Source of the DNA: an uncultured delta proteobacterium
Lineage (GTDB): Bacteria > Desulfobacterota > Binatia > Binatales > Binataceae
Assembly: GCA_963724765.1 (NCBI GenBank)
Contig: CAVRVY010000003.1
Location: 288,001 to 352,000, forward strand
Length of the DNA: 64,000 nt
Direction: 5' to 3'
Numbering within the stretch: position 1 is the stretch's first letter; the number at the start of each line of letters is the position of its first letter. This document shows positions 1 through 64,000 of the stretch, one piece after another. A program made the translations under genes and the position numbers. The notes beneath the pieces were generated by a model. The model was not told where the DNA came from and did no database searches. It saw nothing but the letters and a program-made list of their open reading frames with translations.

Positions 1-263
1 CGTCTCGGCATGAGGCCTCGCCACGCTCGCCCTGGTCGGCTGGTATCTGCCGGAACACGTGCATGCGGGTTCGTGCTGGGTCTCGCGCTGAGCGAGCGCT
101 CGCCATGAATGCAGCCGTCGTCATCGCCCTCGCGTTGGTCATCGCCGGCGCGATCTACATTCGACAGCGTTGGCGCCGGGCGCCGCAGGTCTATCGGGGC
201 GATAATCGCGCTGAAAGCCAGCGAGTTACATTTGTCGACTGGGTTGCTAGGGTTCGCGACCGG

Positions 264-908
264 CTAAGCTCTCTTTGTTCCCCACAGCAACCTAGAAAGC
301 GCGCTCATCGCGACAGACCAACACGATTTGAAACTGCCGAGAAAAGCGGGCGGCAAGTGGGGGGAGCGCATGTGCTCACATATGCAGTTGCTGGAATCGG
401 AATCGGTCGAGCGGCAGCCATTGGCGCGCACCGCAGCATAGGCGTCCTTCATCTTCGACCGGGTAAAGTTCTTCGGAAATCTATCTCGATTAGCAAGGGC
501 GTTTGCAATCCGTCCTCTCTCAGGAATGGCCAAAGATATGTTCCAATGATTTTGCCTTGCCCAGTGGCAGGCAAAGCTATCTGCCGTCTGAACCTTCGCT
601 ATGCCCTCTAGTTCGTCCAGAGTGAACGCGAGCAAACATAGACCCTCCACGCGGGTTCCACCCGTCCTGCACCAATTGAGCGCCGTGACAGCGCGAAGAA
701 CGTCTACCGAACCCGTCACATATAAGAGACTCAAAACTCCTCCATCCTCTGAGAGTACATTTTTTTCGATCAGAGCCGCTCGACGCTCGGGAAGGTCTTC
801 TCTAGCGCCGCAGCTAGTTGGTCGATCTACCTTCCGCACGTAGCAGGGAGGATCGATTCCTAGTTTTGTGCGGATGTCGAAATCGTCTTCTACGCTCACC
901 GAAGACAA
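264..908 (-). CDS. Putative ADP-ribosyltransferase-like toxin, last gene of a 3-gene operon
   Basis: N-terminal strand YVRKV, a GVLSLLYV strand and a later NHWNI motif follow the R...S...H pattern of ART-like toxins; starts 9 bp after the upstream stop. Confidence 0.45.
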   Translation of the reverse strand: MSSVSVEDDFDIRTKLGIDPPCYVRKVDRPTSCGAREDLPERRAALIEKNVLSEDGGVLSLLYVTGSVDVLRAVTALNWCRTGGTRVEGLCLLAFTLDELEGIAKVQTADSFACHWARQNHWNISLAIPERGRIANALANRDRFPKNFTRSKMKDAYAAVRANGCRSTDSDSSNCICEHMRSPHLPPAFLGSFKSCWSVAMSALSRLLWGTKRA

Positions 909-917
909 CTAGCGGGC

Positions 918-1862
918 TCAGGTTAGATCCGATGCCAACTCTTCGGCGAGCTCGCGAATGAGTTGCGATCGCTGCGGATCGTTCGCGACCCGCCTGAGGT
1001 CTTCCAGCGCGGCAGAATCGCCAACATCTCCCAGCGCCTGGACCGCAGCTTCTTCGAGAGCAATGAATCTCGATTCAAGAAAATACCTTGGAATTTCGTG
1101 ATCACCCGTTCGCCCAGCGGCCCTGATGAGCGCGTACCAATAGTCATCGTTGTTCCCATCCGGCGTGAACGTGGATAGGCGAGCTCGCGCGACGGCATGC
1201 ACCACATCACGGCCAAGGAGTGCCAAGATATCGATGGTGTCATCGAGCCGTCCCGAGCGATGCACACTGAGAAGTGACCGAATCGCTCGGTCTACATCCT
1301 CTATAGACGCCCCAGCGCGAGTAATAGCGTGAGTCGCTTCAAATTGCGCGCGCACCTTGTCCTGCCCAACCGCTACCCTTACCCGGTCAAGTGCAGCCTC
1401 GATACGCGAAAAGCCATGGGCCGATGCGGCCGCGAGCGACACTGCGCGCCGTGTTTTAGCAACCTGGTTCGGGTGCGCCTTGCATTCGATGATATAGATT
1501 TGGCCTGAATTTACTTTGAGTAGACAGTCCACATCAGCGTTCAGTGACTTGCCGGTCAAGTATGTGCCTTGGTCCACCATCACGGTCGATATCCAATCTA
1601 GAACGGGATACCGATGTGTTGGAGTGGCGATAAGGTGTTTCCCAAGAGACGCAGTGGTCGCAGAATCGGAGACGTAGATCATCTTGATCTCTTCCGGTTC
1701 CGGTTTGGCCAAGCCGACACCGCTTTGGACGGCGTACGACGAATAGCGAAAAGGGGGCAGCGTGCTACCCGCCGATTCCTGTGCGTTGAAAAAGACAGCG
1801 GGAGTTGTGGACCTGCCCTTTCTGAGATCGACATCCTTCAGGTTTTCAACGATTTGCGCCAC
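918..1862 (-). CDS. HEAT-repeat-containing protein (putative antitoxin/partner)
   Basis: C-terminal EEAAVQALGDVGDSAALEDLRRVA is HEAT/PBS-like; start overlaps the upstream stop at 1862. Confidence 0.55.
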   Translation of the reverse strand: MAQIVENLKDVDLRKGRSTTPAVFFNAQESAGSTLPPFRYSSYAVQSGVGLAKPEPEEIKMIYVSDSATTASLGKHLIATPTHRYPVLDWISTVMVDQGTYLTGKSLNADVDCLLKVNSGQIYIIECKAHPNQVAKTRRAVSLAAASAHGFSRIEAALDRVRVAVGQDKVRAQFEATHAITRAGASIEDVDRAIRSLLSVHRSGRLDDTIDILALLGRDVVHAVARARLSTFTPDGNNDDYWYALIRAAGRTGDHEIPRYFLESRFIALEEAAVQALGDVGDSAALEDLRRVANDPQRSQLIRELAEELASDLT

Positions 1863-2623
1863 TAGTGCTGCCTTCCGTTTCCCTCAAAAGCTCGTATGAC
1901 CTTGGAGAGGACCTCCTGAGCATCTTGCAAATCCTTGTCAGTGCTGTCCCGAAAAAGGGGGGTCAGATCAAACTGCTGCACTCCGGGTCCCGAAGGAACT
2001 ATTGGGTGATGCGCATTAATTCCGACGAAAATCATATCGGTACCGCGCACTGACGGTTCCACCGAAACATTCAGATCCCGCCGCCGCTCTGAAAGCGTAT
2101 AGCCGATTTTAGCTGATCGTTCCCCATGGCCCCCCTTGAGGAAGTCGAGCGGTGTCGCGTCAACGATCTGCGCCAAACGAGCTCCAACATTTCCGACACC
2201 GGCTTTGCGATGGAAGTTGAAATTTAAGCCATAGGCGGAAACAGGCGTATGAGCTAGGGCCTCGAAGACGGAGCTTGCGACATCACGGATACGGGGAAGG
2301 AAACTTTGATCATACGTCGAAATCGTCCAACTCTGCTCGAGGCACGTGATCCTTAATTTCCCTGCCGTAAACTGAGCAAACGTAGGGGTACATATGGTCA
2401 TCGTGTCCGTGATCGGCCTCAACCCTTGCTCTCGTTCGGGAATAGGCATGTCGACGGGCGCTTGTGCTTGCCCGCCAGCCAATCCAAAGGAAGCGAGTTC
2501 CTCGTCGGACAAGGCCCCGATCACTTTGTACCATGCAGGATGGTGAATCGCGGGGTTCATATTCCCCGCGACAACGATAAAGTACGCCTCATTTGCGGAC
2601 GCGAATGGGTCGGCTTCAGGCAT
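1862..2623 (-). CDS. Conserved hypothetical protein (TIGR04255-like, possible chaperone/sensor)
   Basis: IVVAGNMNPAIHHPAW N-terminus, HTPVSAYGLNFNF and INAHH motifs; purine-rich RBS upstream. Confidence 0.55.
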   Translation of the reverse strand: MPEADPFASANEAYFIVVAGNMNPAIHHPAWYKVIGALSDEELASFGLAGGQAQAPVDMPIPEREQGLRPITDTMTICTPTFAQFTAGKLRITCLEQSWTISTYDQSFLPRIRDVASSVFEALAHTPVSAYGLNFNFHRKAGVGNVGARLAQIVDATPLDFLKGGHGERSAKIGYTLSERRRDLNVSVEPSVRGTDMIFVGINAHHPIVPSGPGVQQFDLTPLFRDSTDKDLQDAQEVLSKVIRAFEGNGRQH

Positions 2624-2965
2624 TCCTCATCCTTCTGACATCGGCAGCGCCTTTCTGTAACCCAGCGCTGGCACGTAATAAAGCTAGCACAACGCGCCGC
2701 TGGTACGTAAAGGCGTCAGCCCGGCGGCTGGCCCCCCGGCTTAACCAGGCGCGGCCATAATTCTTCAACCGCCGCTTCAAGGCGGCGCGCGTCGAGCAGC
2801 GTCCAAGTCGAGTGGGTCCGCGCGACGACGCCCAGAGACGGCGGGCGGACCCCCTTCTACGAGCCAGAATGGCGGGGCGCTAAGTTTCCGCGTGCCTTTT
2901 CGACCATGGCAAACAGAACTTCTCCTGGTCTCCCCTTGTGTGCCGACCGCGGCGGTGTGAGGTTG

Positions 2966-2981
2966 GCCTAAGCGCATAGGC
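2966..2981. repeat. Dispersed palindrome copy 1 (GCCTAAGCGCATAGGC)
   Basis: One mismatch to CCTATGCGCATAGG; about 16 bp past the stop of ORF 2998-3564. Confidence 0.7.
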
Positions 2982-2997
2982 TGGGAGCAGGGATCCG

Positions 2998-3564
2998 TCA
3001 GCGAAAGAGGCAGAGCCAGCGCGAGCAGCGCCGGCGGTAGGACGATGGCAACGGTCTCGGACCAAGGCCGCGGTACCAGAGCAGCATGGCGGCCAGCGGA
3101 TGGCACTCGACGATGTGACCGTAGCTCCGGGCATCGATGTGGTCCGCAAGGTATACCACCACCGGATAGCCAAGGATCATCAGGACCCAGAACAGCCCGC
3201 AGCCGAGCGCCATCGACACCATGATGAGAGGCCCGGCGCCCGGAGCGAGGACGCCAGGCTGGGGGGACGGCGCAGGGGAGAGCATGAACTCCATCAAGAA
3301 AAACGGCACAAGGAACACACCGGTGCCCAACAACATCAGCCAAGCCCACCGGCGCATGAGCTGATGTGGTTTCGGGGCGCGCGGGGCGAACAGCTCTCGC
3401 AGCGCGCCGCGCCAGCCCTGTTCCCACACCATCGAAATCAGCCCGACGCATGCAAGCAACAGCACGACGATCACGAACCGTTGCTCGAGACTCCCGTGCG
3501 CAAGCATTTCCTCGCAGCGCTGAACGAAGGCCAACATCGCCTTTAGACTGACCTCGACTCGCAC
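2998..3564 (-). CDS. Hypothetical membrane protein (about 3 TM segments)
   Basis: Several hydrophobic stretches; overlaps the end of the upstream ORF. Confidence 0.55.
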   Translation of the reverse strand: MRVEVSLKAMLAFVQRCEEMLAHGSLEQRFVIVVLLLACVGLISMVWEQGWRGALRELFAPRAPKPHQLMRRWAWLMLLGTGVFLVPFFLMEFMLSPAPSPQPGVLAPGAGPLIMVSMALGCGLFWVLMILGYPVVVYLADHIDARSYGHIVECHPLAAMLLWYRGLGPRPLPSSYRRRCSRWLCLFR

Positions 3565-3977
3565 TCTTCGATCAGCCGATCGATTCGTTTGATCACGGTT
3601 CGCGCCTCATCGATAAGATGCTCGATCGCGGATATCGAGCGGCGCGGAATCTGAGCCTTGTTCACTCCCGCCGCGATCATCCCGACAAGGTCAGCATTGG
3701 CGGACTCGAGGTCCTGTTGGATCTTCGCTTCCGCGGCCGTCAACTCATCGAGCGCCACCCGCGGCAGTGAAGCCTGTCGAGCCCGTGCAAACGCGCGCAT
3801 GAGCGTGGGACATATCTCGTCAAGATAGGTTTCCATCAGCGCGAGAAGCAACTTCAGTAGGCCATCGATCTCGCTGCCGTCCACCAGCGCGGTATTCAGC
3901 CGATGCTGAAGAAGCCGGACAAAGGCCAAAACCGCGGCAGCATCAGGATTTGTGGAACCATCAGAGATGCTCGCCAT
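3543..3977 (-). CDS. Hypothetical helical protein
   Basis: 144-aa ORF with ATG start and amphipathic helical composition. Confidence 0.55.
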   Translation of the reverse strand: MASISDGSTNPDAAAVLAFVRLLQHRLNTALVDGSEIDGLLKLLLALMETYLDEICPTLMRAFARARQASLPRVALDELTAAEAKIQQDLESANADLVGMIAAGVNKAQIPRRSISAIEHLIDEARTVIKRIDRLIEECESRSV

Positions 3978-4016
3978 ACGAAACCCCTATGCAGTGACCA
4001 CAGATGTCAGGAAGAA

Positions 4017-4032
4017 TCCTATGCGCATAGGA
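4017..4032. repeat. Dispersed palindrome copy 2 (TCCTATGCGCATAGGA)
   Basis: Perfect 16-bp palindrome, intergenic. Confidence 0.9.
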
Positions 4033-4132
4033 ATAACCGACGATAGCCAAAACCCTCCCACGGGAGAATCAACCCTGACCATGCGCTCTCTCACTGACAT
4101 AATGCATAGGACTCAAGACCTCTGAAGCCCGA

Positions 4133-4462
4133 TTACCCAACCAGGCCACGCGATAGGATTTCTACTTCGCGCCGGCGCTGCTCAAGGTCGACTTCGGCCT
4201 GCGTAGCAGGCAACCCTCGCTCCCGATGCCACCGACGCCAATACTCAGCCAGTCCTTTCCAGGCCGCTTGCAGATTGGGGTATCCCAATTCGCGCTGCTG
4301 CGCAGCAGAGGCTAAGCCGCCGCGACGAGCGAGCATGCGCCTGCCAGCGTGGGCGCGCGCCGCGGGACCGCCTTCTTTGAGCACCTTCCACATCGGCGGC
4401 TGCGGCAGCTTGCGCCGGCGGCGGGGGCGATGTGAGATTTGAGGATCGAAAGCGAACGACAT
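4133..4462 (-). CDS. Small basic hypothetical protein
   Basis: 109-aa Arg-rich ORF with ATG start. Confidence 0.45.
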   Translation of the reverse strand: MSFAFDPQISHRPRRRRKLPQPPMWKVLKEGGPAARAHAGRRMLARRGGLASAAQQRELGYPNLQAAWKGLAEYWRRWHRERGLPATQAEVDLEQRRREVEILSRGLVG

Positions 4463-4556
4463 GGCGTAGCATACATCGCGGAGCGCGGCGATTCATCGCG
4501 CCTGAGTAACGACACTCGTCGCCGATTCCTCACGGCCGGCCATCAGACGCGTGGAC

Positions 4557-4571
4557 TCTATGCGCATAGGA
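4557..4571. repeat. Dispersed palindrome copy 3 (TCTATGCGCATAGGA)
   Basis: One mismatch to consensus, intergenic. Confidence 0.85.
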
Positions 4572-4583
4572 TGAGCAGCGAAC

Positions 4584-4700
4584 GCTGACGCGGCTTTTCT
4601 GTCACCGCTTTCGGGCCAATGAGGTGCGACTATAGTTGAGCGTCATCGCCTATAACCTGGGAACTTGTGGCGGCGGCTTGCGCTGCCGACGCGGGTGGCC
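4584..4700 (+). pseudogene. IS1380-family transposase C-terminal remnant
   Basis: Translates LTRLFCHRFRANEVRL*LSVIAYNLG, then LWRRLALP after a frameshift; this is the typical IS1380 C-terminal motif. Confidence 0.7.
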
Positions 4701-4903
4701 ACCGGAGCGGCAAAATCAGCCGCAAAAATGCTGGCGACCATCGCCATCGAGCTTTGGTCCTCTCGTTGCTCGCGTACGGGCGGATGTTGCAGAAGCGCAA
4801 CTCAATGTGGAGGAGAGTGGGCGAGAAACCATACGGAATCCAAAGATAATAGTGCGAATCGCGCTAGAAAATTGCCGGGCATCAATCCTGCTGTGACGCC
4901 CCG

Positions 4904-5611
4904 GTGATGAAAAATCTTGCAATTATTTGCTTGGCGGTCGGCGGCGGGTTTGCCTTGATGGTGGCGGCTTTTGGCCCGGCTTACGCCGAAAACGCTGCGA
5001 CCGGATCAACCTCCCCCAAGTTTACAGTCTGCTCTGGTCAGACTTACGCGCTTTGCGCCACCGCAAGCTGCTTTGTATTGGACGATGTCGCTTACTGCAA
5101 GTGCGATGTGGAGTCGGGTGACAGCATTAGCCTGTCCTACTCGTTCGGCAATGGCGAGAACGTCTGCTCAGTGAACGCCGAGGGTGCAGCAAACGGTTAC
5201 ATGGTAAGCACTTTCAGTGTACCCGACTCGGTCATCGCGCCGAACGGAAACGAGGCCCTTTACACCTGCCCGGCCAGCACTTCCAATGGAGCATACGCGC
5301 AGTGCGATGGAGGGTTGTGCTTCACAGGTAGCGAAGGGCAATCCTTTCCCGGTTTTAGCGGGCCCCTGACTGCCAGCGAGGTCATCTGTTCTTGCCCCAT
5401 TACCGTGGCCGACCCGGCCACAGCGCTGGTTGGCTACCAGATCGCCGGTCCGTACCCTTGCCAGAAATCTTTCTTCAAAAACTGCTGGAAGAAGATGGCC
5501 AACAAGCATACCGGCTCGCAGATCTATGTCGGCGCGCCGACCGGCACGGCGCGCCTCTTGGCCGGCCTGCTAAACGGAAGCGTCCCGACGTTGAACCAAT
5601 GCCGTCCGTAG
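4904..5611 (+). CDS. Secreted cysteine-rich hypothetical protein
   Basis: Signal peptide ending AYA; many Cys (YALCATASC, CDGGLC, CSC). Confidence 0.75.
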   Translation: MMKNLAIICLAVGGGFALMVAAFGPAYAENAATGSTSPKFTVCSGQTYALCATASCFVLDDVAYCKCDVESGDSISLSYSFGNGENVCSVNAEGAANGYMVSTFSVPDSVIAPNGNEALYTCPASTSNGAYAQCDGGLCFTGSEGQSFPGFSGPLTASEVICSCPITVADPATALVGYQIAGPYPCQKSFFKNCWKKMANKHTGSQIYVGAPTGTARLLAGLLNGSVPTLNQCRP

Positions 5612-5848
5612 CACCGCAAAACCCAAAGCAAGGCCCATTCATTTGGGCTACATTGAAGCGCATCGGTAGGTTTTGAATGCTTTAGCCAAGAAGAAAGCCG
5701 TCGATGTCTTCCTTCCGCACTCCGGCGACACATCTAGGGCTGCCAGCTTCGACTTGATGTCCGGCAGCAACTCGTTAATGAGCCTTTAAACCTTTCGGGT
5801 TCGGCTCGAGAGCACCGAAATCAATGCCTGCGTGAGGGGGGAAATATC

Positions 5849-6232
5849 GTGCGCATATCCACAGTCTTTGGCAGCGCCGCGTTGGTCGCGGCTCTATGCC
5901 TGATCGGGTGCAGCGAAATGCAAGTGCCGGCGATGGATCAAGCTCAGGCTGACGTTTACAACCACTGCATGGGTAGCCACTGGTCCACTCTTGCCGATAG
6001 TGCTCTTTTTGGTTTCGCTGGCTATGAGTATCATCAGAATCAGGTATTGAACTGCCAACAGGTGGCGCTCACCCCTCGAAACCCAGCAAGCTCCGACCAA
6101 CCCGTCAAGTCCGCTTCGGTGCCGGTTGCGGTGACCGCGGCCACACCTGCCGCACCTGCAACCGCGACGGCCAATCCGGGTTTACCCATAGGTGCGGGTT
6201 CACCGGGGAACGAGTGGCAACCCGCGCAGTAG
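5849..6232 (+). CDS. Putative lipoprotein
   Basis: Lipobox-like LIGC after a hydrophobic leader; GAGGGGG RBS; Pro/Ala-rich tail. Confidence 0.7.
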   Translation: MRISTVFGSAALVAALCLIGCSEMQVPAMDQAQADVYNHCMGSHWSTLADSALFGFAGYEYHQNQVLNCQQVALTPRNPASSDQPVKSASVPVAVTAATPAAPATATANPGLPIGAGSPGNEWQPAQ

Positions 6233-6298
6233 CGAGGGTCGATCTCAACTGAACCAGAGGCGGCGGCAACTCTCCTCAGTTCGACCAGGTAGACGGAT

Positions 6299-6314
6299 TC
6301 CTATGCGCATAGGA
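6299..6314. repeat. Dispersed palindrome copy 4 (TCCTATGCGCATAGGA)
   Basis: Perfect 16-bp palindrome between convergent genes. Confidence 0.9.
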
Positions 6315-6341
6315 TTCGCTGAGCCTTGCGGACTGCTTTAG

Positions 6342-6800
6342 CTAGTTCAGCAGGGAGACGCTAGCGAGAAAAGCGTTCAGGCGTGCCGTGTGGGAATTCA
6401 GGGCCGGGATCAGCGCTTCGATTTGAACCGTCGCCGCTGCGACCATTCGGCGCAGCGATAAAGAAGTGAACCGGTTGAACTGGTCGGGCCACGTGCAGCA
6501 GTACTGTTTGCAGCAGGCGATGATCGCCGCATCCGCAGCCACGAGTTCGTCACAGAGACGCACACCCTCGGCATTTAGCTCGGCCGGAAATAGCTCGTAG
6601 CGATCCGCAAGCGTCACCTCCAGCCGTTTCACGGCCTCGCCGAACGGCGGTCGCGCTTTGTCTACCAGCTCGTCGACGAGCCGATCGAATGGGTCAAAGT
6701 AGGAATCAACCTCAGGCTCCGTGTCGATCGGCTTGAGCGGCCTGCGCTCCCGCTCGACTCGCTGTTGGCGGCTCCGCCGGTTGCTGCTCGCTCTCGGCAT
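6342..6800 (-). CDS. Hypothetical protein, divergent from alpA
   Basis: ORF 6342-6893; probable ATG start at MPRASS. Confidence 0.5.
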   Translation of the reverse strand: MPRASSNRRSRQQRVERERRPLKPIDTEPEVDSYFDPFDRLVDELVDKARPPFGEAVKRLEVTLADRYELFPAELNAEGVRLCDELVAADAAIIACCKQYCCTWPDQFNRFTSLSLRRMVAAATVQIEALIPALNSHTARLNAFLASVSLLN

Positions 6801-6971
6801 GGATGGACTCTGGCCTATCTTTCGCGCATGTGTCAAGTGATAGGCCGTGTATCGGATAGTCAATGTGGTATCTAGTACGATAGCGTTAATCAAGTGGCTT
6901 GACTGAGGTTGTCAGTTGCGGGGATCATCTTGGAGACCAGAGCCGCGCACAGCGGCACGGAGGGAAGCCAA

Positions 6972-7175
6972 ATGGGTAATGAGGAGCGGTTACTTTCGCA
7001 AAGCGAGGCGGCAGAGTTTCTCAATATCCAGCCTCGCACTTTGGAGGCCTGGAGGCAGCGTGGAGGGTTTGGGCCGAAGTTTATTCGATATTCCGGACGT
7101 TGCGTCAGGTATCGGTTGAGCGACCTCCAATCCTGGATAGCGGCGCGCGAAGTAGGTAGCGAGGCGGCCGCGTGA
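6972..7175 (+). CDS. AlpA/excisionase-family helix-turn-helix protein
   Basis: LLSQSEAAEFLNIQPRTLEAWRQRGGFGPKFIR...VRYRLSDLQSWI is the HTH_17/AlpA pattern; GGAGGG RBS. Confidence 0.85.
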   Translation: MGNEERLLSQSEAAEFLNIQPRTLEAWRQRGGFGPKFIRYSGRCVRYRLSDLQSWIAAREVGSEAAA

Positions 7176-7179
7176 CGGG

Positions 7180-8274
7180 TTGAACCCTGAAAATGGAAAG
7201 CCCGGCGGGCTAAACCGGGCTCAGAAGGAGAAACGAACTGTGATGGACACAAGCGTACTGAGTTTTCGGAATGAATGTCAAGAGTTGGAGCGGCGCCGAA
7301 CTGCCGATGAGCGTCCTAGCCGCGACCCCGAGCGCGTCGCGCGCAACCTGGCGCGCGCTTTCAATCCGTGGCGCACGTTTCGCCGCTACAGCATCGTGCC
7401 AAACTGCATAATGGAGCGAGATGACCTTTCGGACGGCGCCAAGCTCGTCTATGCGAGACTGATGCAGTTCGGCGGCAAAGGCGGAGATTGTCATCCCTCA
7501 TACGAAAGGCTCGCCAAGGCGGTAGGAAAGAAGCACCGCCATACGGCGATGCGAGCCGTCGAAGAACTCGAGAACAAGGATTTGCTCGTCGTGCTATCGC
7601 CCGAGCCGGGCAAGCGGAAGTCGGCCGGATTCGTCTTCGTCTGGCAGCCGTGGATGGACGCAGATGAGGACCGGGCAGAGGCGGTGACAGGTCGCAAGGT
7701 TGCGACTGGTGAGGTCGCAAGGTTGGGACTGGTGACAGGTCGCAAGATTGCGACCCTAAAAGAATCCTCTTCTGAAAAGACTCCCAGAAAAGAACTTACG
7801 TACGATCTGGAGTTCGAGAAGACATGGAATGCATACCCCAACAGATCGGGATCTAACCCTAAACCCAGAGCTTACCGAGCATGGTTGAAACAGGTCAGTA
7901 GGGTAGAGATCTCCGATCGCTACAAACGGATCGCGGAAATACATGCCGGCGTCGAACGCTACCGGGGCGTCTGCGACGACACCAACACGACCGGCACGCA
8001 GTACGTCATGCTGGCCGCTCGCTTTTTCGATGAAGAACAGTGGTGCGAGCCGTGGGACATCCCGGCGCGGAAGCGATGGGATGATGAGCCGGAAGTCGTG
8101 CCGCCGCCCTACCTGCCTAAAGAGCCGCCCGAGGCGGAGATGCACGAGAAGCATACGGCGCGGCACAAGGAATTCATGGAGCAACTCAACGCCGCCGATC
8201 GAACGAAGCTCGCATCGTATTTGCGCAGACAGAGCGAGGCTTCGATGAACGGAGCAGCCAGCGCAGCGGCATGA
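7180..8274 (+). CDS. Phage-type replication initiator (N-terminal winged HTH, lambda-O-like layout)
   Basis: LSDGAKLVYARL...CHPSYERLAKAVG...AVEELENKDLL HTH; FEKTWNAYP..SNPKPRAYRAW C-domain; internal iterons. Confidence 0.75.
   Translation: MNPENGKPGGLNRAQKEKRTVMDTSVLSFRNECQELERRRTADERPSRDPERVARNLARAFNPWRTFRRYSIVPNCIMERDDLSDGAKLVYARLMQFGGKGGDCHPSYERLAKAVGKKHRHTAMRAVEELENKDLLVVLSPEPGKRKSAGFVFVWQPWMDADEDRAEAVTGRKVATGEVARLGLVTGRKIATLKESSSEKTPRKELTYDLEFEKTWNAYPNRSGSNPKPRAYRAWLKQVSRVEISDRYKRIAEIHAGVERYRGVCDDTNTTGTQYVMLAARFFDEEQWCEPWDIPARKRWDDEPEVVPPPYLPKEPPEAEMHEKHTARHKEFMEQLNAADRTKLASYLRRQSEASMNGAASAAA
7683..7755 (+). repeat. Three iteron-like repeats (putative replication origin inside rep)
   Basis: GGTGACAGGTCGCAAGGTTGCGACT, GGTGAGGTCGCAAGGTTGGGACT, GGTGACAGGTCGCAAGATTGCGACC, followed by an A-rich tract. 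Confidence 0.75.
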
Positions 8275-8283
8275 AGGCGCGAA

Positions 8284-8299
8284 CCTTATGCGCATAGGA
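8284..8299. repeat. Dispersed palindrome copy 5 (CCTTATGCGCATAGGA)
   Basis: Near-consensus; about 10 bp after the rep stop. Confidence 0.85.
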
Positions 8300-8342
8300 A
8301 TGAAAGCCCAAGGTAAACAACCGACTTTTTCGGAGTAAAAGC

Positions 8343-8984
8343 ATGCACGTCGCAATCGCTCACTCACTGCTCGCCCACTCGTGGATCGCGGGGCTCCTGT
8401 TCCCGATTATTGGGCAATCACTCACGAGCGCTCTCTCGGGCACTAATTTGACGAGCCTCCTCACCACGTTGCTGACTGCGATGGCGGGCATAATTCCCGG
8501 CGCGACGCAGAATCAGGAGAACCTGCAGCAGCAGAGCAGTCAGCGGCAATTGTCCGCGAGCGATTTAGCGACCAACCCCAACACCTTCTCGTCGCAGTTG
8601 AGCAACTTGCTCGGCGTGACCGGGGCGAGCGCCGGACCAAACAGCACGGGCGCGAATGGCGCGGGCACGAATACGATTGCAGGGATGCTCCAGAAGCTCA
8701 TCAGCAGCTTCACCGGCAGCTCCAGCCAGAACTTGACGAACAACGTCTGGGAGCAGCTTCAACCGCAACTTGCATCTGCCGGACTTGGGCAGGCCCCGGG
8801 CGTGGCCAATGAAGAACTAGCGACCGCGTTGGCGCCGAATCAGATCCAAGAGCAGACCCTGGGCGCGGAGGAAGGGGCCGGCGCGCTTCAATCAGCGCTC
8901 CAGACCGAAGAGACGAACCTTCAGTTTCCTTTTCAAATTGGGAGCCAAGCGGCGAGTTCCTTCCCGAGCTTCGCGACGCTGTAG
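8343..8984 (+). CDS. Putative virion DNA-ejection/pilot protein (Gln/Ser/Gly-rich with hydrophobic N-terminus)
   Basis: Composition typical of podovirus ejection proteins; co-oriented with the SLT gene; GGAG RBS. Confidence 0.45.
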   Translation: MHVAIAHSLLAHSWIAGLLFPIIGQSLTSALSGTNLTSLLTTLLTAMAGIIPGATQNQENLQQQSSQRQLSASDLATNPNTFSSQLSNLLGVTGASAGPNSTGANGAGTNTIAGMLQKLISSFTGSSSQNLTNNVWEQLQPQLASAGLGQAPGVANEELATALAPNQIQEQTLGAEEGAGALQSALQTEETNLQFPFQIGSQAASSFPSFATL

Positions 8985-8992
8985 GAGGGTGA

Positions 8993-11404
8993 GTGTCTAC
9001 GCAGCCGACATTCGACGACCTCATCCAGGCAATGATCCAAAGCGAGAGCAGCGGTCGCCCAGATGCCCGCGGTGCTAAGGGCGAGCTTGGTCTTCTCCAA
9101 ATCATGCCGAAGACCGCCAAGGATTACGGCATCACCGATCCCCGCATGCTGCTTGACCCGAAGATAAACAAGGCCGTCGGCTCGCGTATCCTCATTGACC
9201 TGCTGAAGAAGTATCGCGGCGACGTGCACAAGGCGCTCGAGGCGTACAACGCCGGCCGCGGGCGAGTCGATAAGGGTCGCGTGCCGGCGTCGAGCATCGC
9301 TTACGCGGACAAGGTAATCGGACGCGCGGGCGCTCGACCTTCGGCTGCGGAGACGGCAACTCGCGCAACCGTCGGATCGCAGACGCCGCGATTTTCGGCG
9401 AGCATGATGGAGAGCGCGCCGCCTTCTCCGGGCGCGGCTGGCGAGAGTCTGCGCGAGCGTTTGCTCCGAGTTTTCGCTCCTGCATCGGCCTCGGCTGCTG
9501 AAACGTCGAACGTCAAAGAGATCCCGAGCGTCGGACCTCCCGCTGATGTCGATACACGGATCGCGGCGAAGCTAGCGGACCGCAGCGTCAGCCCGTCCGA
9601 CATCGACGCCCGAATCGAAGCGAAGCTAAGGGGCGGGACTTCGAGCGCCGCGCCGGCGAAGACTGCACGAGGCGTGCCGATTCCGCCCGGCGCAAAGGTC
9701 GGCGGCGCCCGTACGGGCACCGTGCCAATTCCGCCGGGGGCTAGCATCGGCGCACCCGTTACCGGCGCTGGCCCAACCGGAAAGCCGCTGCCGCTTGCCG
9801 TCCGTGCTGCCGACTGGCTACCGATGGCCGGTCAGATCGGCGGCGAATTGGCCGGCGGCGCTCTTGGCATTGAGAGCGGACCGGGCGACATCGCGGCCAT
9901 TGGAGCGGGCGGTGGTTTGGGCGAAGGCTTGGGCGCGGAGGCGGACACTGGCGTGCGCGCGCTCTATGGCCAGCCCTACAAGAGCCAACCGCAGCTCGCC
10001 AAGGAAGCGGGAGAAGCGGCCGGCATCAGCGGCGGCGGCGCGTTGATTACGCCCGCGCTCAAGATCATCGCTCCATCTAAACTCAAGGCTGCCATTGAAG
10101 CCTCGCGCGCCTACAAGTCGGCGGGAGCGGCGGCCGAGGACGTGACGACGAAGCTACGCAACCTGCTCGGGATGGACGCCGATACGGCCCTGCAGACGAC
10201 GCTTTCGCCGCAAGCCAAGGCCGACCTTGCGGCAGCATATGCGGGCGCCCGCCGCGCCGGTTTCGACCAGATCAGCAAAGTCTACCAAGACGTGCTCGGC
10301 CCCTACTTTCATCGCATGACCCCAAACGCATCGGCGAAGGCTTTTAGCGACTTCGCGAACAAACACGGCGCGCAATCCGTCAGGCTGCTCGACGGCGGAA
10401 TCGACTTCACCCGGCCGACCGTCCGCATGATCCAGCAGTTCAGGAGCAATGTCGCAAAAGCGATGCGTCAGGCCAACATGGACCGTGACCGCGCGCTGAT
10501 CGGCGACCTCTACAAGCTCGAGCACACCGCGGACTCCGACATCAAGGCAGTCCTTCCCGCTGACCGCGCGCTCCGCTACGACCGCATCAACGCCGCGCGC
10601 GCCGACTTCAGCTCACAGATGCCCGGTGCCAAACTGCGCGCGATGTGGAACGCGCCGAGCTCCAGCAAGGCGATCGAGGAAATCCTCAAAAGCGACCCAC
10701 GCCAGATCGCTACGCTGCTCCGCAACGTCGACCAGCTACCGGCCCGCGATCGCGTTAAGGCGCTGACCAGTCTTAAAAACGCGACCGGCGCATGGATCTA
10801 TCGCCAGGCTGCGAACATCCCGAAGTCCGAAGGCCAGGCGGCGGCTCTCGAAGCGTTCGGCAAGGCGGTTCACGACGTACCCGACGCGGCCTTCGCTCGA
10901 CTCTACGGCCCCGGCACCAAGGAGCGGATGGAGGCCGCGACCGATGCGACGCTTCGATTCCACGAGAAGATGTTGCGCTATCCAAACCTCGCGATGGCCG
11001 TGGCTGCGGAAGTAAGGGCGAGACCGATGCCGTGGATCGTGAAGCACGCTCACTATGCAGCGTTCTACGCGCTCTATCCGCTGATTCGCGGGAACCCGGA
11101 GGAAGCCGCACTCGCGCTCGCGATTGGCTTCACGCCAATCGGATTGCACGCGATGCTCGACAATCCCGCCATGCAGGCGCTCTACATCCGCGCGCTCACG
11201 GCCAAGGATCCGAAAGCGATCGCGGACGGGATACGCACGCTGTTGACCGCGCTGGCGGCCCAGGAGCTCCGCGAGCCAATGCCCAAGACGCCACCGCCAG
11301 CACCCCCCGGAGCGCCGCCACCAGGAGCAACGCCAGCCGGAATGCCAGCCAGGATGCCGGCGCCGGGCGCGCGACCGTCAGGGATGCCGGGAATGCTGCC
11401 ATGA
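8993..11404 (+). CDS. Lytic transglycosylase (SLT) domain fused to a long Ala/Gly-rich region; probable virion ejection protein
   Basis: IQSESSG, GELGLLQIMPKT and ALEAYNAG are SLT motifs I-III; Gly-rich hydrophobic hairpin; GGAGG RBS. Confidence 0.8.
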   Translation: MSTQPTFDDLIQAMIQSESSGRPDARGAKGELGLLQIMPKTAKDYGITDPRMLLDPKINKAVGSRILIDLLKKYRGDVHKALEAYNAGRGRVDKGRVPASSIAYADKVIGRAGARPSAAETATRATVGSQTPRFSASMMESAPPSPGAAGESLRERLLRVFAPASASAAETSNVKEIPSVGPPADVDTRIAAKLADRSVSPSDIDARIEAKLRGGTSSAAPAKTARGVPIPPGAKVGGARTGTVPIPPGASIGAPVTGAGPTGKPLPLAVRAADWLPMAGQIGGELAGGALGIESGPGDIAAIGAGGGLGEGLGAEADTGVRALYGQPYKSQPQLAKEAGEAAGISGGGALITPALKIIAPSKLKAAIEASRAYKSAGAAAEDVTTKLRNLLGMDADTALQTTLSPQAKADLAAAYAGARRAGFDQISKVYQDVLGPYFHRMTPNASAKAFSDFANKHGAQSVRLLDGGIDFTRPTVRMIQQFRSNVAKAMRQANMDRDRALIGDLYKLEHTADSDIKAVLPADRALRYDRINAARADFSSQMPGAKLRAMWNAPSSSKAIEEILKSDPRQIATLLRNVDQLPARDRVKALTSLKNATGAWIYRQAANIPKSEGQAAALEAFGKAVHDVPDAAFARLYGPGTKERMEAATDATLRFHEKMLRYPNLAMAVAAEVRARPMPWIVKHAHYAAFYALYPLIRGNPEEAALALAIGFTPIGLHAMLDNPAMQALYIRALTAKDPKAIADGIRTLLTALAAQELREPMPKTPPPAPPGAPPPGATPAGMPARMPAPGARPSGMPGMLP

Positions 11405-11424
11405 TTCCGCGTGACGGAAATGCA

Positions 11425-11438
11425 TCCTATGCGCATAG
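11425..11438. repeat. Dispersed palindrome copy 6 (TCCTATGCGCATAG)
   Basis: About 20 bp after the SLT gene stop. Confidence 0.85.
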
Positions 11439-11627
11439 CGGCCATCTTCCGGGGCTGGACGGCGATGGAGACGTGCCGGCGTGCGCGCAGACACTCAAGG
11501 CGCGCGAACTCCCTTCGTCGATGCCCGCGAGACCATGCGATGCCGAACAAAACTCGGCCTCTGGCGCGTCGCGCCGCGGCGCGGCACCACAGGTAGCGGC
11601 GAAACCGGCAGAGGGAGGCTTTTGCTG

Positions 11628-12035
11628 ATGTACGCCGATGAACTCCGTTCGATGTTCTGCGAGGTTGCCGGAATTTCTAGCTTGGAACTCGCGACCGAGC
11701 AGTGGGCCTCTCGACTCGGGATAATCTTCTCCGAAATCGGCCAGCCGCTCGCCAAGGTGATTCAACGTCGACGCGACCAAGGGCGCAGCAAAGGGCCAAG
11801 CATCACCTTCGTTCGGGCCTGGGTTGCGAAGCTGTGCAAGCGCCTCGAGACCGACGCCGACGAACGCGAGCGGATCGCGCAACTCAAGACTGCTCTCGCT
11901 GAGAGGGTTTATGAGATTCAGACGGCGAAGGCCGCCGGGGTTACGAAGTCGCGCGTTGCAGTCGCGGCTCAAGTGCGCGCGCGCGTCTGTCGTGCGGCGC
12001 ATGAGTCCAGCGCGGTCACCTTGAGCGGTAGCTAA
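11628..12035 (+). CDS. Hypothetical phage protein
   Basis: GGAGG RBS before the ATG (MYADELR), in frame with ORF 11481-12035. Confidence 0.55.
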   Translation: MYADELRSMFCEVAGISSLELATEQWASRLGIIFSEIGQPLAKVIQRRRDQGRSKGPSITFVRAWVAKLCKRLETDADERERIAQLKTALAERVYEIQTAKAAGVTKSRVAVAAQVRARVCRAAHESSAVTLSGS

Positions 12036-12096
12036 CGAATGGGCGCCCGTGCGCGTGCTGGCCGCACAACATCAAACTTCGACGGAGGTCGAGACA

Positions 12097-12234
12097 ATGA
12101 GACGGAAAGATGAGAGTCCGATGGAAGAGGCCGAAAAGAAAGTGGTCGAGCGCACCAGCGGGCGGCACTCGCGCCGGCATCACGCACGCGGCGTCAAGCG
12201 GGTCAGGCGCCGTAAGGTCGCTCGATCCAGCTAG
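12097..12234 (+). CDS. Small Arg/His-rich (protamine-like) protein
   Basis: GGAGG RBS; GRHSRRHHARGVKRVRRRKVARSS. Confidence 0.5.
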   Translation: MRRKDESPMEEAEKKVVERTSGRHSRRHHARGVKRVRRRKVARSS

Positions 12235-12244
12235 CCCAAGTTCC

Positions 12245-12517
12245 ATGAGCCTACCAAACCCGCCCCTGCCGGCAGCGGCCCAGCTCGCACGCTGTCGTTG
12301 GAGCGCAGAGTCTTCCGACCAGGACGCGCGCAAGGCAGCGGCGCAGGCGCTCGCAAATCGCCGCTGGGGAAAGTCGACGGCGGAGGAACGTGCGGCGTTC
12401 GGGCTGAAGCTCAGACAGGCGCGGGCCAAACACCGACGCGCCCCAACAGCCGCGCAAGTATCCGGGCTCCTGACCTCGCGGCGCGGGAAACCCAGCGCGG
12501 CGCCCTCGGGCGAGTAG
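12245..12517 (+). CDS. Small basic hypothetical protein
   Basis: ARKAAAQALANRRWGKSTAEERAA, resembling small basic phage proteins. Confidence 0.5.
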   Translation: MSLPNPPLPAAAQLARCRWSAESSDQDARKAAAQALANRRWGKSTAEERAAFGLKLRQARAKHRRAPTAAQVSGLLTSRRGKPSAAPSGE

Positions 12518-12522
12518 CTGAG

Positions 12523-12540
12523 TTCCTATGCGCATAGGAA
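12523..12540. repeat. Dispersed palindrome copy 7 (TTCCTATGCGCATAGGAA)
   Basis: Perfect 18-bp palindrome between the stop at 12517 and the ssb start at 12547. Confidence 0.9.
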
Positions 12541-12546
12541 TCTGAT

Positions 12547-13026
12547 GTGAACAGGATCGTTCTCTTTGGCCGACTTGGGCGTAACCCGGATCTGCGGGTC
12601 GCGCACCCGGTTTGCCGATTCTCGCTGGCGGTCCACGAGCCCTACACCGACAGCGGCACGGGCGAGAGGATCGAGCGCGTCACGTGGTTCCAAATCGTGG
12701 CGTGGGACCGGCTTTCTGAGATCGCGTCGCAGTATTTGCACAAGGGCGACCAGGTTCTGGTCGAGGGCCGAGTTCAGCTTCGCGAGTTCAAAGGCAGAGA
12801 CGGAACCAAGCGCGCGATGCTCCAGGTGATCGCTCACCGGCTCGAGTTCGGCGCCAAGTCACGGCGCACCGATGCGGACAACCCCGCGCCGGCCGACGAC
12901 CACGATCGCGACGGCGAAGACGCGCCGATAGATTTCACCGAGGACTTAGAGGGCTTCACCGATGACCTAGCGGCCGATGGTGCGGAAGACTTGACAGCGC
13001 TCGACGACGACAGCTTCCCGGTCTGA
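12547..13026 (+). CDS. ssb: Single-stranded DNA-binding protein
   Basis: NRIVLFGRLGRNPDLR, TWFQIVAW, YLHKGDQVLVEGR; acidic tail ending DDDSFPV. Confidence 0.93.
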   Translation: MNRIVLFGRLGRNPDLRVAHPVCRFSLAVHEPYTDSGTGERIERVTWFQIVAWDRLSEIASQYLHKGDQVLVEGRVQLREFKGRDGTKRAMLQVIAHRLEFGAKSRRTDADNPAPADDHDRDGEDAPIDFTEDLEGFTDDLAADGAEDLTALDDDSFPV

Positions 13027-13050
13027 AGTCAGGAATGGCCGCCACGAGCC

Positions 13051-13338
13051 TCAGTGCTGGTAGGGGAGTTGGTTTGACCCCGTATTAACGCTGTAGGCAT
13101 TCAAGCCTTGCAGGATGGCTGAACAAGACGACGGATCGTCAGGGTGGGCATCCACGCATTTTCGATAATCCGCGAGCAGCGCGTTTTGCGCCGAGGCGGA
13201 TCGATTCACTTCACAGTTGTTGACGTCGCCGGCGGTAACTGCGACCCAGCGGCACGGATCGTCGGGCGTCAGACCGGCCATGCAACCCGAAATGAGCAAG
13301 CCCATAAGCGCGAGCGCGGCAGAGTAGCGAAGTTTCAT
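13051..13338 (-). CDS. Small lipoprotein, translationally coupled to the integrase
   Basis: MKLRYSAALALMGLLISGC lipobox; ATGA overlap with the integrase stop. Confidence 0.65.
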   Translation of the reverse strand: MKLRYSAALALMGLLISGCMAGLTPDDPCRWVAVTAGDVNNCEVNRSASAQNALLADYRKCVDAHPDDPSSCSAILQGLNAYSVNTGSNQLPYQH

Positions 13339-14528
13339 CGCCCTTGCTCCAAAAGCCTGCCGTCTTCGACATGCTCCGGTCGGGCGGATTGCTCCGTGCC
13401 GGCCAGCATCAGCGCGGCGTTCCTCTCGAGCGCCTCGCGCACAGGGTCCAATTGCAGTCGTGCATATACTGCGGTGCTGACGGAATTGGAATGATTCAGC
13501 GCGCGTCCGATGAGCGGCAGGCTGTAGCCCTGTGCGGCAAGCCACGACCCGAGCGTCCTGCGCAGGTCGTGAACGCGCACATCGGGTACACCAGCGCGCC
13601 CGCGGATGCGCTGCCAGGCGCTTGCGACCTCGACCAGATGGCCCGTGGCGCCGCGGCTTGGGAATAGCCACTCGCTCTCACCGTGGCTCGGCAGCGTGCG
13701 AAGCATCTCAGCGGCCGGCGTCGGCAGCGGTAGCAGATGCGATCGCCCAGCCTTGGTTATCGGCAGCCGCAGCGTCCGCTGCTCCAGGTCGACGTCCGCC
13801 CAGCGCGCCGCCAGCATCTCAGTCTTGCGCGTCCCAAGCATCAGGCTCAGCGGAAAGTACGCACGCCAACGCCAGTCCGGCTCAGCGGCAAGCGCGTTGT
13901 TGACCCGGCGCAGCTCATCAGGCGATAGAAAGCGCTCGCGCGGTTCCTCGCGGAATAGCTTGATGCGTGCGGCCGGATTCTCGCCGGCATGCAGCTTCAA
14001 ATCATGGGCGATGTTGAACATCGTGCGCAGCAGAACCGTGGTGCGGTTGCTCTCGTACAGGCCACGCTCGCGCCGGATGACCTGTTGCATGGTCACGAGC
14101 TCATCGCGCGGAATGTCGCTCAGTCGGCGGGTTCCAAACCGCGGCACGAGATGCGCGTTGATTCGGCGTTCGTCCTCGCGCCAGGACTTCTTGTGCGGCT
14201 TCGCGTGCCTCTCCAGATACTTGTCCGCCAGCACCGTGAAGGTCGGCTCGTTGTGCTCGTTGTGCCGCGTTTCAGCCGGGTCTTTGCCCTCGGCGACAGC
14301 GGCCTTTATGGCGAGAACCTTACGACGCGCCGCAAGAACACTCAGCGCAGGGAACGGCCCGATCGTCACGCGGCGCATGCGACCTCTCACCCGCCCTTCC
14401 CACACGAAGGCCTTGGCGCCACCGGCGGTTATCCGCAGTGCGAAGCCCTTGAAGTCATCATCGCGGATGAACGCCTGTCCTGACTCCGGTGCTCTCGCTC
14501 GCTCAGCCACTAGCTTGGTGATTTTCAT
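13335..14528 (-). CDS. int: Tyrosine recombinase/integrase (P4-like, with arm-binding domain)
   Basis: GFALRITAGGAKAF...TIGPFP arm domain; GTRKTE, HDLRRT, LNHS and VY catalytic motifs. Confidence 0.95.
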   Translation of the reverse strand: MKITKLVAERARAPESGQAFIRDDDFKGFALRITAGGAKAFVWEGRVRGRMRRVTIGPFPALSVLAARRKVLAIKAAVAEGKDPAETRHNEHNEPTFTVLADKYLERHAKPHKKSWREDERRINAHLVPRFGTRRLSDIPRDELVTMQQVIRRERGLYESNRTTVLLRTMFNIAHDLKLHAGENPAARIKLFREEPRERFLSPDELRRVNNALAAEPDWRWRAYFPLSLMLGTRKTEMLAARWADVDLEQRTLRLPITKAGRSHLLPLPTPAAEMLRTLPSHGESEWLFPSRGATGHLVEVASAWQRIRGRAGVPDVRVHDLRRTLGSWLAAQGYSLPLIGRALNHSNSVSTAVYARLQLDPVREALERNAALMLAGTEQSARPEHVEDGRLLEQGR

Positions 14529-14665
14529 TTGTAGGCATAGTGTAGGCGATATGCACAGTTGAAGCCAGTAGATGAGGGTACACAATCAGAGCGAAATACT
14601 ATCGAAGCGATTAGTAAATCGTAGGCTATCGGACGTAGTGAGAAACTATCAGAGTATTCAGATTG

Positions 14666-14713
14666 TGAATGGCATTCAGGAGGTCGCGCGTTCGATCCGC
14701 GTCAGCTCCACCA
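14666..14713 (+). repeat. att site: 3' half of tRNA-Ala(GGC), copy 1
   Basis: TGAATGGCATTCAGGAGGTCGCGCGTTCGATCCGCGTCAGCTCCACCA contains anticodon loop, T-arm and CCA; the 5' half is absent. Confidence 0.9.
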
Positions 14714-14856
14714 ATAAAATCAAGGTTTTTTCCGTTATCGCGGTCGCTTCCAATCTGGCTTAGGTAGCAAATAGGTAACTGCGCTCGGTCTGCTGGGGTG
14801 CGAAATCAGCATCAGGCTCGTGCGCGCCCGTGCTTGTCTGGATGCGCCAGGTGGAC

Positions 14857-15237
14857 TCATCGCGGGCCGAGGGGCATCGATGCGTCGGGCGGCCCGTGTA
14901 CCCTGTCGAAGTCGCTGATCAATTGAATCATTTCACCCTTTAGGCGCTTCATCTCCTCTGCCGCCTGCTTCACTCGGTCTAGGCCGATCGCTTCAAGGCC
15001 CTTTGGCTGCCCATAAAAGCCCGCGGTGACCTGTTGAAGGCCCTTGAACGTCCGGGTGGCACGGCGACCTCGCTTCTTGAGGTCCGAGAGTTCTTGAGTC
15101 GCGACGAGCCCGTGAACGACTTTCATCACCTCCCCGATATGCTTGACGCGACTCTCCCATGCTTCGCTTAGCCCCATTAGATCTGAAACTTCGATCAGGG
15201 TTTGGATCGGCAACTCAAGGCTGTACATAGCGGCCAA
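14857..15237 (-). CDS. Hypothetical protein
   Basis: 126-aa ORF with helical composition. Confidence 0.45.
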   Translation of the reverse strand: MAAMYSLELPIQTLIEVSDLMGLSEAWESRVKHIGEVMKVVHGLVATQELSDLKKRGRRATRTFKGLQQVTAGFYGQPKGLEAIGLDRVKQAAEEMKRLKGEMIQLISDFDRVHGPPDASMPLGPR

Positions 15238-15323
15238 GGCTACCAGTTTTCGCAGCTTTTTACAGAAACGGAGGGGCTTGCAGCCGAGGTCCGTAGCGGA
15301 GTTCTACTTTCGAAAGTAACGGC

Positions 15324-15830
15324 TCAGGTGAGCGTGCCGTTCGTGGCAGGGGGTGGCGGCGCGCTGGCTGGCGCGGGCGAGGATGCGGCTGCCTCGATCT
15401 CTTCCGCGGTGGCATTGGCCAGCGCGAGCCATCGCGACTCACTGACCTTGCGGGCGGCATCGTATCGCAACGCGCGCTCGGCGGCCGGCGAGAGGCCAAG
15501 CTGCGCGGCGAGTTGCCCGAGGCGGGCGGCGATGCGCGTGAGCTGATCAGCGATCGCATTCGGCCGGCCCAGCTCGTCGACGGGCTCCGCCTTTACGCCG
15601 TGGAGGTCGACGAAGCGCACCCAGAGCGCGCCATACGTGTAAAGCAGTGTCGCGAAGTGGGGGGCCTCGAGCCAAGTGGCATGCTTCCGGATCTTCCGCA
15701 CGACTCGGACGCGCTCATCGCGCTTGCGCGCAGCGCGCGATGGGGTCGGTCGGGCTGGGGCCAGTTCGGTCACTTTCTCACCGTTCATTACTGCCGATAG
15801 TGGAATGCTGTCGCGCGGTCTGGAAGCCAA
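15324..15830 (-). CDS. Putative phage terminase small subunit (P27-like)
   Basis: C-terminal LGQLAAQLGLSPAAERAL resembles the GL(T/S)PAxR motif of P27-type TerS. Confidence 0.45.
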   Translation of the reverse strand: MASRPRDSIPLSAVMNGEKVTELAPARPTPSRAARKRDERVRVVRKIRKHATWLEAPHFATLLYTYGALWVRFVDLHGVKAEPVDELGRPNAIADQLTRIAARLGQLAAQLGLSPAAERALRYDAARKVSESRWLALANATAEEIEAAASSPAPASAPPPPATNGTLT

Positions 15831-16107
15831 CCCGATTCGGCAATGCGCCGCCGCATGCTCACGCCCGCGCAGGTGTTGGACTTAGCTGCACCATCAGCGT
15901 AGGTCTCGAAATGGCCGGGCGCGTCTCCCCTTCTCTCTGTTCAGCGCGGCGGGTTGGTTACCTTCGAAAGTAACGGGCCAAGGGCCGTCGCAACCTTGGG
16001 CAGGGAGCCTAGCCTCGGCCCAGGGTGTCGGCGCTTTAGCCCCGGAACGAGGAAACCCCGACAGTCTAGGTGCGTACTAAACTCTGCGCGACGGCTGGAG
16101 GCCGAAG

Positions 16108-16536
16108 ATGCCAGAAGAAACAACACCGAGTGAAGAATTACCGCCGGACGGTGTAGCGAGGCGGCTCGATCGCCTGGAACGGCGGCTGCTCCGGGAGCGC
16201 CGGGGTTGGCGGATCGCCTTGCTCGCCATCCTGGCGGCAATCGCCGCCGGACTGTTCCTGATCGCAATCGCCATTTTCACCCTCGCTTGCCATCATAGAC
16301 GGCCGCACGTGGTGATCGCGCCCGGGATGGGGATGGGCGGATACGGCAACATGCCGTATTACTGGCGCTTCGGCCCGCCACCACCCCCGCCATGGAGCTT
16401 CCCAGAGCGTGGTGGTCCGTGGGCCTGGGGGCCTCAGGGCAGTTGGCCAGCTCCGCGTCCCCGATCAGGACCAGGCGCACCGGAACTCCAGGCACCACGG
16501 ATGCCTTCGCAACCCTCGCCCACGCCCGGCGGATAG
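16108..16536 (+). CDS. Hypothetical single-pass membrane protein with Pro-rich tail
   Basis: GGAGG RBS; RLDRLERRL coiled segment followed by a TM helix. Confidence 0.65.
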   Translation: MPEETTPSEELPPDGVARRLDRLERRLLRERRGWRIALLAILAAIAAGLFLIAIAIFTLACHHRRPHVVIAPGMGMGGYGNMPYYWRFGPPPPPPWSFPERGGPWAWGPQGSWPAPRPRSGPGAPELQAPRMPSQPSPTPGG

Positions 16537-17830
16537 ACCGTCGCCCCGCTCTGCTGTTCGCGCTTGATCAGGTCGGCGTGCCGGTCGCAGACCTCAAGTT
16601 GTCGCAGCGGGCGGGCCCTGGTTGTCGACGTAACGGGCGATCGTAGTCGCGCGGTACTGGCGGCAGCCGACGCGTGAGCAGCGCGCCGCATAATCGCAGC
16701 GCAGTAGTTCAACCTCGGCGGCGCCGTCCACTCTCCGCGCAGTCCTGCTCAGGCATCGCGGAGCGACGTGATCATCTCGTCGATCTTCTTAATCCATTTT
16801 TCGAGATGGCGGCGCTTTTCCATCAGGAGATCGCGCGTCCGGACAGACTTGGGCGGCTGATTCTCCGCAAATTGTCCGCTTCTGTCAGGTTTCGAGGTCT
16901 GAAGGATTGGAAGCGCGATTCAAAAAGCCTTCGGGAGGCAGCAGCGCGCGGGTCGAACATCATTTAGCGTCCGCCCCAACATCGATCCCGCCCGGTAGTG
17001 AAACGAAAGCCCCCGCGAGTGTGTCGACGGTACCATTCAGCCGAATTCGAGACGTTCGAGGCTTGGCCAGCCGATCACGCTAGCGCCAAAAGCTCCATCC
17101 AATCGAGAGAAATTCTGAAGCCCTCCAGGATTCGAACCCACAGCCTCGCTTGGGAAATAGCCTACACCTCACCAGACGCACAACGAATTGAAGCCGGCGC
17201 ACCTACCGGCTGTCCGGTCATTTTGCTTGCCCGCTCAGCAATCGCTGTCTCCCTGTGGCGATAGGGCGTGGACCGCCGATGCCGATCTCTCCCATTGAAG
17301 TATCGCAGCGTATCGCTGCCAGTTCTCGGAGCACTGCACTGCTACTACGTGGTCTACATTTTCGGTCGGTTCAGGGATTATCGGTGGCCAATCACCGAGC
17401 ACTTGGGGCCTAATTCGATCCGGTGATCAGGACCGCTCTCAGGCCGCGCAAAGATTTTCTCTATGCTGTCTCTGCGGCAGAAGTAACTCGCGAACTCGAG
17501 GCGCCTGACTATCGACCTTCGATACCCTATCGACACGACGTCAATCCCTGGTGCATTGCGACATGGCGCTCCTTTACCTTGGTGTTTCACACCCTGCTTG
17601 TGGGGCATGAAGCGTGCCGAGCCGAGAGCTTACAGAAGCGGCGTCGTTTCCTACACTGCTTCGTTGACGGCCATGCCTATCGCAATATCGGCGATGCAAC
17701 TTGAAACATCCAGTCCTCCATGAGTGGACAATTAATAAGGATTTATGGCGTTAACGCACTCAGCATAGTTCCTGCTTCTGTCGGTATGTATGGCGTTCCA
17801 AGTCGTTCGGTACGGAGCGTAAAGGTAATC

Positions 17831-18157
17831 GTGAAAAAGATTGAAGCGATATTTCCCCCATTCAAGCTTGACAACGTGCGTAACGTATTGATCGAACACA
17901 GCGTGTACGAGTTCGTCGTCACTGAAATCAACACTCATGAGGTAGAGCGAGCACCTGCTGAGAGGTGGAGCCGCCAGAGCCTCGCCGATCTCATCCCCGA
18001 GCTAAATCTCGAACTGGCTATAAACGACGACAACGCGAGGGCGGTCGCTTATGCAATCCTTCGTGCCGCACAGACCAGACGCCCAGATGACACAAAGGTG
18101 ACGATAATTCCGGTGGAGCAACTCGTGGAAATCGAGACGGGCGATCAGCATGGGTGA
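17831..18157 (+). CDS. Degenerate P-II family protein
   Basis: MKKIEAIFPPFKLDNV N-terminus and KVTIIPVEQLVEIETG C-terminus. Confidence 0.75.
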   Translation: MKKIEAIFPPFKLDNVRNVLIEHSVYEFVVTEINTHEVERAPAERWSRQSLADLIPELNLELAINDDNARAVAYAILRAAQTRRPDDTKVTIIPVEQLVEIETGDQHG

Positions 18158-18378
18158 TCCAATCCAGGTGGTAGTGGGCTTTCCGCCTGGAGATGGCCGT
18201 GCCGTGCCCTCCCGTCTTTCGTAACCGGATCAACGCAACGATGGCGGCCGCCTCGCACTCGTCATTGAAAATTGCATGACCATCGCTTCAAGATGAAACC
18301 CCATCGTGAACTGGGTTCGCAAACCCCTCTACTTCAGTGACGTTCTTTGTCGGCACAATTGATGCGAGTGCTCAGTGC

Positions 18379-18861
18379 ATGGTGCTCAAAAACAAATCTC
18401 TGTTGGCTCAATTTCAGGGACCTGACGGAAGACCGCGGCTCGCAGAGGTGCTCAGGTTGCAGCGCCTCGTTTGCGACCAGGATCTGGCGCTCGAACTCGC
18501 GCCGCACGTGAAGTTGGAACAAGTATCCTCAGGCGGACAACTGATCAGGCAGGGCGCTTCTGGTAGCGATTTCTTCCTGGTTCTGATTGGCGAGCTTTCT
18601 GTGCTTGTTAACGGAGAGTTGGTCGAGCGGCGCATTGCTGGAGAATACGTAGGCGAGATGGCCGTGGTGGATCCCGGCGCCCCACGCTCTGCGTCAGTGA
18701 TTGCCGCGTGCGACTCGGTGGTCGCGCGGGTTACGGAGCCCGAGTTCTCGAAGCTGGCCGACAGATTTCCGCGCCTATGGCGTAGAATCGCGTCCGGGCT
18801 AGCGGATCGTCTGCGTCGCTCGAGATCGACGATAGATAATCGCGAAAGACAGATGGCTTGA
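18379..18861 (+). CDS. Stand-alone cyclic-nucleotide-binding domain protein
   Basis: LIRQG...FFLVLIGELSV...GEMAVVDPGAPRSASV CNBD signature. Confidence 0.85.
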   Translation: MVLKNKSLLAQFQGPDGRPRLAEVLRLQRLVCDQDLALELAPHVKLEQVSSGGQLIRQGASGSDFFLVLIGELSVLVNGELVERRIAGEYVGEMAVVDPGAPRSASVIAACDSVVARVTEPEFSKLADRFPRLWRRIASGLADRLRRSRSTIDNRERQMA

Positions 18862-18925
18862 ACTGCAGATGCCTCGGTAGCTCAAAGATATACAAGGGGG
18901 CGGGAGAAATGATCGAACTCGAGTC

Positions 18926-19648
18926 TTGCTTGAGAGCGAACTCTTTGGGCATATCAAAGGGGCATTCACCGGGGCCATTAAGGACAAGCCGGGCCGGCTG
19001 GAGGCCGCCAACGGCGGCACCGTCTTCCTCGACGAGATCGCTGATTTGAGTGCCGCTCTCCAGGCCAAGTTTCTTCGCTTCGTTCAGGAACGGCGTTTCG
19101 AACGCGTTGGTGGTGACAACACAATCCATGTAAACGCGCGCATCATCGCCGCATCGAATCGCGATCTTTCAAGCGAGGTGGCCGCTCACCGCTTCCGAGA
19201 AGACCTGTTCTACAGGCTTAACGTCATCGCTCTGTCTGTACCCCCACTACGCGAACATGCTGAAGACATACTTCCTCTTGCGGAGCGGCTACTTTCGGCC
19301 GCTGCTATCCGTAATCATCGTTCGCAATTGCGTTTTTCACCCGAAGCTCAGGCCGTAATCATTAATTACCCCTGGCCGGGCAATGTGCGCGAGTTGCGCA
19401 ATGCCGTCGAGCGCGCCGCGGTGCTTTCCCAGAGCGACTTGATCGGTCCGGAGTGCCTTCCTGACACCCTTTTCCAGCAGCGCCCTCCCGCGCCCAGCTC
19501 CCCTTCCTCAGCCAGTCTTGAGGAGATCGAACGTGAACAGATAATGCACGTCCTGGCGGAGTCGCCAACACTCCAGGACGCAGCGGAAAATCTTGGAATA
19601 AACGTCACTACCCTGTGGCGCAAACGCAAGCGCTACAAGCTCGACTAG
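18926..19648 (+). pseudogene. 5'-truncated sigma54-dependent transcriptional activator (NtrC family)
   Basis: Starts at [15 protein letters not shown]; has [26 protein letters not shown] and a Fis HTH, but lacks Walker A and receiver domain. Confidence 0.8.
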
Positions 19649-19786
19649 GCAGTAGACGCCAGCCAGAGAAAGAGTCGTCTTGGTAGTCTTTCAAGACGCA
19701 GCGAGCCATTGCTGCAATCTGCAATGTTTTGCCGACCACCCTTTTTTGGGGCCGTTCAATTACTGGGAGATTGAAGAGAGCCTACG

Positions 19787-19801
19787 CGGCATAAGAAATG
19801 C
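19787..19801 (+). promoter_or_regulatory. Putative sigma54 -24/-12 promoter
   Basis: CGGCATAAGAAATGC (GG-N10-GC). Confidence 0.45.
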
Positions 19802-20014
19802 TCAACTCACGAAAGGAATCGTGTAGGTCCTCTCGGAGTATAGCAGTGGAACTGAAATCCCATCTTGTCCGAACTGCTCTGGATCACAACGTGCGGTTTC
19901 GCGGCTTGGCGCTGGTCAAATCCCGTAAGCCGGAACTCTCGCAGAAACGTGCGCCTTCCGGCGCTCCGATCTTTTCGCCTGCCGAGATGCGGCACAATTT
20001 TGCGATCGGACCTT

Positions 20015-20139
20015 TAGCAGGTTGCGGAAAAACGCTATCGGACACGGATTCAGCGAAGAGTAGGGCTCAATGCGATCATGATAGTGCGCCTTGGATCAAC
20101 GGCATAACGAGCCAAAAAGGCTTTTTCCGCACCCTGCTA
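20015..20139. mobile_element. ~125-bp MITE with IS5/IS1182-type ends
   Basis: TAGCAGGTTGCGGAAAAA ... TTTTTCCGCACCCTGCTA (18-bp IR, 1 mismatch); TTAG/CTAG flanks; no transposase. Confidence 0.75.
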
Positions 20140-21291
20140 GTATTGTGTCCCACAAATAACTTTACAGGAGTGAGGCCCATCTGCTATGGTCCGGTGGAGG
20201 TTGAATGGGATGGGCAGGCCGAATGCAGCCTTGATGATTACTCAGTCGGAGCGGTCGCAACTGCGCTCGATCGTGCGTTCGCGCAGCCTGCCGCATTCGT
20301 TGGTGCGGCGCGCACAGATCGTGCTGCTGTCGGCCGCTGGCGCCGCCAACAGAGAGGTCGCCAGGCGCTGCGGGGTTAGTGCTCCGGTGGTCAGTCTGTG
20401 GCGCCAGCGTTATCAGCAACGCGGCATCGCCGGGCTGCACGCGGAACTTCGTCCGGGCCGACCGCGCAGCCATAGCGACGAACAGGTAGCGGGCTTGCTG
20501 CGCAAGGTACTGCACAGCAAGCCCGCCGTCGCCACCCACTGGAGCGTGCGCAGCGTGGCGGCGCATACTGGCATCTCCAAGAGCACGGTCGCGCGCTACT
20601 TCGCGCTGTTCGGCCTGCAACCACATCGGAGCAAGAGCTTTAAGCTGTCCACCGACCCGTTCTTCGTCGAAAAGGTCCGCGACATCGTTGGGCTTTATCT
20701 TAATCCGCCGGACAACGCGCTGGTATTGTGCGTGGATGAGAAGAGCCAGGTGCAGGCCTTGGAGCGCACCCAACCAGTGCTGCCAATGGGGCTCGGTTAT
20801 GTCGAGGGAGTGACTCACGATTACTATCGTCACGGCACTACCACGCTCTTCGCGGCACTGGACATCGTCGACGGCGGGGTCATCTCCCAGTGCAAGCCGC
20901 GCCATCGCCACCAGGAATTCCTGAGCTTTTTGAAACATCTCGATGCTAATATGCCGGCCGATCTTGAACTGCACCTGATCGCCGACAACTACGCGACTCA
21001 CAAGCATCCCAAAGTCAGAGCGTGGCTCGCCAGCCATCCGCGCTTTCACCTTCACTTCACGCCCACCTACTCAAGCTGGCTCAACCAGATCGAGCGCTGG
21101 TTCGCGCTTATCACCCAGCAAGCGATTCGCCGCGGCTCGTTCCGCAACGTCCGGGAACTGGTGGGGAAGATCGACGCCTACGTGGCTCATTACAATGCCC
21201 ACAAGCGGCCCTTCGTCTGGACTGCCACCGCCGACTCGATATTCAACAAACTCCAGCGCATCTGTAAACTTATTAATGGGACACAACACTA
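20138..21291 (+). mobile_element. IS630-family insertion sequence
   Basis: Imperfect ~30-bp terminal IRs (TAGTATTGTGTCCCA...TTTACAG / CTGTAAA...TGGGACACAACACTA); TA target. Confidence 0.9.
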
Positions 21292-21292
21292 G
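20186..21292 (+). CDS. IS630-family transposase
   Basis: HTH; VDEKSQVQAL, YYRHGTTTLFAAL, DNYATHK and SWLNQIERWF DDE motifs. Confidence 0.95.
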   Translation: MVRWRLNGMGRPNAALMITQSERSQLRSIVRSRSLPHSLVRRAQIVLLSAAGAANREVARRCGVSAPVVSLWRQRYQQRGIAGLHAELRPGRPRSHSDEQVAGLLRKVLHSKPAVATHWSVRSVAAHTGISKSTVARYFALFGLQPHRSKSFKLSTDPFFVEKVRDIVGLYLNPPDNALVLCVDEKSQVQALERTQPVLPMGLGYVEGVTHDYYRHGTTTLFAALDIVDGGVISQCKPRHRHQEFLSFLKHLDANMPADLELHLIADNYATHKHPKVRAWLASHPRFHLHFTPTYSSWLNQIERWFALITQQAIRRGSFRNVRELVGKIDAYVAHYNAHKRPFVWTATADSIFNKLQRICKLINGTQH

Positions 21293-21841
21293 AGGATGGG
21301 GTACACTCCGATCGGCAGCACCTCTACTATTGCACTAGATGCAAATGGGCCTTCAGGGTCGACGACCGGTGGACTGTGGTGACGGTGACCCCTTTGGACG
21401 CGAACGGAAGTCCAATCCACACCTCGGAGGCCTCCGAGAGACTGGCAACCTTTGCCCTGGGGCCGTGTCCGGTCTTCAGCCGCCTAACAGGGGGACTGCG
21501 TCTCACGCAGGAAGTCACACCCCTTAAGACGTTTCGAGGACGCCTCGCTGCATTGATTTTGGCAGGCCACCGAGCCTGGAAAGTGAGAGTTTGGCGGCAG
21601 CGCCAATCCAGGTTCACCAGCAGCAATCAAAACCGACGCGTGCAAGGAAATGAGACTCCGCGACCAGGCTGTCGTTCAATCTTCTCGGACATTCCCTAAT
21701 TGCCCAAGGATACCAGCCAGTAATCTCTCAATCTCGTTCACGCTGACTCAGATCACAAATTGCAGCAACGTTCTGCCGAGGAGTGAAACCAAGCCAATCA
21801 TTTCTAGTTGAAAACGCTTTGGTCTTACAGGAACTGAGGCG

Positions 21842-21856
21842 TGGCATATTTTCTGC
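21842..21856 (+). promoter_or_regulatory. Putative sigma54 -24/-12 promoter
   Basis: TGGCATATTTTCTGC, about 70 bp upstream of the P-II-like gene. Confidence 0.6.
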
Positions 21857-21927
21857 TCATCTCGAACGATGGAAGCACACGGTTCTCCAAGTGAAGTCCT
21901 ACTTTTTTCTCGCTCCGGAGTTATCAA

Positions 21928-22314
21928 ATGAAAAGGATAGAAGCAGTAATCACCCCTTGGGCTTTGGACGCGTTCAAGGAAGCGGCGCCTCGGCTCGGAA
22001 TCTCGGAATTCGATATAGTCCAGATCTACCGTTCGGGTGGCGCGCTGGCCGGGGGACGGCAGCAACTATACAGGGGTTGTGAGTTTACGGCCGATCTGTC
22101 TCGCTTACGGCTCGAGTTCCTGCTGTTCGATGACAAGGTGCAGGGCACTCTGCATCAGCTTTGTGAGTTGGTGCATCCGGAAAGCATTAGTGTATTTAAG
22201 CTGGACCAACACGTTCGAACCACTTCACCGACACACAGCAACTTGGAACACTTGTCTGCGGTAAGGGTCTCGACGATGAGAGCTGTCCATCAGCCCGTTC
22301 GGATACGTCATTGA
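21928..22314 (+). CDS. Degenerate P-II family protein
   Basis: MKRIEAVITPWALD...LYRGCEF; GGAG RBS. Confidence 0.7.
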   Translation: MKRIEAVITPWALDAFKEAAPRLGISEFDIVQIYRSGGALAGGRQQLYRGCEFTADLSRLRLEFLLFDDKVQGTLHQLCELVHPESISVFKLDQHVRTTSPTHSNLEHLSAVRVSTMRAVHQPVRIRH

Positions 22315-22412
22315 GCGCGGCGACAGTGACCAATCGGGCCAGAACCTACGCCTTTATGTATCGCCGATCGAGCGCGTCGCCCGTGCAAGCGTTGACGTAC
22401 AACCGGAGCAAC

Positions 22413-22925
22413 ATGCCAGATCTGCAATCTGCTCCAAGTCAGTTTCAGAACCGCTGCTCGCAGATCCGGCGGTCCGACCCAGTCCGCGTCGTCGAGGACA
22501 GCACGCTCTACGGTGCGCGTCTGGTTGCAAACCGACCGTTCAAGCCCGGAGACCTAATCCTCCCATTGATGGGCAAAACTACCGCGCCGAGCTACAGAAC
22601 TATCCAGGTCGGCGTAAGCACTCACATCGAGGGGCCTCTACTTGCGTTCATGAATCACTCGTGCCGCCCCTCAGCGATCGTCGTGACAGGCGAGCTCGCC
22701 GTTCGCGCCTGGACTGCGCTGAAATTGGGCGAGGAAATTACCTTTTTCTACCCCTCTACCGAATGGAAAATGGTGCGCCCCTTCGAATGCCTCTGTAGTG
22801 CTCCAGACTGTATAACACATGTTGCAGGTTCAGAGAGTTTATCTACCGATCTCTTTGCTCGCTATCACATGAATCCCCATATCCGGAAGTTGGCAGCCGA
22901 AGCGCTCGCATACGTGGCCGTATGA
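22413..22925 (+). CDS. SET-domain protein (putative lysine methyltransferase)
   Basis: FMNHSCRP, GEEITFFYP and post-SET FECLCSAPDC motifs. Confidence 0.85.
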   Translation: MPDLQSAPSQFQNRCSQIRRSDPVRVVEDSTLYGARLVANRPFKPGDLILPLMGKTTAPSYRTIQVGVSTHIEGPLLAFMNHSCRPSAIVVTGELAVRAWTALKLGEEITFFYPSTEWKMVRPFECLCSAPDCITHVAGSESLSTDLFARYHMNPHIRKLAAEALAYVAV

Positions 22926-23505
22926 TGGAGCACCCACCGTAACTACAGCGCTGGAGCTTTTCGGTCTCGAGGCAGAGGACCCTTAGCGCCTTCCCATTCG
23001 CGACACCGGTCTCCCTGTTCGACAGTGCCTGCCGGTTATCGCGCAGCCTGGCGCGTTCCGGCTAGGAACTAAAGGCGCGATCTCACCGGGCCGTGACTCC
23101 ACAACGCCTTCCATATCCGACCTGAAAGCTACCTGACATCCGCGTCTACTGCCTCAAGATACACTCTGAGGCCGCAATAGACTTTCGACACGCACTCGGC
23201 GATGCCACACCACTCGGGGCATCATCGGCATCAATCAGGCAGGCCGCAAGCACCGGCGTCGTACATTTGTGCGGCTGTGACGGCTTGCCTAGTGCCCACG
23301 CATCTGCCTTCTCTACGAGCAGCGTATTGCTCGAAACACAAACAGTATCGACAGTCACTTATCTTCCACAATGCACTTCGGGTTGAGTATGCGCCGATGC
23401 ACAATGCACAGGCGTGTAACCGGGACTATTAATAGAGCACTCAGTTAGTATTCTCTCTCGCATTGCAAGTAGCACTGGATATAGCGGCACCGCAACTGAC
23501 ACCCC

Positions 23506-23521
23506 TGGAACATAATTTGCT
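23506..23521 (+). promoter_or_regulatory. Putative sigma54 promoter of the kdp operon
   Basis: TGGAACATAATTTGCT (GG-N10-GC); repeated CACAATGCAC boxes about 100-140 bp upstream. Confidence 0.6.
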
Positions 23522-23559
23522 CCTCCGCAACGTCATCACACCGAGGCAGGGAGGACACT

Positions 23560-23655
23560 ATGAATCTCTCGATATGGTTGCCCGTTACATTTGCGCTTGG
23601 GCTATGTGGCTTGGGTCTTTGCTACGTTTTTCTCATTGGCTGCCAGCGGATCTAG
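23560..23655 (+). CDS. 31-aa hydrophobic peptide upstream of kdpF
   Basis: GGGAGG RBS; MNLSIWLPVTFALGLCGLGLCYVFLIGCQRI*. Confidence 0.6.
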   Translation: MNLSIWLPVTFALGLCGLGLCYVFLIGCQRI

Positions 23656-23665
23656 AGAGACGATC

Positions 23666-23746
23666 ATGATTTACCTGACCGCCATTGTTGCGGCCCTGAC
23701 ATTTGGATATTTGCTCATGGCGATGATACGGCCGGAGCGATTCTAG
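23666..23746 (+). CDS. kdpF: K+-transporting ATPase subunit F
   Basis: MIYLTAIVAALTFGYLLMAMIRPERF*; YL...RPERF signature. Confidence 0.85.
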   Translation: MIYLTAIVAALTFGYLLMAMIRPERF

Positions 23747-23781
23747 GCGCAATCTGAAACTCTCGCAGAGGAAGAAGTGCG

Positions 23782-25599
23782 ATGTGGCTTTTGCCAATTT
23801 CCGTACTCCTGTTTAGTGTTGCGGTCGCTTTCCCTTTGGGCTGGTATCTCGCCTGGATCATGGATGGGCACTACCGCGCGCCCCGGGCACTGAACTGGTG
23901 TGAACGGCGCGTGAATAGCGGGCCTCAGAGCTGGAAGCAGTACGCGGTAGCGTTGTTGGTGTTCAATACAGTGCTCTATGTGTTCGGGTATCTTGTCTTG
24001 GCGCTCCAGCCGTTCATGCCTTTAAACCCGAGACAACTTGGAGCGCTCGCCCCGAGCACCATCTTCAACACGGTTATCTCGTTCAGCACCAACACTGACA
24101 TTCAGCATTATTCGGGAGATGTCGTCTTTTCTAATTTTAGTCAGCTGTTCTTTTGTCTGCCGATGTTCTTTCTCTCGGCGTCCATTGGATTCTGCGCTCT
24201 GACCGCGATCATCCGGGCTTTTCGCAGCGATCCTGATGTCGGCAACTTCTTTCTCGATATGTGGCGCGTGGTGATGTATGCCTTTCTGCCCGCGGTGTTC
24301 GTTCTGAGCATTGTCTTTCTGATTCAGGGTATGCCGATGACCTTTCAGAGCGACACTCAAGTCTCGACTCTCGAGCCAGCAGCTATGGGAACTACGGACA
24401 ACGGACAGGCGAAGAAGCAGACCATTGTGGTCGGCCCGCTCGCTGCGTTTGTGCCGATGAAGATGTTGGGCACGAATGGAGGGGGCTTCTATGGAATGAA
24501 TTCGGCACATCCGTTCGAGAACCCGAATGCCGCTTCAAACTTCCTGACGACCTCATCGATGATGTGGTTCCCAATGGCGCTTGTGTTCATGTACGGACGC
24601 ATGCTGAGGAGACGTCGGCATTCTGCAATCATATTTTCGGTGATGTTCGTCCTCCTTGCAGGGACCATCCTATGGACAATTTACTTTGATACGCTCAAGC
24701 CCAACCCCGGCCTGATCTCGCACCCACATAGCACCAGTTTCGAGGTTCCCAGCGCGACCGCGCGGGGCGGAAAAAGAACCATCACTGTGCCCGCTGTGGC
24801 AGGGCTCCCGGTTGATCAACATCTCGGCAACCTCGAGGGCAAGGAGTTACGCTTTGGGACGTCGGCGGGTTCCACTTTTGCAGCGGCTACCGTCGATTTT
24901 ACCTGCGGCGCGATCATCTGCGAGCACGACAGTCTTAATCCCATGGCAGCGCTGTCGCCGTTCTTTGGAATGTGGGTCAACTGCATCTACGGCGGCAAAG
25001 GCGTCGGAATGATCAACATGTTGCTGTTTCTGATCATCGGGATCTTCGTAGTTGGACAGATGGTTGGTCGAACGCCTGAGTATTTAGGGAAGAAGATCGG
25101 TGCACGAGAAGTGAAACTCGCCTTGATCGCGTTGTTGGTGCATCCATTAATCATTCTCGGCCCAGCGGGATTGTTTGCCGCCACGAGTTGGGGGATGAAG
25201 GCTGAGAGCAATCCAGGCGCACATGGACTGTCTCAGATTGTTTACCAGTTTTCCTCGGACTCGGCCAACAACGGTTCCGCGTTCGACGGACTCGGTGTCA
25301 CTTATGGTCTGAACAACAACCCAAGTCCCGCGCCCGAGGCTGTTCCATGGGACATAGCGGCGGGATTTGTCATCATGTTCGGGCGATTCCTGCCCATTCT
25401 GGCTCCGATCGCGATGGCCGGCTTTTTGGGAATGAAAAAGAGCACGCCATTCGGGTTGGGGACACTGCGCGACGACACCTTCACCTTCGGATGCCTTCTG
25501 TTCGGCACGATAGTGATCGTCGGCGCGTTATTGTTCTTGCCAGTCGCCGCGCTTGGGCCAGTGGCGGAGCACTTGGGTCCGATTCCCTTTGGCGGTTAG
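23782..25599 (+). CDS. kdpA: K+-transporting ATPase subunit A
   Basis: GTNGGG, NSAHPFENP, GNLEGKELRFG, GRTPEYLGKKI, NNGSAF. Confidence 0.95.
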   Translation: MWLLPISVLLFSVAVAFPLGWYLAWIMDGHYRAPRALNWCERRVNSGPQSWKQYAVALLVFNTVLYVFGYLVLALQPFMPLNPRQLGALAPSTIFNTVISFSTNTDIQHYSGDVVFSNFSQLFFCLPMFFLSASIGFCALTAIIRAFRSDPDVGNFFLDMWRVVMYAFLPAVFVLSIVFLIQGMPMTFQSDTQVSTLEPAAMGTTDNGQAKKQTIVVGPLAAFVPMKMLGTNGGGFYGMNSAHPFENPNAASNFLTTSSMMWFPMALVFMYGRMLRRRRHSAIIFSVMFVLLAGTILWTIYFDTLKPNPGLISHPHSTSFEVPSATARGGKRTITVPAVAGLPVDQHLGNLEGKELRFGTSAGSTFAAATVDFTCGAIICEHDSLNPMAALSPFFGMWVNCIYGGKGVGMINMLLFLIIGIFVVGQMVGRTPEYLGKKIGAREVKLALIALLVHPLIILGPAGLFAATSWGMKAESNPGAHGLSQIVYQFSSDSANNGSAFDGLGVTYGLNNNPSPAPEAVPWDIAAGFVIMFGRFLPILAPIAMAGFLGMKKSTPFGLGTLRDDTFTFGCLLFGTIVIVGALLFLPVAALGPVAEHLGPIPFGG

Positions 25600-25665
25600 C
25601 GACTTTGTCGGTACCGCATGCGCCGCGGCGACATGTAAACGAATTATCGATTGGAGAGCAGAGTA

Positions 25666-27825
25666 ATGGGAGCAGCGGTAAAATCGATACCAGCCACAGA
25701 GACACCTGAACAGCCGCGTCCGCCGCGGCGAAGCAGAAGCCGTAAGCTGTTCGAACCGGAGTTGGTCCAACAGGCGCTGAAGCAATCATTCGTCATGCTT
25801 CGACCGGAAATCCAATGGTCCAATCCCGTCATGTTTGTAGTCGAGATCGGCGCGGTGCTCACTTTCCTCTTTATAGTGCAAGTGCAGGCGCTAGTGAGCA
25901 CTTCAGCCAGCCAGGTTCCGATCACCTATTTTGTCGCACTCGACGTGTGGCTCTTCCTGACAGTTCTATTCGCAAATTTTGCGACCGCGCTCGCCGAGGC
26001 ACGCGGCAAGGCCCAGGCAGAGTCCCTGCGGAGGACTCGCGGTGAAACTCCAGCGTTTCGTATAAGGGGCGAAAGCATGGAGGAGGTCCTCTCGACCGAC
26101 CTCAAGCCGGGCGATCAGGTTGTAGTGGCCGCAGGTCAAGTCATTCCGAGCGACGGCGAGATAATCCAGGGAATCGCATCAGTTGACGAATCTGCCATTA
26201 CTGGCGAGTCGGCTCCGGTGATTCGCGAAGCCGGCGGCGATCGTTCAGGAGTTACCGGAGGAACGAGGGTTATCTCCGATCGGATCGTGGTGAAGATCAC
26301 GGCGCTTCCAGGGCAGTCGTTTCTTGATCGAATGATCGCGCTCGTCGAGGGTGCCGTTCGCCAGAAAACGCCAAACGAGATCGCGCTCACGTTGGCACTG
26401 TCCGGCCTGAGTCTCGCCTTTTTGATCGTGGTAATTCCGCTCTGGCCGATGGCCTGGAACGCGGAGCAATACATGATGGGTTATCTGGGAATTTCGGAGC
26501 CGTTGAAAAGTCTAGGCACCGACGTTCCAACGCTGGTAGCCTTATTGGTTTGCCTGATACCTACGACGATCGGCGCACTGCTCGCCGCGATCGGAATTGC
26601 CGGTATGGATCGCGCGCTCCAAGCCAACATTATTGCGAAGAGCGGTAAGGCAGTCGAGACGGCAGGCGACATCGATACTGTACTGCTCGACAAAACGGGC
26701 ACGATTACCATCGGCAATCGACACGCCACCGGCTTCGAGTCCCTGGGCAACTATTCGCAACTAGCACTCGCACAGCTAGCGGCACTGGCATCGGCTTCCG
26801 ACGAGACGCCGGAAGGAAAAAGCATAGTTCGCGCGGCGCAGGCGTTAGGAGTCGGGGCCAAAGAGCTGACCGCGCCGACCGGCGCCCGGTTTATCGCTTT
26901 CAGCGCACAGACCCGAATGAGCGGAGTTGATCTACCGAACGGAACTTTTATCCGCAAGGGCGCGCCCGACGCGGTCATCGCATTTGCACAAAGTAAAGGC
27001 GGGATTATTCCTGCGAGCTTGCAATACACAGTCGACTCGATCGCTTCCAAGGGCGCCACACCGCTGATTGTCGCAGAAAACTCGAAGATCGCCGGTGTGG
27101 TCGTACTCGAGGACGTTCTTAAGCCGGGAATGCGCGAGCGCTTCGAGCGACTTCGGAGAATGGGACTCCGAACGGTAATGATTACCGGTGACAATCCGCT
27201 CACGGCCGCGACGATAGCGAAGCAGGCGGGCCTCGATGACTTTGTTGCCCAGGCGACACCTGAATCAAAGCTCGCCTACATACGCAAAGAGCAAGCTGAA
27301 GGCAAGCTCGTGGCGATGATGGGCGATGGTACCAATGACGCACCAGCCCTGGCCCAAGCCGACGTCGGGTTAGCCATGAATTCCGGCACTCAGGCCGCGA
27401 AGGAAGCCGGCAACATGGTTGATCTCGACTCCGATCCGACCAAGTTGATCGAGGTCGTGGAGATCGGGAAGCAACTCCTCATGACTCGCGGCGCACTCAC
27501 CACGTTCTCGGTCGCCAACGATGTAGCCAAGTATTTCGCGATCGTGCCCGCACTGTTTGCCGGCACGCTGCCCTGGTTGAAAACGATGGATATCATGCAT
27601 TTGCATTCGCCAACCTCGGCGATCCTGTCAGCGGTAATTTTCAACGCGGTCATAATTCCTTCGCTTATTCCCGTAGCCCTGCGAGGAGTGACCTATCAAC
27701 CCCTCGGAGCAGACGCGTTGCTGCGGAGAAACCTGCTCGTTTGGGGTGTCGGTGGCGTCATTCTGCCGTTCGCAGGTATCAAGCTCATCGATGTAATCAT
27801 GGGCGCCATGCACCTCGTCGCTTAG
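25666..27825 (+). CDS. kdpB: K+-transporting ATPase subunit B
   Basis: NPVMFVVE, TGES, CLIPTT, DKTGT, KGA, GDGTNDAPAL. Confidence 0.97.
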   Translation: MGAAVKSIPATETPEQPRPPRRSRSRKLFEPELVQQALKQSFVMLRPEIQWSNPVMFVVEIGAVLTFLFIVQVQALVSTSASQVPITYFVALDVWLFLTVLFANFATALAEARGKAQAESLRRTRGETPAFRIRGESMEEVLSTDLKPGDQVVVAAGQVIPSDGEIIQGIASVDESAITGESAPVIREAGGDRSGVTGGTRVISDRIVVKITALPGQSFLDRMIALVEGAVRQKTPNEIALTLALSGLSLAFLIVVIPLWPMAWNAEQYMMGYLGISEPLKSLGTDVPTLVALLVCLIPTTIGALLAAIGIAGMDRALQANIIAKSGKAVETAGDIDTVLLDKTGTITIGNRHATGFESLGNYSQLALAQLAALASASDETPEGKSIVRAAQALGVGAKELTAPTGARFIAFSAQTRMSGVDLPNGTFIRKGAPDAVIAFAQSKGGIIPASLQYTVDSIASKGATPLIVAENSKIAGVVVLEDVLKPGMRERFERLRRMGLRTVMITGDNPLTAATIAKQAGLDDFVAQATPESKLAYIRKEQAEGKLVAMMGDGTNDAPALAQADVGLAMNSGTQAAKEAGNMVDLDSDPTKLIEVVEIGKQLLMTRGALTTFSVANDVAKYFAIVPALFAGTLPWLKTMDIMHLHSPTSAILSAVIFNAVIIPSLIPVALRGVTYQPLGADALLRRNLLVWGVGGVILPFAGIKLIDVIMGAMHLVA

Positions 27826-27847
27826 CGCGACAGTAGAAGGATAGGCG

Positions 27848-28870
27848 GTGATGAAAATTTACATAAAGAAAAGTCTCTGGCTGTTGGGCTCCACAGTAGT
27901 TATTTGTTGTTTGATCTATCCGCTGATAGTATGGGCAATCGGACAGACGCTTTTTCCATTTGCAGCGAACGGGAGCATGGTGACCGGGCCGGATGGCAAA
28001 CCCGTCGGCTCGCTCCTGATCGCTCAACCGTTCACCAAGGATGAATACTTCTGGCCGCGGCCCTCGGCAGCGTCATACGACGCGTCCGCGTCCGCCTCAT
28101 CCACACTCGCTGCTTCCAACTATTTGCTCCGCGATCGCGTGGCGCGGATGCTCGGTCCGATCGTAAAGTATCAGAGTGGTCCAAAGGCTGGACAATTGGT
28201 CGCTCCAGACATAGAGGCGTGGTTTCAAGGAGATCGCTACCAAGGTAACCCGCATCTAGTCGCACAATGGGCCGATAACCATAATGAGCTCGCGCAGAGC
28301 TGGGTGAGCGCGGATCCGTCGCACGCTCAATATATCAGCGACTGGGCAAAGGCCCACAAACGAGAGGTCGTGGATTGGATAAAGCAGAACCCGGGGACTC
28401 CTAATCCGCAGCCGCCGGATCTAGCAGGGATCTTCTTCGACAACTTCTCCAAGGAGCATCCGGGCAAATTTCCCTCGCAGGTCACGACGCAGTCGCCAAA
28501 CGGCAAGACTCAAACCGTGATCGCGCCGGTTGCAAATGGCTCGGATATCCAGTCGACCTTTTTCGACATGTGGCGGCAGGACCATCCGGATGCTGACCTC
28601 GCCAATGTGCCTGGCGACATGGTGACGACTTCAGGCTCTGGTCTGGATCCCGACATCACACTGGACAATGCGGAATATCAACTCGACCGGGTGGCGTCGA
28701 AATGGGCAGCGGATCTGAAGCGGGCACCCGTTCAGGTTCGCAGTGAAATCAACACCATCATCCGAACTGATGTGTATTCACCGATGGGCGGACTATTCGG
28801 CGAGAAGATGGTCAATGTGCTGCAGCTCAACCTCGAATTGCGCAAACGCTACGGAGCCCCCCAAGGTTAG
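27848..28870 (+). CDS. kdpC: K+-transporting ATPase subunit C (long form)
   Basis: FPFAANGS, YFWPRPSA, DMVTTSGSGLDPDI, VNVLQLNL. Confidence 0.92.
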   Translation: MMKIYIKKSLWLLGSTVVICCLIYPLIVWAIGQTLFPFAANGSMVTGPDGKPVGSLLIAQPFTKDEYFWPRPSAASYDASASASSTLAASNYLLRDRVARMLGPIVKYQSGPKAGQLVAPDIEAWFQGDRYQGNPHLVAQWADNHNELAQSWVSADPSHAQYISDWAKAHKREVVDWIKQNPGTPNPQPPDLAGIFFDNFSKEHPGKFPSQVTTQSPNGKTQTVIAPVANGSDIQSTFFDMWRQDHPDADLANVPGDMVTTSGSGLDPDITLDNAEYQLDRVASKWAADLKRAPVQVRSEINTIIRTDVYSPMGGLFGEKMVNVLQLNLELRKRYGAPQG

Positions 28871-29037
28871 TCTAGTCAGTTGAGACGACCTGCTCATCTA
28901 TTGTCGCGCTGCGGAGCCTTTCGGTTCAAGTGTCGCTCGCAAGTCGCGCCTGTCGCCCTCGGGCGTTTAAGAAAGCGCGATTGTCCAACATTTGAAGTTC
29001 TCGGAGGGCGACTTGTAGCGTGACGAGAAGCGGGTCA

Positions 29038-29937
<900 letters not shown>

Positions 29938-30302
29938 TTATTACGCGGTTCTTGACTTACTGGCCTGATCGATTTGATGTTAGGCGCAATCGGTGATGGG
30001 GTTCCACCGCGAACCGCTCCCTAGTGAGCTGATGACCCCTACTGGTGATAAACACAGGTAGGGGCTTTTCTTTATGAAGGGCTCTACCGGAAAGACGGAG
30101 CCTTTTTTGATCGTAAGCATCCTGCATTTGCAGATTTTCGGACGTTCCGCAGGCGCCTGCCCGCGCCTTCACCGTGGTTGGGAGGACAATGCTTCATGAC
30201 GACGCGACACTCGCTGAACTGGCGCGTAGGCTCAGATCGCTGCTCGGGGGGATATTGCTGTGATCGAGGCAATCGCAATCGGCGCTCCGGCGATTCCGGT
30301 CC

Positions 30303-30644
30303 GTGAACTTCTGTTTGAGAGAGATCCCCTCCGGGATTTTTGAACCGCGACGGCGAGCGATTCAGGCGCTCGCTGTGCTTAAGGCTGCGAACGCGTTGAA
30401 TGGGTTTGTTGGAGGTTGGAAGCCAGCCTCAGACCCGGTCGAGCGTTTCGGAGACGAGGCCGTACTTGGCGCTGCCGCCAGGGCCCTTGGCGCGACCTTG
30501 GACAAAGGGACGTACTCTATACTTCTATCCGTTGCTCAAAGGTATCCGGTGCCTGGAATCATTGAAGCACTGGGATACTACAGACGCGTCGAATCGATTC
30601 CGATACTGGTCGCGCACGATTCAAACGATTACTACGAAGAGTGA
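30303..30644 (+). CDS. Hypothetical protein (possibly a gene fragment)
   Basis: 113-aa ORF upstream of the dynamin-like gene. Confidence 0.3.
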   Translation: MNFCLREIPSGIFEPRRRAIQALAVLKAANALNGFVGGWKPASDPVERFGDEAVLGAAARALGATLDKGTYSILLSVAQRYPVPGIIEALGYYRRVESIPILVAHDSNDYYEE

Positions 30645-30687
30645 AAGCGAGCGGGTCTGCGAAGCTCGACGCTCGGGACTGATCGAT

Positions 30688-31787
30688 ATGTCAGAAGCAG
30701 CGTCGCAGGTGGCCGATGTCGCGGGTGATGCGATCCGCCACTACGACGATCTCCAACTTCAGATCGCCACAATCGCGCAGACGGCGATGCTTCAGTGTGG
30801 GAAGGACAAGGACCCGGAAGGCGAACGCGTTTTCCAGCATTTGCTGGCGCGTTTGGTGGAGGATCGCTTCAACCTCGCCGTCGTCGGTCCTTTTAGCCGC
30901 GGCAAGAGCAGCCTGATGAACGCAATCCTGGGATTCGACGGCCTGCCTATCGGCATTCTCTCCCACACCTCGGTCATCACGACAGTGAGCTATGGGCCAC
31001 GGGACCGTGTTCTTGTTCGATGCGATGGGTGGTCGCTTTCTGAAGAAATTCGACTGGAGCAACTCGCACAATATGTTAGTGAACGCGGAAATCCCGGAAA
31101 TCAAAGGCGCGTGGCTCTGGCTGAGATCGAATTACCCGTTGAGATTCTGCGGCACGGCCTCCACTTCATCGATACGCCCGGTCTTAATTCGGCTATCGTT
31201 GCGAATACGGAAACAACCGAGCGGTTCCTCCCGGAGATAGATGCCGCAACATTCGTCTCCAGCTTCGATTTCGCCCTTAGCGAGGCCGACATCGATTTCC
31301 TCCGAAGGATTCGCGCGGCCGTCGGTGTCGTGTTCTTCGTCCTCAACAAATTGGATCTCGTCTCGGAATCCGAGCGCGAAGAAGTCGCGAGATTCGTCCG
31401 CGAACGGGTGGATCGTGAACTGGGCTTCGGACGCCACGCCCTCTTTACCGTCTCCGCGAAGCGCGGGCTTGAGGCGAGACTGCACGGCGACTCGAGGGCC
31501 CTAGCTCAGTCAGGGTTGGCTGAACGGGAAGCCGCGCTGGCGGCGTTCATGACCGGCGCAAGACTCGCCAGTTGGCGGTGCGCATGATGGACCGGCTCAT
31601 TGCCCTACTGCAACGCGAACGCGCGCATGCCGGTTTCGCACTAACCACAAACCGGTCGCCTGAGGAGATCTCCGTGAAGCGCATCAAGTCGGACTCGGTA
31701 AACTTTCGGGCGACAGGCGGTTGGCCTTGGCGCAGAGGGAAGATGATCGATTCTGAGCGAAGTCAGAGCGCTGGAACGCATCGATAG
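30688..31787 (+). pseudogene. Bacterial dynamin-like GTPase, probably frameshifted/truncated
   Basis: GPFSRGKSS (G1), DTPG (G3), NKLD (G4); ORF ends at 31587 and a helical continuation runs in another frame (31572-31787). Confidence 0.75.
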
Positions 31788-31804
31788 CTCAATGGGGTTG
31801 TTGG

Positions 31805-33013
31805 ATGAATTCGCGACAAGGACTCGAAGAACGTGATCTTGAAGCGGCCGAAGCGGGCGAACCGTGGCTTAATCGCAACGTTGTTGGAATGGGAGTCTCT
31901 AGTTTGCTCTCAGACTGGGGCCACGAGATGGCGACCGCGGTCCTGCCGCTGTTTATCGTGACGATCGGTGCGTCCGCTGCCGCTCTGGGGGTAATTGAAG
32001 GTGCCTCCGACGGAGCATCCACTTACACAAAGCTCGCAGGTGGACGGCTTGCCGATCGAGTGGGAGTGCGGCATGTCGCTGCGACTTTCGGCTATCTGAT
32101 AACTGGATTGGCGACGGGTTCATTTGCACTTGCTCAGAGATGGTTCGAATTGCTGGTCGCCCGAACGGTGGGATGGATGGCGCGCGGCATACGTGGACCT
32201 TGCCGCGACAACATGCTGGTCGAATCAGTTCCGGCCGAGAAGGTCGGTACTGCATTCGGATTCCATCGCTCGTTCGATACGCTCGGGGCGATCATTGGTC
32301 CGCTGGTCGCGATGTTCCTGCTGTATCGGATCGGTTTCCGCGGCATCTTCGTACTGAGCCTCGTGCCGGGAGTGTTGTCTGCGGTCTCATTCTTTTTCCT
32401 GGTCCGTGAACCTGGGGCAGACCATTTCGAAAGTCCCCACGTGTTTCCCGGGTGGAACGCGGCGGTGCCGCCAGCATTTCGACGTTTCCTGCTAGCAGTT
32501 GGCACCTTCGGGATTGGCGACTTTGCGCAGAGCATGCTCATCCTCCGCGCGGCCCAGTTGATGGGCTCCTCGGCCAAAGCAATGAGCGTCGCGGTTGGCC
32601 TGTACGTCGTGCACAACATTGCGCACGCGATATTCGACTATCCGATCGGCGTCGCAGGCGATCACTATCAACGGCGCTATCTGCTCGCGGCGTGGTACGT
32701 CGTAGACGTGTTCGCGGCCGTTGGTTTCGCGCTCGGACCGACCGGCCTCCCATCGCTGGTAGTGCTTTTCATTCTCGAAGGCACGGTGATGGCGGCTGAG
32801 GAAACGCTTGAATCGGCGGTGGCCACCGATCTTTTGCCTGCGGATGTCCGTGGCACGGGTTTCGGAATCCTCGCCAGTGTGAATGGCGTCGGCGACTTGG
32901 TGTCGAGCACCGTGGTCGGACTACTGTGGACTCATGTATCGGCTAAAGCCGCCTTTGGCTACGCCGCCGTGACGAGCACAATCGGCTCAGTACTGCTTTT
33001 CCTGGCGGTATGA
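31805..33013 (+). CDS. MFS transporter
   Basis: GRLADRVG motif A; about 12 TM segments. Confidence 0.9.
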   Translation: MNSRQGLEERDLEAAEAGEPWLNRNVVGMGVSSLLSDWGHEMATAVLPLFIVTIGASAAALGVIEGASDGASTYTKLAGGRLADRVGVRHVAATFGYLITGLATGSFALAQRWFELLVARTVGWMARGIRGPCRDNMLVESVPAEKVGTAFGFHRSFDTLGAIIGPLVAMFLLYRIGFRGIFVLSLVPGVLSAVSFFFLVREPGADHFESPHVFPGWNAAVPPAFRRFLLAVGTFGIGDFAQSMLILRAAQLMGSSAKAMSVAVGLYVVHNIAHAIFDYPIGVAGDHYQRRYLLAAWYVVDVFAAVGFALGPTGLPSLVVLFILEGTVMAAEETLESAVATDLLPADVRGTGFGILASVNGVGDLVSSTVVGLLWTHVSAKAAFGYAAVTSTIGSVLLFLAV

Positions 33014-33438
33014 CGATGAATGGGTCTCACATCAGAAGGATCTCGATTGTTATGCGGGCGCTGGAAGACGCCACAGTCGAAATTGAAGATGCCTGCAAGA
33101 TTCACGGCAGACGTACGCGCCTGTTGATTGCGTTTGAGGACGATATTGCCGACTCTGTGAAGCCAATAATTCTTGGTAAGCTGCGGCAGATTAAGTCGGA
33201 GATTCAAGACCTGAAGACCTACTACGATTTGGAGTCGATTACGTTCTCCAGCCGGCGCCATCTTTCAACGAAGCTTGTAATCCTGACGATCGATCTGACC
33301 GAGTGTCTTTCGCAGTACCTTCGCAGCTACGGTGAGGTTCCAGAAGAGGAACGGGCCCCGCTCGACGAGCGGGTATCACGATTGGAAGCGCTCGTGAACG
33401 AAGTGAGCAGACTCGTAGGTTCTAATCGCGCAGCGTGA
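33010..33438 (+). CDS. Hypothetical helical protein
   Basis: ATGA overlap with the MFS stop. Confidence 0.6.
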   Translation: MTMNGSHIRRISIVMRALEDATVEIEDACKIHGRRTRLLIAFEDDIADSVKPIILGKLRQIKSEIQDLKTYYDLESITFSSRRHLSTKLVILTIDLTECLSQYLRSYGEVPEEERAPLDERVSRLEALVNEVSRLVGSNRAA

Positions 33439-33578
33439 TTTCCAACGTGAGGGCCACACTGCATGGAACTCAATCGCTAGAACACTTGAAGTTTATTCAG
33501 TCGGGGTGGTGCGGGAAAAGACTAAGACATTATCGCCGGACATTGAGATATTCGAGTCGAAATGTCCGAGAGTCGCCT

Positions 33579-33622
33579 ATGGCATTCAGGAGGTCGCGCG
33601 TTCGATCCGCGTCAGCTCCACC
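33579..33622 (+). repeat. att site: 3' half of tRNA-Ala(GGC), copy 2
   Basis: 44 bp identical to 14669-14712. Confidence 0.9.
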
Positions 33623-34287
33623 CGTAAAATCAGATTACTTTCGCTGCTCAGACGTCGACGAATGGACGGCTTGCCCGCAATTCTGTCCTCTTTGTCAAGC
33701 GGCGGCGCCGACATTGAACGAGCTGTGTCTCGAACGCAGCGGATGTTCGATATGCTTTGCGGGTCGCATCTTCGTAGTCCGCGAAACGGGCCCGATAGTT
33801 CCCTCTTCTCCTGTGAAATACCTCGTGTCGATGACTGCGGCTTTCAGTGGCGACTGCGCTATTCTTCGTGCCTCCAGGCTCGTAGCGGCCCACGAGTCGG
33901 ACCGGCACGTTACAAACCGGTCGCTCCGGGGATGAGCGCACAAATCGCGCGTGTAGGGGCGATGCGCCCGCCACACCCGCACCGCGGGAACTCATATGTC
34001 GAATCATGTCGCGTCACTTAGTTCCGTCTCTGTTCCGTTTCGCCACAGAGGCGGGTTTCGCACATAAGGGTCGACCAATCATTGATCTTCGTTATTGACA
34101 TAACCAAACGCCTGGATGTTTCACTGGCCTTGTGCATCGCACTTAACGTAGTCTAAGAAAGTCGGGATCGACGTAAAAAGTTCAGTCCGACCTTGATCCA
34201 GCCCACGGTGGCCATTCCGCTCGCCTTTGACCACTTTTCGCTAGACCAACCCAAAGCGTCCGCAAGCACAGGCCTGACCGAAATTCG

Positions 34288-34614
34288 TTGGTATCTTTTT
34301 ACCTTTCTGTGGGAAGCGTTTGTGAGGCAACAAGAATGGCAATTAATGATGATGCAGACACTATCGTGGCAGACACTCAACCGGTAAAACCTGCGCTGAT
34401 GGCAGAGCTGACATGGGCCAAGCTATACACAAAGGCAATGCACAAGGATTTAGGCGCTATTTCTACGGCTATTAGTAAGAGTGAACCGACTGCTGCCGGA
34501 CCGGAAATGAAGAAGAGCGCGGAGAAATTACACGATCAGCTGCAGAGCGCGAATCGCACTGTAGGCGAACTCGGCGATCGTGCTGGCATTAAGCACATGC
34601 CAGTTAAAGAATGA
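34288..34614 (+). CDS. Hypothetical protein
   Basis: 108-aa ORF; likely real start is MAINDD. Confidence 0.4.
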   Translation: MVSFYLSVGSVCEATRMAINDDADTIVADTQPVKPALMAELTWAKLYTKAMHKDLGAISTAISKSEPTAAGPEMKKSAEKLHDQLQSANRTVGELGDRAGIKHMPVKE

Positions 34615-35118
34615 CCAGGTTTAAAGGTTGTACCAGGCCGCGAGAGAGCCAGGTCAAGGCCATGGCTTTTTTGGATAGCACTGATGTCGGAGCTGACATG
34701 AGTCACGCTAGACACAAAGGCAGAGCCTACGCCTGCGGTGCCCATTAGGGCGAAGAAACTCCGATAAGTGGTCGCGATTTCATAGCATTGAGATTGCCGG
34801 CTGGCATCCAGTCGTCCCCGGACAGCGGCGCCACGAGAGAACTGTCAATGGACAAAGTTTTGCGTCCCAGATCCTGTGCGCAGCCGTGTCGCCCCAAAAT
34901 CAGAGCGAGGCGCAGGTATATGAGAAGCCTCTTCTCCAGAGCACGCAAATCAAATCAACAGGCGCAAGCGGCGCTTGCTAAGAAGCCGAGAACTGGCGTT
35001 AGTACTACCCGCTGTGCAGCAATGCCATACCGCCAGGCACAATGATCTAAGGCCGACGCAGGCCGTATTTCACGTGACCGCCAAGCGATTGCACCCAGCA
35101 ACTTCCTAATCAGAGCTG

Positions 35119-36615
35119 CTACAAGGGTCGGCCGGTAGCCCTATTTACTGCGGCCTTTGCCACTGAAAACCCGTACAAGGCGCCAGCGTACGCGGCATCG
35201 TCGTAGGTGTAGTAACGCTGAGCGTCTTCCAATTCCACGATATTAGTCAGGCCTGTTTCGTAGCGTTTCTCCGCGAGTTCGAGTTCAACCCGCGAGGCTG
35301 CCAGCGCCTTCTCGGCCCGGCTGATACGCTGCAGGGCAGCCTGTAAATTCAAGAAGGTGGTCTGCACCTCAAGAATGATTCGCTGTTGCAGATCTTCGAT
35401 CGCGTCCCGAACTGCGCGTTGTTTGGCGTTGCTTTCGGTTATCTGATCGGTCGTGAGAAAGCTGTTGAAGATCGGCCATGTAATGAGGATGCCGACGTTG
35501 TAATTGTTGGCGGCCGGCAGCCCGGTGCCCATGGTCGAATAACCGCCTACCGCGCTGGCCGTAGGATAGTAGTCACTTCTGTACTCGACGACCTGAGCTG
35601 CGAGGGCCTTCGCCTGTTCGTCGAGTGCTTTCAAATCCGGCCGTTGCCGCATGGCGATCGCCAGCAGCGGTTGCAATTTCTCTTCGACTGGCGAGTACGT
35701 CAGGACGTCTGCGAGATGGTACTCAGGGGCGCGGTCGCTTAAGCCTAGCGCGTTGTTGAGTCCGACCTTGGCGTCCGCATAGTCATTTCTTGCGTCGACC
35801 AGATGAAGTTGCGCTCGCTCAACTTCAGCCTGCGTAACATAGACGTCGAGCTGGGGGCGAAGCCCCGCGTGAGCCTTCACCTGTGCTTCGTGCAGATGAT
35901 ACTGGCGTTGTTCCACAGCCTTTTCGTAGACGCGGATCAACTCCTTGGCCTGAAGGACTTCAAAATAGCGCTGCGAGACTTCGAAGATCAGATCGAGTTT
36001 GTCAAGTTGCTCAGACGCTGCAACCGAGGCGGCTTCGAACTTGCGCTGAGCGACGAAGCCGTGACGCCGCCCGAAGTCGAAGAGAAACTGAGAGACAGCC
36101 ACTCCCCCCATGTAATTGTTGCTGGTATTCCAACTCTGCGAAAAGTCGTTGATAGGCAAATCGTGGTTTATCCCGGTCATTCTCGGGAATGCACCCTCCG
36201 CGTCGTAATAACTCGTGTTTGCGACACCGTTCTCCGTGCTACCCAAATCCTGGGCAATACCGAAGACCTGAGGCCCGAGAAACGAACGAGCCTCGCCGAT
36301 TCGGGCGGTAGCGGCATTCGTATTTTCCGCCGCTTCCTTGATCCGCGGATGATACTTGAGCGCGATGGAAATCGCTTGCTTAAGCGTCAGTTCGGACCCT
36401 GTGGATATCGGCACCGCGGTTGGCGTGGTTCCGGAGCTCTGCGGGACAGTTAGAGTGGTCGACGCTGGCCAAACGGGAGACAACGGCGGTATCGTGGTCA
36501 AGAAGTTGGTGCCGGTTTGGCCCGTGAAAGTGCTGCCGGTCCCCGCTGCGGTCGCATAGCCGCGCGCAAGCGACAGAATGCACACGAGAAGCGCGAGAGT
36601 ACGCCGGTAGGCCAT
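35119..36615 (-). CDS. TolC-family outer membrane efflux protein
   Basis: Signal peptide; LTLKQAISIALKYHP, RPDLKA and AEKRYETG OEP repeats. Confidence 0.92.
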   Translation of the reverse strand: MAYRRTLALLVCILSLARGYATAAGTGSTFTGQTGTNFLTTIPPLSPVWPASTTLTVPQSSGTTPTAVPISTGSELTLKQAISIALKYHPRIKEAAENTNAATARIGEARSFLGPQVFGIAQDLGSTENGVANTSYYDAEGAFPRMTGINHDLPINDFSQSWNTSNNYMGGVAVSQFLFDFGRRHGFVAQRKFEAASVAASEQLDKLDLIFEVSQRYFEVLQAKELIRVYEKAVEQRQYHLHEAQVKAHAGLRPQLDVYVTQAEVERAQLHLVDARNDYADAKVGLNNALGLSDRAPEYHLADVLTYSPVEEKLQPLLAIAMRQRPDLKALDEQAKALAAQVVEYRSDYYPTASAVGGYSTMGTGLPAANNYNVGILITWPIFNSFLTTDQITESNAKQRAVRDAIEDLQQRIILEVQTTFLNLQAALQRISRAEKALAASRVELELAEKRYETGLTNIVELEDAQRYYTYDDAAYAGALYGFSVAKAAVNRATGRPL

Positions 36616-36671
36616 AAGTTCACTCCACCAAGACTATGGATTTGGCAAGCGATGTTTTCCTGCTCATTGCT

Positions 36672-37832
36672 TCAGCCGACGCCGCCAGACAAGCCACTTG
36701 CTTCATGGGTGACCTTGCGCAGGCTGAAGCGGACCCGTTCCCCGGGGCTAAGCGCATTACTATAGGTGCCGACAACCAGTGATTCATCTTCCAATCCCGA
36801 TGTGACTTCCACCTGACTCCCATCATCGATACCGGTCGATATGGGAACCGCGGCTATGCGGCCTCGCTTGACAACCAAAACGCGCGCCGATTTTCCATTG
36901 CCCTGAATCGCAGCAGCCGGAACGCTCATGGCGTCGGAATGACGAATTAAGTCGAGAGTCACATGCGCATAGCTTCTGGGATAGAGCACGTGAGCCGGAT
37001 TATCGATATCGACCTCGGTCAGCATCGTTCGCGTGGCAAGGTCCAGCGAGGTCGCATATCTCGCCACTGACCCTTTGAACACGCGATTGGGGAATTCGTT
37101 GAAGCGCAAAATCGCCGGAGTTCCCCGGTGTATCAACGGATACGATGTCTCCGGGACATACACATAGACGCGCAGCTTCTCAATGCCCGCGAGTGTGAGA
37201 ATGGGGCCGCCTCCACCGCGGTGGCCGCCGGCGCCTTCAGTCGCACCGGGAGAAATCAATCCGGAGGTCTCGTCGATTCCGAAATCGCCGCCGCCAGCAC
37301 GGATCAAAGCGCCTGGATCGGCGAAGCGTCCCGTAATCACTCCGTCAAACGGCGCGACAATTCTCGTATATTCGACCATTGTTTGGAGGGTTCGCGTGGC
37401 GGCCTGTGTCTCCTGATATTTGGCGTAAGCCATGTCAACATCTTCTTGCGACACGAGCCGAGGATCGTTCTGTTGCACGTGTTTCAGCCGCTCGTAAGTA
37501 ATCCTTGCTATATCCAAATTTGCTTGTGCGCGAGCGAGGTTGGAACGGAGTTCTGGCACTTGAATCTGCGCCAATACCTGTCCTGCCTTTACCCAATCGC
37601 CCTTGTCCACGCTGATGGATTGCAGATAGCCGGTGACTTTGGCATGCAAGGCGGCTTCATAGAAACCCACTACATCACCAGGCAACTCGATGGTACGCAC
37701 CATCTCACCCCGTTGCGGATGAATGACGCTTACTGTAGGGTCCGGTGGATCGCCGCTCGGATCAGGTTTCTTGGCACACGCCCACGCTAGCGTGGCCATA
37801 GCCACGACGATCATAGCCATTTTTACGTTCAT
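36672..37832 (-). CDS. RND efflux periplasmic adaptor (MFP)
   Basis: Lipoprotein leader; AKVTGYLQSISVDKGD and IVAPFDGVIT lipoyl motifs. Confidence 0.92.
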   Translation of the reverse strand: MNVKMAMIVVAMATLAWACAKKPDPSGDPPDPTVSVIHPQRGEMVRTIELPGDVVGFYEAALHAKVTGYLQSISVDKGDWVKAGQVLAQIQVPELRSNLARAQANLDIARITYERLKHVQQNDPRLVSQEDVDMAYAKYQETQAATRTLQTMVEYTRIVAPFDGVITGRFADPGALIRAGGGDFGIDETSGLISPGATEGAGGHRGGGGPILTLAGIEKLRVYVYVPETSYPLIHRGTPAILRFNEFPNRVFKGSVARYATSLDLATRTMLTEVDIDNPAHVLYPRSYAHVTLDLIRHSDAMSVPAAAIQGNGKSARVLVVKRGRIAAVPISTGIDDGSQVEVTSGLEDESLVVGTYSNALSPGERVRFSLRKVTHEASGLSGGVG

Positions 37833-37905
37833 ATACTCACTCTTCCACCTGGCTCCTCCCAAACTTCCGTAATCACTCACTCTACTAAGGCCTCGGTCGT
37901 CAAGG

Positions 37906-38558
37906 CTATAGGAAGCAAGCCCAACCACTGTGGCCAGAGACGGTAATAAGAATCAACCACATCCGCATCCTCGCTGAGTCCACCATAGCCTTACGCAAAT
38001 CGTCGCCCTGGCGCGCTCGCTCATTGGCGAAATCGACCAAAAGAATGGCATTTGTGACCGCGATCCCAACCATATAGACGACGCCCATCAAGGACTCTAT
38101 GTTGAGCGTCGTGCCTTTCGCCCATAGCGTCCAGACTACCCCGATCAGGCCCATTGGCACCGCGAACATGGCAATGAAGAGGTCGAGAAAGGTGCGGAAC
38201 TTGCGCCACCATCACCAAGTACACCAGGATCACGGCTATGAATAGACCGCAATCCATACTTGCGAGGGACGAGCGCATCGCCACAATCGCGCCGCGATAG
38301 TTGACCGAGACGCCGCTGGGCAGACCGAGACGGTGGAGCGCTTTTTCGATGGCGTTCTGCGTCCTGCCAACATCCTCGTCGCTCGGCGACACGAGCAGAT
38401 CCGGCATGCCCTGGTAAAACGTCGCCAACATCACTGCCGGAATTTTGATGTTCCGGAGGACGTCGACTAACATCCGCTTGAACGCCATCGCCCAATATCA
38501 TCACGATCGGCGCTCCGACGATTATCGTGTACGAATTACGCAGAAACACACTTGGCAT
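37906..38558 (-). pseudogene. Collapsed second RND permease (large internal deletion plus frameshifts)
   Basis: N-terminus parallels the upstream permease, then jumps from YQGMP to DLLVSPS and the C-terminal TMs. Confidence 0.85.
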
Positions 38559-38599
38559 TTTATGCTGTTCTCATCTGAATCTTCACGCTGCCACACGGG

Positions 38600-41500
38600 C
38601 TAGTCCAGGATTTCAACGCGCTCGAGCCGCGCATAGAACAACTCATACACACATGGTACGAGAACGAGCGTGAGTATCGTGGAAACGATGAGGCCGCCGA
38701 CGGCGGCGCGAGCCAAGGGCGCCGAGGCTTCGGAACCCTCGCCCAGTTTGAGCGCAATCGGCATCAGCCCGGCAACCGTCGCCAGCGCTGTCATTAGGAT
38801 AGGTCGCATGCGAATCCGCGCCGATTCGACCACGGCGCGCCGCAGAGGCTGATTCTGCTTGCGCCGTTCGTTGGCGAAGTCGACGAGCAGAATCGAGTTC
38901 GAAACCACGATACCGACCATCACGATGATTCCCATGAACGACTCGATGTTGAGCGTCGTATTAGTCGCCCAAAGCGTCCAGATCACACCGATCAGCCCCA
39001 TCGGAACAGCGAACATGATAATTAAAGGGTCCAAAAACGATCCGAATTGCGCGACCATTACCAGGTAAAGCAGGACCACTGCCAGCGATAGTCCAAACCC
39101 GAAACTCGAAAATGAGGCATGCATGGCGGCCACCGATCCGCGATAGTTTATCGTGACTCCCCGGGGCAGACTTAGCCGGGCCAGCGCCTTCTCGATCGCG
39201 GTTTGAGTTCCGCCCAGGTCCTGGCCGCTGGGCGATACCAGCAGATCGACCGTGCGCTGAATGTTGTAGTGGTCAGCTTCGGACGGATGGTACTCGGGGA
39301 CAACCGACGCCACGTCACGCAGCAAGAGGCTTTGTGCGTGGCCGGTTTCGCGCGGGTTGCTCTGTACGGGGATGTCCTCCACTGCTCCCAGAGAATTAAA
39401 ACCATTGTCCGCCCCAAGATACTGAACCGTCAGGAAGTAATCGTTGTTATTCGTACGATCTATCCAGATAGAAGGCTTGATGTAGAGGTTGGAATTCAGC
39501 GCGGTTATCACGTTGGAGATAATGTCTTTTTGGCTGATACCCAAACGAGCCGACCTAATCCGGTCAACCTGGATATTCAGCGTAGGATACTGGGACTCCT
39601 GCTGAATGAAGGTCTGAGAGACTTGAGGAAGACCGTCAACCGCTTCTCGTGCCTCGTCGGCGGCTTTGTATAAGGAAGTGAATTGGCCTCCAGCAAATTG
39701 CACGTCGATCGGCGCCATCATTCCAAAGCTGAGAACCGCGTCGATGATGCTGCCCGAGGAAAAGAGGGTGCGTACCTCGGGCAGGTCATGCGCTAGCAGC
39801 TTCTTCAGGCGCTCGACGTAATATGCGGTAAGCCTTTGATGTCCTTCCTTGAGTGCGACTTCGAGAAAGCCCGAGTCTTCCGCCGCGTTCGGCGAGTAAA
39901 TGGCGGAGATGCTGGGAGCGAGGCCGATATTGGAGACCACCATGTCGAGATCGCTTGACGGAATCGTCCTGCGTATCTCTGCCTCGATCTTGTGCGCCAA
40001 CTCGGTGGTGAGTTCAAGGCGCGTGCCCGCCGGAGCCCGGAAGTTGATAGTGAAGGTTCCCGCGTCAGTTTCGGGAAACAGTTCGGTCCCGAGCAAGGGA
40101 TAAATTGCCATACTCCCAACGAAGAGGATCGTGACAGCGGCGATAACCGGGAACTTGTGGTTTAGGGCCCGCTCCAGAACGTGTTCGTAACTTAGTGCGA
40201 ACCGCTCGTACGCGCGGTTGAACGTCCCCAGCGGCCCTCGGCCCTGACCATGTTCTGCCGCCGTTGCTTGGGCCGCGGAGAGAAAACGAGTGCAATAAAT
40301 GGGTATCACACTCATCGCGACCAGGTACGAGGCGGTCATGGAGAGCACCACGGCCAGTGCCAGGGCACTGAAGAGATACTTCGCCACCCCGAACAGAAAC
40401 ATCACCGGAAAGAACACGATGCAGGTAGTGACTGTGGAGGCGAGCACGGGAAGCGCGACCTCTTCGGCGCCGTCGCGTGCGGCCTCGTCCGAGGGCTTGC
40501 CCTTCGCCAGATGGCGATTGATGTTCTCGAGCACGACGACCGAGTCGTCGACCAATCGGCCAATCGCCAGTGCAAAGCCGCCCAAAGTCATGATGTTGAT
40601 GGTCGAGCCATTCATATACAGACCGAACGCTCCGGCCAGGATCGAAAGCGGAATCGATAGAAAAATCGCGAACGTAGACCGAAAACTGCCGAGGAAGATT
40701 AGAATCATCAGCGAGGCCAGCACCGAGCCTGATACCGCCTCGTGTTCCAGGCTCTCTACCGCCTGTCTGATGTAGGTGGACTGGTCGAAAATTGTCTTGA
40801 GCTTCATTCCGGGCGGCAACCCAAAGACCTTGGGCAGCATCTTCTTGATCCCATCCACCACCGAAATGGTGTTGGCGCCCACCTGGCGCAGCACCGGAAT
40901 GTAAACCGACGGCTGCCCGTTAATCAGCACTTTGTTGTATTGAATCTGCGATGAGTCATCGACCCGCGCCACATCCCGAATCAACACCGGCGCCTGACCG
41001 CGACCGACTTTCACAGGCACTGAGCCGATCCTCTGGATCTTTTCGATCATGCTATTGGAATAAATGTAGTAATCCTTAGCGCCGATCTTCACGTCGCCGG
41101 CCGGCAGGATCAGGTTGGAGTTGTCAAGCGCGTGCACCACATTCATCAGGGATAGCCCGCGCGCCTGTAGCGCCTGCGCGTCAGCGTACACCATCACCTG
41201 GCGAAACTTGCCGCCGAACGGGATCGGCACCGAAGCTCCCGGCACCGTGGCGAGTTGATTGCGGATGTTGTAGCGGGCCTGATCCTCAATCTGGGCCTCG
41301 TTGTACCCCTCACCCTCCGCCGTCACCAGCACAACCGGCAGCGAAGAAGCGTCGTACTGCAACACCAACGGGGGCAGAGTCCCAGGCGGCATGATCCCCA
41401 GGTCCGCCATCGCCAACGTCCCCATCTGGGCTGCCGCCGCCTCGATGTCGGTGCCCGGCTGGAAAAACACCTTGATGATACTCACGCCCGACAGCGAGCG

Positions 41501-41740
41501 CGATTCCACATGCTCGATGTTGCTGCCGAGCGTGAAGAAGCGCTCATAGCGGAAGGTGATGTTGTCCTCCATGTCCAGCGGCGGCATTCCCTGGTAAAAG
41601 GTCGCCACCACCACCGCCGGAATCTTTATGTTGGGGAAGACGTCGACCGGCATCCGCATGAATGCCGTTACGCCCAGTATAACCACTATCAGCGCTCCGA
41701 CGATTATTGTGTACGGATTACGCAGCGAAAAACTTGGCAC
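38600..41740 (-). CDS. RND efflux permease (AcrB/CzcA family)
   Basis: 1046 aa; GRLVDDSVVVLENI, RMRPILMT. Confidence 0.95.
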   Translation of the reverse strand: MPSFSLRNPYTIIVGALIVVILGVTAFMRMPVDVFPNIKIPAVVVATFYQGMPPLDMEDNITFRYERFFTLGSNIEHVESRSLSGVSIIKVFFQPGTDIEAAAAQMGTLAMADLGIMPPGTLPPLVLQYDASSLPVVLVTAEGEGYNEAQIEDQARYNIRNQLATVPGASVPIPFGGKFRQVMVYADAQALQARGLSLMNVVHALDNSNLILPAGDVKIGAKDYYIYSNSMIEKIQRIGSVPVKVGRGQAPVLIRDVARVDDSSQIQYNKVLINGQPSVYIPVLRQVGANTISVVDGIKKMLPKVFGLPPGMKLKTIFDQSTYIRQAVESLEHEAVSGSVLASLMILIFLGSFRSTFAIFLSIPLSILAGAFGLYMNGSTINIMTLGGFALAIGRLVDDSVVVLENINRHLAKGKPSDEAARDGAEEVALPVLASTVTTCIVFFPVMFLFGVAKYLFSALALAVVLSMTASYLVAMSVIPIYCTRFLSAAQATAAEHGQGRGPLGTFNRAYERFALSYEHVLERALNHKFPVIAAVTILFVGSMAIYPLLGTELFPETDAGTFTINFRAPAGTRLELTTELAHKIEAEIRRTIPSSDLDMVVSNIGLAPSISAIYSPNAAEDSGFLEVALKEGHQRLTAYYVERLKKLLAHDLPEVRTLFSSGSIIDAVLSFGMMAPIDVQFAGGQFTSLYKAADEAREAVDGLPQVSQTFIQQESQYPTLNIQVDRIRSARLGISQKDIISNVITALNSNLYIKPSIWIDRTNNNDYFLTVQYLGADNGFNSLGAVEDIPVQSNPRETGHAQSLLLRDVASVVPEYHPSEADHYNIQRTVDLLVSPSGQDLGGTQTAIEKALARLSLPRGVTINYRGSVAAMHASFSSFGFGLSLAVVLLYLVMVAQFGSFLDPLIIMFAVPMGLIGVIWTLWATNTTLNIESFMGIIVMVGIVVSNSILLVDFANERRKQNQPLRRAVVESARIRMRPILMTALATVAGLMPIALKLGEGSEASAPLARAAVGGLIVSTILTLVLVPCVYELFYARLERVEILD

Positions 41741-41850
41741 TGAACAATCCCTTCGACGAGCGCGGCGTGCAGCCGCGCAAGACTATAGCTCGACCAGATC
41801 GCACACGGCGCTTGCGCCCGATGATGCGGCTCAGGAGTCCGAAAGGCTGC

Positions 41851-42204
41851 TCAGATGAGCGGATATTCGCTGTCAGCGCGGGAAGGGATACGTCTGAGGG
41901 GCCAGATGAATCGTCGGTCCTCGCGAGAGAACGCTCTCGAAACGTTAGTGGAACGAACGATTCGAGCCACTAGGCACACTACGACTGGCTCGAAGTTTGA
42001 AGCCTTATACGCCTTGCGTAAAGTAGCGTCTTCGTCGACCGAAGCGTCATTCACGAACCGGTGGGGACCCTCCAGATTTCTTTGTTGAACTGGTCGCCAC
42101 TTCGGCGTTGCATGGGGAAGCCGCAATCTCGGCACCAACACCACGATGCTTGCCAATGCAAGAATCGCGGCCAGCAGTCCAAGGTGTTGCCTTCGTCGAT
42201 TCAT
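41851..42204 (-). CDS. Small membrane-anchored uORF upstream of the RND operon
   Basis: N-terminal TM; C-terminal LRRIPSRADSEYPL. Confidence 0.5.
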   Translation of the reverse strand: MNRRRQHLGLLAAILALASIVVLVPRLRLPHATPKWRPVQQRNLEGPHRFVNDASVDEDATLRKAYKASNFEPVVVCLVARIVRSTNVSRAFSREDRRFIWPLRRIPSRADSEYPLI

Positions 42205-42296
42205 GACGCCCGATTATTTCTAGCTGTTAGCTCCCCGAGAAACCAAAATGCAAGTCCCTGATCGCATGTAGGCCCTCCTGAAGCATACTAACAAAT

Positions 42297-42842
42297 CTAC
42301 CGCGTGCCTCGTTTGACTCCACGATGAAACCACCGATGAACGCGGCCATCAGCCCCGCTATCTCTGTACTCGTCTTTGTGGCTATCGGGCACCATCGTGT
42401 CGGAAGACACGCGATCCGCTTCAATGGATGCACTAATGGCGTCTCTCTTGTGAGCAGTAGCCGTCTCCAATTCCGCCTGACAATCCACGCAATGGAGCGC
42501 TGTCGGCATCGCGCGCAGCCGCTCGAACGAGATCCTGTCTCCACATGCTTCACAAATGCCGTAACGGCCATGCTCTAAACGCTCGAAGGCGCTACAAATC
42601 GCGGCGAGCCGCCTTTCTGACATCTCGATGAAACTCACATGCAGGTCCATCTCCTCGTGCTGTCGGGCCTCGTCCAACTGATCGCCCGGAATCGGAGCCT
42701 TCTGCTCGATCTCGCTGAGCACAAGCTGCCTCAGTCTTCGAAGCTCCTGGTCACGCGATCTCTGCAACATGCTCTTCAATGTCCTGGTGTAATTTGGTGG
42801 AGGAACTTGAGTCTGCGTCGTGGGCAAATTTCTTCCTAACAT
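42297..42842 (-). CDS. DksA/TraR C4-type zinc-finger protein
   Basis: GDQLD; YGICEACGDRISFERLRAMPTALHCVDCQ; GAGG RBS. Confidence 0.9.
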   Translation of the reverse strand: MLGRNLPTTQTQVPPPNYTRTLKSMLQRSRDQELRRLRQLVLSEIEQKAPIPGDQLDEARQHEEMDLHVSFIEMSERRLAAICSAFERLEHGRYGICEACGDRISFERLRAMPTALHCVDCQAELETATAHKRDAISASIEADRVSSDTMVPDSHKDEYRDSGADGRVHRWFHRGVKRGTR

Positions 42843-42987
42843 GATCCTCTTCCTTCTGGCTTCGCGGCCACAAAAACGTGTTCAAATGGCTGACGCCTGA
42901 CCGCGCTGAACGGCCAGCCTCAGCCGGAGCCACGACGCCGCCAAACAAAATAGCGGTTCGCTTCAGCCGGGATTTGTTGGAAGAGAA

Positions 42988-43332
42988 CTAGTGGACGTCG
43001 TCGGGCCCAGGGGGCGGAATTCTACGGTGGACGAGCCCGCATTTATTGGGTAACGTCTTCATGATGACCCGCTCGAATCGCGGGCGTGCTAGCGGGATTT
43101 GGGAGGCCAAGCAGCTGAATTCGAGAGCAGCGGTCGCTCGAACGTCGGGGCTTCTGCTGCCCACTTCCTCCCGGATGTGTCGCGTGAGCTTCTGATATTT
43201 AATCGCTACCGACGGCTGCGGGCTGAAGGAGAGCGATTCCATAGGGCGGATGGTTCGTGCGAACGTGAAGACGCAAAACAAAATCGCGATTAGCGAGGAG
43301 TATCTTCCGAAATTGCTGTCACGCCCTAGCAT
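42988..43332 (-). CDS. Small membrane-anchored uORF upstream of the dksA-like gene
   Basis: N-terminal hydrophobic segment; C-terminal HRRIPPPGPDD. Confidence 0.5.
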   Translation of the reverse strand: MLGRDSNFGRYSSLIAILFCVFTFARTIRPMESLSFSPQPSVAIKYQKLTRHIREEVGSRSPDVRATAALEFSCLASQIPLARPRFERVIMKTLPNKCGLVHRRIPPPGPDDVH

Positions 43333-43755
43333 TTTTCGGCCGCTCTACTGCCCATCGAATTTGAACCGCCTAACCTCACACAATCTCCGTGAAGTATAGC
43401 CGTCGGACCAATGGTGTCAAACGAATACCATTCCGGGCGCAGGCCACCCCGCATCAGGTGTTTCAAAAGTATGTGCTGCAGCACAGACAAGCGGCCCTCC
43501 AGCCTCACCGCAAGGCGGGGTCCGAGGTTACTGATCATGGTCGCCCGCGTTCGTACCCAACCCAGTCGTCGCGCCTTGCGAAGGAGATACGACTGAGACG
43601 CCACCGGGCCTGCGGCACCTCGCAGTCCCCCCTGCTTGAGCGGCCTTCACGGCTCCCTTAACGCAGCTACGCACAAGCGTTGTGCGGCCGTCAAGAGAGA
43701 ACATTGACTGGCCCCCTGATCGCAGTTTGACTCCTTTCGAGACGGGAAGGCTCTA

Positions 43756-44565
43756 TCACTTCTTCCAGAACGGATCGTTCGTCGCGTCAGGCAGATGTTT
43801 GGGATCGAACAACGGCGCGGGCGCTTGCTTGTCGTATTTCACGCTCGTCACATCGATCTCACTACTGCCGCCCGACTGCACATCGTCCATAACGATCTTC
43901 ATGATGGTGGGTATCTTGTCAATTGTTGTGATCTTTTCGAAGTGCTCGGACTTGAATAGCTTGCCATCGACGTCGTCCAAATCGCGCTCGAGCGGCAGAT
44001 CCGTATCGACGGCGACCCAAGTAACAACTTTTGAGTAGTAAGGATTATTAGCCAGGTCCTCTTCCAGCTTATAGGCCTTCACGCCGTCGTGAACCTCGAT
44101 CCCGTCCAGTTTCTCATGGCCGCCGAAGCGGATGAAGCTCAAATCTTCGTATGTGAAGTCGGTTCCGAAGAAGGGTTCGTAGCCGGCGACTGGCGTGATC
44201 TCGCGCACGCGGCGAACTGCCGGCAGATATGAGTATTCGGCAACCTTTATGCCAGGCCGCTGCTTGGCCAGAAAAGCGATGCCCCTGGCGTCCGCCGGCT
44301 TGAGCACCACGGTCAGCATCCAATCGGCGTCGTTCACGTGCGCGCGCGCCTGCCCAAGCGTCCATTGAGTGGCGAAACCACCATTGCTGTTGACCTTCAA
44401 TGTCATCATGCGCACGCTGGGACGCACGGGCTCCAGCGTCTGCTTCATGCGATTTACAATTGAAGCTGCGTCCGGCGCTGCCGCCAGTGCGTGAGCCCTA
44501 GTTGAGAATGCGAAAACAACAAGCAGAAGAATTGCTGCCGCGACGGCTACAACGCGTCCCAACAT
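43756..44565 (-). CDS. Outer-membrane lipoprotein-sorting (LolA-like) protein
   Basis: PADARGIAFL, YLPAVRRVREI, FFGTDFTYEDL. Confidence 0.85.
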   Translation of the reverse strand: MLGRVVAVAAAILLLVVFAFSTRAHALAAAPDAASIVNRMKQTLEPVRPSVRMMTLKVNSNGGFATQWTLGQARAHVNDADWMLTVVLKPADARGIAFLAKQRPGIKVAEYSYLPAVRRVREITPVAGYEPFFGTDFTYEDLSFIRFGGHEKLDGIEVHDGVKAYKLEEDLANNPYYSKVVTWVAVDTDLPLERDLDDVDGKLFKSEHFEKITTIDKIPTIMKIVMDDVQSGGSSEIDVTSVKYDKQAPAPLFDPKHLPDATNDPFWKK

Positions 44566-45057
44566 ACTTGCCTCCTTGCGTGAACATTTAATAGGACTTT
44601 AATCTAACGATTGCATCGCCGCTAAGTGTTGCTCAGCCTCCCTCTGGACTTGAGACGATCCGAACCTGTAGGTCATTCAATAGCAGCAGCGAGGTTTATG
44701 GACCAATAGCGGAGAGGTTTATTGGCAGCCTCATGCTGCCTCTGGTCGATTCGCCATTCACACGCTTATAAGTTCGAACCTTGGCAAATCCGAGCATTTC
44801 AAGATCCATCTTACGGCGGGACATAGCACTAAAGTTAGCGGCGGAAGGCATTCGGCCATCGACTCTTCGATTCGTTCCATCAATGAACGTTTCTGCCATC
44901 GTCGGAGGTCTATCTGGTCAGGGCCTCCATGTCTTTGAAGCCGAGCTGGCGGCACGCGCAAGTACCCCAGAAGACACGGTTTTTGTTCCTCACATAACCT
45001 TCCATTTGCCTTGATCGCTGCATAGAGCATAGGGTTGTTGTTCCTCAAGGTGCAATT

Positions 45058-45921
45058 TTGAATGAGACTAGAAATCTGCCAGACAGTGACCTCGACAAGC
45101 TGACCCGCCTCAAGGCTCTGTCGTGGCTTTCCGCTGCTGAGCTCGGATTGCTGGCCGGAGCGCTGACACTCGCCAACTTCAATCGGTCCCAAATAATCCT
45201 CCACGAAGCGGCGCTCGCATCTGAAGCGCACATCCTATTAAAAGGTATCGCACGCATCACGTGCCAGAACGCCCGCGGCGAACGGGTGACCATCGCCCTG
45301 CTTCCACCGGGTCCGCTGCCCGAGTTTCCTGCGCTGCCATTTAACCGGTTCGATTTTCGGTGCGAGGCTTACGATGATTGCAGAGTCGGCAGCGTGAGCT
45401 GGAGCGATTTCGAACGTATCGCTGCGCATCGCTCCGAATCGGTCTTCAAGATTTTTCATGCGAACGATTTGCAACAGTGCTACCGGCTGCTGCTGCGCAG
45501 CTCCAGTCTTCTCAACCTCGATCTTCACGAACGAATCGCGATTACGCTGCTCGAACTGGCTTCCGACTTCGGAATCAAAGAGTCGCGCGGCGCGCTGCTG
45601 CGAGCATCGTTCAGCCATCAGGACATTGCCGATCTCGTCGGCGCTTCGCGGCCCAGAGTCACCGAACACCTGGCGCAATTGGAGCGTGAGCACTTGGTCA
45701 TTCGTCAAGGCCGGCACCTGATTGTGCGCGTGGATGAAATCGGAAATGCAGTCACGGTCCCGGCGTCGAACGGACTTGGCGCACAACCACACCCACTCGG
45801 GAAAGAAAAACCGCTCTTCGCAGCGTCAAACAGGACCGGTTGGTCGGGCGCCAAACCCACGCGTCGAGTTGGGCACGGGCATGATAGGTCTGCCGCGGCC
45901 CTCATGGGCGCCCGTAGCTGA
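45058..45921 (+). CDS. Crp/Fnr-family transcriptional regulator
   Basis: CNBD-like N-terminus; SHQDIADLVGASRPRVTEHL HTH. Confidence 0.85.
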   Translation: MNETRNLPDSDLDKLTRLKALSWLSAAELGLLAGALTLANFNRSQIILHEAALASEAHILLKGIARITCQNARGERVTIALLPPGPLPEFPALPFNRFDFRCEAYDDCRVGSVSWSDFERIAAHRSESVFKIFHANDLQQCYRLLLRSSSLLNLDLHERIAITLLELASDFGIKESRGALLRASFSHQDIADLVGASRPRVTEHLAQLEREHLVIRQGRHLIVRVDEIGNAVTVPASNGLGAQPHPLGKEKPLFAASNRTGWSGAKPTRRVGHGHDRSAAALMGARS

Positions 45922-46029
45922 CCTGTCCCTCGAAGCGTATTACTTGAATTGGTCGGGCCGTGACGCGTCGCAATTTGGCATGGTGCCACGCTGCGAAGGA
46001 CTCGCTTTAGGTCGATGCCAGCGGCCTGA

Positions 46030-46530
46030 TTGCTCAAAAGGTCCGCCAAACTTGCGACCTTCTGCGCGGTCCCGGCAACTATCGCGACGCAGTACCAGGT
46101 TTTGAGCAGCGACAGCAGTCAAAGAACGCCGAATTCTACATCCACGCCGGTGCACGTGACGGAAAAGTCGTTCGCGGCGATTGAAGCCGCCGTCGGCGGG
46201 GCATGCCGACGGTTTGGCGACGCCGCCACTTCAGGCGGCACGATTTACCAGCAGCCTTCGACCGGACCGCAGGGACCGCTTTTGCCTGGGCCTGGATTCA
46301 GCTTCAACGACTACTTTGAGAGCCATGCGATCATGGGAACGCCGCAATTCTGCGTCGACAAAATCGTGGACTGGTGGCAGCGCCTTCATTTCATCCATCT
46401 GACCTGCATGTTCAATTTTGGTCTGCCGCATACATTGGTGATGGAGAATATGGAGCTTTTCGCGCGCAGCGTAATGCCGAGCATACGCGACCTGGACGCG
46501 CGACCCGCTGGCACGCGGGCGTTGTCCTGA
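46030..46530 (+). pseudogene. LLM-class flavin monooxygenase C-terminal fragment
   Basis: AIMGTPQFC...NFGLPH..VMENMELFARSVMP; N-terminal barrel absent. Confidence 0.6.
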
Positions 46531-46554
46531 TTCTTTAGCAGGAAGGGATTCAGA

Positions 46555-46950
46555 ATGGCTATCAAGAAAGAAATTTTCAACATGGGTATGCCGTGGGAAT
46601 CGGGTTATGGCTACTCACAGGCAGTCAAGGTTAACGACACAATCTATGTCTCCGGGCAGGTCGACCACGACGAGACGGGGAAAATCCTCAACCCCGGCGA
46701 TATGGAAGGACAGATGCGGCAGGCCTATGCAAACGTTAAGCGGGTTCTCGCCCACTTCGGCGCGACGATGGACAATGTCGTGGATGAGATCTTGTTTGTC
46801 GTTGACATGGAGTCCGCGATGAAGGCACGCGGCCGCCTGAAAGGTGAGGTTTTCGGACAAAGCATACTGCCCGCGGCGACTATAGTTCAGATCCAGCGCC
46901 TGGCACTGACTGGTTTCATGGTTGAGATTCGTATTATAGCTAGAGTCTAA
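46555..46950 (+). CDS. RidA/YjgF-family protein
   Basis: GYSQAVKV..IYVSGQ, PAAT, VEI. Confidence 0.9.
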   Translation: MAIKKEIFNMGMPWESGYGYSQAVKVNDTIYVSGQVDHDETGKILNPGDMEGQMRQAYANVKRVLAHFGATMDNVVDEILFVVDMESAMKARGRLKGEVFGQSILPAATIVQIQRLALTGFMVEIRIIARV

Positions 46951-47055
46951 ATAATTTGTATCCTCTATTTACCTGGACTGGCTGGAAGACGAACCACTAG
47001 AAGATCATCTGCCCACAAACGTTAGCGGCGTCGCTTGAGGTGCGGAGCACGAGCC

Positions 47056-47490
47056 ATGGCGGAAAAAGCAACCGGTGGAACAGGCGGCTGCCTGTGCGGA
47101 GCGGTTCGGTACCGATACGAAGGCGAGCCGACGGCAGTCGGGCTGTGCCAGTGTGAACGCTGCCAACGGCAGTCAGGATCTGCATTCCTGATCGGTGTGG
47201 TTTTCCCAAGAGAGGCAGTGACAATTGAGGGAAAGCTGGCTAGCTATGAAACCGATGCTGTGAGTGGCCAGCGGCTGCGGCGGCACTTTTGTCCGGTCTG
47301 CGGATCGGCAGTGTCGATCACCCTTGACAGATATCCTGAGATTCGCTCGATGATGGGCGGGACGCTGGACGACAGGGACAAGATCAACCCCACCTTCAGT
47401 ATCTGGTGCTCCAGCGGACAACGATGGCTCAAACTACCGGAGAGCATTGCCTGCTATGCGGAATATCCAGAGAGAACGTTTGGCGGTTAA
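47056..47490 (+). CDS. GFA family (glutathione-dependent formaldehyde-activating) protein
   Basis: GGCLCGAVRY, CQCERCQR, RHFCPVCGS. Confidence 0.9.
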   Translation: MAEKATGGTGGCLCGAVRYRYEGEPTAVGLCQCERCQRQSGSAFLIGVVFPREAVTIEGKLASYETDAVSGQRLRRHFCPVCGSAVSITLDRYPEIRSMMGGTLDDRDKINPTFSIWCSSGQRWLKLPESIACYAEYPERTFGG

Positions 47491-47621
47491 CGAAGGCGCC
47501 GCCGGCTTGTGCGCGTGACGCGCGTCGAACAATCGTACCATCGCGACAACAGCGGCAGATTTGCAAAACCGGATCAAATAAACGAACATACGAGCCTCCA
47601 TAAAAGGAGAGGTTATTGCTG

Positions 47622-47864
47622 ATGGCGAAGCCAGTGTTGAGGGGTAATAGGAGCGTCGACCGCTCTACGATTACGGCGCTTGCACGATATGCGGGCCTGA
47701 ACCTTCCGGAAGATCGAGTGGTCGCCCAATTGGAGTTCCTCAAATCTCAGGTTGATTTCCTGAACGAGGTCGATCGTGAGCTGAAGCTGGGTTTCCAGCT
47801 GGACGACGTCTATCATGTGGTGCCGCCAGCTTATGTATTTCACAATCCGCCGCCGAAAGGCTGA
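47622..47864 (+). CDS. Small amidase accessory protein (GatC/AtzG-like)
   Basis: LARYAGLNLPEDRV; lies directly upstream of the amidase; AGGAG RBS. Confidence 0.55.
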   Translation: MAKPVLRGNRSVDRSTITALARYAGLNLPEDRVVAQLEFLKSQVDFLNEVDRELKLGFQLDDVYHVVPPAYVFHNPPPKG

Positions 47865-47911
47865 TCACATCCAATTACCCTTAATCTGAAACCCACAAGG
47901 GAGAAATCGCC

Positions 47912-49327
47912 ATGGCAGGGCGCGATCTGCACTGGCTGACAATCACCGAAGCATCGAAGCTTCTGCAAGCGCGCGAGGTAAGCGCCACAGAGGTCCTCGA
48001 GGATACGCTCGAGTGGGTTAAGAGGACCGACCCGGTCACGCGCAACTTCGCCTACCTGGCGGAGAAGGAAGCTCGGGAAGAGGCCAAGCGCGCAGACGAA
48101 GAGATCGGGCGCGGCAATTACCGCGGCCCGCTTCACGGCATACCTTACACAGTCAAAGCCCTCATCAGCGTGGCGGGCGCCCCGATGGCGTGGAACTCCA
48201 AGCTGTACGCAGATTGGTCACCCAAGAAGGACGCTGAGGTGGTGCGACGAATGCGTAATGCCGGCGGCGTCCTGCTGGGCAAGGTACATACGCACGAGTT
48301 TGCCTGGGGCGTCACCACGCCGCCAACCCGCAACCCCTGGGATGGCCGCTCTGTCAGCGGTGGCTCCAGCGGGGGCTCGGGTTCGTCGATTGCGGCGGGA
48401 CAGGGAATGGCCTCGTGGGGCACCGACTGTGGATGCTCGGTTCGGAATCCCTCTGCGCTGAACGGCTGCGCTGGAATGCGCGTGACGCAGGGCCGGGTGT
48501 CGGCAAGCGGCGTGGTGCCGCTCTCACTAACCATGGATACGGTCGGGCCCCTGGCGCGTACTGTGCGCGACCTGGGACTGATGCTGAACGGGGTCGCCGG
48601 TTATGACTCCAATGATCACTTCAGCGTCGATGCGCCGACGATGGATTTCACGGCCAAGCTCGGCAGAGACCTCAAGGGAATGAAGCTCGGCGTCCCCAGG
48701 GAGTATTTCTTCGATCACATGGAGCCCGCGGTTAAGCGGCTGGTAGAAGACGGAATCGGCCAGTTGGAGAAACTCGGGATGGAGATGCGGGAGGTCAAGT
48801 TCCCGCACGTCAAATACACTGCAGGGACCTTCATCGGTATCGTGGTGGCCGAGTCGGCCGCCAACCATGACGAATGGCTCAACGAGCGCGCCGCCGAGCT
48901 CGGAATCGACGTCCGGAATTTTACCGAAATGGGCAATCTGTTGCTGGCCAAGGACTACATTCGCAGCAACCAGATCCGTACTCTGATTCGTCAGGATTTT
49001 CTCGACGCCTTCCGCGACGTCGACGTAATCGTTACCCCAACCGTGGCAGCGACCGCCAAGCCGCCCAAGGACCATCCGATCTTCATCAACGTCCAGTACC
49101 CCGACGGCTTTAGCGAAGACGTGATATGGGCGTACTGCAGGTTCACGATGCCGATGAGTCTGGCGAGCACACCATGTTGCATCGTGCCGTGCGGGTTCAG
49201 CGATGACGGGATGCCGACCGCATTGCAGATTGCCGCGAAACCGTACGAAGAGGCGACCGCCCTCCAGGTAGGCTTCGCTTACGAGCAAGCGACTGATTGG
49301 CACACGAAGCGCCCTCCGATTGGATAG
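47912..49327 (+). CDS. Amidase signature family enzyme
   Basis: GPLHGIPYTVK, GGSSGGS, GTDCGCSVRNP. Confidence 0.92.
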   Translation: MAGRDLHWLTITEASKLLQAREVSATEVLEDTLEWVKRTDPVTRNFAYLAEKEAREEAKRADEEIGRGNYRGPLHGIPYTVKALISVAGAPMAWNSKLYADWSPKKDAEVVRRMRNAGGVLLGKVHTHEFAWGVTTPPTRNPWDGRSVSGGSSGGSGSSIAAGQGMASWGTDCGCSVRNPSALNGCAGMRVTQGRVSASGVVPLSLTMDTVGPLARTVRDLGLMLNGVAGYDSNDHFSVDAPTMDFTAKLGRDLKGMKLGVPREYFFDHMEPAVKRLVEDGIGQLEKLGMEMREVKFPHVKYTAGTFIGIVVAESAANHDEWLNERAAELGIDVRNFTEMGNLLLAKDYIRSNQIRTLIRQDFLDAFRDVDVIVTPTVAATAKPPKDHPIFINVQYPDGFSEDVIWAYCRFTMPMSLASTPCCIVPCGFSDDGMPTALQIAAKPYEEATALQVGFAYEQATDWHTKRPPIG

Positions 49328-49405
49328 TAGAAGACGCCAGCGAGCGCTACGTTACCAGGTGACAATGTCGATCATTTCTGATGGAGCCGAGCTTAGGCAT
49401 CTAAA

Positions 49406-50131
49406 ATGAAATTTCTGATCTTTCAGCATGCGCGAGTGGAACATCCCGCGATCTTTCGTGAATTCTTTGCGGCCGATGGGATTGAATGGCATGCGATCGA
49501 GCTCGATGAAGGTGAAGCTATCCCAAGTCTGGATGGCTTCGATGCGCTCATGGCATTTGGCGGCCCGATGGATGTCTGGCAAGAGCGCGCGCATCCGTGG
49601 CTCGTCGCTGAAAAGGCCGCTATCCGATCATGGGTGTGCGAACGACGAAAGCCATTTCTCGGCATCTGTCTTGGACATCAACTACTGGCGGACGCCCTTG
49701 GTGGAACAGTCCGAAAGATGGACATGCCGGAAATCGGCGTTTGTGAAGTCACCCTCAACTCGGCTGGTGCCTCTTCCCCACTTTTCCGCGACTTGCCACC
49801 GGTCCTCCCGGTGCTCCAATGGCACGGAGCCGCGGTGCAACGAGTGCCCGACGGCGGCGTGGTCCTAGCGAGCAATGCTCACTGCGCGATCCAATCTTTC
49901 TCGTTCGCTGACATCGCTTACGGCGTGCAGTATCATATGGAGCCAACGGAGTGCACGGTCCAGGAGTGGAGCCAGATTCCCGAATATCGTGAATCGCTCG
50001 AACAGATAGCCGGCAAAGATGGCCCATCGCGTTTGGAACAGCAAACGATCGAACGCATTGACGACTTTCGGAATTATTCGAAGATCATACACCGCAATTT
50101 CCTGAGAATTGTCGAAACCGGCGCTCCATAA
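49406..50131 (+). CDS. Type 1 glutamine amidotransferase-like protein
   Basis: GGPMDV, GICLGHQ, QYHME. Confidence 0.9.
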   Translation: MKFLIFQHARVEHPAIFREFFAADGIEWHAIELDEGEAIPSLDGFDALMAFGGPMDVWQERAHPWLVAEKAAIRSWVCERRKPFLGICLGHQLLADALGGTVRKMDMPEIGVCEVTLNSAGASSPLFRDLPPVLPVLQWHGAAVQRVPDGGVVLASNAHCAIQSFSFADIAYGVQYHMEPTECTVQEWSQIPEYRESLEQIAGKDGPSRLEQQTIERIDDFRNYSKIIHRNFLRIVETGAP

Positions 50132-50170
50132 GTTAAGCCGGCCGACTTCAGGGCGCGCGAAAACGCTGCA

Positions 50171-51046
50171 ATGCCTCACCCCAGTCAGACTTCGGCTCGA
50201 ACTGCCACCCTTCTGATGAAATGTCCCGACCGCAAGGGTCTGGTGCGCGGTATTGCCGACTTCATCTCAGGTAACGGCGGCAACATTCTTCACGCCGATC
50301 ATCACATCGATTTCGAAACACACTACTTCTTCTCTCGGGTCGAATGGGAAATCGATGAGTTTACGATCCCGGAAAAGGAAATAGCAGCGTCGTTCAGGCC
50401 ACTCGCCGAGGCCTACGCTATGGAATGGCAACTGCGCTTCTCCGACGAGCATCCGGCGATCGCAATTTTCGTTTCGACCCTCGACCATTGTCTTGTCGAT
50501 CTTCTGCATCGCTGGTCCATCGGCGAATTCCCGGGCAGTGTCGTCGCTGTAGTCAGCAATCATCTCGATCTTAAGGAGACGGCGGAGCACCAGGCGATCC
50601 CGTATCATCACTTTCCGATCACTGTGCAGAACAAGCGCGCTCAGGAAGCGAAGCAACTTGAGCTTCTCTCGTCGTTGGGCGTCGACCTTGTAATCTTCGC
50701 TCGCTATATGCAGGTCGTCAGCGACGAATTTATCGCCCGCTATCCCAACCGCATCATTAATATTCACCACTCTTTTCTGCCGGCGTTCATCGGTTCCAGC
50801 CCATATGCTCGCGCCTACGAGCGCGGGGTCAAGCTCATCGGCGCGACCGCCCACTACGTGACCCCGGTGCTTGATGCGGGACCGATCATCGAACAGGACG
50901 TCGTACGGGTGACGCACCGCGATACACTGGAAGATTTGATCAGGAAGGGTCGTGACCTCGAAAGGCTCGTGCTGGCGCGGGCAGTCCGGCTCGACCTGAA
51001 CAGACGGGTCCTTACTTATGCCAACAAGACAGTCGTCTTCGACTGA
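50171..51046 (+). CDS. purU: Formyltetrahydrofolate deformylase
   Basis: ACT domain CPDRKG; INIHHSFLPAF; DAGPIIEQD. Confidence 0.95.
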   Translation: MPHPSQTSARTATLLMKCPDRKGLVRGIADFISGNGGNILHADHHIDFETHYFFSRVEWEIDEFTIPEKEIAASFRPLAEAYAMEWQLRFSDEHPAIAIFVSTLDHCLVDLLHRWSIGEFPGSVVAVVSNHLDLKETAEHQAIPYHHFPITVQNKRAQEAKQLELLSSLGVDLVIFARYMQVVSDEFIARYPNRIINIHHSFLPAFIGSSPYARAYERGVKLIGATAHYVTPVLDAGPIIEQDVVRVTHRDTLEDLIRKGRDLERLVLARAVRLDLNRRVLTYANKTVVFD

Positions 51047-51941
51047 GCCCGGCCAATCATCCTCGGCCGTTTACGAGGGGCCACTGGGACAAATCCTGGA
51101 CGGTCAGGCGATCGCGCGCGACGTCCACGGCCAGGTGCGGCGTGGAGTCGAGCGCCTGGTGAGCGAGCACAGGGTACGGCCCGGCCTGGCGGCAATCGTG
51201 GTCGGCGACGATCCTGCTTCCAGGCTCTACGTCGAAACTAAGCGACGTGCTTGCGAGCGCGTGGGCATCACCTCATCCGTTCATCACTTGCCCGCTCGCA
51301 TCACCGAAGACCAGTTGGTTCATCTGATCTATCGTCTCAACCTTGATCCCGAAATACATGGCATACTGGTTCAACTTCCACTTCCTGATACAGCTCTGGA
51401 GAAGCCCGCCCTAGCCGAACTCGCTCCTGACAAGGACGTGGACGGCCTGAGCCCCATCAGTCAGGCGCGATTGCTCGCCGGCGAACCGGGGCTGCGCCCG
51501 TGCACGCCACTAGGGGTGATGGAGCTGATCGATCGGACCGGCATCGACCTCATTGGAAAGCGCGTGGTTATCGTCGGCCTGAGCGTGCTGGTGGGCAAGC
51601 CGCTGGTCCATCTGCTCCTGGAACGCAGCGCGACGCTCGTGTTGTGCCACGAGTTCACTCGTGACCTCGCCTCGGAAGTCGCGGGCGCCGAAGTGCTGGT
51701 GTCGGCAGTGGGCAAAGCGGGACTGATTCGCGGCGAGTGGATTCGACCTGGGGCAGTTGTGGTGGACGTGGGAATCACACGCACGCCGAATGGAGTCCTG
51801 GGCGACGTTGAGTTCGAGGCCGCCCGACGGCGCGCGAGCTTCATCACCCCCGTTCCTGGCGGCGTCGGCCCTATGACCGTCGCCATGCTTCTGCGTAATA
51901 CATTACTCGCAGCTCAGCAGATCTGCATGCAAGTAAGATAG
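51018..51941 (+). CDS. folD: Methylene-THF dehydrogenase/cyclohydrolase
   Basis: GILVQLPLP, KDVDG, PCTP, TPVPGGVGPMT. Confidence 0.95.
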   Translation: MPTRQSSSTEPGQSSSAVYEGPLGQILDGQAIARDVHGQVRRGVERLVSEHRVRPGLAAIVVGDDPASRLYVETKRRACERVGITSSVHHLPARITEDQLVHLIYRLNLDPEIHGILVQLPLPDTALEKPALAELAPDKDVDGLSPISQARLLAGEPGLRPCTPLGVMELIDRTGIDLIGKRVVIVGLSVLVGKPLVHLLLERSATLVLCHEFTRDLASEVAGAEVLVSAVGKAGLIRGEWIRPGAVVVDVGITRTPNGVLGDVEFEAARRRASFITPVPGGVGPMTVAMLLRNTLLAAQQICMQVR

Positions 51942-51994
51942 AATCGGCACTTCGATCAGGTGTTCGGATCCGTGAAGCACGTCGCCAGCAAAGG

Positions 51995-52260
51995 TCAGCG
52001 CGTCGCCAGGCTCGAGCCGGTACGTATTGCGGCCGTGCCGATAGGCAATCTTTCCAGCATGTAGATGAACTCGGCCCCTTCATGCTGGAAGGAGGGAAAG
52101 GCTTCGCTCTTATCGTTCATCGTGATGAGGAACGGTTCGAACAGCTTCCTGGGCCCGCGCCCATAAGCCAGCAAGTGGTACGTGTGGCTCCGTTTGGTGC
52201 CGACTCTGACCACCTCCATGCCCTGGCCAGATTTTACTTGCTGAGCACTTCCGTCCGGTA
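51995..52260 (-). pseudogene. Remnant of an XRE/cupin transcriptional regulator
   Basis: YHLLAY...KLFEPFLIT...FQHEGAEFIYMLE; HTH missing, frameshifted. Confidence 0.6.
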
Positions 52261-52727
52261 CAGCATAGCTCTGGAGAGAGAGCTAAGCGGAGTGCCGTGC
52301 TGCTGCGCTCGATGACGTCAAGTGTCGGTGCTTATCTGGATGGGTTAATGAGCCCTCCTCCAACGGCTGACCATCACGTCTCTCCAACTAACTAATCGTC
52401 GCCCGATCTCTTTACGCTGAAGAATATTTTGTTCTCACCCCTTTACTTTCGGAACAGGTCTATGTTATCCGAATTTCCTCTGCCTTCTCCAAAGGAATCT
52501 GACCCAACCAAGGTGGCGAAGGGCCGTTCGACGTAGTTCTCGCTACCTCGCAGGGTCTCCGGCGCGGACGCAGGCGGACGGACGATGGAGTTCCGTGGGG
52601 CTTTGCACAGCACCGTGCCCGGTGAGTTTCGGTGGGGGACTTTGCTATCCGCAGAGGCTGACTTGACCCGGTTCGCGGACTCGGCTGTGGCGCGGCAGCC
52701 GAAATAACGGCTTTCAGGAGGTGTGCG

Positions 52728-53648
52728 ATGCGTGCGGCGAAAATTTCGGCTTGTCAGTTTCCGATTGCGCGTGGCGGCTTCGACGATTTTCGGACGCGAG
52801 TCGAACAGGCCATGGCGGAGGTGCCGCGCGACAGCGACTACGTGCTGTTTCCCGAACTGTTTACGGTCGGCCTTTTGACGGTCTATCCAGACGCATCCTC
52901 GGTCGCGGATCTCACACGTATAGTCGAATTTACCCCGCGTTACAGGGAACTGTTCCATCAAATCGCGACCAGCCGCAAGCAATTCGTGCTGGCCGGTTCC
53001 CATCTTGAGAAGCAGGGCGACCTCTACTTCAACGTCGCGCACCTCTTTACGCCGGAGGGCCGCGAGTTGACCCACAAAAAGACCCATATTTTTCCAGCGG
53101 AGTCGCAATGGCAGACGACCGAGGGCGATACGCTGGAAGTCTGGGATATCGGCCCCGCGAAAGTTGGCGTCGCGATCTGCTACGAAGCGGAAATTCCCGA
53201 AGTCTGCAGAATCCTGGCCTACAATGGCGCCGAGATAATCCTTTGCCCGTCATTCACGTTTTCAGAAGCGGGCTTCTGGCGCGTCAGGCATTGCGCTCAG
53301 TCGCGATGCATCGAGAATCAGATCTACTTTGTCCATTGCTGCACGATCGGAAACGCCGGCGCACCACTTCCGCCGGGTTACGGTCGCAGTTCGATCCTTA
53401 GCCCTTGCGACCAGCCCTGGAATGCGAATGGCATCGTGGCAGAGGCGACAACGAACAAGCAGATGGTCATTACGGCAGCAGTCGACATCGATCCGCTATA
53501 CGACAATCGCAAGACCGGAGCCGCAACCACCTTCAACGATCGTATCCGAAGAGCGCCGATGTATAACCAATACCCACCTTATCGGCCGGGCGTCGAAGGG
53601 AGCATGTCGGCCAGTGAGAGAGTAGGAGCTCCTAACACGCAGGTATAA
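52728..53648 (+). CDS. Nitrilase-superfamily carbon-nitrogen hydrolase
   Basis: FPE, HKKTH and ICYE catalytic E-K-C. Confidence 0.9.
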   Translation: MRAAKISACQFPIARGGFDDFRTRVEQAMAEVPRDSDYVLFPELFTVGLLTVYPDASSVADLTRIVEFTPRYRELFHQIATSRKQFVLAGSHLEKQGDLYFNVAHLFTPEGRELTHKKTHIFPAESQWQTTEGDTLEVWDIGPAKVGVAICYEAEIPEVCRILAYNGAEIILCPSFTFSEAGFWRVRHCAQSRCIENQIYFVHCCTIGNAGAPLPPGYGRSSILSPCDQPWNANGIVAEATTNKQMVITAAVDIDPLYDNRKTGAATTFNDRIRRAPMYNQYPPYRPGVEGSMSASERVGAPNTQV

Positions 53649-53723
53649 CAGTCCGAGTGGCAAGAATTTAGTCTGGGTAACCGCTGAAAAAAGCCGATCG
53701 AGTAGTCAGGGAGGGACGCTGCG

Positions 53724-54578
53724 ATGCCTCAGGTAGCTGGCAAGGTAAAAATCCCGGCAGGAAAAAAGATAGCAGTTAACATCGGCTGCGACTTCGACGC
53801 TCAGGCGATCTGGATAGGCTCATTCAATCTGACGTCGCCGGCATACATGGCGCGCGGTGAGTTCGGTGCGGAGGTCGCCACCCCGCGCCTGCTCAAGCTG
53901 TTCGACAAGCATCACATCAAGACCTCGTGGTGCATTCCAGGTCATACCGTGGATACGTGGCCCGAACTCTGTCGGGAGATAGTAGCCGCCGGGCACGAGA
54001 TCGGACACCATGGTTACGTTCACGAAAATCCCACACCCATGAGCCTGGCCGAAGAGCGCAAGGTCATGCAGATGGGGCTGGAGGCACTATCCCGGATCGG
54101 CGTGAAGCCGCGGGTGTACCGTTCCCCGTACTGGGATTTCAGCCCCAATACGCTGTCGATCCTGGAAGAGAACGGGTTTTCCGCCGACAGCAGTCTGATG
54201 GGCAACGATCTGCACCCCTACGTGATCCGGCGGGTCGAAGTAAATGCAGATAAGGCCAATGTTTTCGGCGCCTCCAGCAAGGTTCTTGAGATTCCGGTGT
54301 CCTGGTATCTCGATGATTTTCCCCCAGAGGAATACATCACCGGCAAGCAGGAAGGGATGAATCCCGTTGGCGGAATTTTCGATCGATGGAAAGCGATATT
54401 TGACTACGCGATCGAGAATGAAACTGGCGCCTGTTACGTCGTTACCACTCATCCACAGACCATGGGTAGAGCGCACATGATTTCGCGGCTCGAAGGTTTG
54501 ATTGAGTACATTGCGGAGAAGGGAGGATGGTTCGCGACCCTCAGCGAGATCCGCGACGCGACGGAGATCCCCAAATAG
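53724..54578 (+). CDS. Polysaccharide deacetylase (CE4, PuuE/PgdA-like)
   Basis: DFDA, HEIGHHGYVHE, RSPYW, DSSLM, THPQ. Confidence 0.9.
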   Translation: MPQVAGKVKIPAGKKIAVNIGCDFDAQAIWIGSFNLTSPAYMARGEFGAEVATPRLLKLFDKHHIKTSWCIPGHTVDTWPELCREIVAAGHEIGHHGYVHENPTPMSLAEERKVMQMGLEALSRIGVKPRVYRSPYWDFSPNTLSILEENGFSADSSLMGNDLHPYVIRRVEVNADKANVFGASSKVLEIPVSWYLDDFPPEEYITGKQEGMNPVGGIFDRWKAIFDYAIENETGACYVVTTHPQTMGRAHMISRLEGLIEYIAEKGGWFATLSEIRDATEIPK

Positions 54579-54958
54579 CTCCCGGATGCCGCGTGCACCG
54601 CTCAATCAGAGGCCAGCCGCAAGACAGTACGGAGCGCCGCGCCTGCAAATTGCCGGCGAGAGCGCGGTGCCATCAAGCTCATAGAGCGTAGCGCTTATGC
54701 CGAGACCCTGATCAAGAAGGGGCTTATAACCGTATCCGACATGGATCTGGAATGCACGTGCTGCGTAGACGATAGCGTGCTGGAGCGCTATTGGAAGGAT
54801 CTTTACAAATACACTGTGTCAGACCGATCGAATATTAGTCGAATATTAAGTCGCCGCTTTCGCGGGTGCGGCCCGCAGAAAGAAACAATTTGCCTTTTTA
54901 ATCATTTGCGGTTGTTCACCCAACAGGCGCGGGAAACCGCCATCGAGGAGGCCGAGCG

Positions 54959-55405
54959 ATGAAACAGATCATCTACGCCATGCAGTTCAAGGGACAGGGC
55001 GGGCCAGGCGGAGCTCCCAACCTGCTCAAGGCTACGACGAGTTCTCCGAGTTGCACGCTTACGACCGTTGTTGGTCCCGATGGTGTGCAGGGCAGCGTGC
55101 AGCCTGCGGCTGGCGGCAAGGCCTCGTTCGAGTCGGAGGTGACGGTTACGGGCGAAACGTCATTTCTGGAATCGGGGACTATACGCTTCGGCGACGGCAA
55201 TCATCGCCTGCGCTTCAGCACGGTGGGTCAGGGATACCTCGGCGACAGCGCGGAGCCGAAGGTCAAGTCGGGAGCCGTGACGTGGCGGATTGACGGCGGC
55301 GAGGGTCAGTTTGCCGGCGCCAGCGGCTACATCACTTCGAACTTCACGCTGGACGAAGCGGGCCATGTGACCGATAACCAGTTCGGCGTGATCTACGTCA
55401 AATAG
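54959..55405 (+). CDS. Hypothetical beta-rich protein
   Basis: GAGGAGG RBS; GGEGQFAGASGYI motif resembling dirigent/AOC barrels. Confidence 0.75.
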   Translation: MKQIIYAMQFKGQGGPGGAPNLLKATTSSPSCTLTTVVGPDGVQGSVQPAAGGKASFESEVTVTGETSFLESGTIRFGDGNHRLRFSTVGQGYLGDSAEPKVKSGAVTWRIDGGEGQFAGASGYITSNFTLDEAGHVTDNQFGVIYVK

Positions 55406-55533
55406 AAAGCCCGACCATAAAGAGCGCGCCAGCCTGCGCCAGCGCATCCCTCGGACCGGCCTGGTGTGCACGGCAAAGACGCGCGCTCAGTGTTCGAGCA
55501 AGGCGCGATGGCCTGCGGCTGCTCGCCGCGTTT

Positions 55534-56223
55534 TCAGTAAGCAGGGAAGCGGCGTGCTAGTCCGTCGAATGCTTCGAGCATCCGTTCTCGCCACTTTGCG
55601 ATTGGGTCGGCCGTTTCGAGCAACGCGAACGGGCTTATCGCTCTGGCCCATTGGAAGCCGCCGAACACGATATAGTCGGGGTAAAGCGGCGTCTCGCCGC
55701 CGAAGAACGGCTGCGTTTGCAGCGTTAGACGCAGAGGCTCCAAAGTCTGCCGGAAACCCGGGATGCGCTTTTCGCGGTTGGCGCAAAAATTCTCCAGCGA
55801 CATGCCGAAGCGCTTCTCGCGGCTCTGGCGAAAGTAGTCGCGGTCGCGGGGATCGAGATGACGGAAAATGTCGGCGACGACGAAGCTCGCGATGCCTGGT
55901 ATCTGTACGATGTCGGCCCAGCTGTTGAAAAAGCGCGCCTCCGCCCGCCCAGCGGGTCCGCCGAAGAGCGACGACCGATCGGGATAAGCATCTTCCAGGT
56001 AGCTCGCGATCGCCCACGAGTCTGCTACCACGCGGCCACCGTCCTCGATGACCGGAACCCTTTCCTGTCCGGAATGCGCGATTACCGCTTTTTCGGAAAA
56101 GCGCCAGGGTATCGTCTCGACCGTCAACCCCTTGTGTGCCAGCGCCATCCGGATGCGCCAGCAATATGGGCTGAACCGGCGAGCGGTTTCCTCTCCAGCA
56201 AGATCATACATCCTGATCGCCAT
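55534..56223 (-). CDS. Glutathione S-transferase (LigE/beta-etherase-like clade)
   Basis: YDLAG..RRFSPYCWRIRMALAHKGL, VPVI, DSWAIA, DYIVFGGFQW. Confidence 0.9.
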   Translation of the reverse strand: MAIRMYDLAGEETARRFSPYCWRIRMALAHKGLTVETIPWRFSEKAVIAHSGQERVPVIEDGGRVVADSWAIASYLEDAYPDRSSLFGGPAGRAEARFFNSWADIVQIPGIASFVVADIFRHLDPRDRDYFRQSREKRFGMSLENFCANREKRIPGFRQTLEPLRLTLQTQPFFGGETPLYPDYIVFGGFQWARAISPFALLETADPIAKWRERMLEAFDGLARRFPAY

Positions 56224-56874
56224 CGCTGTAATCTCCCGCGCTCTGAACTCTTCGCGATCGTTGGAGCTAATCGCGCCGCGCCGGCCGGCTCCGGTCAAAA
56301 CTGTGAGCTATCACATCTGACAGCGTCCGTCATCCTGGATGCGCAGCCGGTATTCTAATTCGTTGCTCTAACAACTTTTTTCTCTTGCGTTTTGGATCTT
56401 AAGCAAGCAGGTCGCGTCGCGAGGCGGTTTGCCAGACGCGCCTCGGACTGCAATAAAAGGAAGGCTGCGAGATGCGGAATCAGTACAAATGCCGCTGCGA
56501 TCGCAGTGATCAGAACGTTCTCGAATTTCAGACGGTCGGCCACCTAACGGACTTCATCACTGTGCACACCTTCGGCGGGCGTGGCTCGCCATTGTTCTAG
56601 GACTCCCGTCAAGAGAGTGGTCGGCCCCAGCGATGGGCGCTGATCTTTGCCCGTCTTCAAAACTCCTGTCATGACCGGGGTTTTGCTGCGGCGCAAATCA
56701 TAAACATCCGACGCTAGCCGATGACCGGACAGCCCAGCGGCGAACTCCGGCCAATAGTAACTCACGGCAAGCGCTCTAATCGCTATTACTGCTCATAAGT
56801 AGTGGAGTGGTTTGAGTCTGCCTCGGTGCGGCCGCGCGTCGATTTTGGAACACGAAGGTAAAAAGGAGAATCAA

Positions 56875-57233
56875 ATGAGCACAAGATCGATTCTACTGTT
56901 GATACTCATCCTGAGTATTTCGGTGCAGACCGCAAACGCCGGTCCGGCAAATCGAAACCTCGCATCCCAACCGCAAGGGCAGGCGACCGTGCCGATCAAT
57001 CTGGACGGATTCGGAGCGCCACTGCCCGGGGTGGCGCAGGACCGACCATGATGCGGACCGTGCCGCTGTGGGGCCTTCGCGCGAAGTCCCAATTCCTTCA
57101 TAATGGCCGCGCGGCTGACATCCCGACCGCGATCAAGTTGCACGACGGGCAGGGCAAGCCGGCGGCGCAGGCCTTCGGAGCGCTGAATGCGCAACAACAG
57201 TCGGACGTGGTGAATTTTCTTAATACGCTCTGA
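56875..57233 (+). pseudogene. Di-heme oxidoreductase (DHOR)-family remnant with internal deletion
   Basis: Signal peptide and FGAPLPG joined to C-terminal RTVPLWGLR..FLHNGRA..AIKLHDG...FLNTL. Confidence 0.7.
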
Positions 57234-57498
57234 TGTAACGCGCGCACTTGCGGCATCGCTTGACCATAGCGGTGCCTGCCCGGAAGTTCATCGAGGCGGG
57301 TCAGCCTGGCGGGCGACGGCCGTTCAATGGCCGTCGCCCGTCGCACTTGTCCCGCGACAAATCGCTCGCTTTATAGACGATCCGGCGTCACATCAGCGCA
57401 GCGCCGAACGTTGCGATCCAGCGACGACACCTGCCTCCACGATTCCACAACGCATAATTAAGCATAATATAGAAGTGCTACGCACCATGAGGCGCCAT

Positions 57499-57513
57499 TG
57501 GCACGTCTCATGC
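57499..57513 (+). promoter_or_regulatory. Putative sigma54 -24/-12 promoter
   Basis: TGGCACGTCTCATGC. Confidence 0.5.
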
Positions 57514-58107
57514 CTACAAAGTTGCACACAACGGCATTTGCGACACCAGTAAAAGTCAAGGACGATTCGAGCGTGAGTCTGAAGAGTAGAATTCGCGACG
57601 CGCAACGCGAGGCGGCCAAGCACGCTACAGCTAATCTTCGTCGTCACACAACCGACAAGGAACCTCCTGCTATGATTAGCTCACAAGACCCCGTCGAAGA
57701 CGAAATGAAGCGAGCGACGCCCACGGTCGATGAAATCAGGACCGCGCTGCTGCGCAAATCCGCCAACGGCAAGAAAACGCGATGAAGCGCCGCCACGCCA
57801 TCGGGGGTCGCGGGTGAGTATCGTGCTGCGATTTTGCTTCCTGGTCGGTCTGCTCGGGTTTGCAGCCGTGTTTCGCTTGCCTGAAACAAGACTGTTAGCT
57901 CTGATCGTAGCGGACTACGCCGCCTTCTGTGTCCTTTATCGCCTTGCGCAAAGATGGCAGGCGCGAAATTTCGCGAAAGACTGCCGTGATCTCGTCGAGA
58001 CCTACAACGTCGGTGACGAGCTCGCGAAAAAACTGACCAACTATTGGGCTAACGAACGCCGGTCGTGAGCCAGCCCGAATCTGCGAGCGCGCCGGTTCGC
58101 AGCCACT

Positions 58108-59406
58108 TCACCTTACTCCGTCCGCCTTCCATTCGAGGGTTTCGGGCATCAGGAGCCACAGCATCAGCAGCGCCGCCGCCGCCACCGAGACCAGGAACGC
58201 GAATCCGGCCTGATCGCCGAAGTGGTGAACGATGGCTCCGGCGACGGTTTGACTGAGCGCCGCGCCGATTCCGACGGCGGTCGCGATAGCGCCCAGCGTA
58301 AGGTTGAACCGTCCGGTGCCGCGCGTCAGATCGGCCACCACCAGCACGGAAACAACACCAAAAATGCCCGCGCCAATTCCGTCGAGCACCTGGATGCTGA
58401 CCAGCAGGTAGATGCTATTGGTCAGCGTATAGAGGATGCCGCGCACGGGCAGCACACTGAACCCGATCAGCAGCAGCGGCTTTCTACCCCAGGAACCCGC
58501 GGCGCGCCCGGCCCATGCGGCAATTAGCGTGATCGTGAACTGGGTCGTGACCACACAGGCGGACATGAACATCATCGAACTGCGGCCCTTGCCCTTCGCC
58601 AGCATCTCGCCCAGCAACGGAAGCATCGCCGCGTTGGCGAAGTGAAAAAGCACCGAGCAGCACAGAAAGATCACCAGTGGGCGATCCTTCGTCAGAGACC
58701 AGACACTGGCGGGCTTTTCGTCGTCGGCCCCCACTTTGGCTCCCCTCGCCAGTTCGTGGTCGATCTCGTCCGGCCGAATGAGGAGCAGCGACAGAATCGT
58801 CGGGACCGCGAGCGCCACGACAAAGAAAAAGACGCCGCGGTTCGAAATGAAAAATCCAATCACCCCCATCATCACCGCGGCGACCACATTGCCCGCCGAA
58901 TTGAATGTCTGGTTTCGTCCCTGGCGGCGATCGAAGAGACTGTGCCCCACCAGGCCGAGCGAGATGGCGGCAATGGCAAGCATGAAGAAACTGGACATCC
59001 CGCCGATGAGCGCCTGGGCCGTCATCACTATCCAGAACGACGGAAAGAGCGCTATCAGAAGCGCACCGATCGCCAGCGCGGACACGCCAGCCGCAATCAG
59101 CGCTCTTTTGGACCTGATTCGATCCACCAGGCCGCCCGCCGGGGTCTGCGAGGCGATACCGGCGATTCCAGCGACCGTAAGCGCCAGACCAACGCGCTGT
59201 TCGTTCCAGCCGTATGCGGCCAGGTAGATCGCGAGAAACGGCCCAACGCCTGACTGTACGTCGGCGAGCAGAAAATTGAGCCAGTCGAGCCCACGCAGGC
59301 TGCGCGAGGAGGGCCACCGGTCTTCATTCAAGCCGGCCGCAGTGGTGATTGGCTTGCCGCCCGCTTCCGACCCGGTCGCGCAACGGTCCGTCTGTCGCCG
59401 CGTCAT
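58108..59406 (-). CDS. MFS transporter
   Basis: LNFLLADVQSGVGPFLA, GGLVDR, FHFANAAMLPL. Confidence 0.9.
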   Translation of the reverse strand: MTRRQTDRCATGSEAGGKPITTAAGLNEDRWPSSRSLRGLDWLNFLLADVQSGVGPFLAIYLAAYGWNEQRVGLALTVAGIAGIASQTPAGGLVDRIRSKRALIAAGVSALAIGALLIALFPSFWIVMTAQALIGGMSSFFMLAIAAISLGLVGHSLFDRRQGRNQTFNSAGNVVAAVMMGVIGFFISNRGVFFFVVALAVPTILSLLLIRPDEIDHELARGAKVGADDEKPASVWSLTKDRPLVIFLCCSVLFHFANAAMLPLLGEMLAKGKGRSSMMFMSACVVTTQFTITLIAAWAGRAAGSWGRKPLLLIGFSVLPVRGILYTLTNSIYLLVSIQVLDGIGAGIFGVVSVLVVADLTRGTGRFNLTLGAIATAVGIGAALSQTVAGAIVHHFGDQAGFAFLVSVAAAALLMLWLLMPETLEWKADGVR

Positions 59407-59661
59407 CCGCAGGGATCCTCAAGTCCGGCGCAGTTGCACCCTGCCAGCCGGTCTCAGCAGATGCGCGCGGCACTGAATGATCAAGCATGCGTGGTTACTT
59501 GGTCTGAATGCAATGTGCCGAATCGATCCGGCGGAACGTTGGGCCTGACCGCGGCGTAGCGTCGCCGCGCGCGCCCGTTTTGAAGCGGGAGCCGCGCCAC
59601 CGATGCCCTGCTTCGCGCGTGAGCACGAGCGCTCAAGATCTGCGGCGCGGCTCCGCGCATC

Positions 59662-60096
59662 TCATCTCGATTTCTCCGGAGCCGGAATTTCTACGTTCGG
59701 CTTCGGCAGGTCCTCCACATGAAGATCGCCGTGCCGGCCAAGATAGATGATCCGCCATTGGTTGAGAAAAACCACGTAATTCGCGATCCCGGCTGCGATG
59801 GCGCGGCGCAGGAACTCCGGGTAATCGATTTCCCGGCGCTGGACCGCCAGCAGCGCCGCCTTTAGCTCGTCGGCGGCGAAACGATCAGCGACCGCGCCCG
59901 AGTCGGCCAGCGGCAGCGGCTCGACGTGTGTCTCGCCCGACCCCGTGTAGTAAGTCTTGCAAAGGCGCACCAGGTCCGCCTCGTAACGCTCGATCTCATT
60001 GGCAGCGAGCCTTTTCACTTCCTGCGGGAAATTCGTCCGGTTCGCGAACGAATCCTGCAGGCATTCCCTGATCACCTCAACTTTCAACGCATCCAT
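59662..60096 (-). CDS. DUF1398-family protein
   Basis: FPQEV..L...IERYEADL; IDYPEFLRR...GI..Y.V; YLGRHGD.HVE. Confidence 0.75.
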   Translation of the reverse strand: MDALKVEVIRECLQDSFANRTNFPQEVKRLAANEIERYEADLVRLCKTYYTGSGETHVEPLPLADSGAVADRFAADELKAALLAVQRREIDYPEFLRRAIAAGIANYVVFLNQWRIIYLGRHGDLHVEDLPKPNVEIPAPEKSR

Positions 60097-60121
60097 TTGC
60101 GACCCTCCTTGCCCCTGGCGC

Positions 60122-60499
60122 CTATTCCTTGGTCCCGCAGTACGCTTCGATCCGGTTGCCGTCAGGGTCAGTGACAAAGGCGGCGTAATAATTTTCGCCG
60201 TAGTCGGCACGCAGCCCAGGCTTGCCGTTGTCGCGCCCGCCCGCGCGGACCGCTGCGGCATGAAACGCATTCACCTCGGCGCGGCGACCGGCCTCAAGAC
60301 AGATGTGCAGGCCCGCGATGTCGCGCGGCACGGCGGCGCCGGCCGCCAGCAGCCACAGGCGCGGCCCATCGCCGCTGCCATAGCCGAGCGCGCTTGCGTC
60401 TTCGCTCAGGCACTTGGCGCCGAGCGGCGCCAGCGCCGCATCGTAGAACCGCCGCGCCTTGGCGATGTCGCTCACCCCAATCGATACGTGATGAATCAT
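60122..60499 (-). CDS. VOC/glyoxalase-family protein
   Basis: HVSIGVSD..KARRFYD; YYAAFVTDPDGNRIE. Confidence 0.92.
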   Translation of the reverse strand: MIHHVSIGVSDIAKARRFYDAALAPLGAKCLSEDASALGYGSGDGPRLWLLAAGAAVPRDIAGLHICLEAGRRAEVNAFHAAAVRAGGRDNGKPGLRADYGENYYAAFVTDPDGNRIEAYCGTKE

Positions 60500-60641
60500 T
60501 GCCCTGCTCCTTTCATGGCGGGAACGTTGAAGCGTCCCGGTTATCTAACTGGCTTGCAGGTTGAAACAACCTGTATGATGGTTAGTAGACGATTGGCGAA
60601 CGATTGTCAACCGCCATGGCGGTTAGTATGGTGAAGACCGG

Positions 60642-61298
60642 ATGACCAATGTTCAACGCATCGGGCGGACCGGCGTCCTGGTCCTGGCTCCCCGCCAGGA
60701 CCTCTGTCTCGATTTCATCAATACGCTCGCGTGGCGTGGCAGTACGCCGAGCGAAACCCTGCACGGATTGCCGGATCTCGTGCAGTGGTGTGCGTCTTCG
60801 GGCAGCCTGCTGACAGGTGAGATTGCCGGGAGCGGAACCTGGGGTAACGGGACGAACGGGACCTGGGCGGAGCGCCATCCGGCCCAAGCGTCGGCGATTT
60901 TTCGCCGCGCAATCGCGATTCGGGAGACTACTTACCGCATCTTCCATGCGGTCGCGAGCGGTGGCGTGCCGGTCGCCGATGACCTGTCGGAACTCAACCA
61001 GGCGTTGAAGGAGACTCCGGCGCGGAGCGAGCTTCAGCGTATCGGCGCGGGCTTCGGCTGGCGAGTCGAGGGGAAGCGGCCGGCGACCGCGTCGGCGCTG
61101 CTGGCCCCGGTGCTATGGTCGGCGGGTGATTTGTTGGCTGGGGCGCAACTGGCCCGGGTGCGCGAGTGCGCGAATAGCAAGTGCCTGTGGCTATTCCTGG
61201 ACGAGAGCAAGAACGGCACGCGCCGCTGGTGTTCGATGACCGCGTGCGGAAACCGCGCCAAGGCGCATCGCCACTACGCGCGCCTCAAGGGAGGTTGA
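60642..61298 (+). CDS. ABATE/CGNR zinc-finger protein
   Basis: LCLDFINT; RECANSKCLWLFLDESKNGTRRWCSMTACGNRAK. Confidence 0.92.
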   Translation: MTNVQRIGRTGVLVLAPRQDLCLDFINTLAWRGSTPSETLHGLPDLVQWCASSGSLLTGEIAGSGTWGNGTNGTWAERHPAQASAIFRRAIAIRETTYRIFHAVASGGVPVADDLSELNQALKETPARSELQRIGAGFGWRVEGKRPATASALLAPVLWSAGDLLAGAQLARVRECANSKCLWLFLDESKNGTRRWCSMTACGNRAKAHRHYARLKGG

Positions 61299-61402
61299 AC
61301 CAGCAGCTACCCGCTGCGCGCCCAGGCGTGTCAGTTCGCTGCGCCGCAAAGCGGCCGCGGCCCGTCAGAACGCGGACGTCGGTCCTCGGCGCTCGACTCT
61401 CG

Positions 61403-61957
61403 TCATGATTTCTCGTCCAGCTTTTTTATCCAGTCGGCGGTGTCCATCACTTTACTGAACATCGAGGCTTGCGTGACCAGCACCGAGTTGTGCAAGTCCT
61501 TGTCGGCAACCTTGCCCGAATCGTTTCCGACCGTCAGCGTGCCGGTGGCGTCGGAGAGAAACTCCACTTTGTAGCCGCGATGGAAGCCGTCGCGCGCAGT
61601 GCTGTCGCAGCACATCTGGGTCATGTAGCCGGTCACGGTCAAAGTGTCGACCTGGTTCTCGCGCAACCACTTCTCCAGGTCGGTCCCGGCGAAGCTCGAG
61701 GGCAGGTTTTTATCGACCAGTAAATCGGCGGGCCGGGCCGCGACGTCCTTGTGCAGATTCCACTGTTCGGTTCCGGCCTCGAACACTCCGCGGCCGCCCT
61801 TGGCCGAATGGCGCACCACGACCACGGGGACATGGTGCGCGCGCGCCGAATCCATCGCGTGCAGAATGTTGTCGAGCGATCCCGGCGGATAACTGACCGG
61901 CATTTTGCCGGTGAAATACTCATTTTGTACGTCGATGACCAAGAGCGCGCGTTTCAT
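61403..61957 (-). CDS. Isochorismatase-family cysteine hydrolase
   Basis: ALLVIDVQNEY, K..PSSF, GYMTQMCC. Confidence 0.92.
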   Translation of the reverse strand: MKRALLVIDVQNEYFTGKMPVSYPPGSLDNILHAMDSARAHHVPVVVVRHSAKGGRGVFEAGTEQWNLHKDVAARPADLLVDKNLPSSFAGTDLEKWLRENQVDTLTVTGYMTQMCCDSTARDGFHRGYKVEFLSDATGTLTVGNDSGKVADKDLHNSVLVTQASMFSKVMDTADWIKKLDEKS

Positions 61958-62047
61958 GGCATTTTCTCCTTTTGCATCTCCGGCTTCAGCGCGTGGTAGC
62001 CGCACGCGCGCGGGGTGGCTGGTCGACTCGGACGAGCCGTGCGCGGG

Positions 62048-64000
62048 CTACTTCATCACGCGCCGGGCGAAGCCTCTGCGCCGCCGCCGGGTCTTCTCCT
62101 CTTCCTTCTCGCGCTTTTCGACGATGTCGATCATCGCGAGCTGGCAGTTGTTCTTCGGATCGCCGGCAAGGCGCACGTAGCTGCCATCGGAGCGCATCTC
62201 CCACGCCGCGTGATTGGGCTTGAGCTGCGCCTCGAACACCGCCCGCAGTTCCTTGCGCAGCGTCGGATCCTCGACCGGCGCCACGGCCTCGACCCGGCTC
62301 TCCAAATTGCGTTTCATGCAATCGGCCGAGCCGATGAAATATTCCTCCGCGCCACCGTTGCGGAAGTAGTAGATGCGCCCGTGCTCGAGGAAACGCCCGA
62401 CGATGCTGACCACGCGCACACTTTCGGAGAGGCCGGGGATTCCCGGGCGCAGCCGGCAGGTGTCGCGCACGATCAGATCGATCTTCACTTCGGCCTGCGC
62501 GGCGCGGTAGAGCGCGCGCGTGATGTCGACGTCCTCGAGCGCGTTCATCTTCATTTGAATCAAGCCCGGCGAGCCGGAGCGTTGAAGCTTGATCTCGCGC
62601 TCGATCTTTTCCAGCAAAGCGCGCTTGAGCAGGGCCGGCGCCGGCAAAATTTTCTTGAACGTGCGTCCGGCGCGATAGCCAGTGGTGAGGAAATTGAATA
62701 GCTGCGTCAGGTCGGCCCCGATCGCCTCGTCGTTGGTCAGCAGCCCGAAGTCGGCGTACAGGCGCGCGGTGCCGGCGTGATAGTTGCCGGTGCCGATATG
62801 CGAGTAACGGCGCAGTCCATTGTAATCCTGGCGCACCACCAGGATAACCTTGCAGTGAGTCTTGAGTCCCACCACGCCGTAGGTGACATGGATGCCGTAT
62901 TCCTCGAGCTGCTCGGCGAACCGAATGTTGGCGGCTTCGTCGAAGCGCGCCTTGAGCTCGACCACCACGGCGACCTGCTTGCCGTTGCGAGCCGCGTCGC
63001 ACAGGTAGCCGATCACCTCCGAATCGCTGGAGGTGCGGTAGAGGGTCATCTTGATTGCCCGCACCTTGGGGTCCTCGCTGGCCTCACGCAGAAAGCGTCC
63101 CACCGAGGTCGGAAACGACTCGTACGGATGCATCAGCAGGATCGAGCCGGCATCGCGAATCACGTGAAAGATGTTGCGTGAGGGCGCAAGCCGCGCGTGG
63201 TCCGCCGGATGATGCGGCGGATCGTGCAGCGCCGGATTATCGACCGCGGTCAGCTCCATCAGGTCGCGCATCGCCAACATTCCGGCCTCGATCTCGAACA
63301 CGTCGTCGTGCTCGTCCAGGCCGAGCTCTGCCGCGAGCATCCCACGATGCGCGGGATTCATGCCCCGCACGGCTTCCATCCGGACGATCGGCGCGAACCG
63401 GCGGTCGCGCAACTCGGATTCGATCAGCGCCAGCAGATCGTCCGCCTCGTCCTCGTCGCGCTCCGTGTTGGCGTTGCGAGTGACGCGGAAGAATTCGTAG
63501 CCCTCGATCTTCGCCTCCGGGAAGAGCAGGTCGAGCGTGTGCGCGACCACGTCCTCGAGCGGGACGAAGCGCCGCGTACCATCAACCCGCAGAAAGCGCG
63601 GGATGCCGAGCCCGACCGGCACCTTGACCCGCGCCAGCGAGGGCTCGATGTCGTCGGGAGCGCGCAGCGTGACCAGCAGATTCAGCGAGAGGTTGGAGAT
63701 GAACGGGAACGGATGCGCCGGATCCATCGCTTGCGGCGTCATCAAGGGAAAAATATTGCGCAGGTAATATTCGCGAATGGCGGCCTGTTCGGCCGGCGTC
63801 AGCTCCTCGAAGGAGAGCACGTGGATGTCGCATTCGCCGAGACGCCTGAGCAGCACGGGCAGTAGCGCGCGCTGCTCCGCCTCGAATTCGCGCACCTCGG
63901 CCAGACACTCCGCGATCTGTTGCTGTGGCGTGCGCCCGTCGTCAGTCAGTTCCTGCATCCCGGCAATCGCCTGTTGCTTAAGGCCGCCGATCCGCTTCAT
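62048..64000 (-). CDS. ppk1: Polyphosphate kinase 1 (5'-partial)
   Basis: HPFPFISNLSLN, HPYESF, IKMTLYRT, ELKARFDE, KTHCK, GRFLEH. Confidence 0.96.
   Translation of the reverse strand: MKRIGGLKQQAIAGMQELTDDGRTPQQQIAECLAEVREFEAEQRALLPVLLRRLGECDIHVLSFEELTPAEQAAIREYYLRNIFPLMTPQAMDPAHPFPFISNLSLNLLVTLRAPDDIEPSLARVKVPVGLGIPRFLRVDGTRRFVPLEDVVAHTLDLLFPEAKIEGYEFFRVTRNANTERDEDEADDLLALIESELRDRRFAPIVRMEAVRGMNPAHRGMLAAELGLDEHDDVFEIEAGMLAMRDLMELTAVDNPALHDPPHHPADHARLAPSRNIFHVIRDAGSILLMHPYESFPTSVGRFLREASEDPKVRAIKMTLYRTSSDSEVIGYLCDAARNGKQVAVVVELKARFDEAANIRFAEQLEEYGIHVTYGVVGLKTHCKVILVVRQDYNGLRRYSHIGTGNYHAGTARLYADFGLLTNDEAIGADLTQLFNFLTTGYRAGRTFKKILPAPALLKRALLEKIEREIKLQRSGSPGLIQMKMNALEDVDITRALYRAAQAEVKIDLIVRDTCRLRPGIPGLSESVRVVSIVGRFLEHGRIYYFRNGGAEEYFIGSADCMKRNLESRVEAVAPVEDPTLRKELRAVFEAQLKPNHAAWEMRSDGSYVRLAGDPKNNCQLAMIDIVEKREKEEEKTRRRRRGFARRVMK

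Follow-up and report, generated by a model that had tools for sequence, protein, structure and literature searches.

Palindrome copies in the gaps of an integrated element

Which protein or process reads a palindrome that recurs seven times between the genes of one small integrated element, and nowhere else nearby? In the window (the whole stretch of DNA analysed, 64,000 bases), a search for the 14-mer CCTATGCGCATAGG that allowed up to 2 mismatches returned 7 matches, 3 of them exact and 4 with one mismatch, which together span positions 2967 to 12538 (Table 1). By chance the window would hold 0.16 matches, and 7 were reached in none of 100 dinucleotide-preserving shuffles. These figures agree with the first-pass annotation, which had listed seven copies (three perfect palindromes of 16 to 18 bp and four with one mismatch in the core) and had put the chance expectation far below one; its coordinates are off by 0 to 2 bases and mostly give the start of the 16-mer. 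The confinement to the element that it had claimed holds in the window as well, since the approximately 52 kb outside the element have no copy at up to 2 mismatches. A search at 3 mismatches added only matches at 31725, 36960, and 52644, each with 3 mismatches and each outside the element, and the central 10-mer TATGCGCATA occurs 6 times in the window, every time inside it. Beyond the window, no other cluster was found, either in 185,579 species genomes (the host genome is apparently not among them) or in phage and plasmid collections, where search sensitivity was limited. The exact 16-mer was present in the species genomes as singletons on 25 different contigs, and none of the species representatives carried two or more.

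Table 1. Palindrome copies, isolated half-sites, and genes of the element (window coordinates)
Feature	Positions	Strand	Remarks
Copy 1, CCTAAGCGCATAGG, 1 mismatch	2967..2980		Leftmost copy; 17 nt past the stop of membrane-protein gene 2998-3564(-)
Isolated half-site CCTATGC	3986..3992		Shares a 155-nt gap with copy 2 and lies 32 bp to the left of it
Copy 2, exact 14-mer	4018..4031		Within 16-bp perfect palindrome 4017-4032; read on the minus strand, 101 nt after 4133-4462(-) ends and 40 nt before 3543-3977(-) starts
Isolated half-site GCATAGG	4104..4110		Right of copy 2, in the shared 155-nt gap
Candidate binder A (gp4133)	4133..4462	-	Basic helical protein outside known families; copy 2 on one side, copy 3 on the other
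Copy 3, TCTATGCGCATAGG, 1 mismatch	4557..4570		94 nt ahead of where 4133-4462(-) starts; the non-coding gap here measures 444 nt
Copy 4, exact 14-mer	6300..6313		16-bp perfect palindrome 6299-6314 (22 bp if one mismatch is allowed); flanked by two convergent genes, 5849-6232(+) with its stop 67 nt away and 6342-6800(-) with its stop 28 nt away
AlpA-like HTH_17 gene (excisionase family)	6973..7175	+	Heads the plus-strand operon punctuated by copies 5 to 7
Replication initiator (HTH_36, phrog_270, lambda-O-like)	7180..8274	+	Three internal iterons of ~24 nt, 7683-7754
Copy 5, CTTATGCGCATAGG, 1 mismatch	8285..8298		rep ends 10 nt before it; 8343-8984 starts 44 nt after it
803-aa protein with N-terminal SLT lytic transglycosylase domain	8993..11404	+	Remainder without known family
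Copy 6, CCTATGCGCATAGC, 1 mismatch	11426..11439		Follows the stop of the SLT-domain gene by 21 nt and precedes 11628-12035 by 188 nt
Candidate binder B (gp11628)	11628..12035	+	135 aa; copy 6 in its upstream gap
Copy 7, exact 14-mer	12525..12538		In 18-bp perfect palindrome 12523-12540; 7 nt past the upstream stop; takes up the 29 nt that separate 12110-12517 from ssb
SSB gene	12547..13026	+	
Tyrosine integrase (Arm-DNA-bind_3 + Phage_integrase)	13335..14585	-	
44-bp att-type direct repeat	14669..14712	+	Right border of the element; second copy 33579-33622

With gene calls based on ORFs, GC3, and homologues, all seven palindromes are intergenic, as had been reported (P ~1.5e-5, with 2193 non-coding nt among the 10711 nt of the interval 2624 to 13334). 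They occupy 7 of the 11 gaps of at least 29 nt, with one site per gap. Five of the seven (copies 1, 4, 5, 6, and 7) lie 7 to 28 nt beyond a stop codon, and in the large gaps 2624-2997 and 11405-11627 the palindrome is near the upstream stop and away from the downstream start. The earlier description of four copies just past stops (7 to 21 nt by our measurement), one between convergent genes, and two upstream of starts holds. The gap 3978-4132 additionally contains two isolated half-sites that flank copy 2 (Poisson chance of at least two, ~2e-4), and the right arm of copy 7 provides the AGGA Shine-Dalgarno sequence of ssb, 8 nt ahead of its GTG. No copy lies in the central control region between the divergent alpA and gp6342, which is unusual for operators of a master repressor.

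Judged by its sequence, the element appears to be capsid-less and satellite-like: int, alpA-like, rep, and ssb genes are all present, and no capsid or terminase matches were found within 2.6-14.7 kb. The 44-bp att repeat resembles the 3' end of a tRNA or tmRNA (T-arm, acceptor, and CCA), and the window contains no intact tRNA or tmRNA. With a Rep, iterons, and an SSB of its own, the excised element probably replicates as a plasmid. Relatives were found only among metagenome proteins. Rep has a single homologous cluster (74%), the SLT protein has 4 relatives (47-88% identity in the best BLASTP local alignment, residues 300-803), and gp4133 has 14 clusters (71-88% identity in the best BLASTP local alignment), the most among the four element proteins searched. 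One gene model had to be changed, since the ORF 11628-12517 of the first-pass annotation contains 6 stops; it is really two ORFs, 11628-12035 and 12110-12517, and the latter is a putative ORF whose reality is uncertain.

Conservation and folding of the palindromes

Comparison of the 14 half-sites shows hardly any variation at positions 1-7, counted from the centre, and a conservation peak at the centre itself. At position 9, A or T is present in 12 of the 14, and the arms are not complementary there. The arms vary independently of each other, with uncompensated A.A and C.C mismatches at 2967 and 11426, respectively; at 4557 and 8285, where T replaces C, plus-strand RNA retains a G.U pair. Hairpins formed by the palindromes have energies of -6 to -13 kcal/mol. 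In plus-strand folds, the MFE structure bypasses the palindrome in 3 of 7 cases, and 5 of 7 folds are not better than those of shuffles (z > -1). None of the seven palindromes has a U-tail, none coincides with any of the 17 terminator-like matches obtained in a terminator scan, and canonical terminators are absent from the module ends. For the 444-nt gap around site 4557, the fold is likewise no better than shuffles (z = +1.58), and an Rfam search of the region with E up to 1 gave no family except one chance-level match. A promoter scan at the sites gave 3 matches versus 2.9 expected, with nothing consistent. Conservation acts on the sequence of the palindrome, not on its foldability.

A possible network of operators and roadblocks

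The weak hairpins without U-tails, the independently varying half-sites, the central conservation, and the extra half-sites favour a dimeric DNA-binding protein. Our preferred explanation, which we hold tentatively and at a little short of probable, is that the seven palindromes are the sites of one homodimeric, sequence-specific protein and form a dispersed operator and roadblock network. The full site of approximately 16-22 bp, (G)AWTCCTATGC|GCATAGGAWT(C), would be bound by this putative homodimer, a product of the element itself or of a helper. At the promoter-proximal sites (4557, and 4018 together with the half-site on either side of it), binding would repress initiation, while at the post-stop sites (2967, 6300, 8285, 11426, and 12525) it would halt or insulate read-through between modules; the integrated element would thereby stay silent, module by module. 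The first-pass annotation had left operators, a self-marking signal, and recombination sites side by side. Operators are favoured by the conservation of sequence rather than hairpin stability, by the auxiliary half-sites, and by the presence of one site per inter-module gap, and the other two readings are disfavoured (see below). We infer that a protein binds the sites, that it does so as a dimer and represses or blocks transcription, and that it is either gp11628 or gp4133.

Candidates for the binding protein

A Pfam search of 108 ORFs of at least 45 aa in 2593-14763 gave no ParB, KorB, ParA, CI/Cro, or RHH domains; the only DNA-binding matches in the element are AlpA HTH_17, Rep HTH_36, the integrase, and SSB. 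The ParB-family domain is also absent from 33 other window proteins that were scanned. No repressor family was detected among 19 proteins with PHROGs or the 108 ORFs with Pfam, searches which distant homologues may escape, and the two agree with the earlier remark that no CI-like repressor is visible.

Two proteins of the element are weak candidates for the binder. The conserved core of gp4133 begins at M24, and its predicted structure is poor (pLDDT 65, pTM 0.26) and without a fold match. In the model of gp11628 (pLDDT 74.6), the N-terminal ~100 aa resemble DnaA domain IV (HTH DNA-binding) and are followed by a long helix. The top structural neighbours are DnaA DNA-binding domains, with target-normalised TM values of 0.61-0.64 for PDB 3pvp and 1j1v and of 0.20 for 8btg, a longer chain, and in a comparison with BFVD, 18 of 50 among the matches listed have DnaA or DnaA C-terminal names. 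The Foldseek E-values for this likeness are 0.28-3.3, all above 0.1, and a search for support at the sequence level found none, so that gp11628 may be regarded as a lead only.

Comparison with known dispersed sites

In the genomes of Cluster A mycobacteriophages, a short site, the stoperator, recurs many times, both at promoters and in the narrow spaces between co-directional genes, and is proposed to block both initiation and elongation (PMC9283540). Like these sites (L5 gp71-type), the palindrome copies are dispersed and intergenic without exception. The differences are nevertheless considerable. Stoperators are asymmetric 13-mers that are bound by a monomer and oriented with transcription, and they number more than 20, whereas the element has 7 perfect or near-perfect palindromes of 14-18 bp; a palindromic site implies a dimer and independence of orientation. 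Stoperator systems also encode an immunity repressor with an HTH and a stoperator domain, of which PHROGs and Pfam reveal no homologue in the element.

In RK2 (IncP), KorA and KorB sites are 12-16-bp palindromes scattered over the replicon, some of them far from promoters, and both KorA OA TGTTTAGCTAAACA and KorB OB TTTAGCGGCTAAA are continuous palindromes conserved through the centre (PMC11790492). The palindrome studied here shares with KorA, KorB, and parS sites the scattered placement and a continuous palindrome conserved through its centre, its half-site positions 1-7 being near-invariant. In contrast to RK2 KorA/KorB and to ParB-parS, the element has no ParB/KorB CTPase, KorA, or ParA, and its sites occur one per gap, mostly after stops. 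A third precedent is SPBRE of the Bacillus prophage SPbeta, a repeat detected computationally between numerous genes, whose binder MrpR was identified 24 years later and had an unexpected fold; MrpR is folded like a tyrosine recombinase but is catalytically dead, and SPBRE is located in promoter regions (PMC10516654). SPBRE resembles our palindrome in being conserved across many intergenic regions of one integrated element. Unlike SPBRE, most sites here are stop-proximal. The sole tyrosine recombinase of the element, unlike MrpR, keeps what we take, by eye in the translation, to be the catalytic box residues (R..HxxR..H..Y). The conserved inverted repeats (CIRs) of phiC31 are said to be repressor operators repeated intergenically across a temperate phage genome, and the C1 operators of phage P1 are reportedly dispersed, intergenic, and repressor-bound as well; the sequences and repressors of both are unrelated to this element. 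Intrinsic terminators and REP sequences are also palindromes after genes, but the copies here have weak stems, no U-tract, and mostly shuffle-like folds, and are absent from the approximately 52 kb of flanking chromosome in the window.

Sets of operators scattered between the genes of a mobile element are already known, as stoperators, KorA/KorB, and SPBRE/MrpR illustrate, and the claim of an undescribed system was overstated to that extent. A narrower form of novelty, which we consider unlikely, would be a silencing and insulation system in which a dimeric protein of no known family (the gp4133 or gp11628 family) uses a palindromic, orientation-independent "stoperator" as roadblock in a new family of capsid-less integrative elements composed nearly wholly of ORFans.

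Alternative explanations

It is unlikely, in our estimate, that the palindrome acts after transcription, as an intercistronic hairpin or sequence tag. Such a tag might serve for processing, for control or coupling of translation, or as a weak terminator overridden by the AlpA-like protein (processive antitermination); it might also be targeted by a small RNA with the same self-complementary sequence, as in P4 CI-RNA immunity. A role in RNA would fit the five sites shortly past stops, the preference for the upstream stop over the downstream start in the two large gaps, the contribution of site 12525 to the ssb Shine-Dalgarno sequence, the G.U pairs that survive at 4557 and 8285, and the module ends without canonical terminator. 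An AlpA protein is, moreover, an established antiterminator in P. aeruginosa. However, the hairpins are weak, lie outside the MFE structure at 3 of 7 sites, have mostly shuffle-like energies, and lack a U-tract. At 2967 and 11426 the mismatch disrupts a pair and nothing compensates for it, the A/T preference at position 9 is not complementary, and neither Rfam nor the fold of the 444-nt gap rises above chance. Sites 4018 and 4557 are upstream of starts, and 6300 serves both strands.

Centromere or clamp-loading sites like parS or OB, through which a host or helper ParB would partition, condense, or silence the excised replicon, seem to us quite improbable. parS sites usually cluster near the origin or par operon, with which the one-per-gap placement is at odds, and ParB, KorB, and ParA domains are missing from all 108 element ORFs and the 33 other window proteins scanned. 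The continuous-palindrome architecture is common to parS and OB, and probable plasmid replication, with the element's own Rep, iterons, and SSB, would suit such a role. The absence of a parS match noted in the first-pass annotation stands only in part: the central 10 bp of the palindrome match, base for base, the core of the 16-bp parS of Burkholderia cenocepacia chromosome II, which a review table gives as gTTTATGCGCATAAAc (PMC7022226), but the outer half-site bases are TCC versus TTT, and no ParB-family protein is encoded here. Site-specific recombination, with the palindromes as 8-bp inverted arms around a 6-bp TGCGCA spacer that bound exchangeable cassettes, by analogy to the layouts of pdif and attC and acted on by a tyrosine recombinase, is in our view about equally improbable. 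The sites do bracket functional modules, most of them directly behind a stop as attC does, invariance is highest over the central 6-10 bp, as an overlap region requires, and the relatives look mosaic at the protein level, to judge from the uneven numbers of clusters for gp4133, the SLT protein, and Rep. In addition, TATGCGCATA(A) equals the XerC arm of Methylococcus capsulatus dif in a published table. Yet no XerD-type arm or second half lies beside any copy, the att repeat of the integrase has no similarity to the palindrome, a second recombinase is absent from the element, and the isolated half-sites are easier to reconcile with a binding protein than with a crossover site. Seven symmetric sites in a 10-kb replicon would also make deletions or inversions of essential modules possible. 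Very improbable, finally, is a mark for packaging, ejection, or protection by a helper phage, or a host REP-like repeat concentrated here. The capsid-less, satellite-like character of the element and the strict element-specificity of the motif in the window would accord with a mark, but such a signal would have no reason to avoid coding DNA strictly, and each known pac or cos signal is a single site. A REP origin is disfavoured by the approximately 52 kb of flanking chromosome without copies and by the scatter of the 25 exact 16-mers over 25 separate contigs in 185,579 species.

Implications

If the palindromes are roadblock operators, one protein would silence and insulate every module of a small element, compactly and in any orientation. 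This would be a second solution, dimeric and palindromic, alongside the monomeric stoperators, and at least one ORFan family, seen only in a few dozen metagenome proteins, would gain a function. The palindrome is a sharp marker with which this element family can be found and delimited in metagenomes, and co-variation of the motif with one ORFan gene would reveal the binder without wet work.

Palindrome copies in the intergenic gaps of the element

Searching the 64-kb window for CCTATGCGCATAGG with up to two mismatches returned exactly seven sites, against 0.16 expected, and none of 100 dinucleotide-preserving shuffles reached seven. The first-pass annotation had reported seven copies, three exact and four with one mismatch, confined to a satellite-like element; these counts stand and, within the window, so does the confinement, but its coordinates were off by 0 to 2 bases (corrected starts in the table). 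When three mismatches are allowed, the window yields just three extra hits, which are clearly degenerate and all lie outside the element. The central 10-mer TATGCGCATA occurs six times in the window, every time inside the element. Once extended, the three exact copies are perfect palindromes of 16, 16 and 18 bp, and site 6300 (sites are named by the start of the 14-mer) becomes a 22-bp palindrome if one mismatch is allowed. The palindrome finding is real and statistically strong.

Under the present gene calls, 2193 of the 10711 nt in 2624-13334 are non-coding, and the probability that all seven copies would land in non-coding DNA is approximately 1.5e-5. Seven of the 11 gaps of at least 29 nt hold one copy apiece. 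Sites 2967, 6300, 8285, 11426 and 12525 follow a stop codon by 17, 28, 10, 21 and 7 nt, respectively, and the copy in each of the large gaps, of 374 and 223 nt, sits close to the upstream stop rather than the downstream start. Site 4018 lies 40 nt upstream of the start of 3543-3977, and site 4557 lies 94 nt upstream of that of 4133-4462. No other words common to the intergenic gaps were of note. In the divergent control region of alpA and gp6342 (the product of 6342-6800), 12 nt upstream of the gp6342 start, there is a split inverted repeat, GGCCTATC-N19-GATAGGCC, whose arms have CCTAT/ATAGG in common with the palindrome half-site and whose spacer includes GCGCAT; the likeness may mark a palindrome site that has diverged or is of an alternative type, or be coincidental.

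Features of the element and its surroundings in the window
Feature	Position	Strand	Basis or remark
Palindrome copies (starts)	2967, 4018, 4557, 6300, 8285, 11426, 12525		3 exact, 4 with one mismatch
Three genes left of first palindrome	264-2623	minus	
Membrane protein	2998-3564		No family in any library
Secreted Cys-rich protein	4907-5611		No family in any library
Lipoprotein	5849-6232		No family in any library
Family-less genes	3543-3977, 4133-4462, 6342-6800, 8343-8984, 11628-12035, 12110-12517		No family in any library
Split inverted repeat	6812-6846		
AlpA/excisionase-type HTH_17 protein	Start probably 6973		Pfam/PHROGs/NCBIfam
Lambda-O-like replication initiator (rep), HTH_36 domain	7180-8274		Pfam/PHROGs/NCBIfam
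rep iterons	7683-7754		
803-aa protein, SLT lytic transglycosylase in first ~130 residues	8993-11404		Pfam/PHROGs/NCBIfam
SSB	12547-13026		Pfam/PHROGs/NCBIfam
Tyrosine integrase	13335-14585	minus	Pfam/PHROGs/NCBIfam
44-bp direct repeat	14669-14712; 33579-33622		Exact
Terminase_4-like ORF	15324-15830	minus	Below Pfam cut-off
Sigma-54 activator ORF and IS630-type transposase	18926-19648 and 20186-21292		
KdpC ORF	27848-28870		
Fluoride riboswitch	29983-30048		RF01734, 53.5 bits

Genes and borders of the element

Genes were assigned with Pfam, PHROGs and NCBIfam. What the first-pass annotation had treated as a single ORF, 11628-12517, is in fact two: the start of 11628-12035 is confirmed by six homologues that align from residue 1, while 12110-12517 is an unconfirmed ORF of uncertain reality. 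A Pfam search of 88 further ORFs (at least 45 aa, all frames, 2593-14763) gave no hits, so that no ParB/KorB, CI/Cro or ribbon-helix-helix protein is recognisable in the element. Because neither Pfam nor PHROGs gave capsid, terminase or tail hits within it, a satellite-like nature is plausible but unproven.

One copy of an exact 44-bp direct repeat marks the right border. The two copies are fragmentary, and their sequence resembles the 3' portion of a tRNA or tmRNA, with a T-arm and the acceptor CAGCTCC followed by ACCA or ACCC; no intact tRNA or tmRNA gene is present in the window. A search leftward for a third att copy gave just a weak, chance-level alignment at 2775-2803, and the element is delimited at its right border only. 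The arrangement points to islands arrayed in tandem, downstream of a tRNA or tmRNA gene that would be situated to the left of the window. By eye, the integrase has intact catalytic boxes. Inverted matches of the short words TCGATCCGC and CGCAGTTACC connect the ssb-int gap (13196-13258) with the att region (14692-14783) and may be integrase binding sites. Inside rep are three tandem iterons of approximately 24 nt (GGTGACAGGTCGCAAGGTTGCGAC and variants), a putative lambda-O-style origin within the initiator gene. The palindrome is unrelated to these iterons and has no similarity to the integrase att.

Several features of the surrounding DNA are recorded here in their own right. The approximately 19 kb between the 44-bp copies contain the Kdp operon, an IS630-type transposase and a truncated sigma-54 activator. 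The activator ORF adjoins the transposase (DDE_3) and begins at position 65 of the AAA+ profile, its N-terminus missing, so it looks like an insertion-disrupted regulator. The KdpC ORF, at 340 aa about twice the usual length, has two stretches matching the 182-position KdpC profile and may be a duplication or fusion. Just beyond the att repeat, an ORF with a weak hit to Terminase_4 (small terminase; E 0.0036) may represent what is left of another, phage-related island. The fluoride riboswitch lies upstream of genes for a dynamin-family GTPase and an MFS protein. To the left of the first palindrome, GC3 is lower in the three genes and the motif is absent. Weak HEAT-repeat hits were obtained for one of these genes, with no further match to defence systems or other families; they may represent cargo, or DNA of a flanking island.

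Relatives of the element and copies elsewhere

Megablast of 2600-14720 against phages gave no match, and when Rep and the SLT protein were compared with phages by tblastn, all matches were distant (at most 28-39% identity) and confined to the Rep core or SLT domain. For gp4133 (the product of 4133-4462), tblastn gave no match in phages or plasmids, and these collections hold no close relatives of the element. Metagenome protein clusters, by contrast, do contain relatives, all known as proteins only: 14 homologous clusters for gp4133 (71-88% identity in the best BLASTP local alignment, contigs up to 29 kb), four for the SLT protein (47-88% across residues 300-803), six for gp11628 (the product of 11628-12035; 41-77%) and a single one for Rep (74%). 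The element family is rare but real. A gp4133 relative (P0010) and an SLT relative (P0028) both come from contigs of 29,495 nt (ENA); contigs of this size yielded no Rep relative, a hint of mosaicism. Further relatives are encoded on contigs of 9,135 nt (P0025, JGI), 32,015 nt (P0026) and 8,488 nt (P0027, NCBI). Four gp4133 relatives have called N-terminal extensions of 23-43 aa that read through upstream DNA, and the peptides that an in-frame palindrome would encode, PMRI(G/E) and SYAHR, are absent from all four; only P0011 and P0015 span the equivalent distance, and the absence carries no weight.

The exact 16-mer TCCTATGCGCATAGGA was sought in 185,579 species-representative genomes (596 Gb). 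It occurs at 25 loci, each on a contig of its own and distributed over many phyla, compared to approximately 139 expected by random sequence, and is therefore rare everywhere. None of the 25 loci has a second palindrome copy (up to two mismatches) within 2 kb, and tblastn with 19 proteins of the element gave no match (E < 1e-3) at any of them; as all are singletons, no sequenced species representative has the 16-mer as a genomic repeat or clustered site. The three exact copies of the window are missing from the scan, so the source genome is absent from, or masked in, this collection. A 32-nt query built on site 6300 gave only partial matches of 17-20 nt in phages and plasmids, one or two in each matching record and most of them intragenic; no record had repeated long matches, at a sensitivity limit of approximately 17 nt or more.

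Alternative explanations for the palindromes

The mechanism best supported, which we favour tentatively and with slightly less than even confidence, is a network of dispersed operators and roadblocks to which a putative dimeric DNA-binding protein would bind. An RNA-level intercistronic signal is an unlikely alternative, which may apply at site 12525, where the right arm supplies the ssb Shine-Dalgarno AGGA, 8 nt ahead of the GTG. The folds are weak: in 44-nt windows centred on each copy, the palindrome hairpin contributes approximately -6 to -13 kcal/mol, and the plus-strand minimum-energy structure lacks it at sites 4557, 8285 and 11426. Compared with shuffles, site 4018 alone folds clearly better (z approximately -2.2; site 6300, z = -1.5). 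A U-tract is absent after all seven copies and none of 17 terminator-like hits falls on one, so that a terminator or stable hairpin was rejected. No known RNA family was matched in the element region, and the large gap at 4463-4906 is not structured. Nor does a hairpin predict the pattern across the 14 arms, where positions 1-7, numbered outward from the centre, are near-invariant (5'-CCTATGC-3') and are followed by T at position 8 (9/14), A/T at 9 (12/14), A at 10 (7/14) and G at 11 (8/14). Position 9 is A or T but unlike between the arms of sites 4018 and 6300, indicating that the base itself is preferred and that pairing does not constrain it, and the A.A and C.C mismatches at sites 2967 and 11426 are uncompensated. 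Isolated half-sites also occur twice in the 155-nt gap of site 4018, as CCTATGC at 3986 and as GCATAGG at 4104, against approximately 0.019 expected, with a chance of about 2e-4. Sequence conserved through the centre, arms that vary independently and auxiliary half-sites together fit a dimeric DNA-binding protein and not an RNA hairpin.

The remaining alternatives also place the signal in DNA. Sites of parS type, serving a ParB encoded elsewhere, are improbable. The chromosome-II parS of Burkholderia cenocepacia, as tabulated in a review (gTTTATGCGCATAAAc; PMC7022226), has the same central 10 bp and different outer bases. In a full-text literature search the central 10-mer appeared in 12 papers, of which this review and a dif table are the relevant ones; none of the papers searched prints it in connection with an element of this kind. 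Cassette recombination sites have a comparably low probability. The XerC arm of Methylococcus capsulatus, as entered in a dif table, is TATGCGCATAA, but no XerD arm follows any palindrome copy. Least probable is that the copies serve packaging or self-marking, or that they are a host repeat; a host REP repeat is disfavoured by the absence of copies from the rest of the window.

Comparison with known operator sets and candidate binders

As an operator network, the palindromes would function in the manner of several operator sets that are dispersed over mobile elements, with the phiC31 CIRs and the P1 C1 operators as further precedents. Cluster A mycobacteriophage repressors bind more than 20 13-mers ('stoperators') at promoters and in short intergenic spaces, where binding is proposed to block both initiation and elongation (PMC9283540); these sites are asymmetric, orientation-dependent and monomer-bound, whereas those of the element are palindromes. 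Continuous palindromes are described for the KorA and KorB operators across plasmid RK2, some lying kilobases from their promoters (PMC11790492). For prophage SPbeta, the SPBRE repeat was predicted in silico in many intergenic regions, and its binder, MrpR, a repressor with a dead tyrosine-recombinase fold, was shown 24 years later (PMC10516654). Membership in the known families fails on the protein side because the element has no cognate binder family; the likeness lies in how the sites would work, and no membership is claimed.

Comparison of the ORFans with Pfam (E up to 10), NCBIfam, PADLOC and PDB sequences and profiles gave sub-threshold hits only, including a weak PADLOC hit of gp3543 to PDC-M07A (E 0.001). 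A weak candidate for the palindrome binder, a lead and not an assignment, is gp11628, with site 11426 in the gap upstream of its gene. Its AlphaFold model (7-sequence alignment; pLDDT 74.6, pTM 0.58) predicts a helical N-terminal domain followed by a single long helix (residues 77-131). The best PDB neighbours are DnaA DNA-binding domains on DnaA boxes: 3pvp and 1j1v reach a target-normalised TM of 0.61-0.64, the longer chain of 8btg one of 0.20, with RMSD of 3.3-3.9 A and E-values of 1.7-4.0. Of the 50 BFVD matches listed, 18 (each at E > 0.1) are small proteins from phages that bear the name DnaA or DnaA C-terminal; at the sequence level, the DnaA likeness has no support. A second weak candidate, gp4133, is basic, is encoded between sites 4018 and 4557, and has more homologous clusters than the other three proteins of the element that were searched. 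The gp4133 model is of poor quality (pLDDT 65, pTM 0.26) with no fold match, and the top ESM Atlas score of 0.81 is at chance level.

The palindrome set is not a categorically new system. Its interest lies in the palindromic, stop-proximal layout, in the putative ORFan binder and in the rarity of the element family that carries it.
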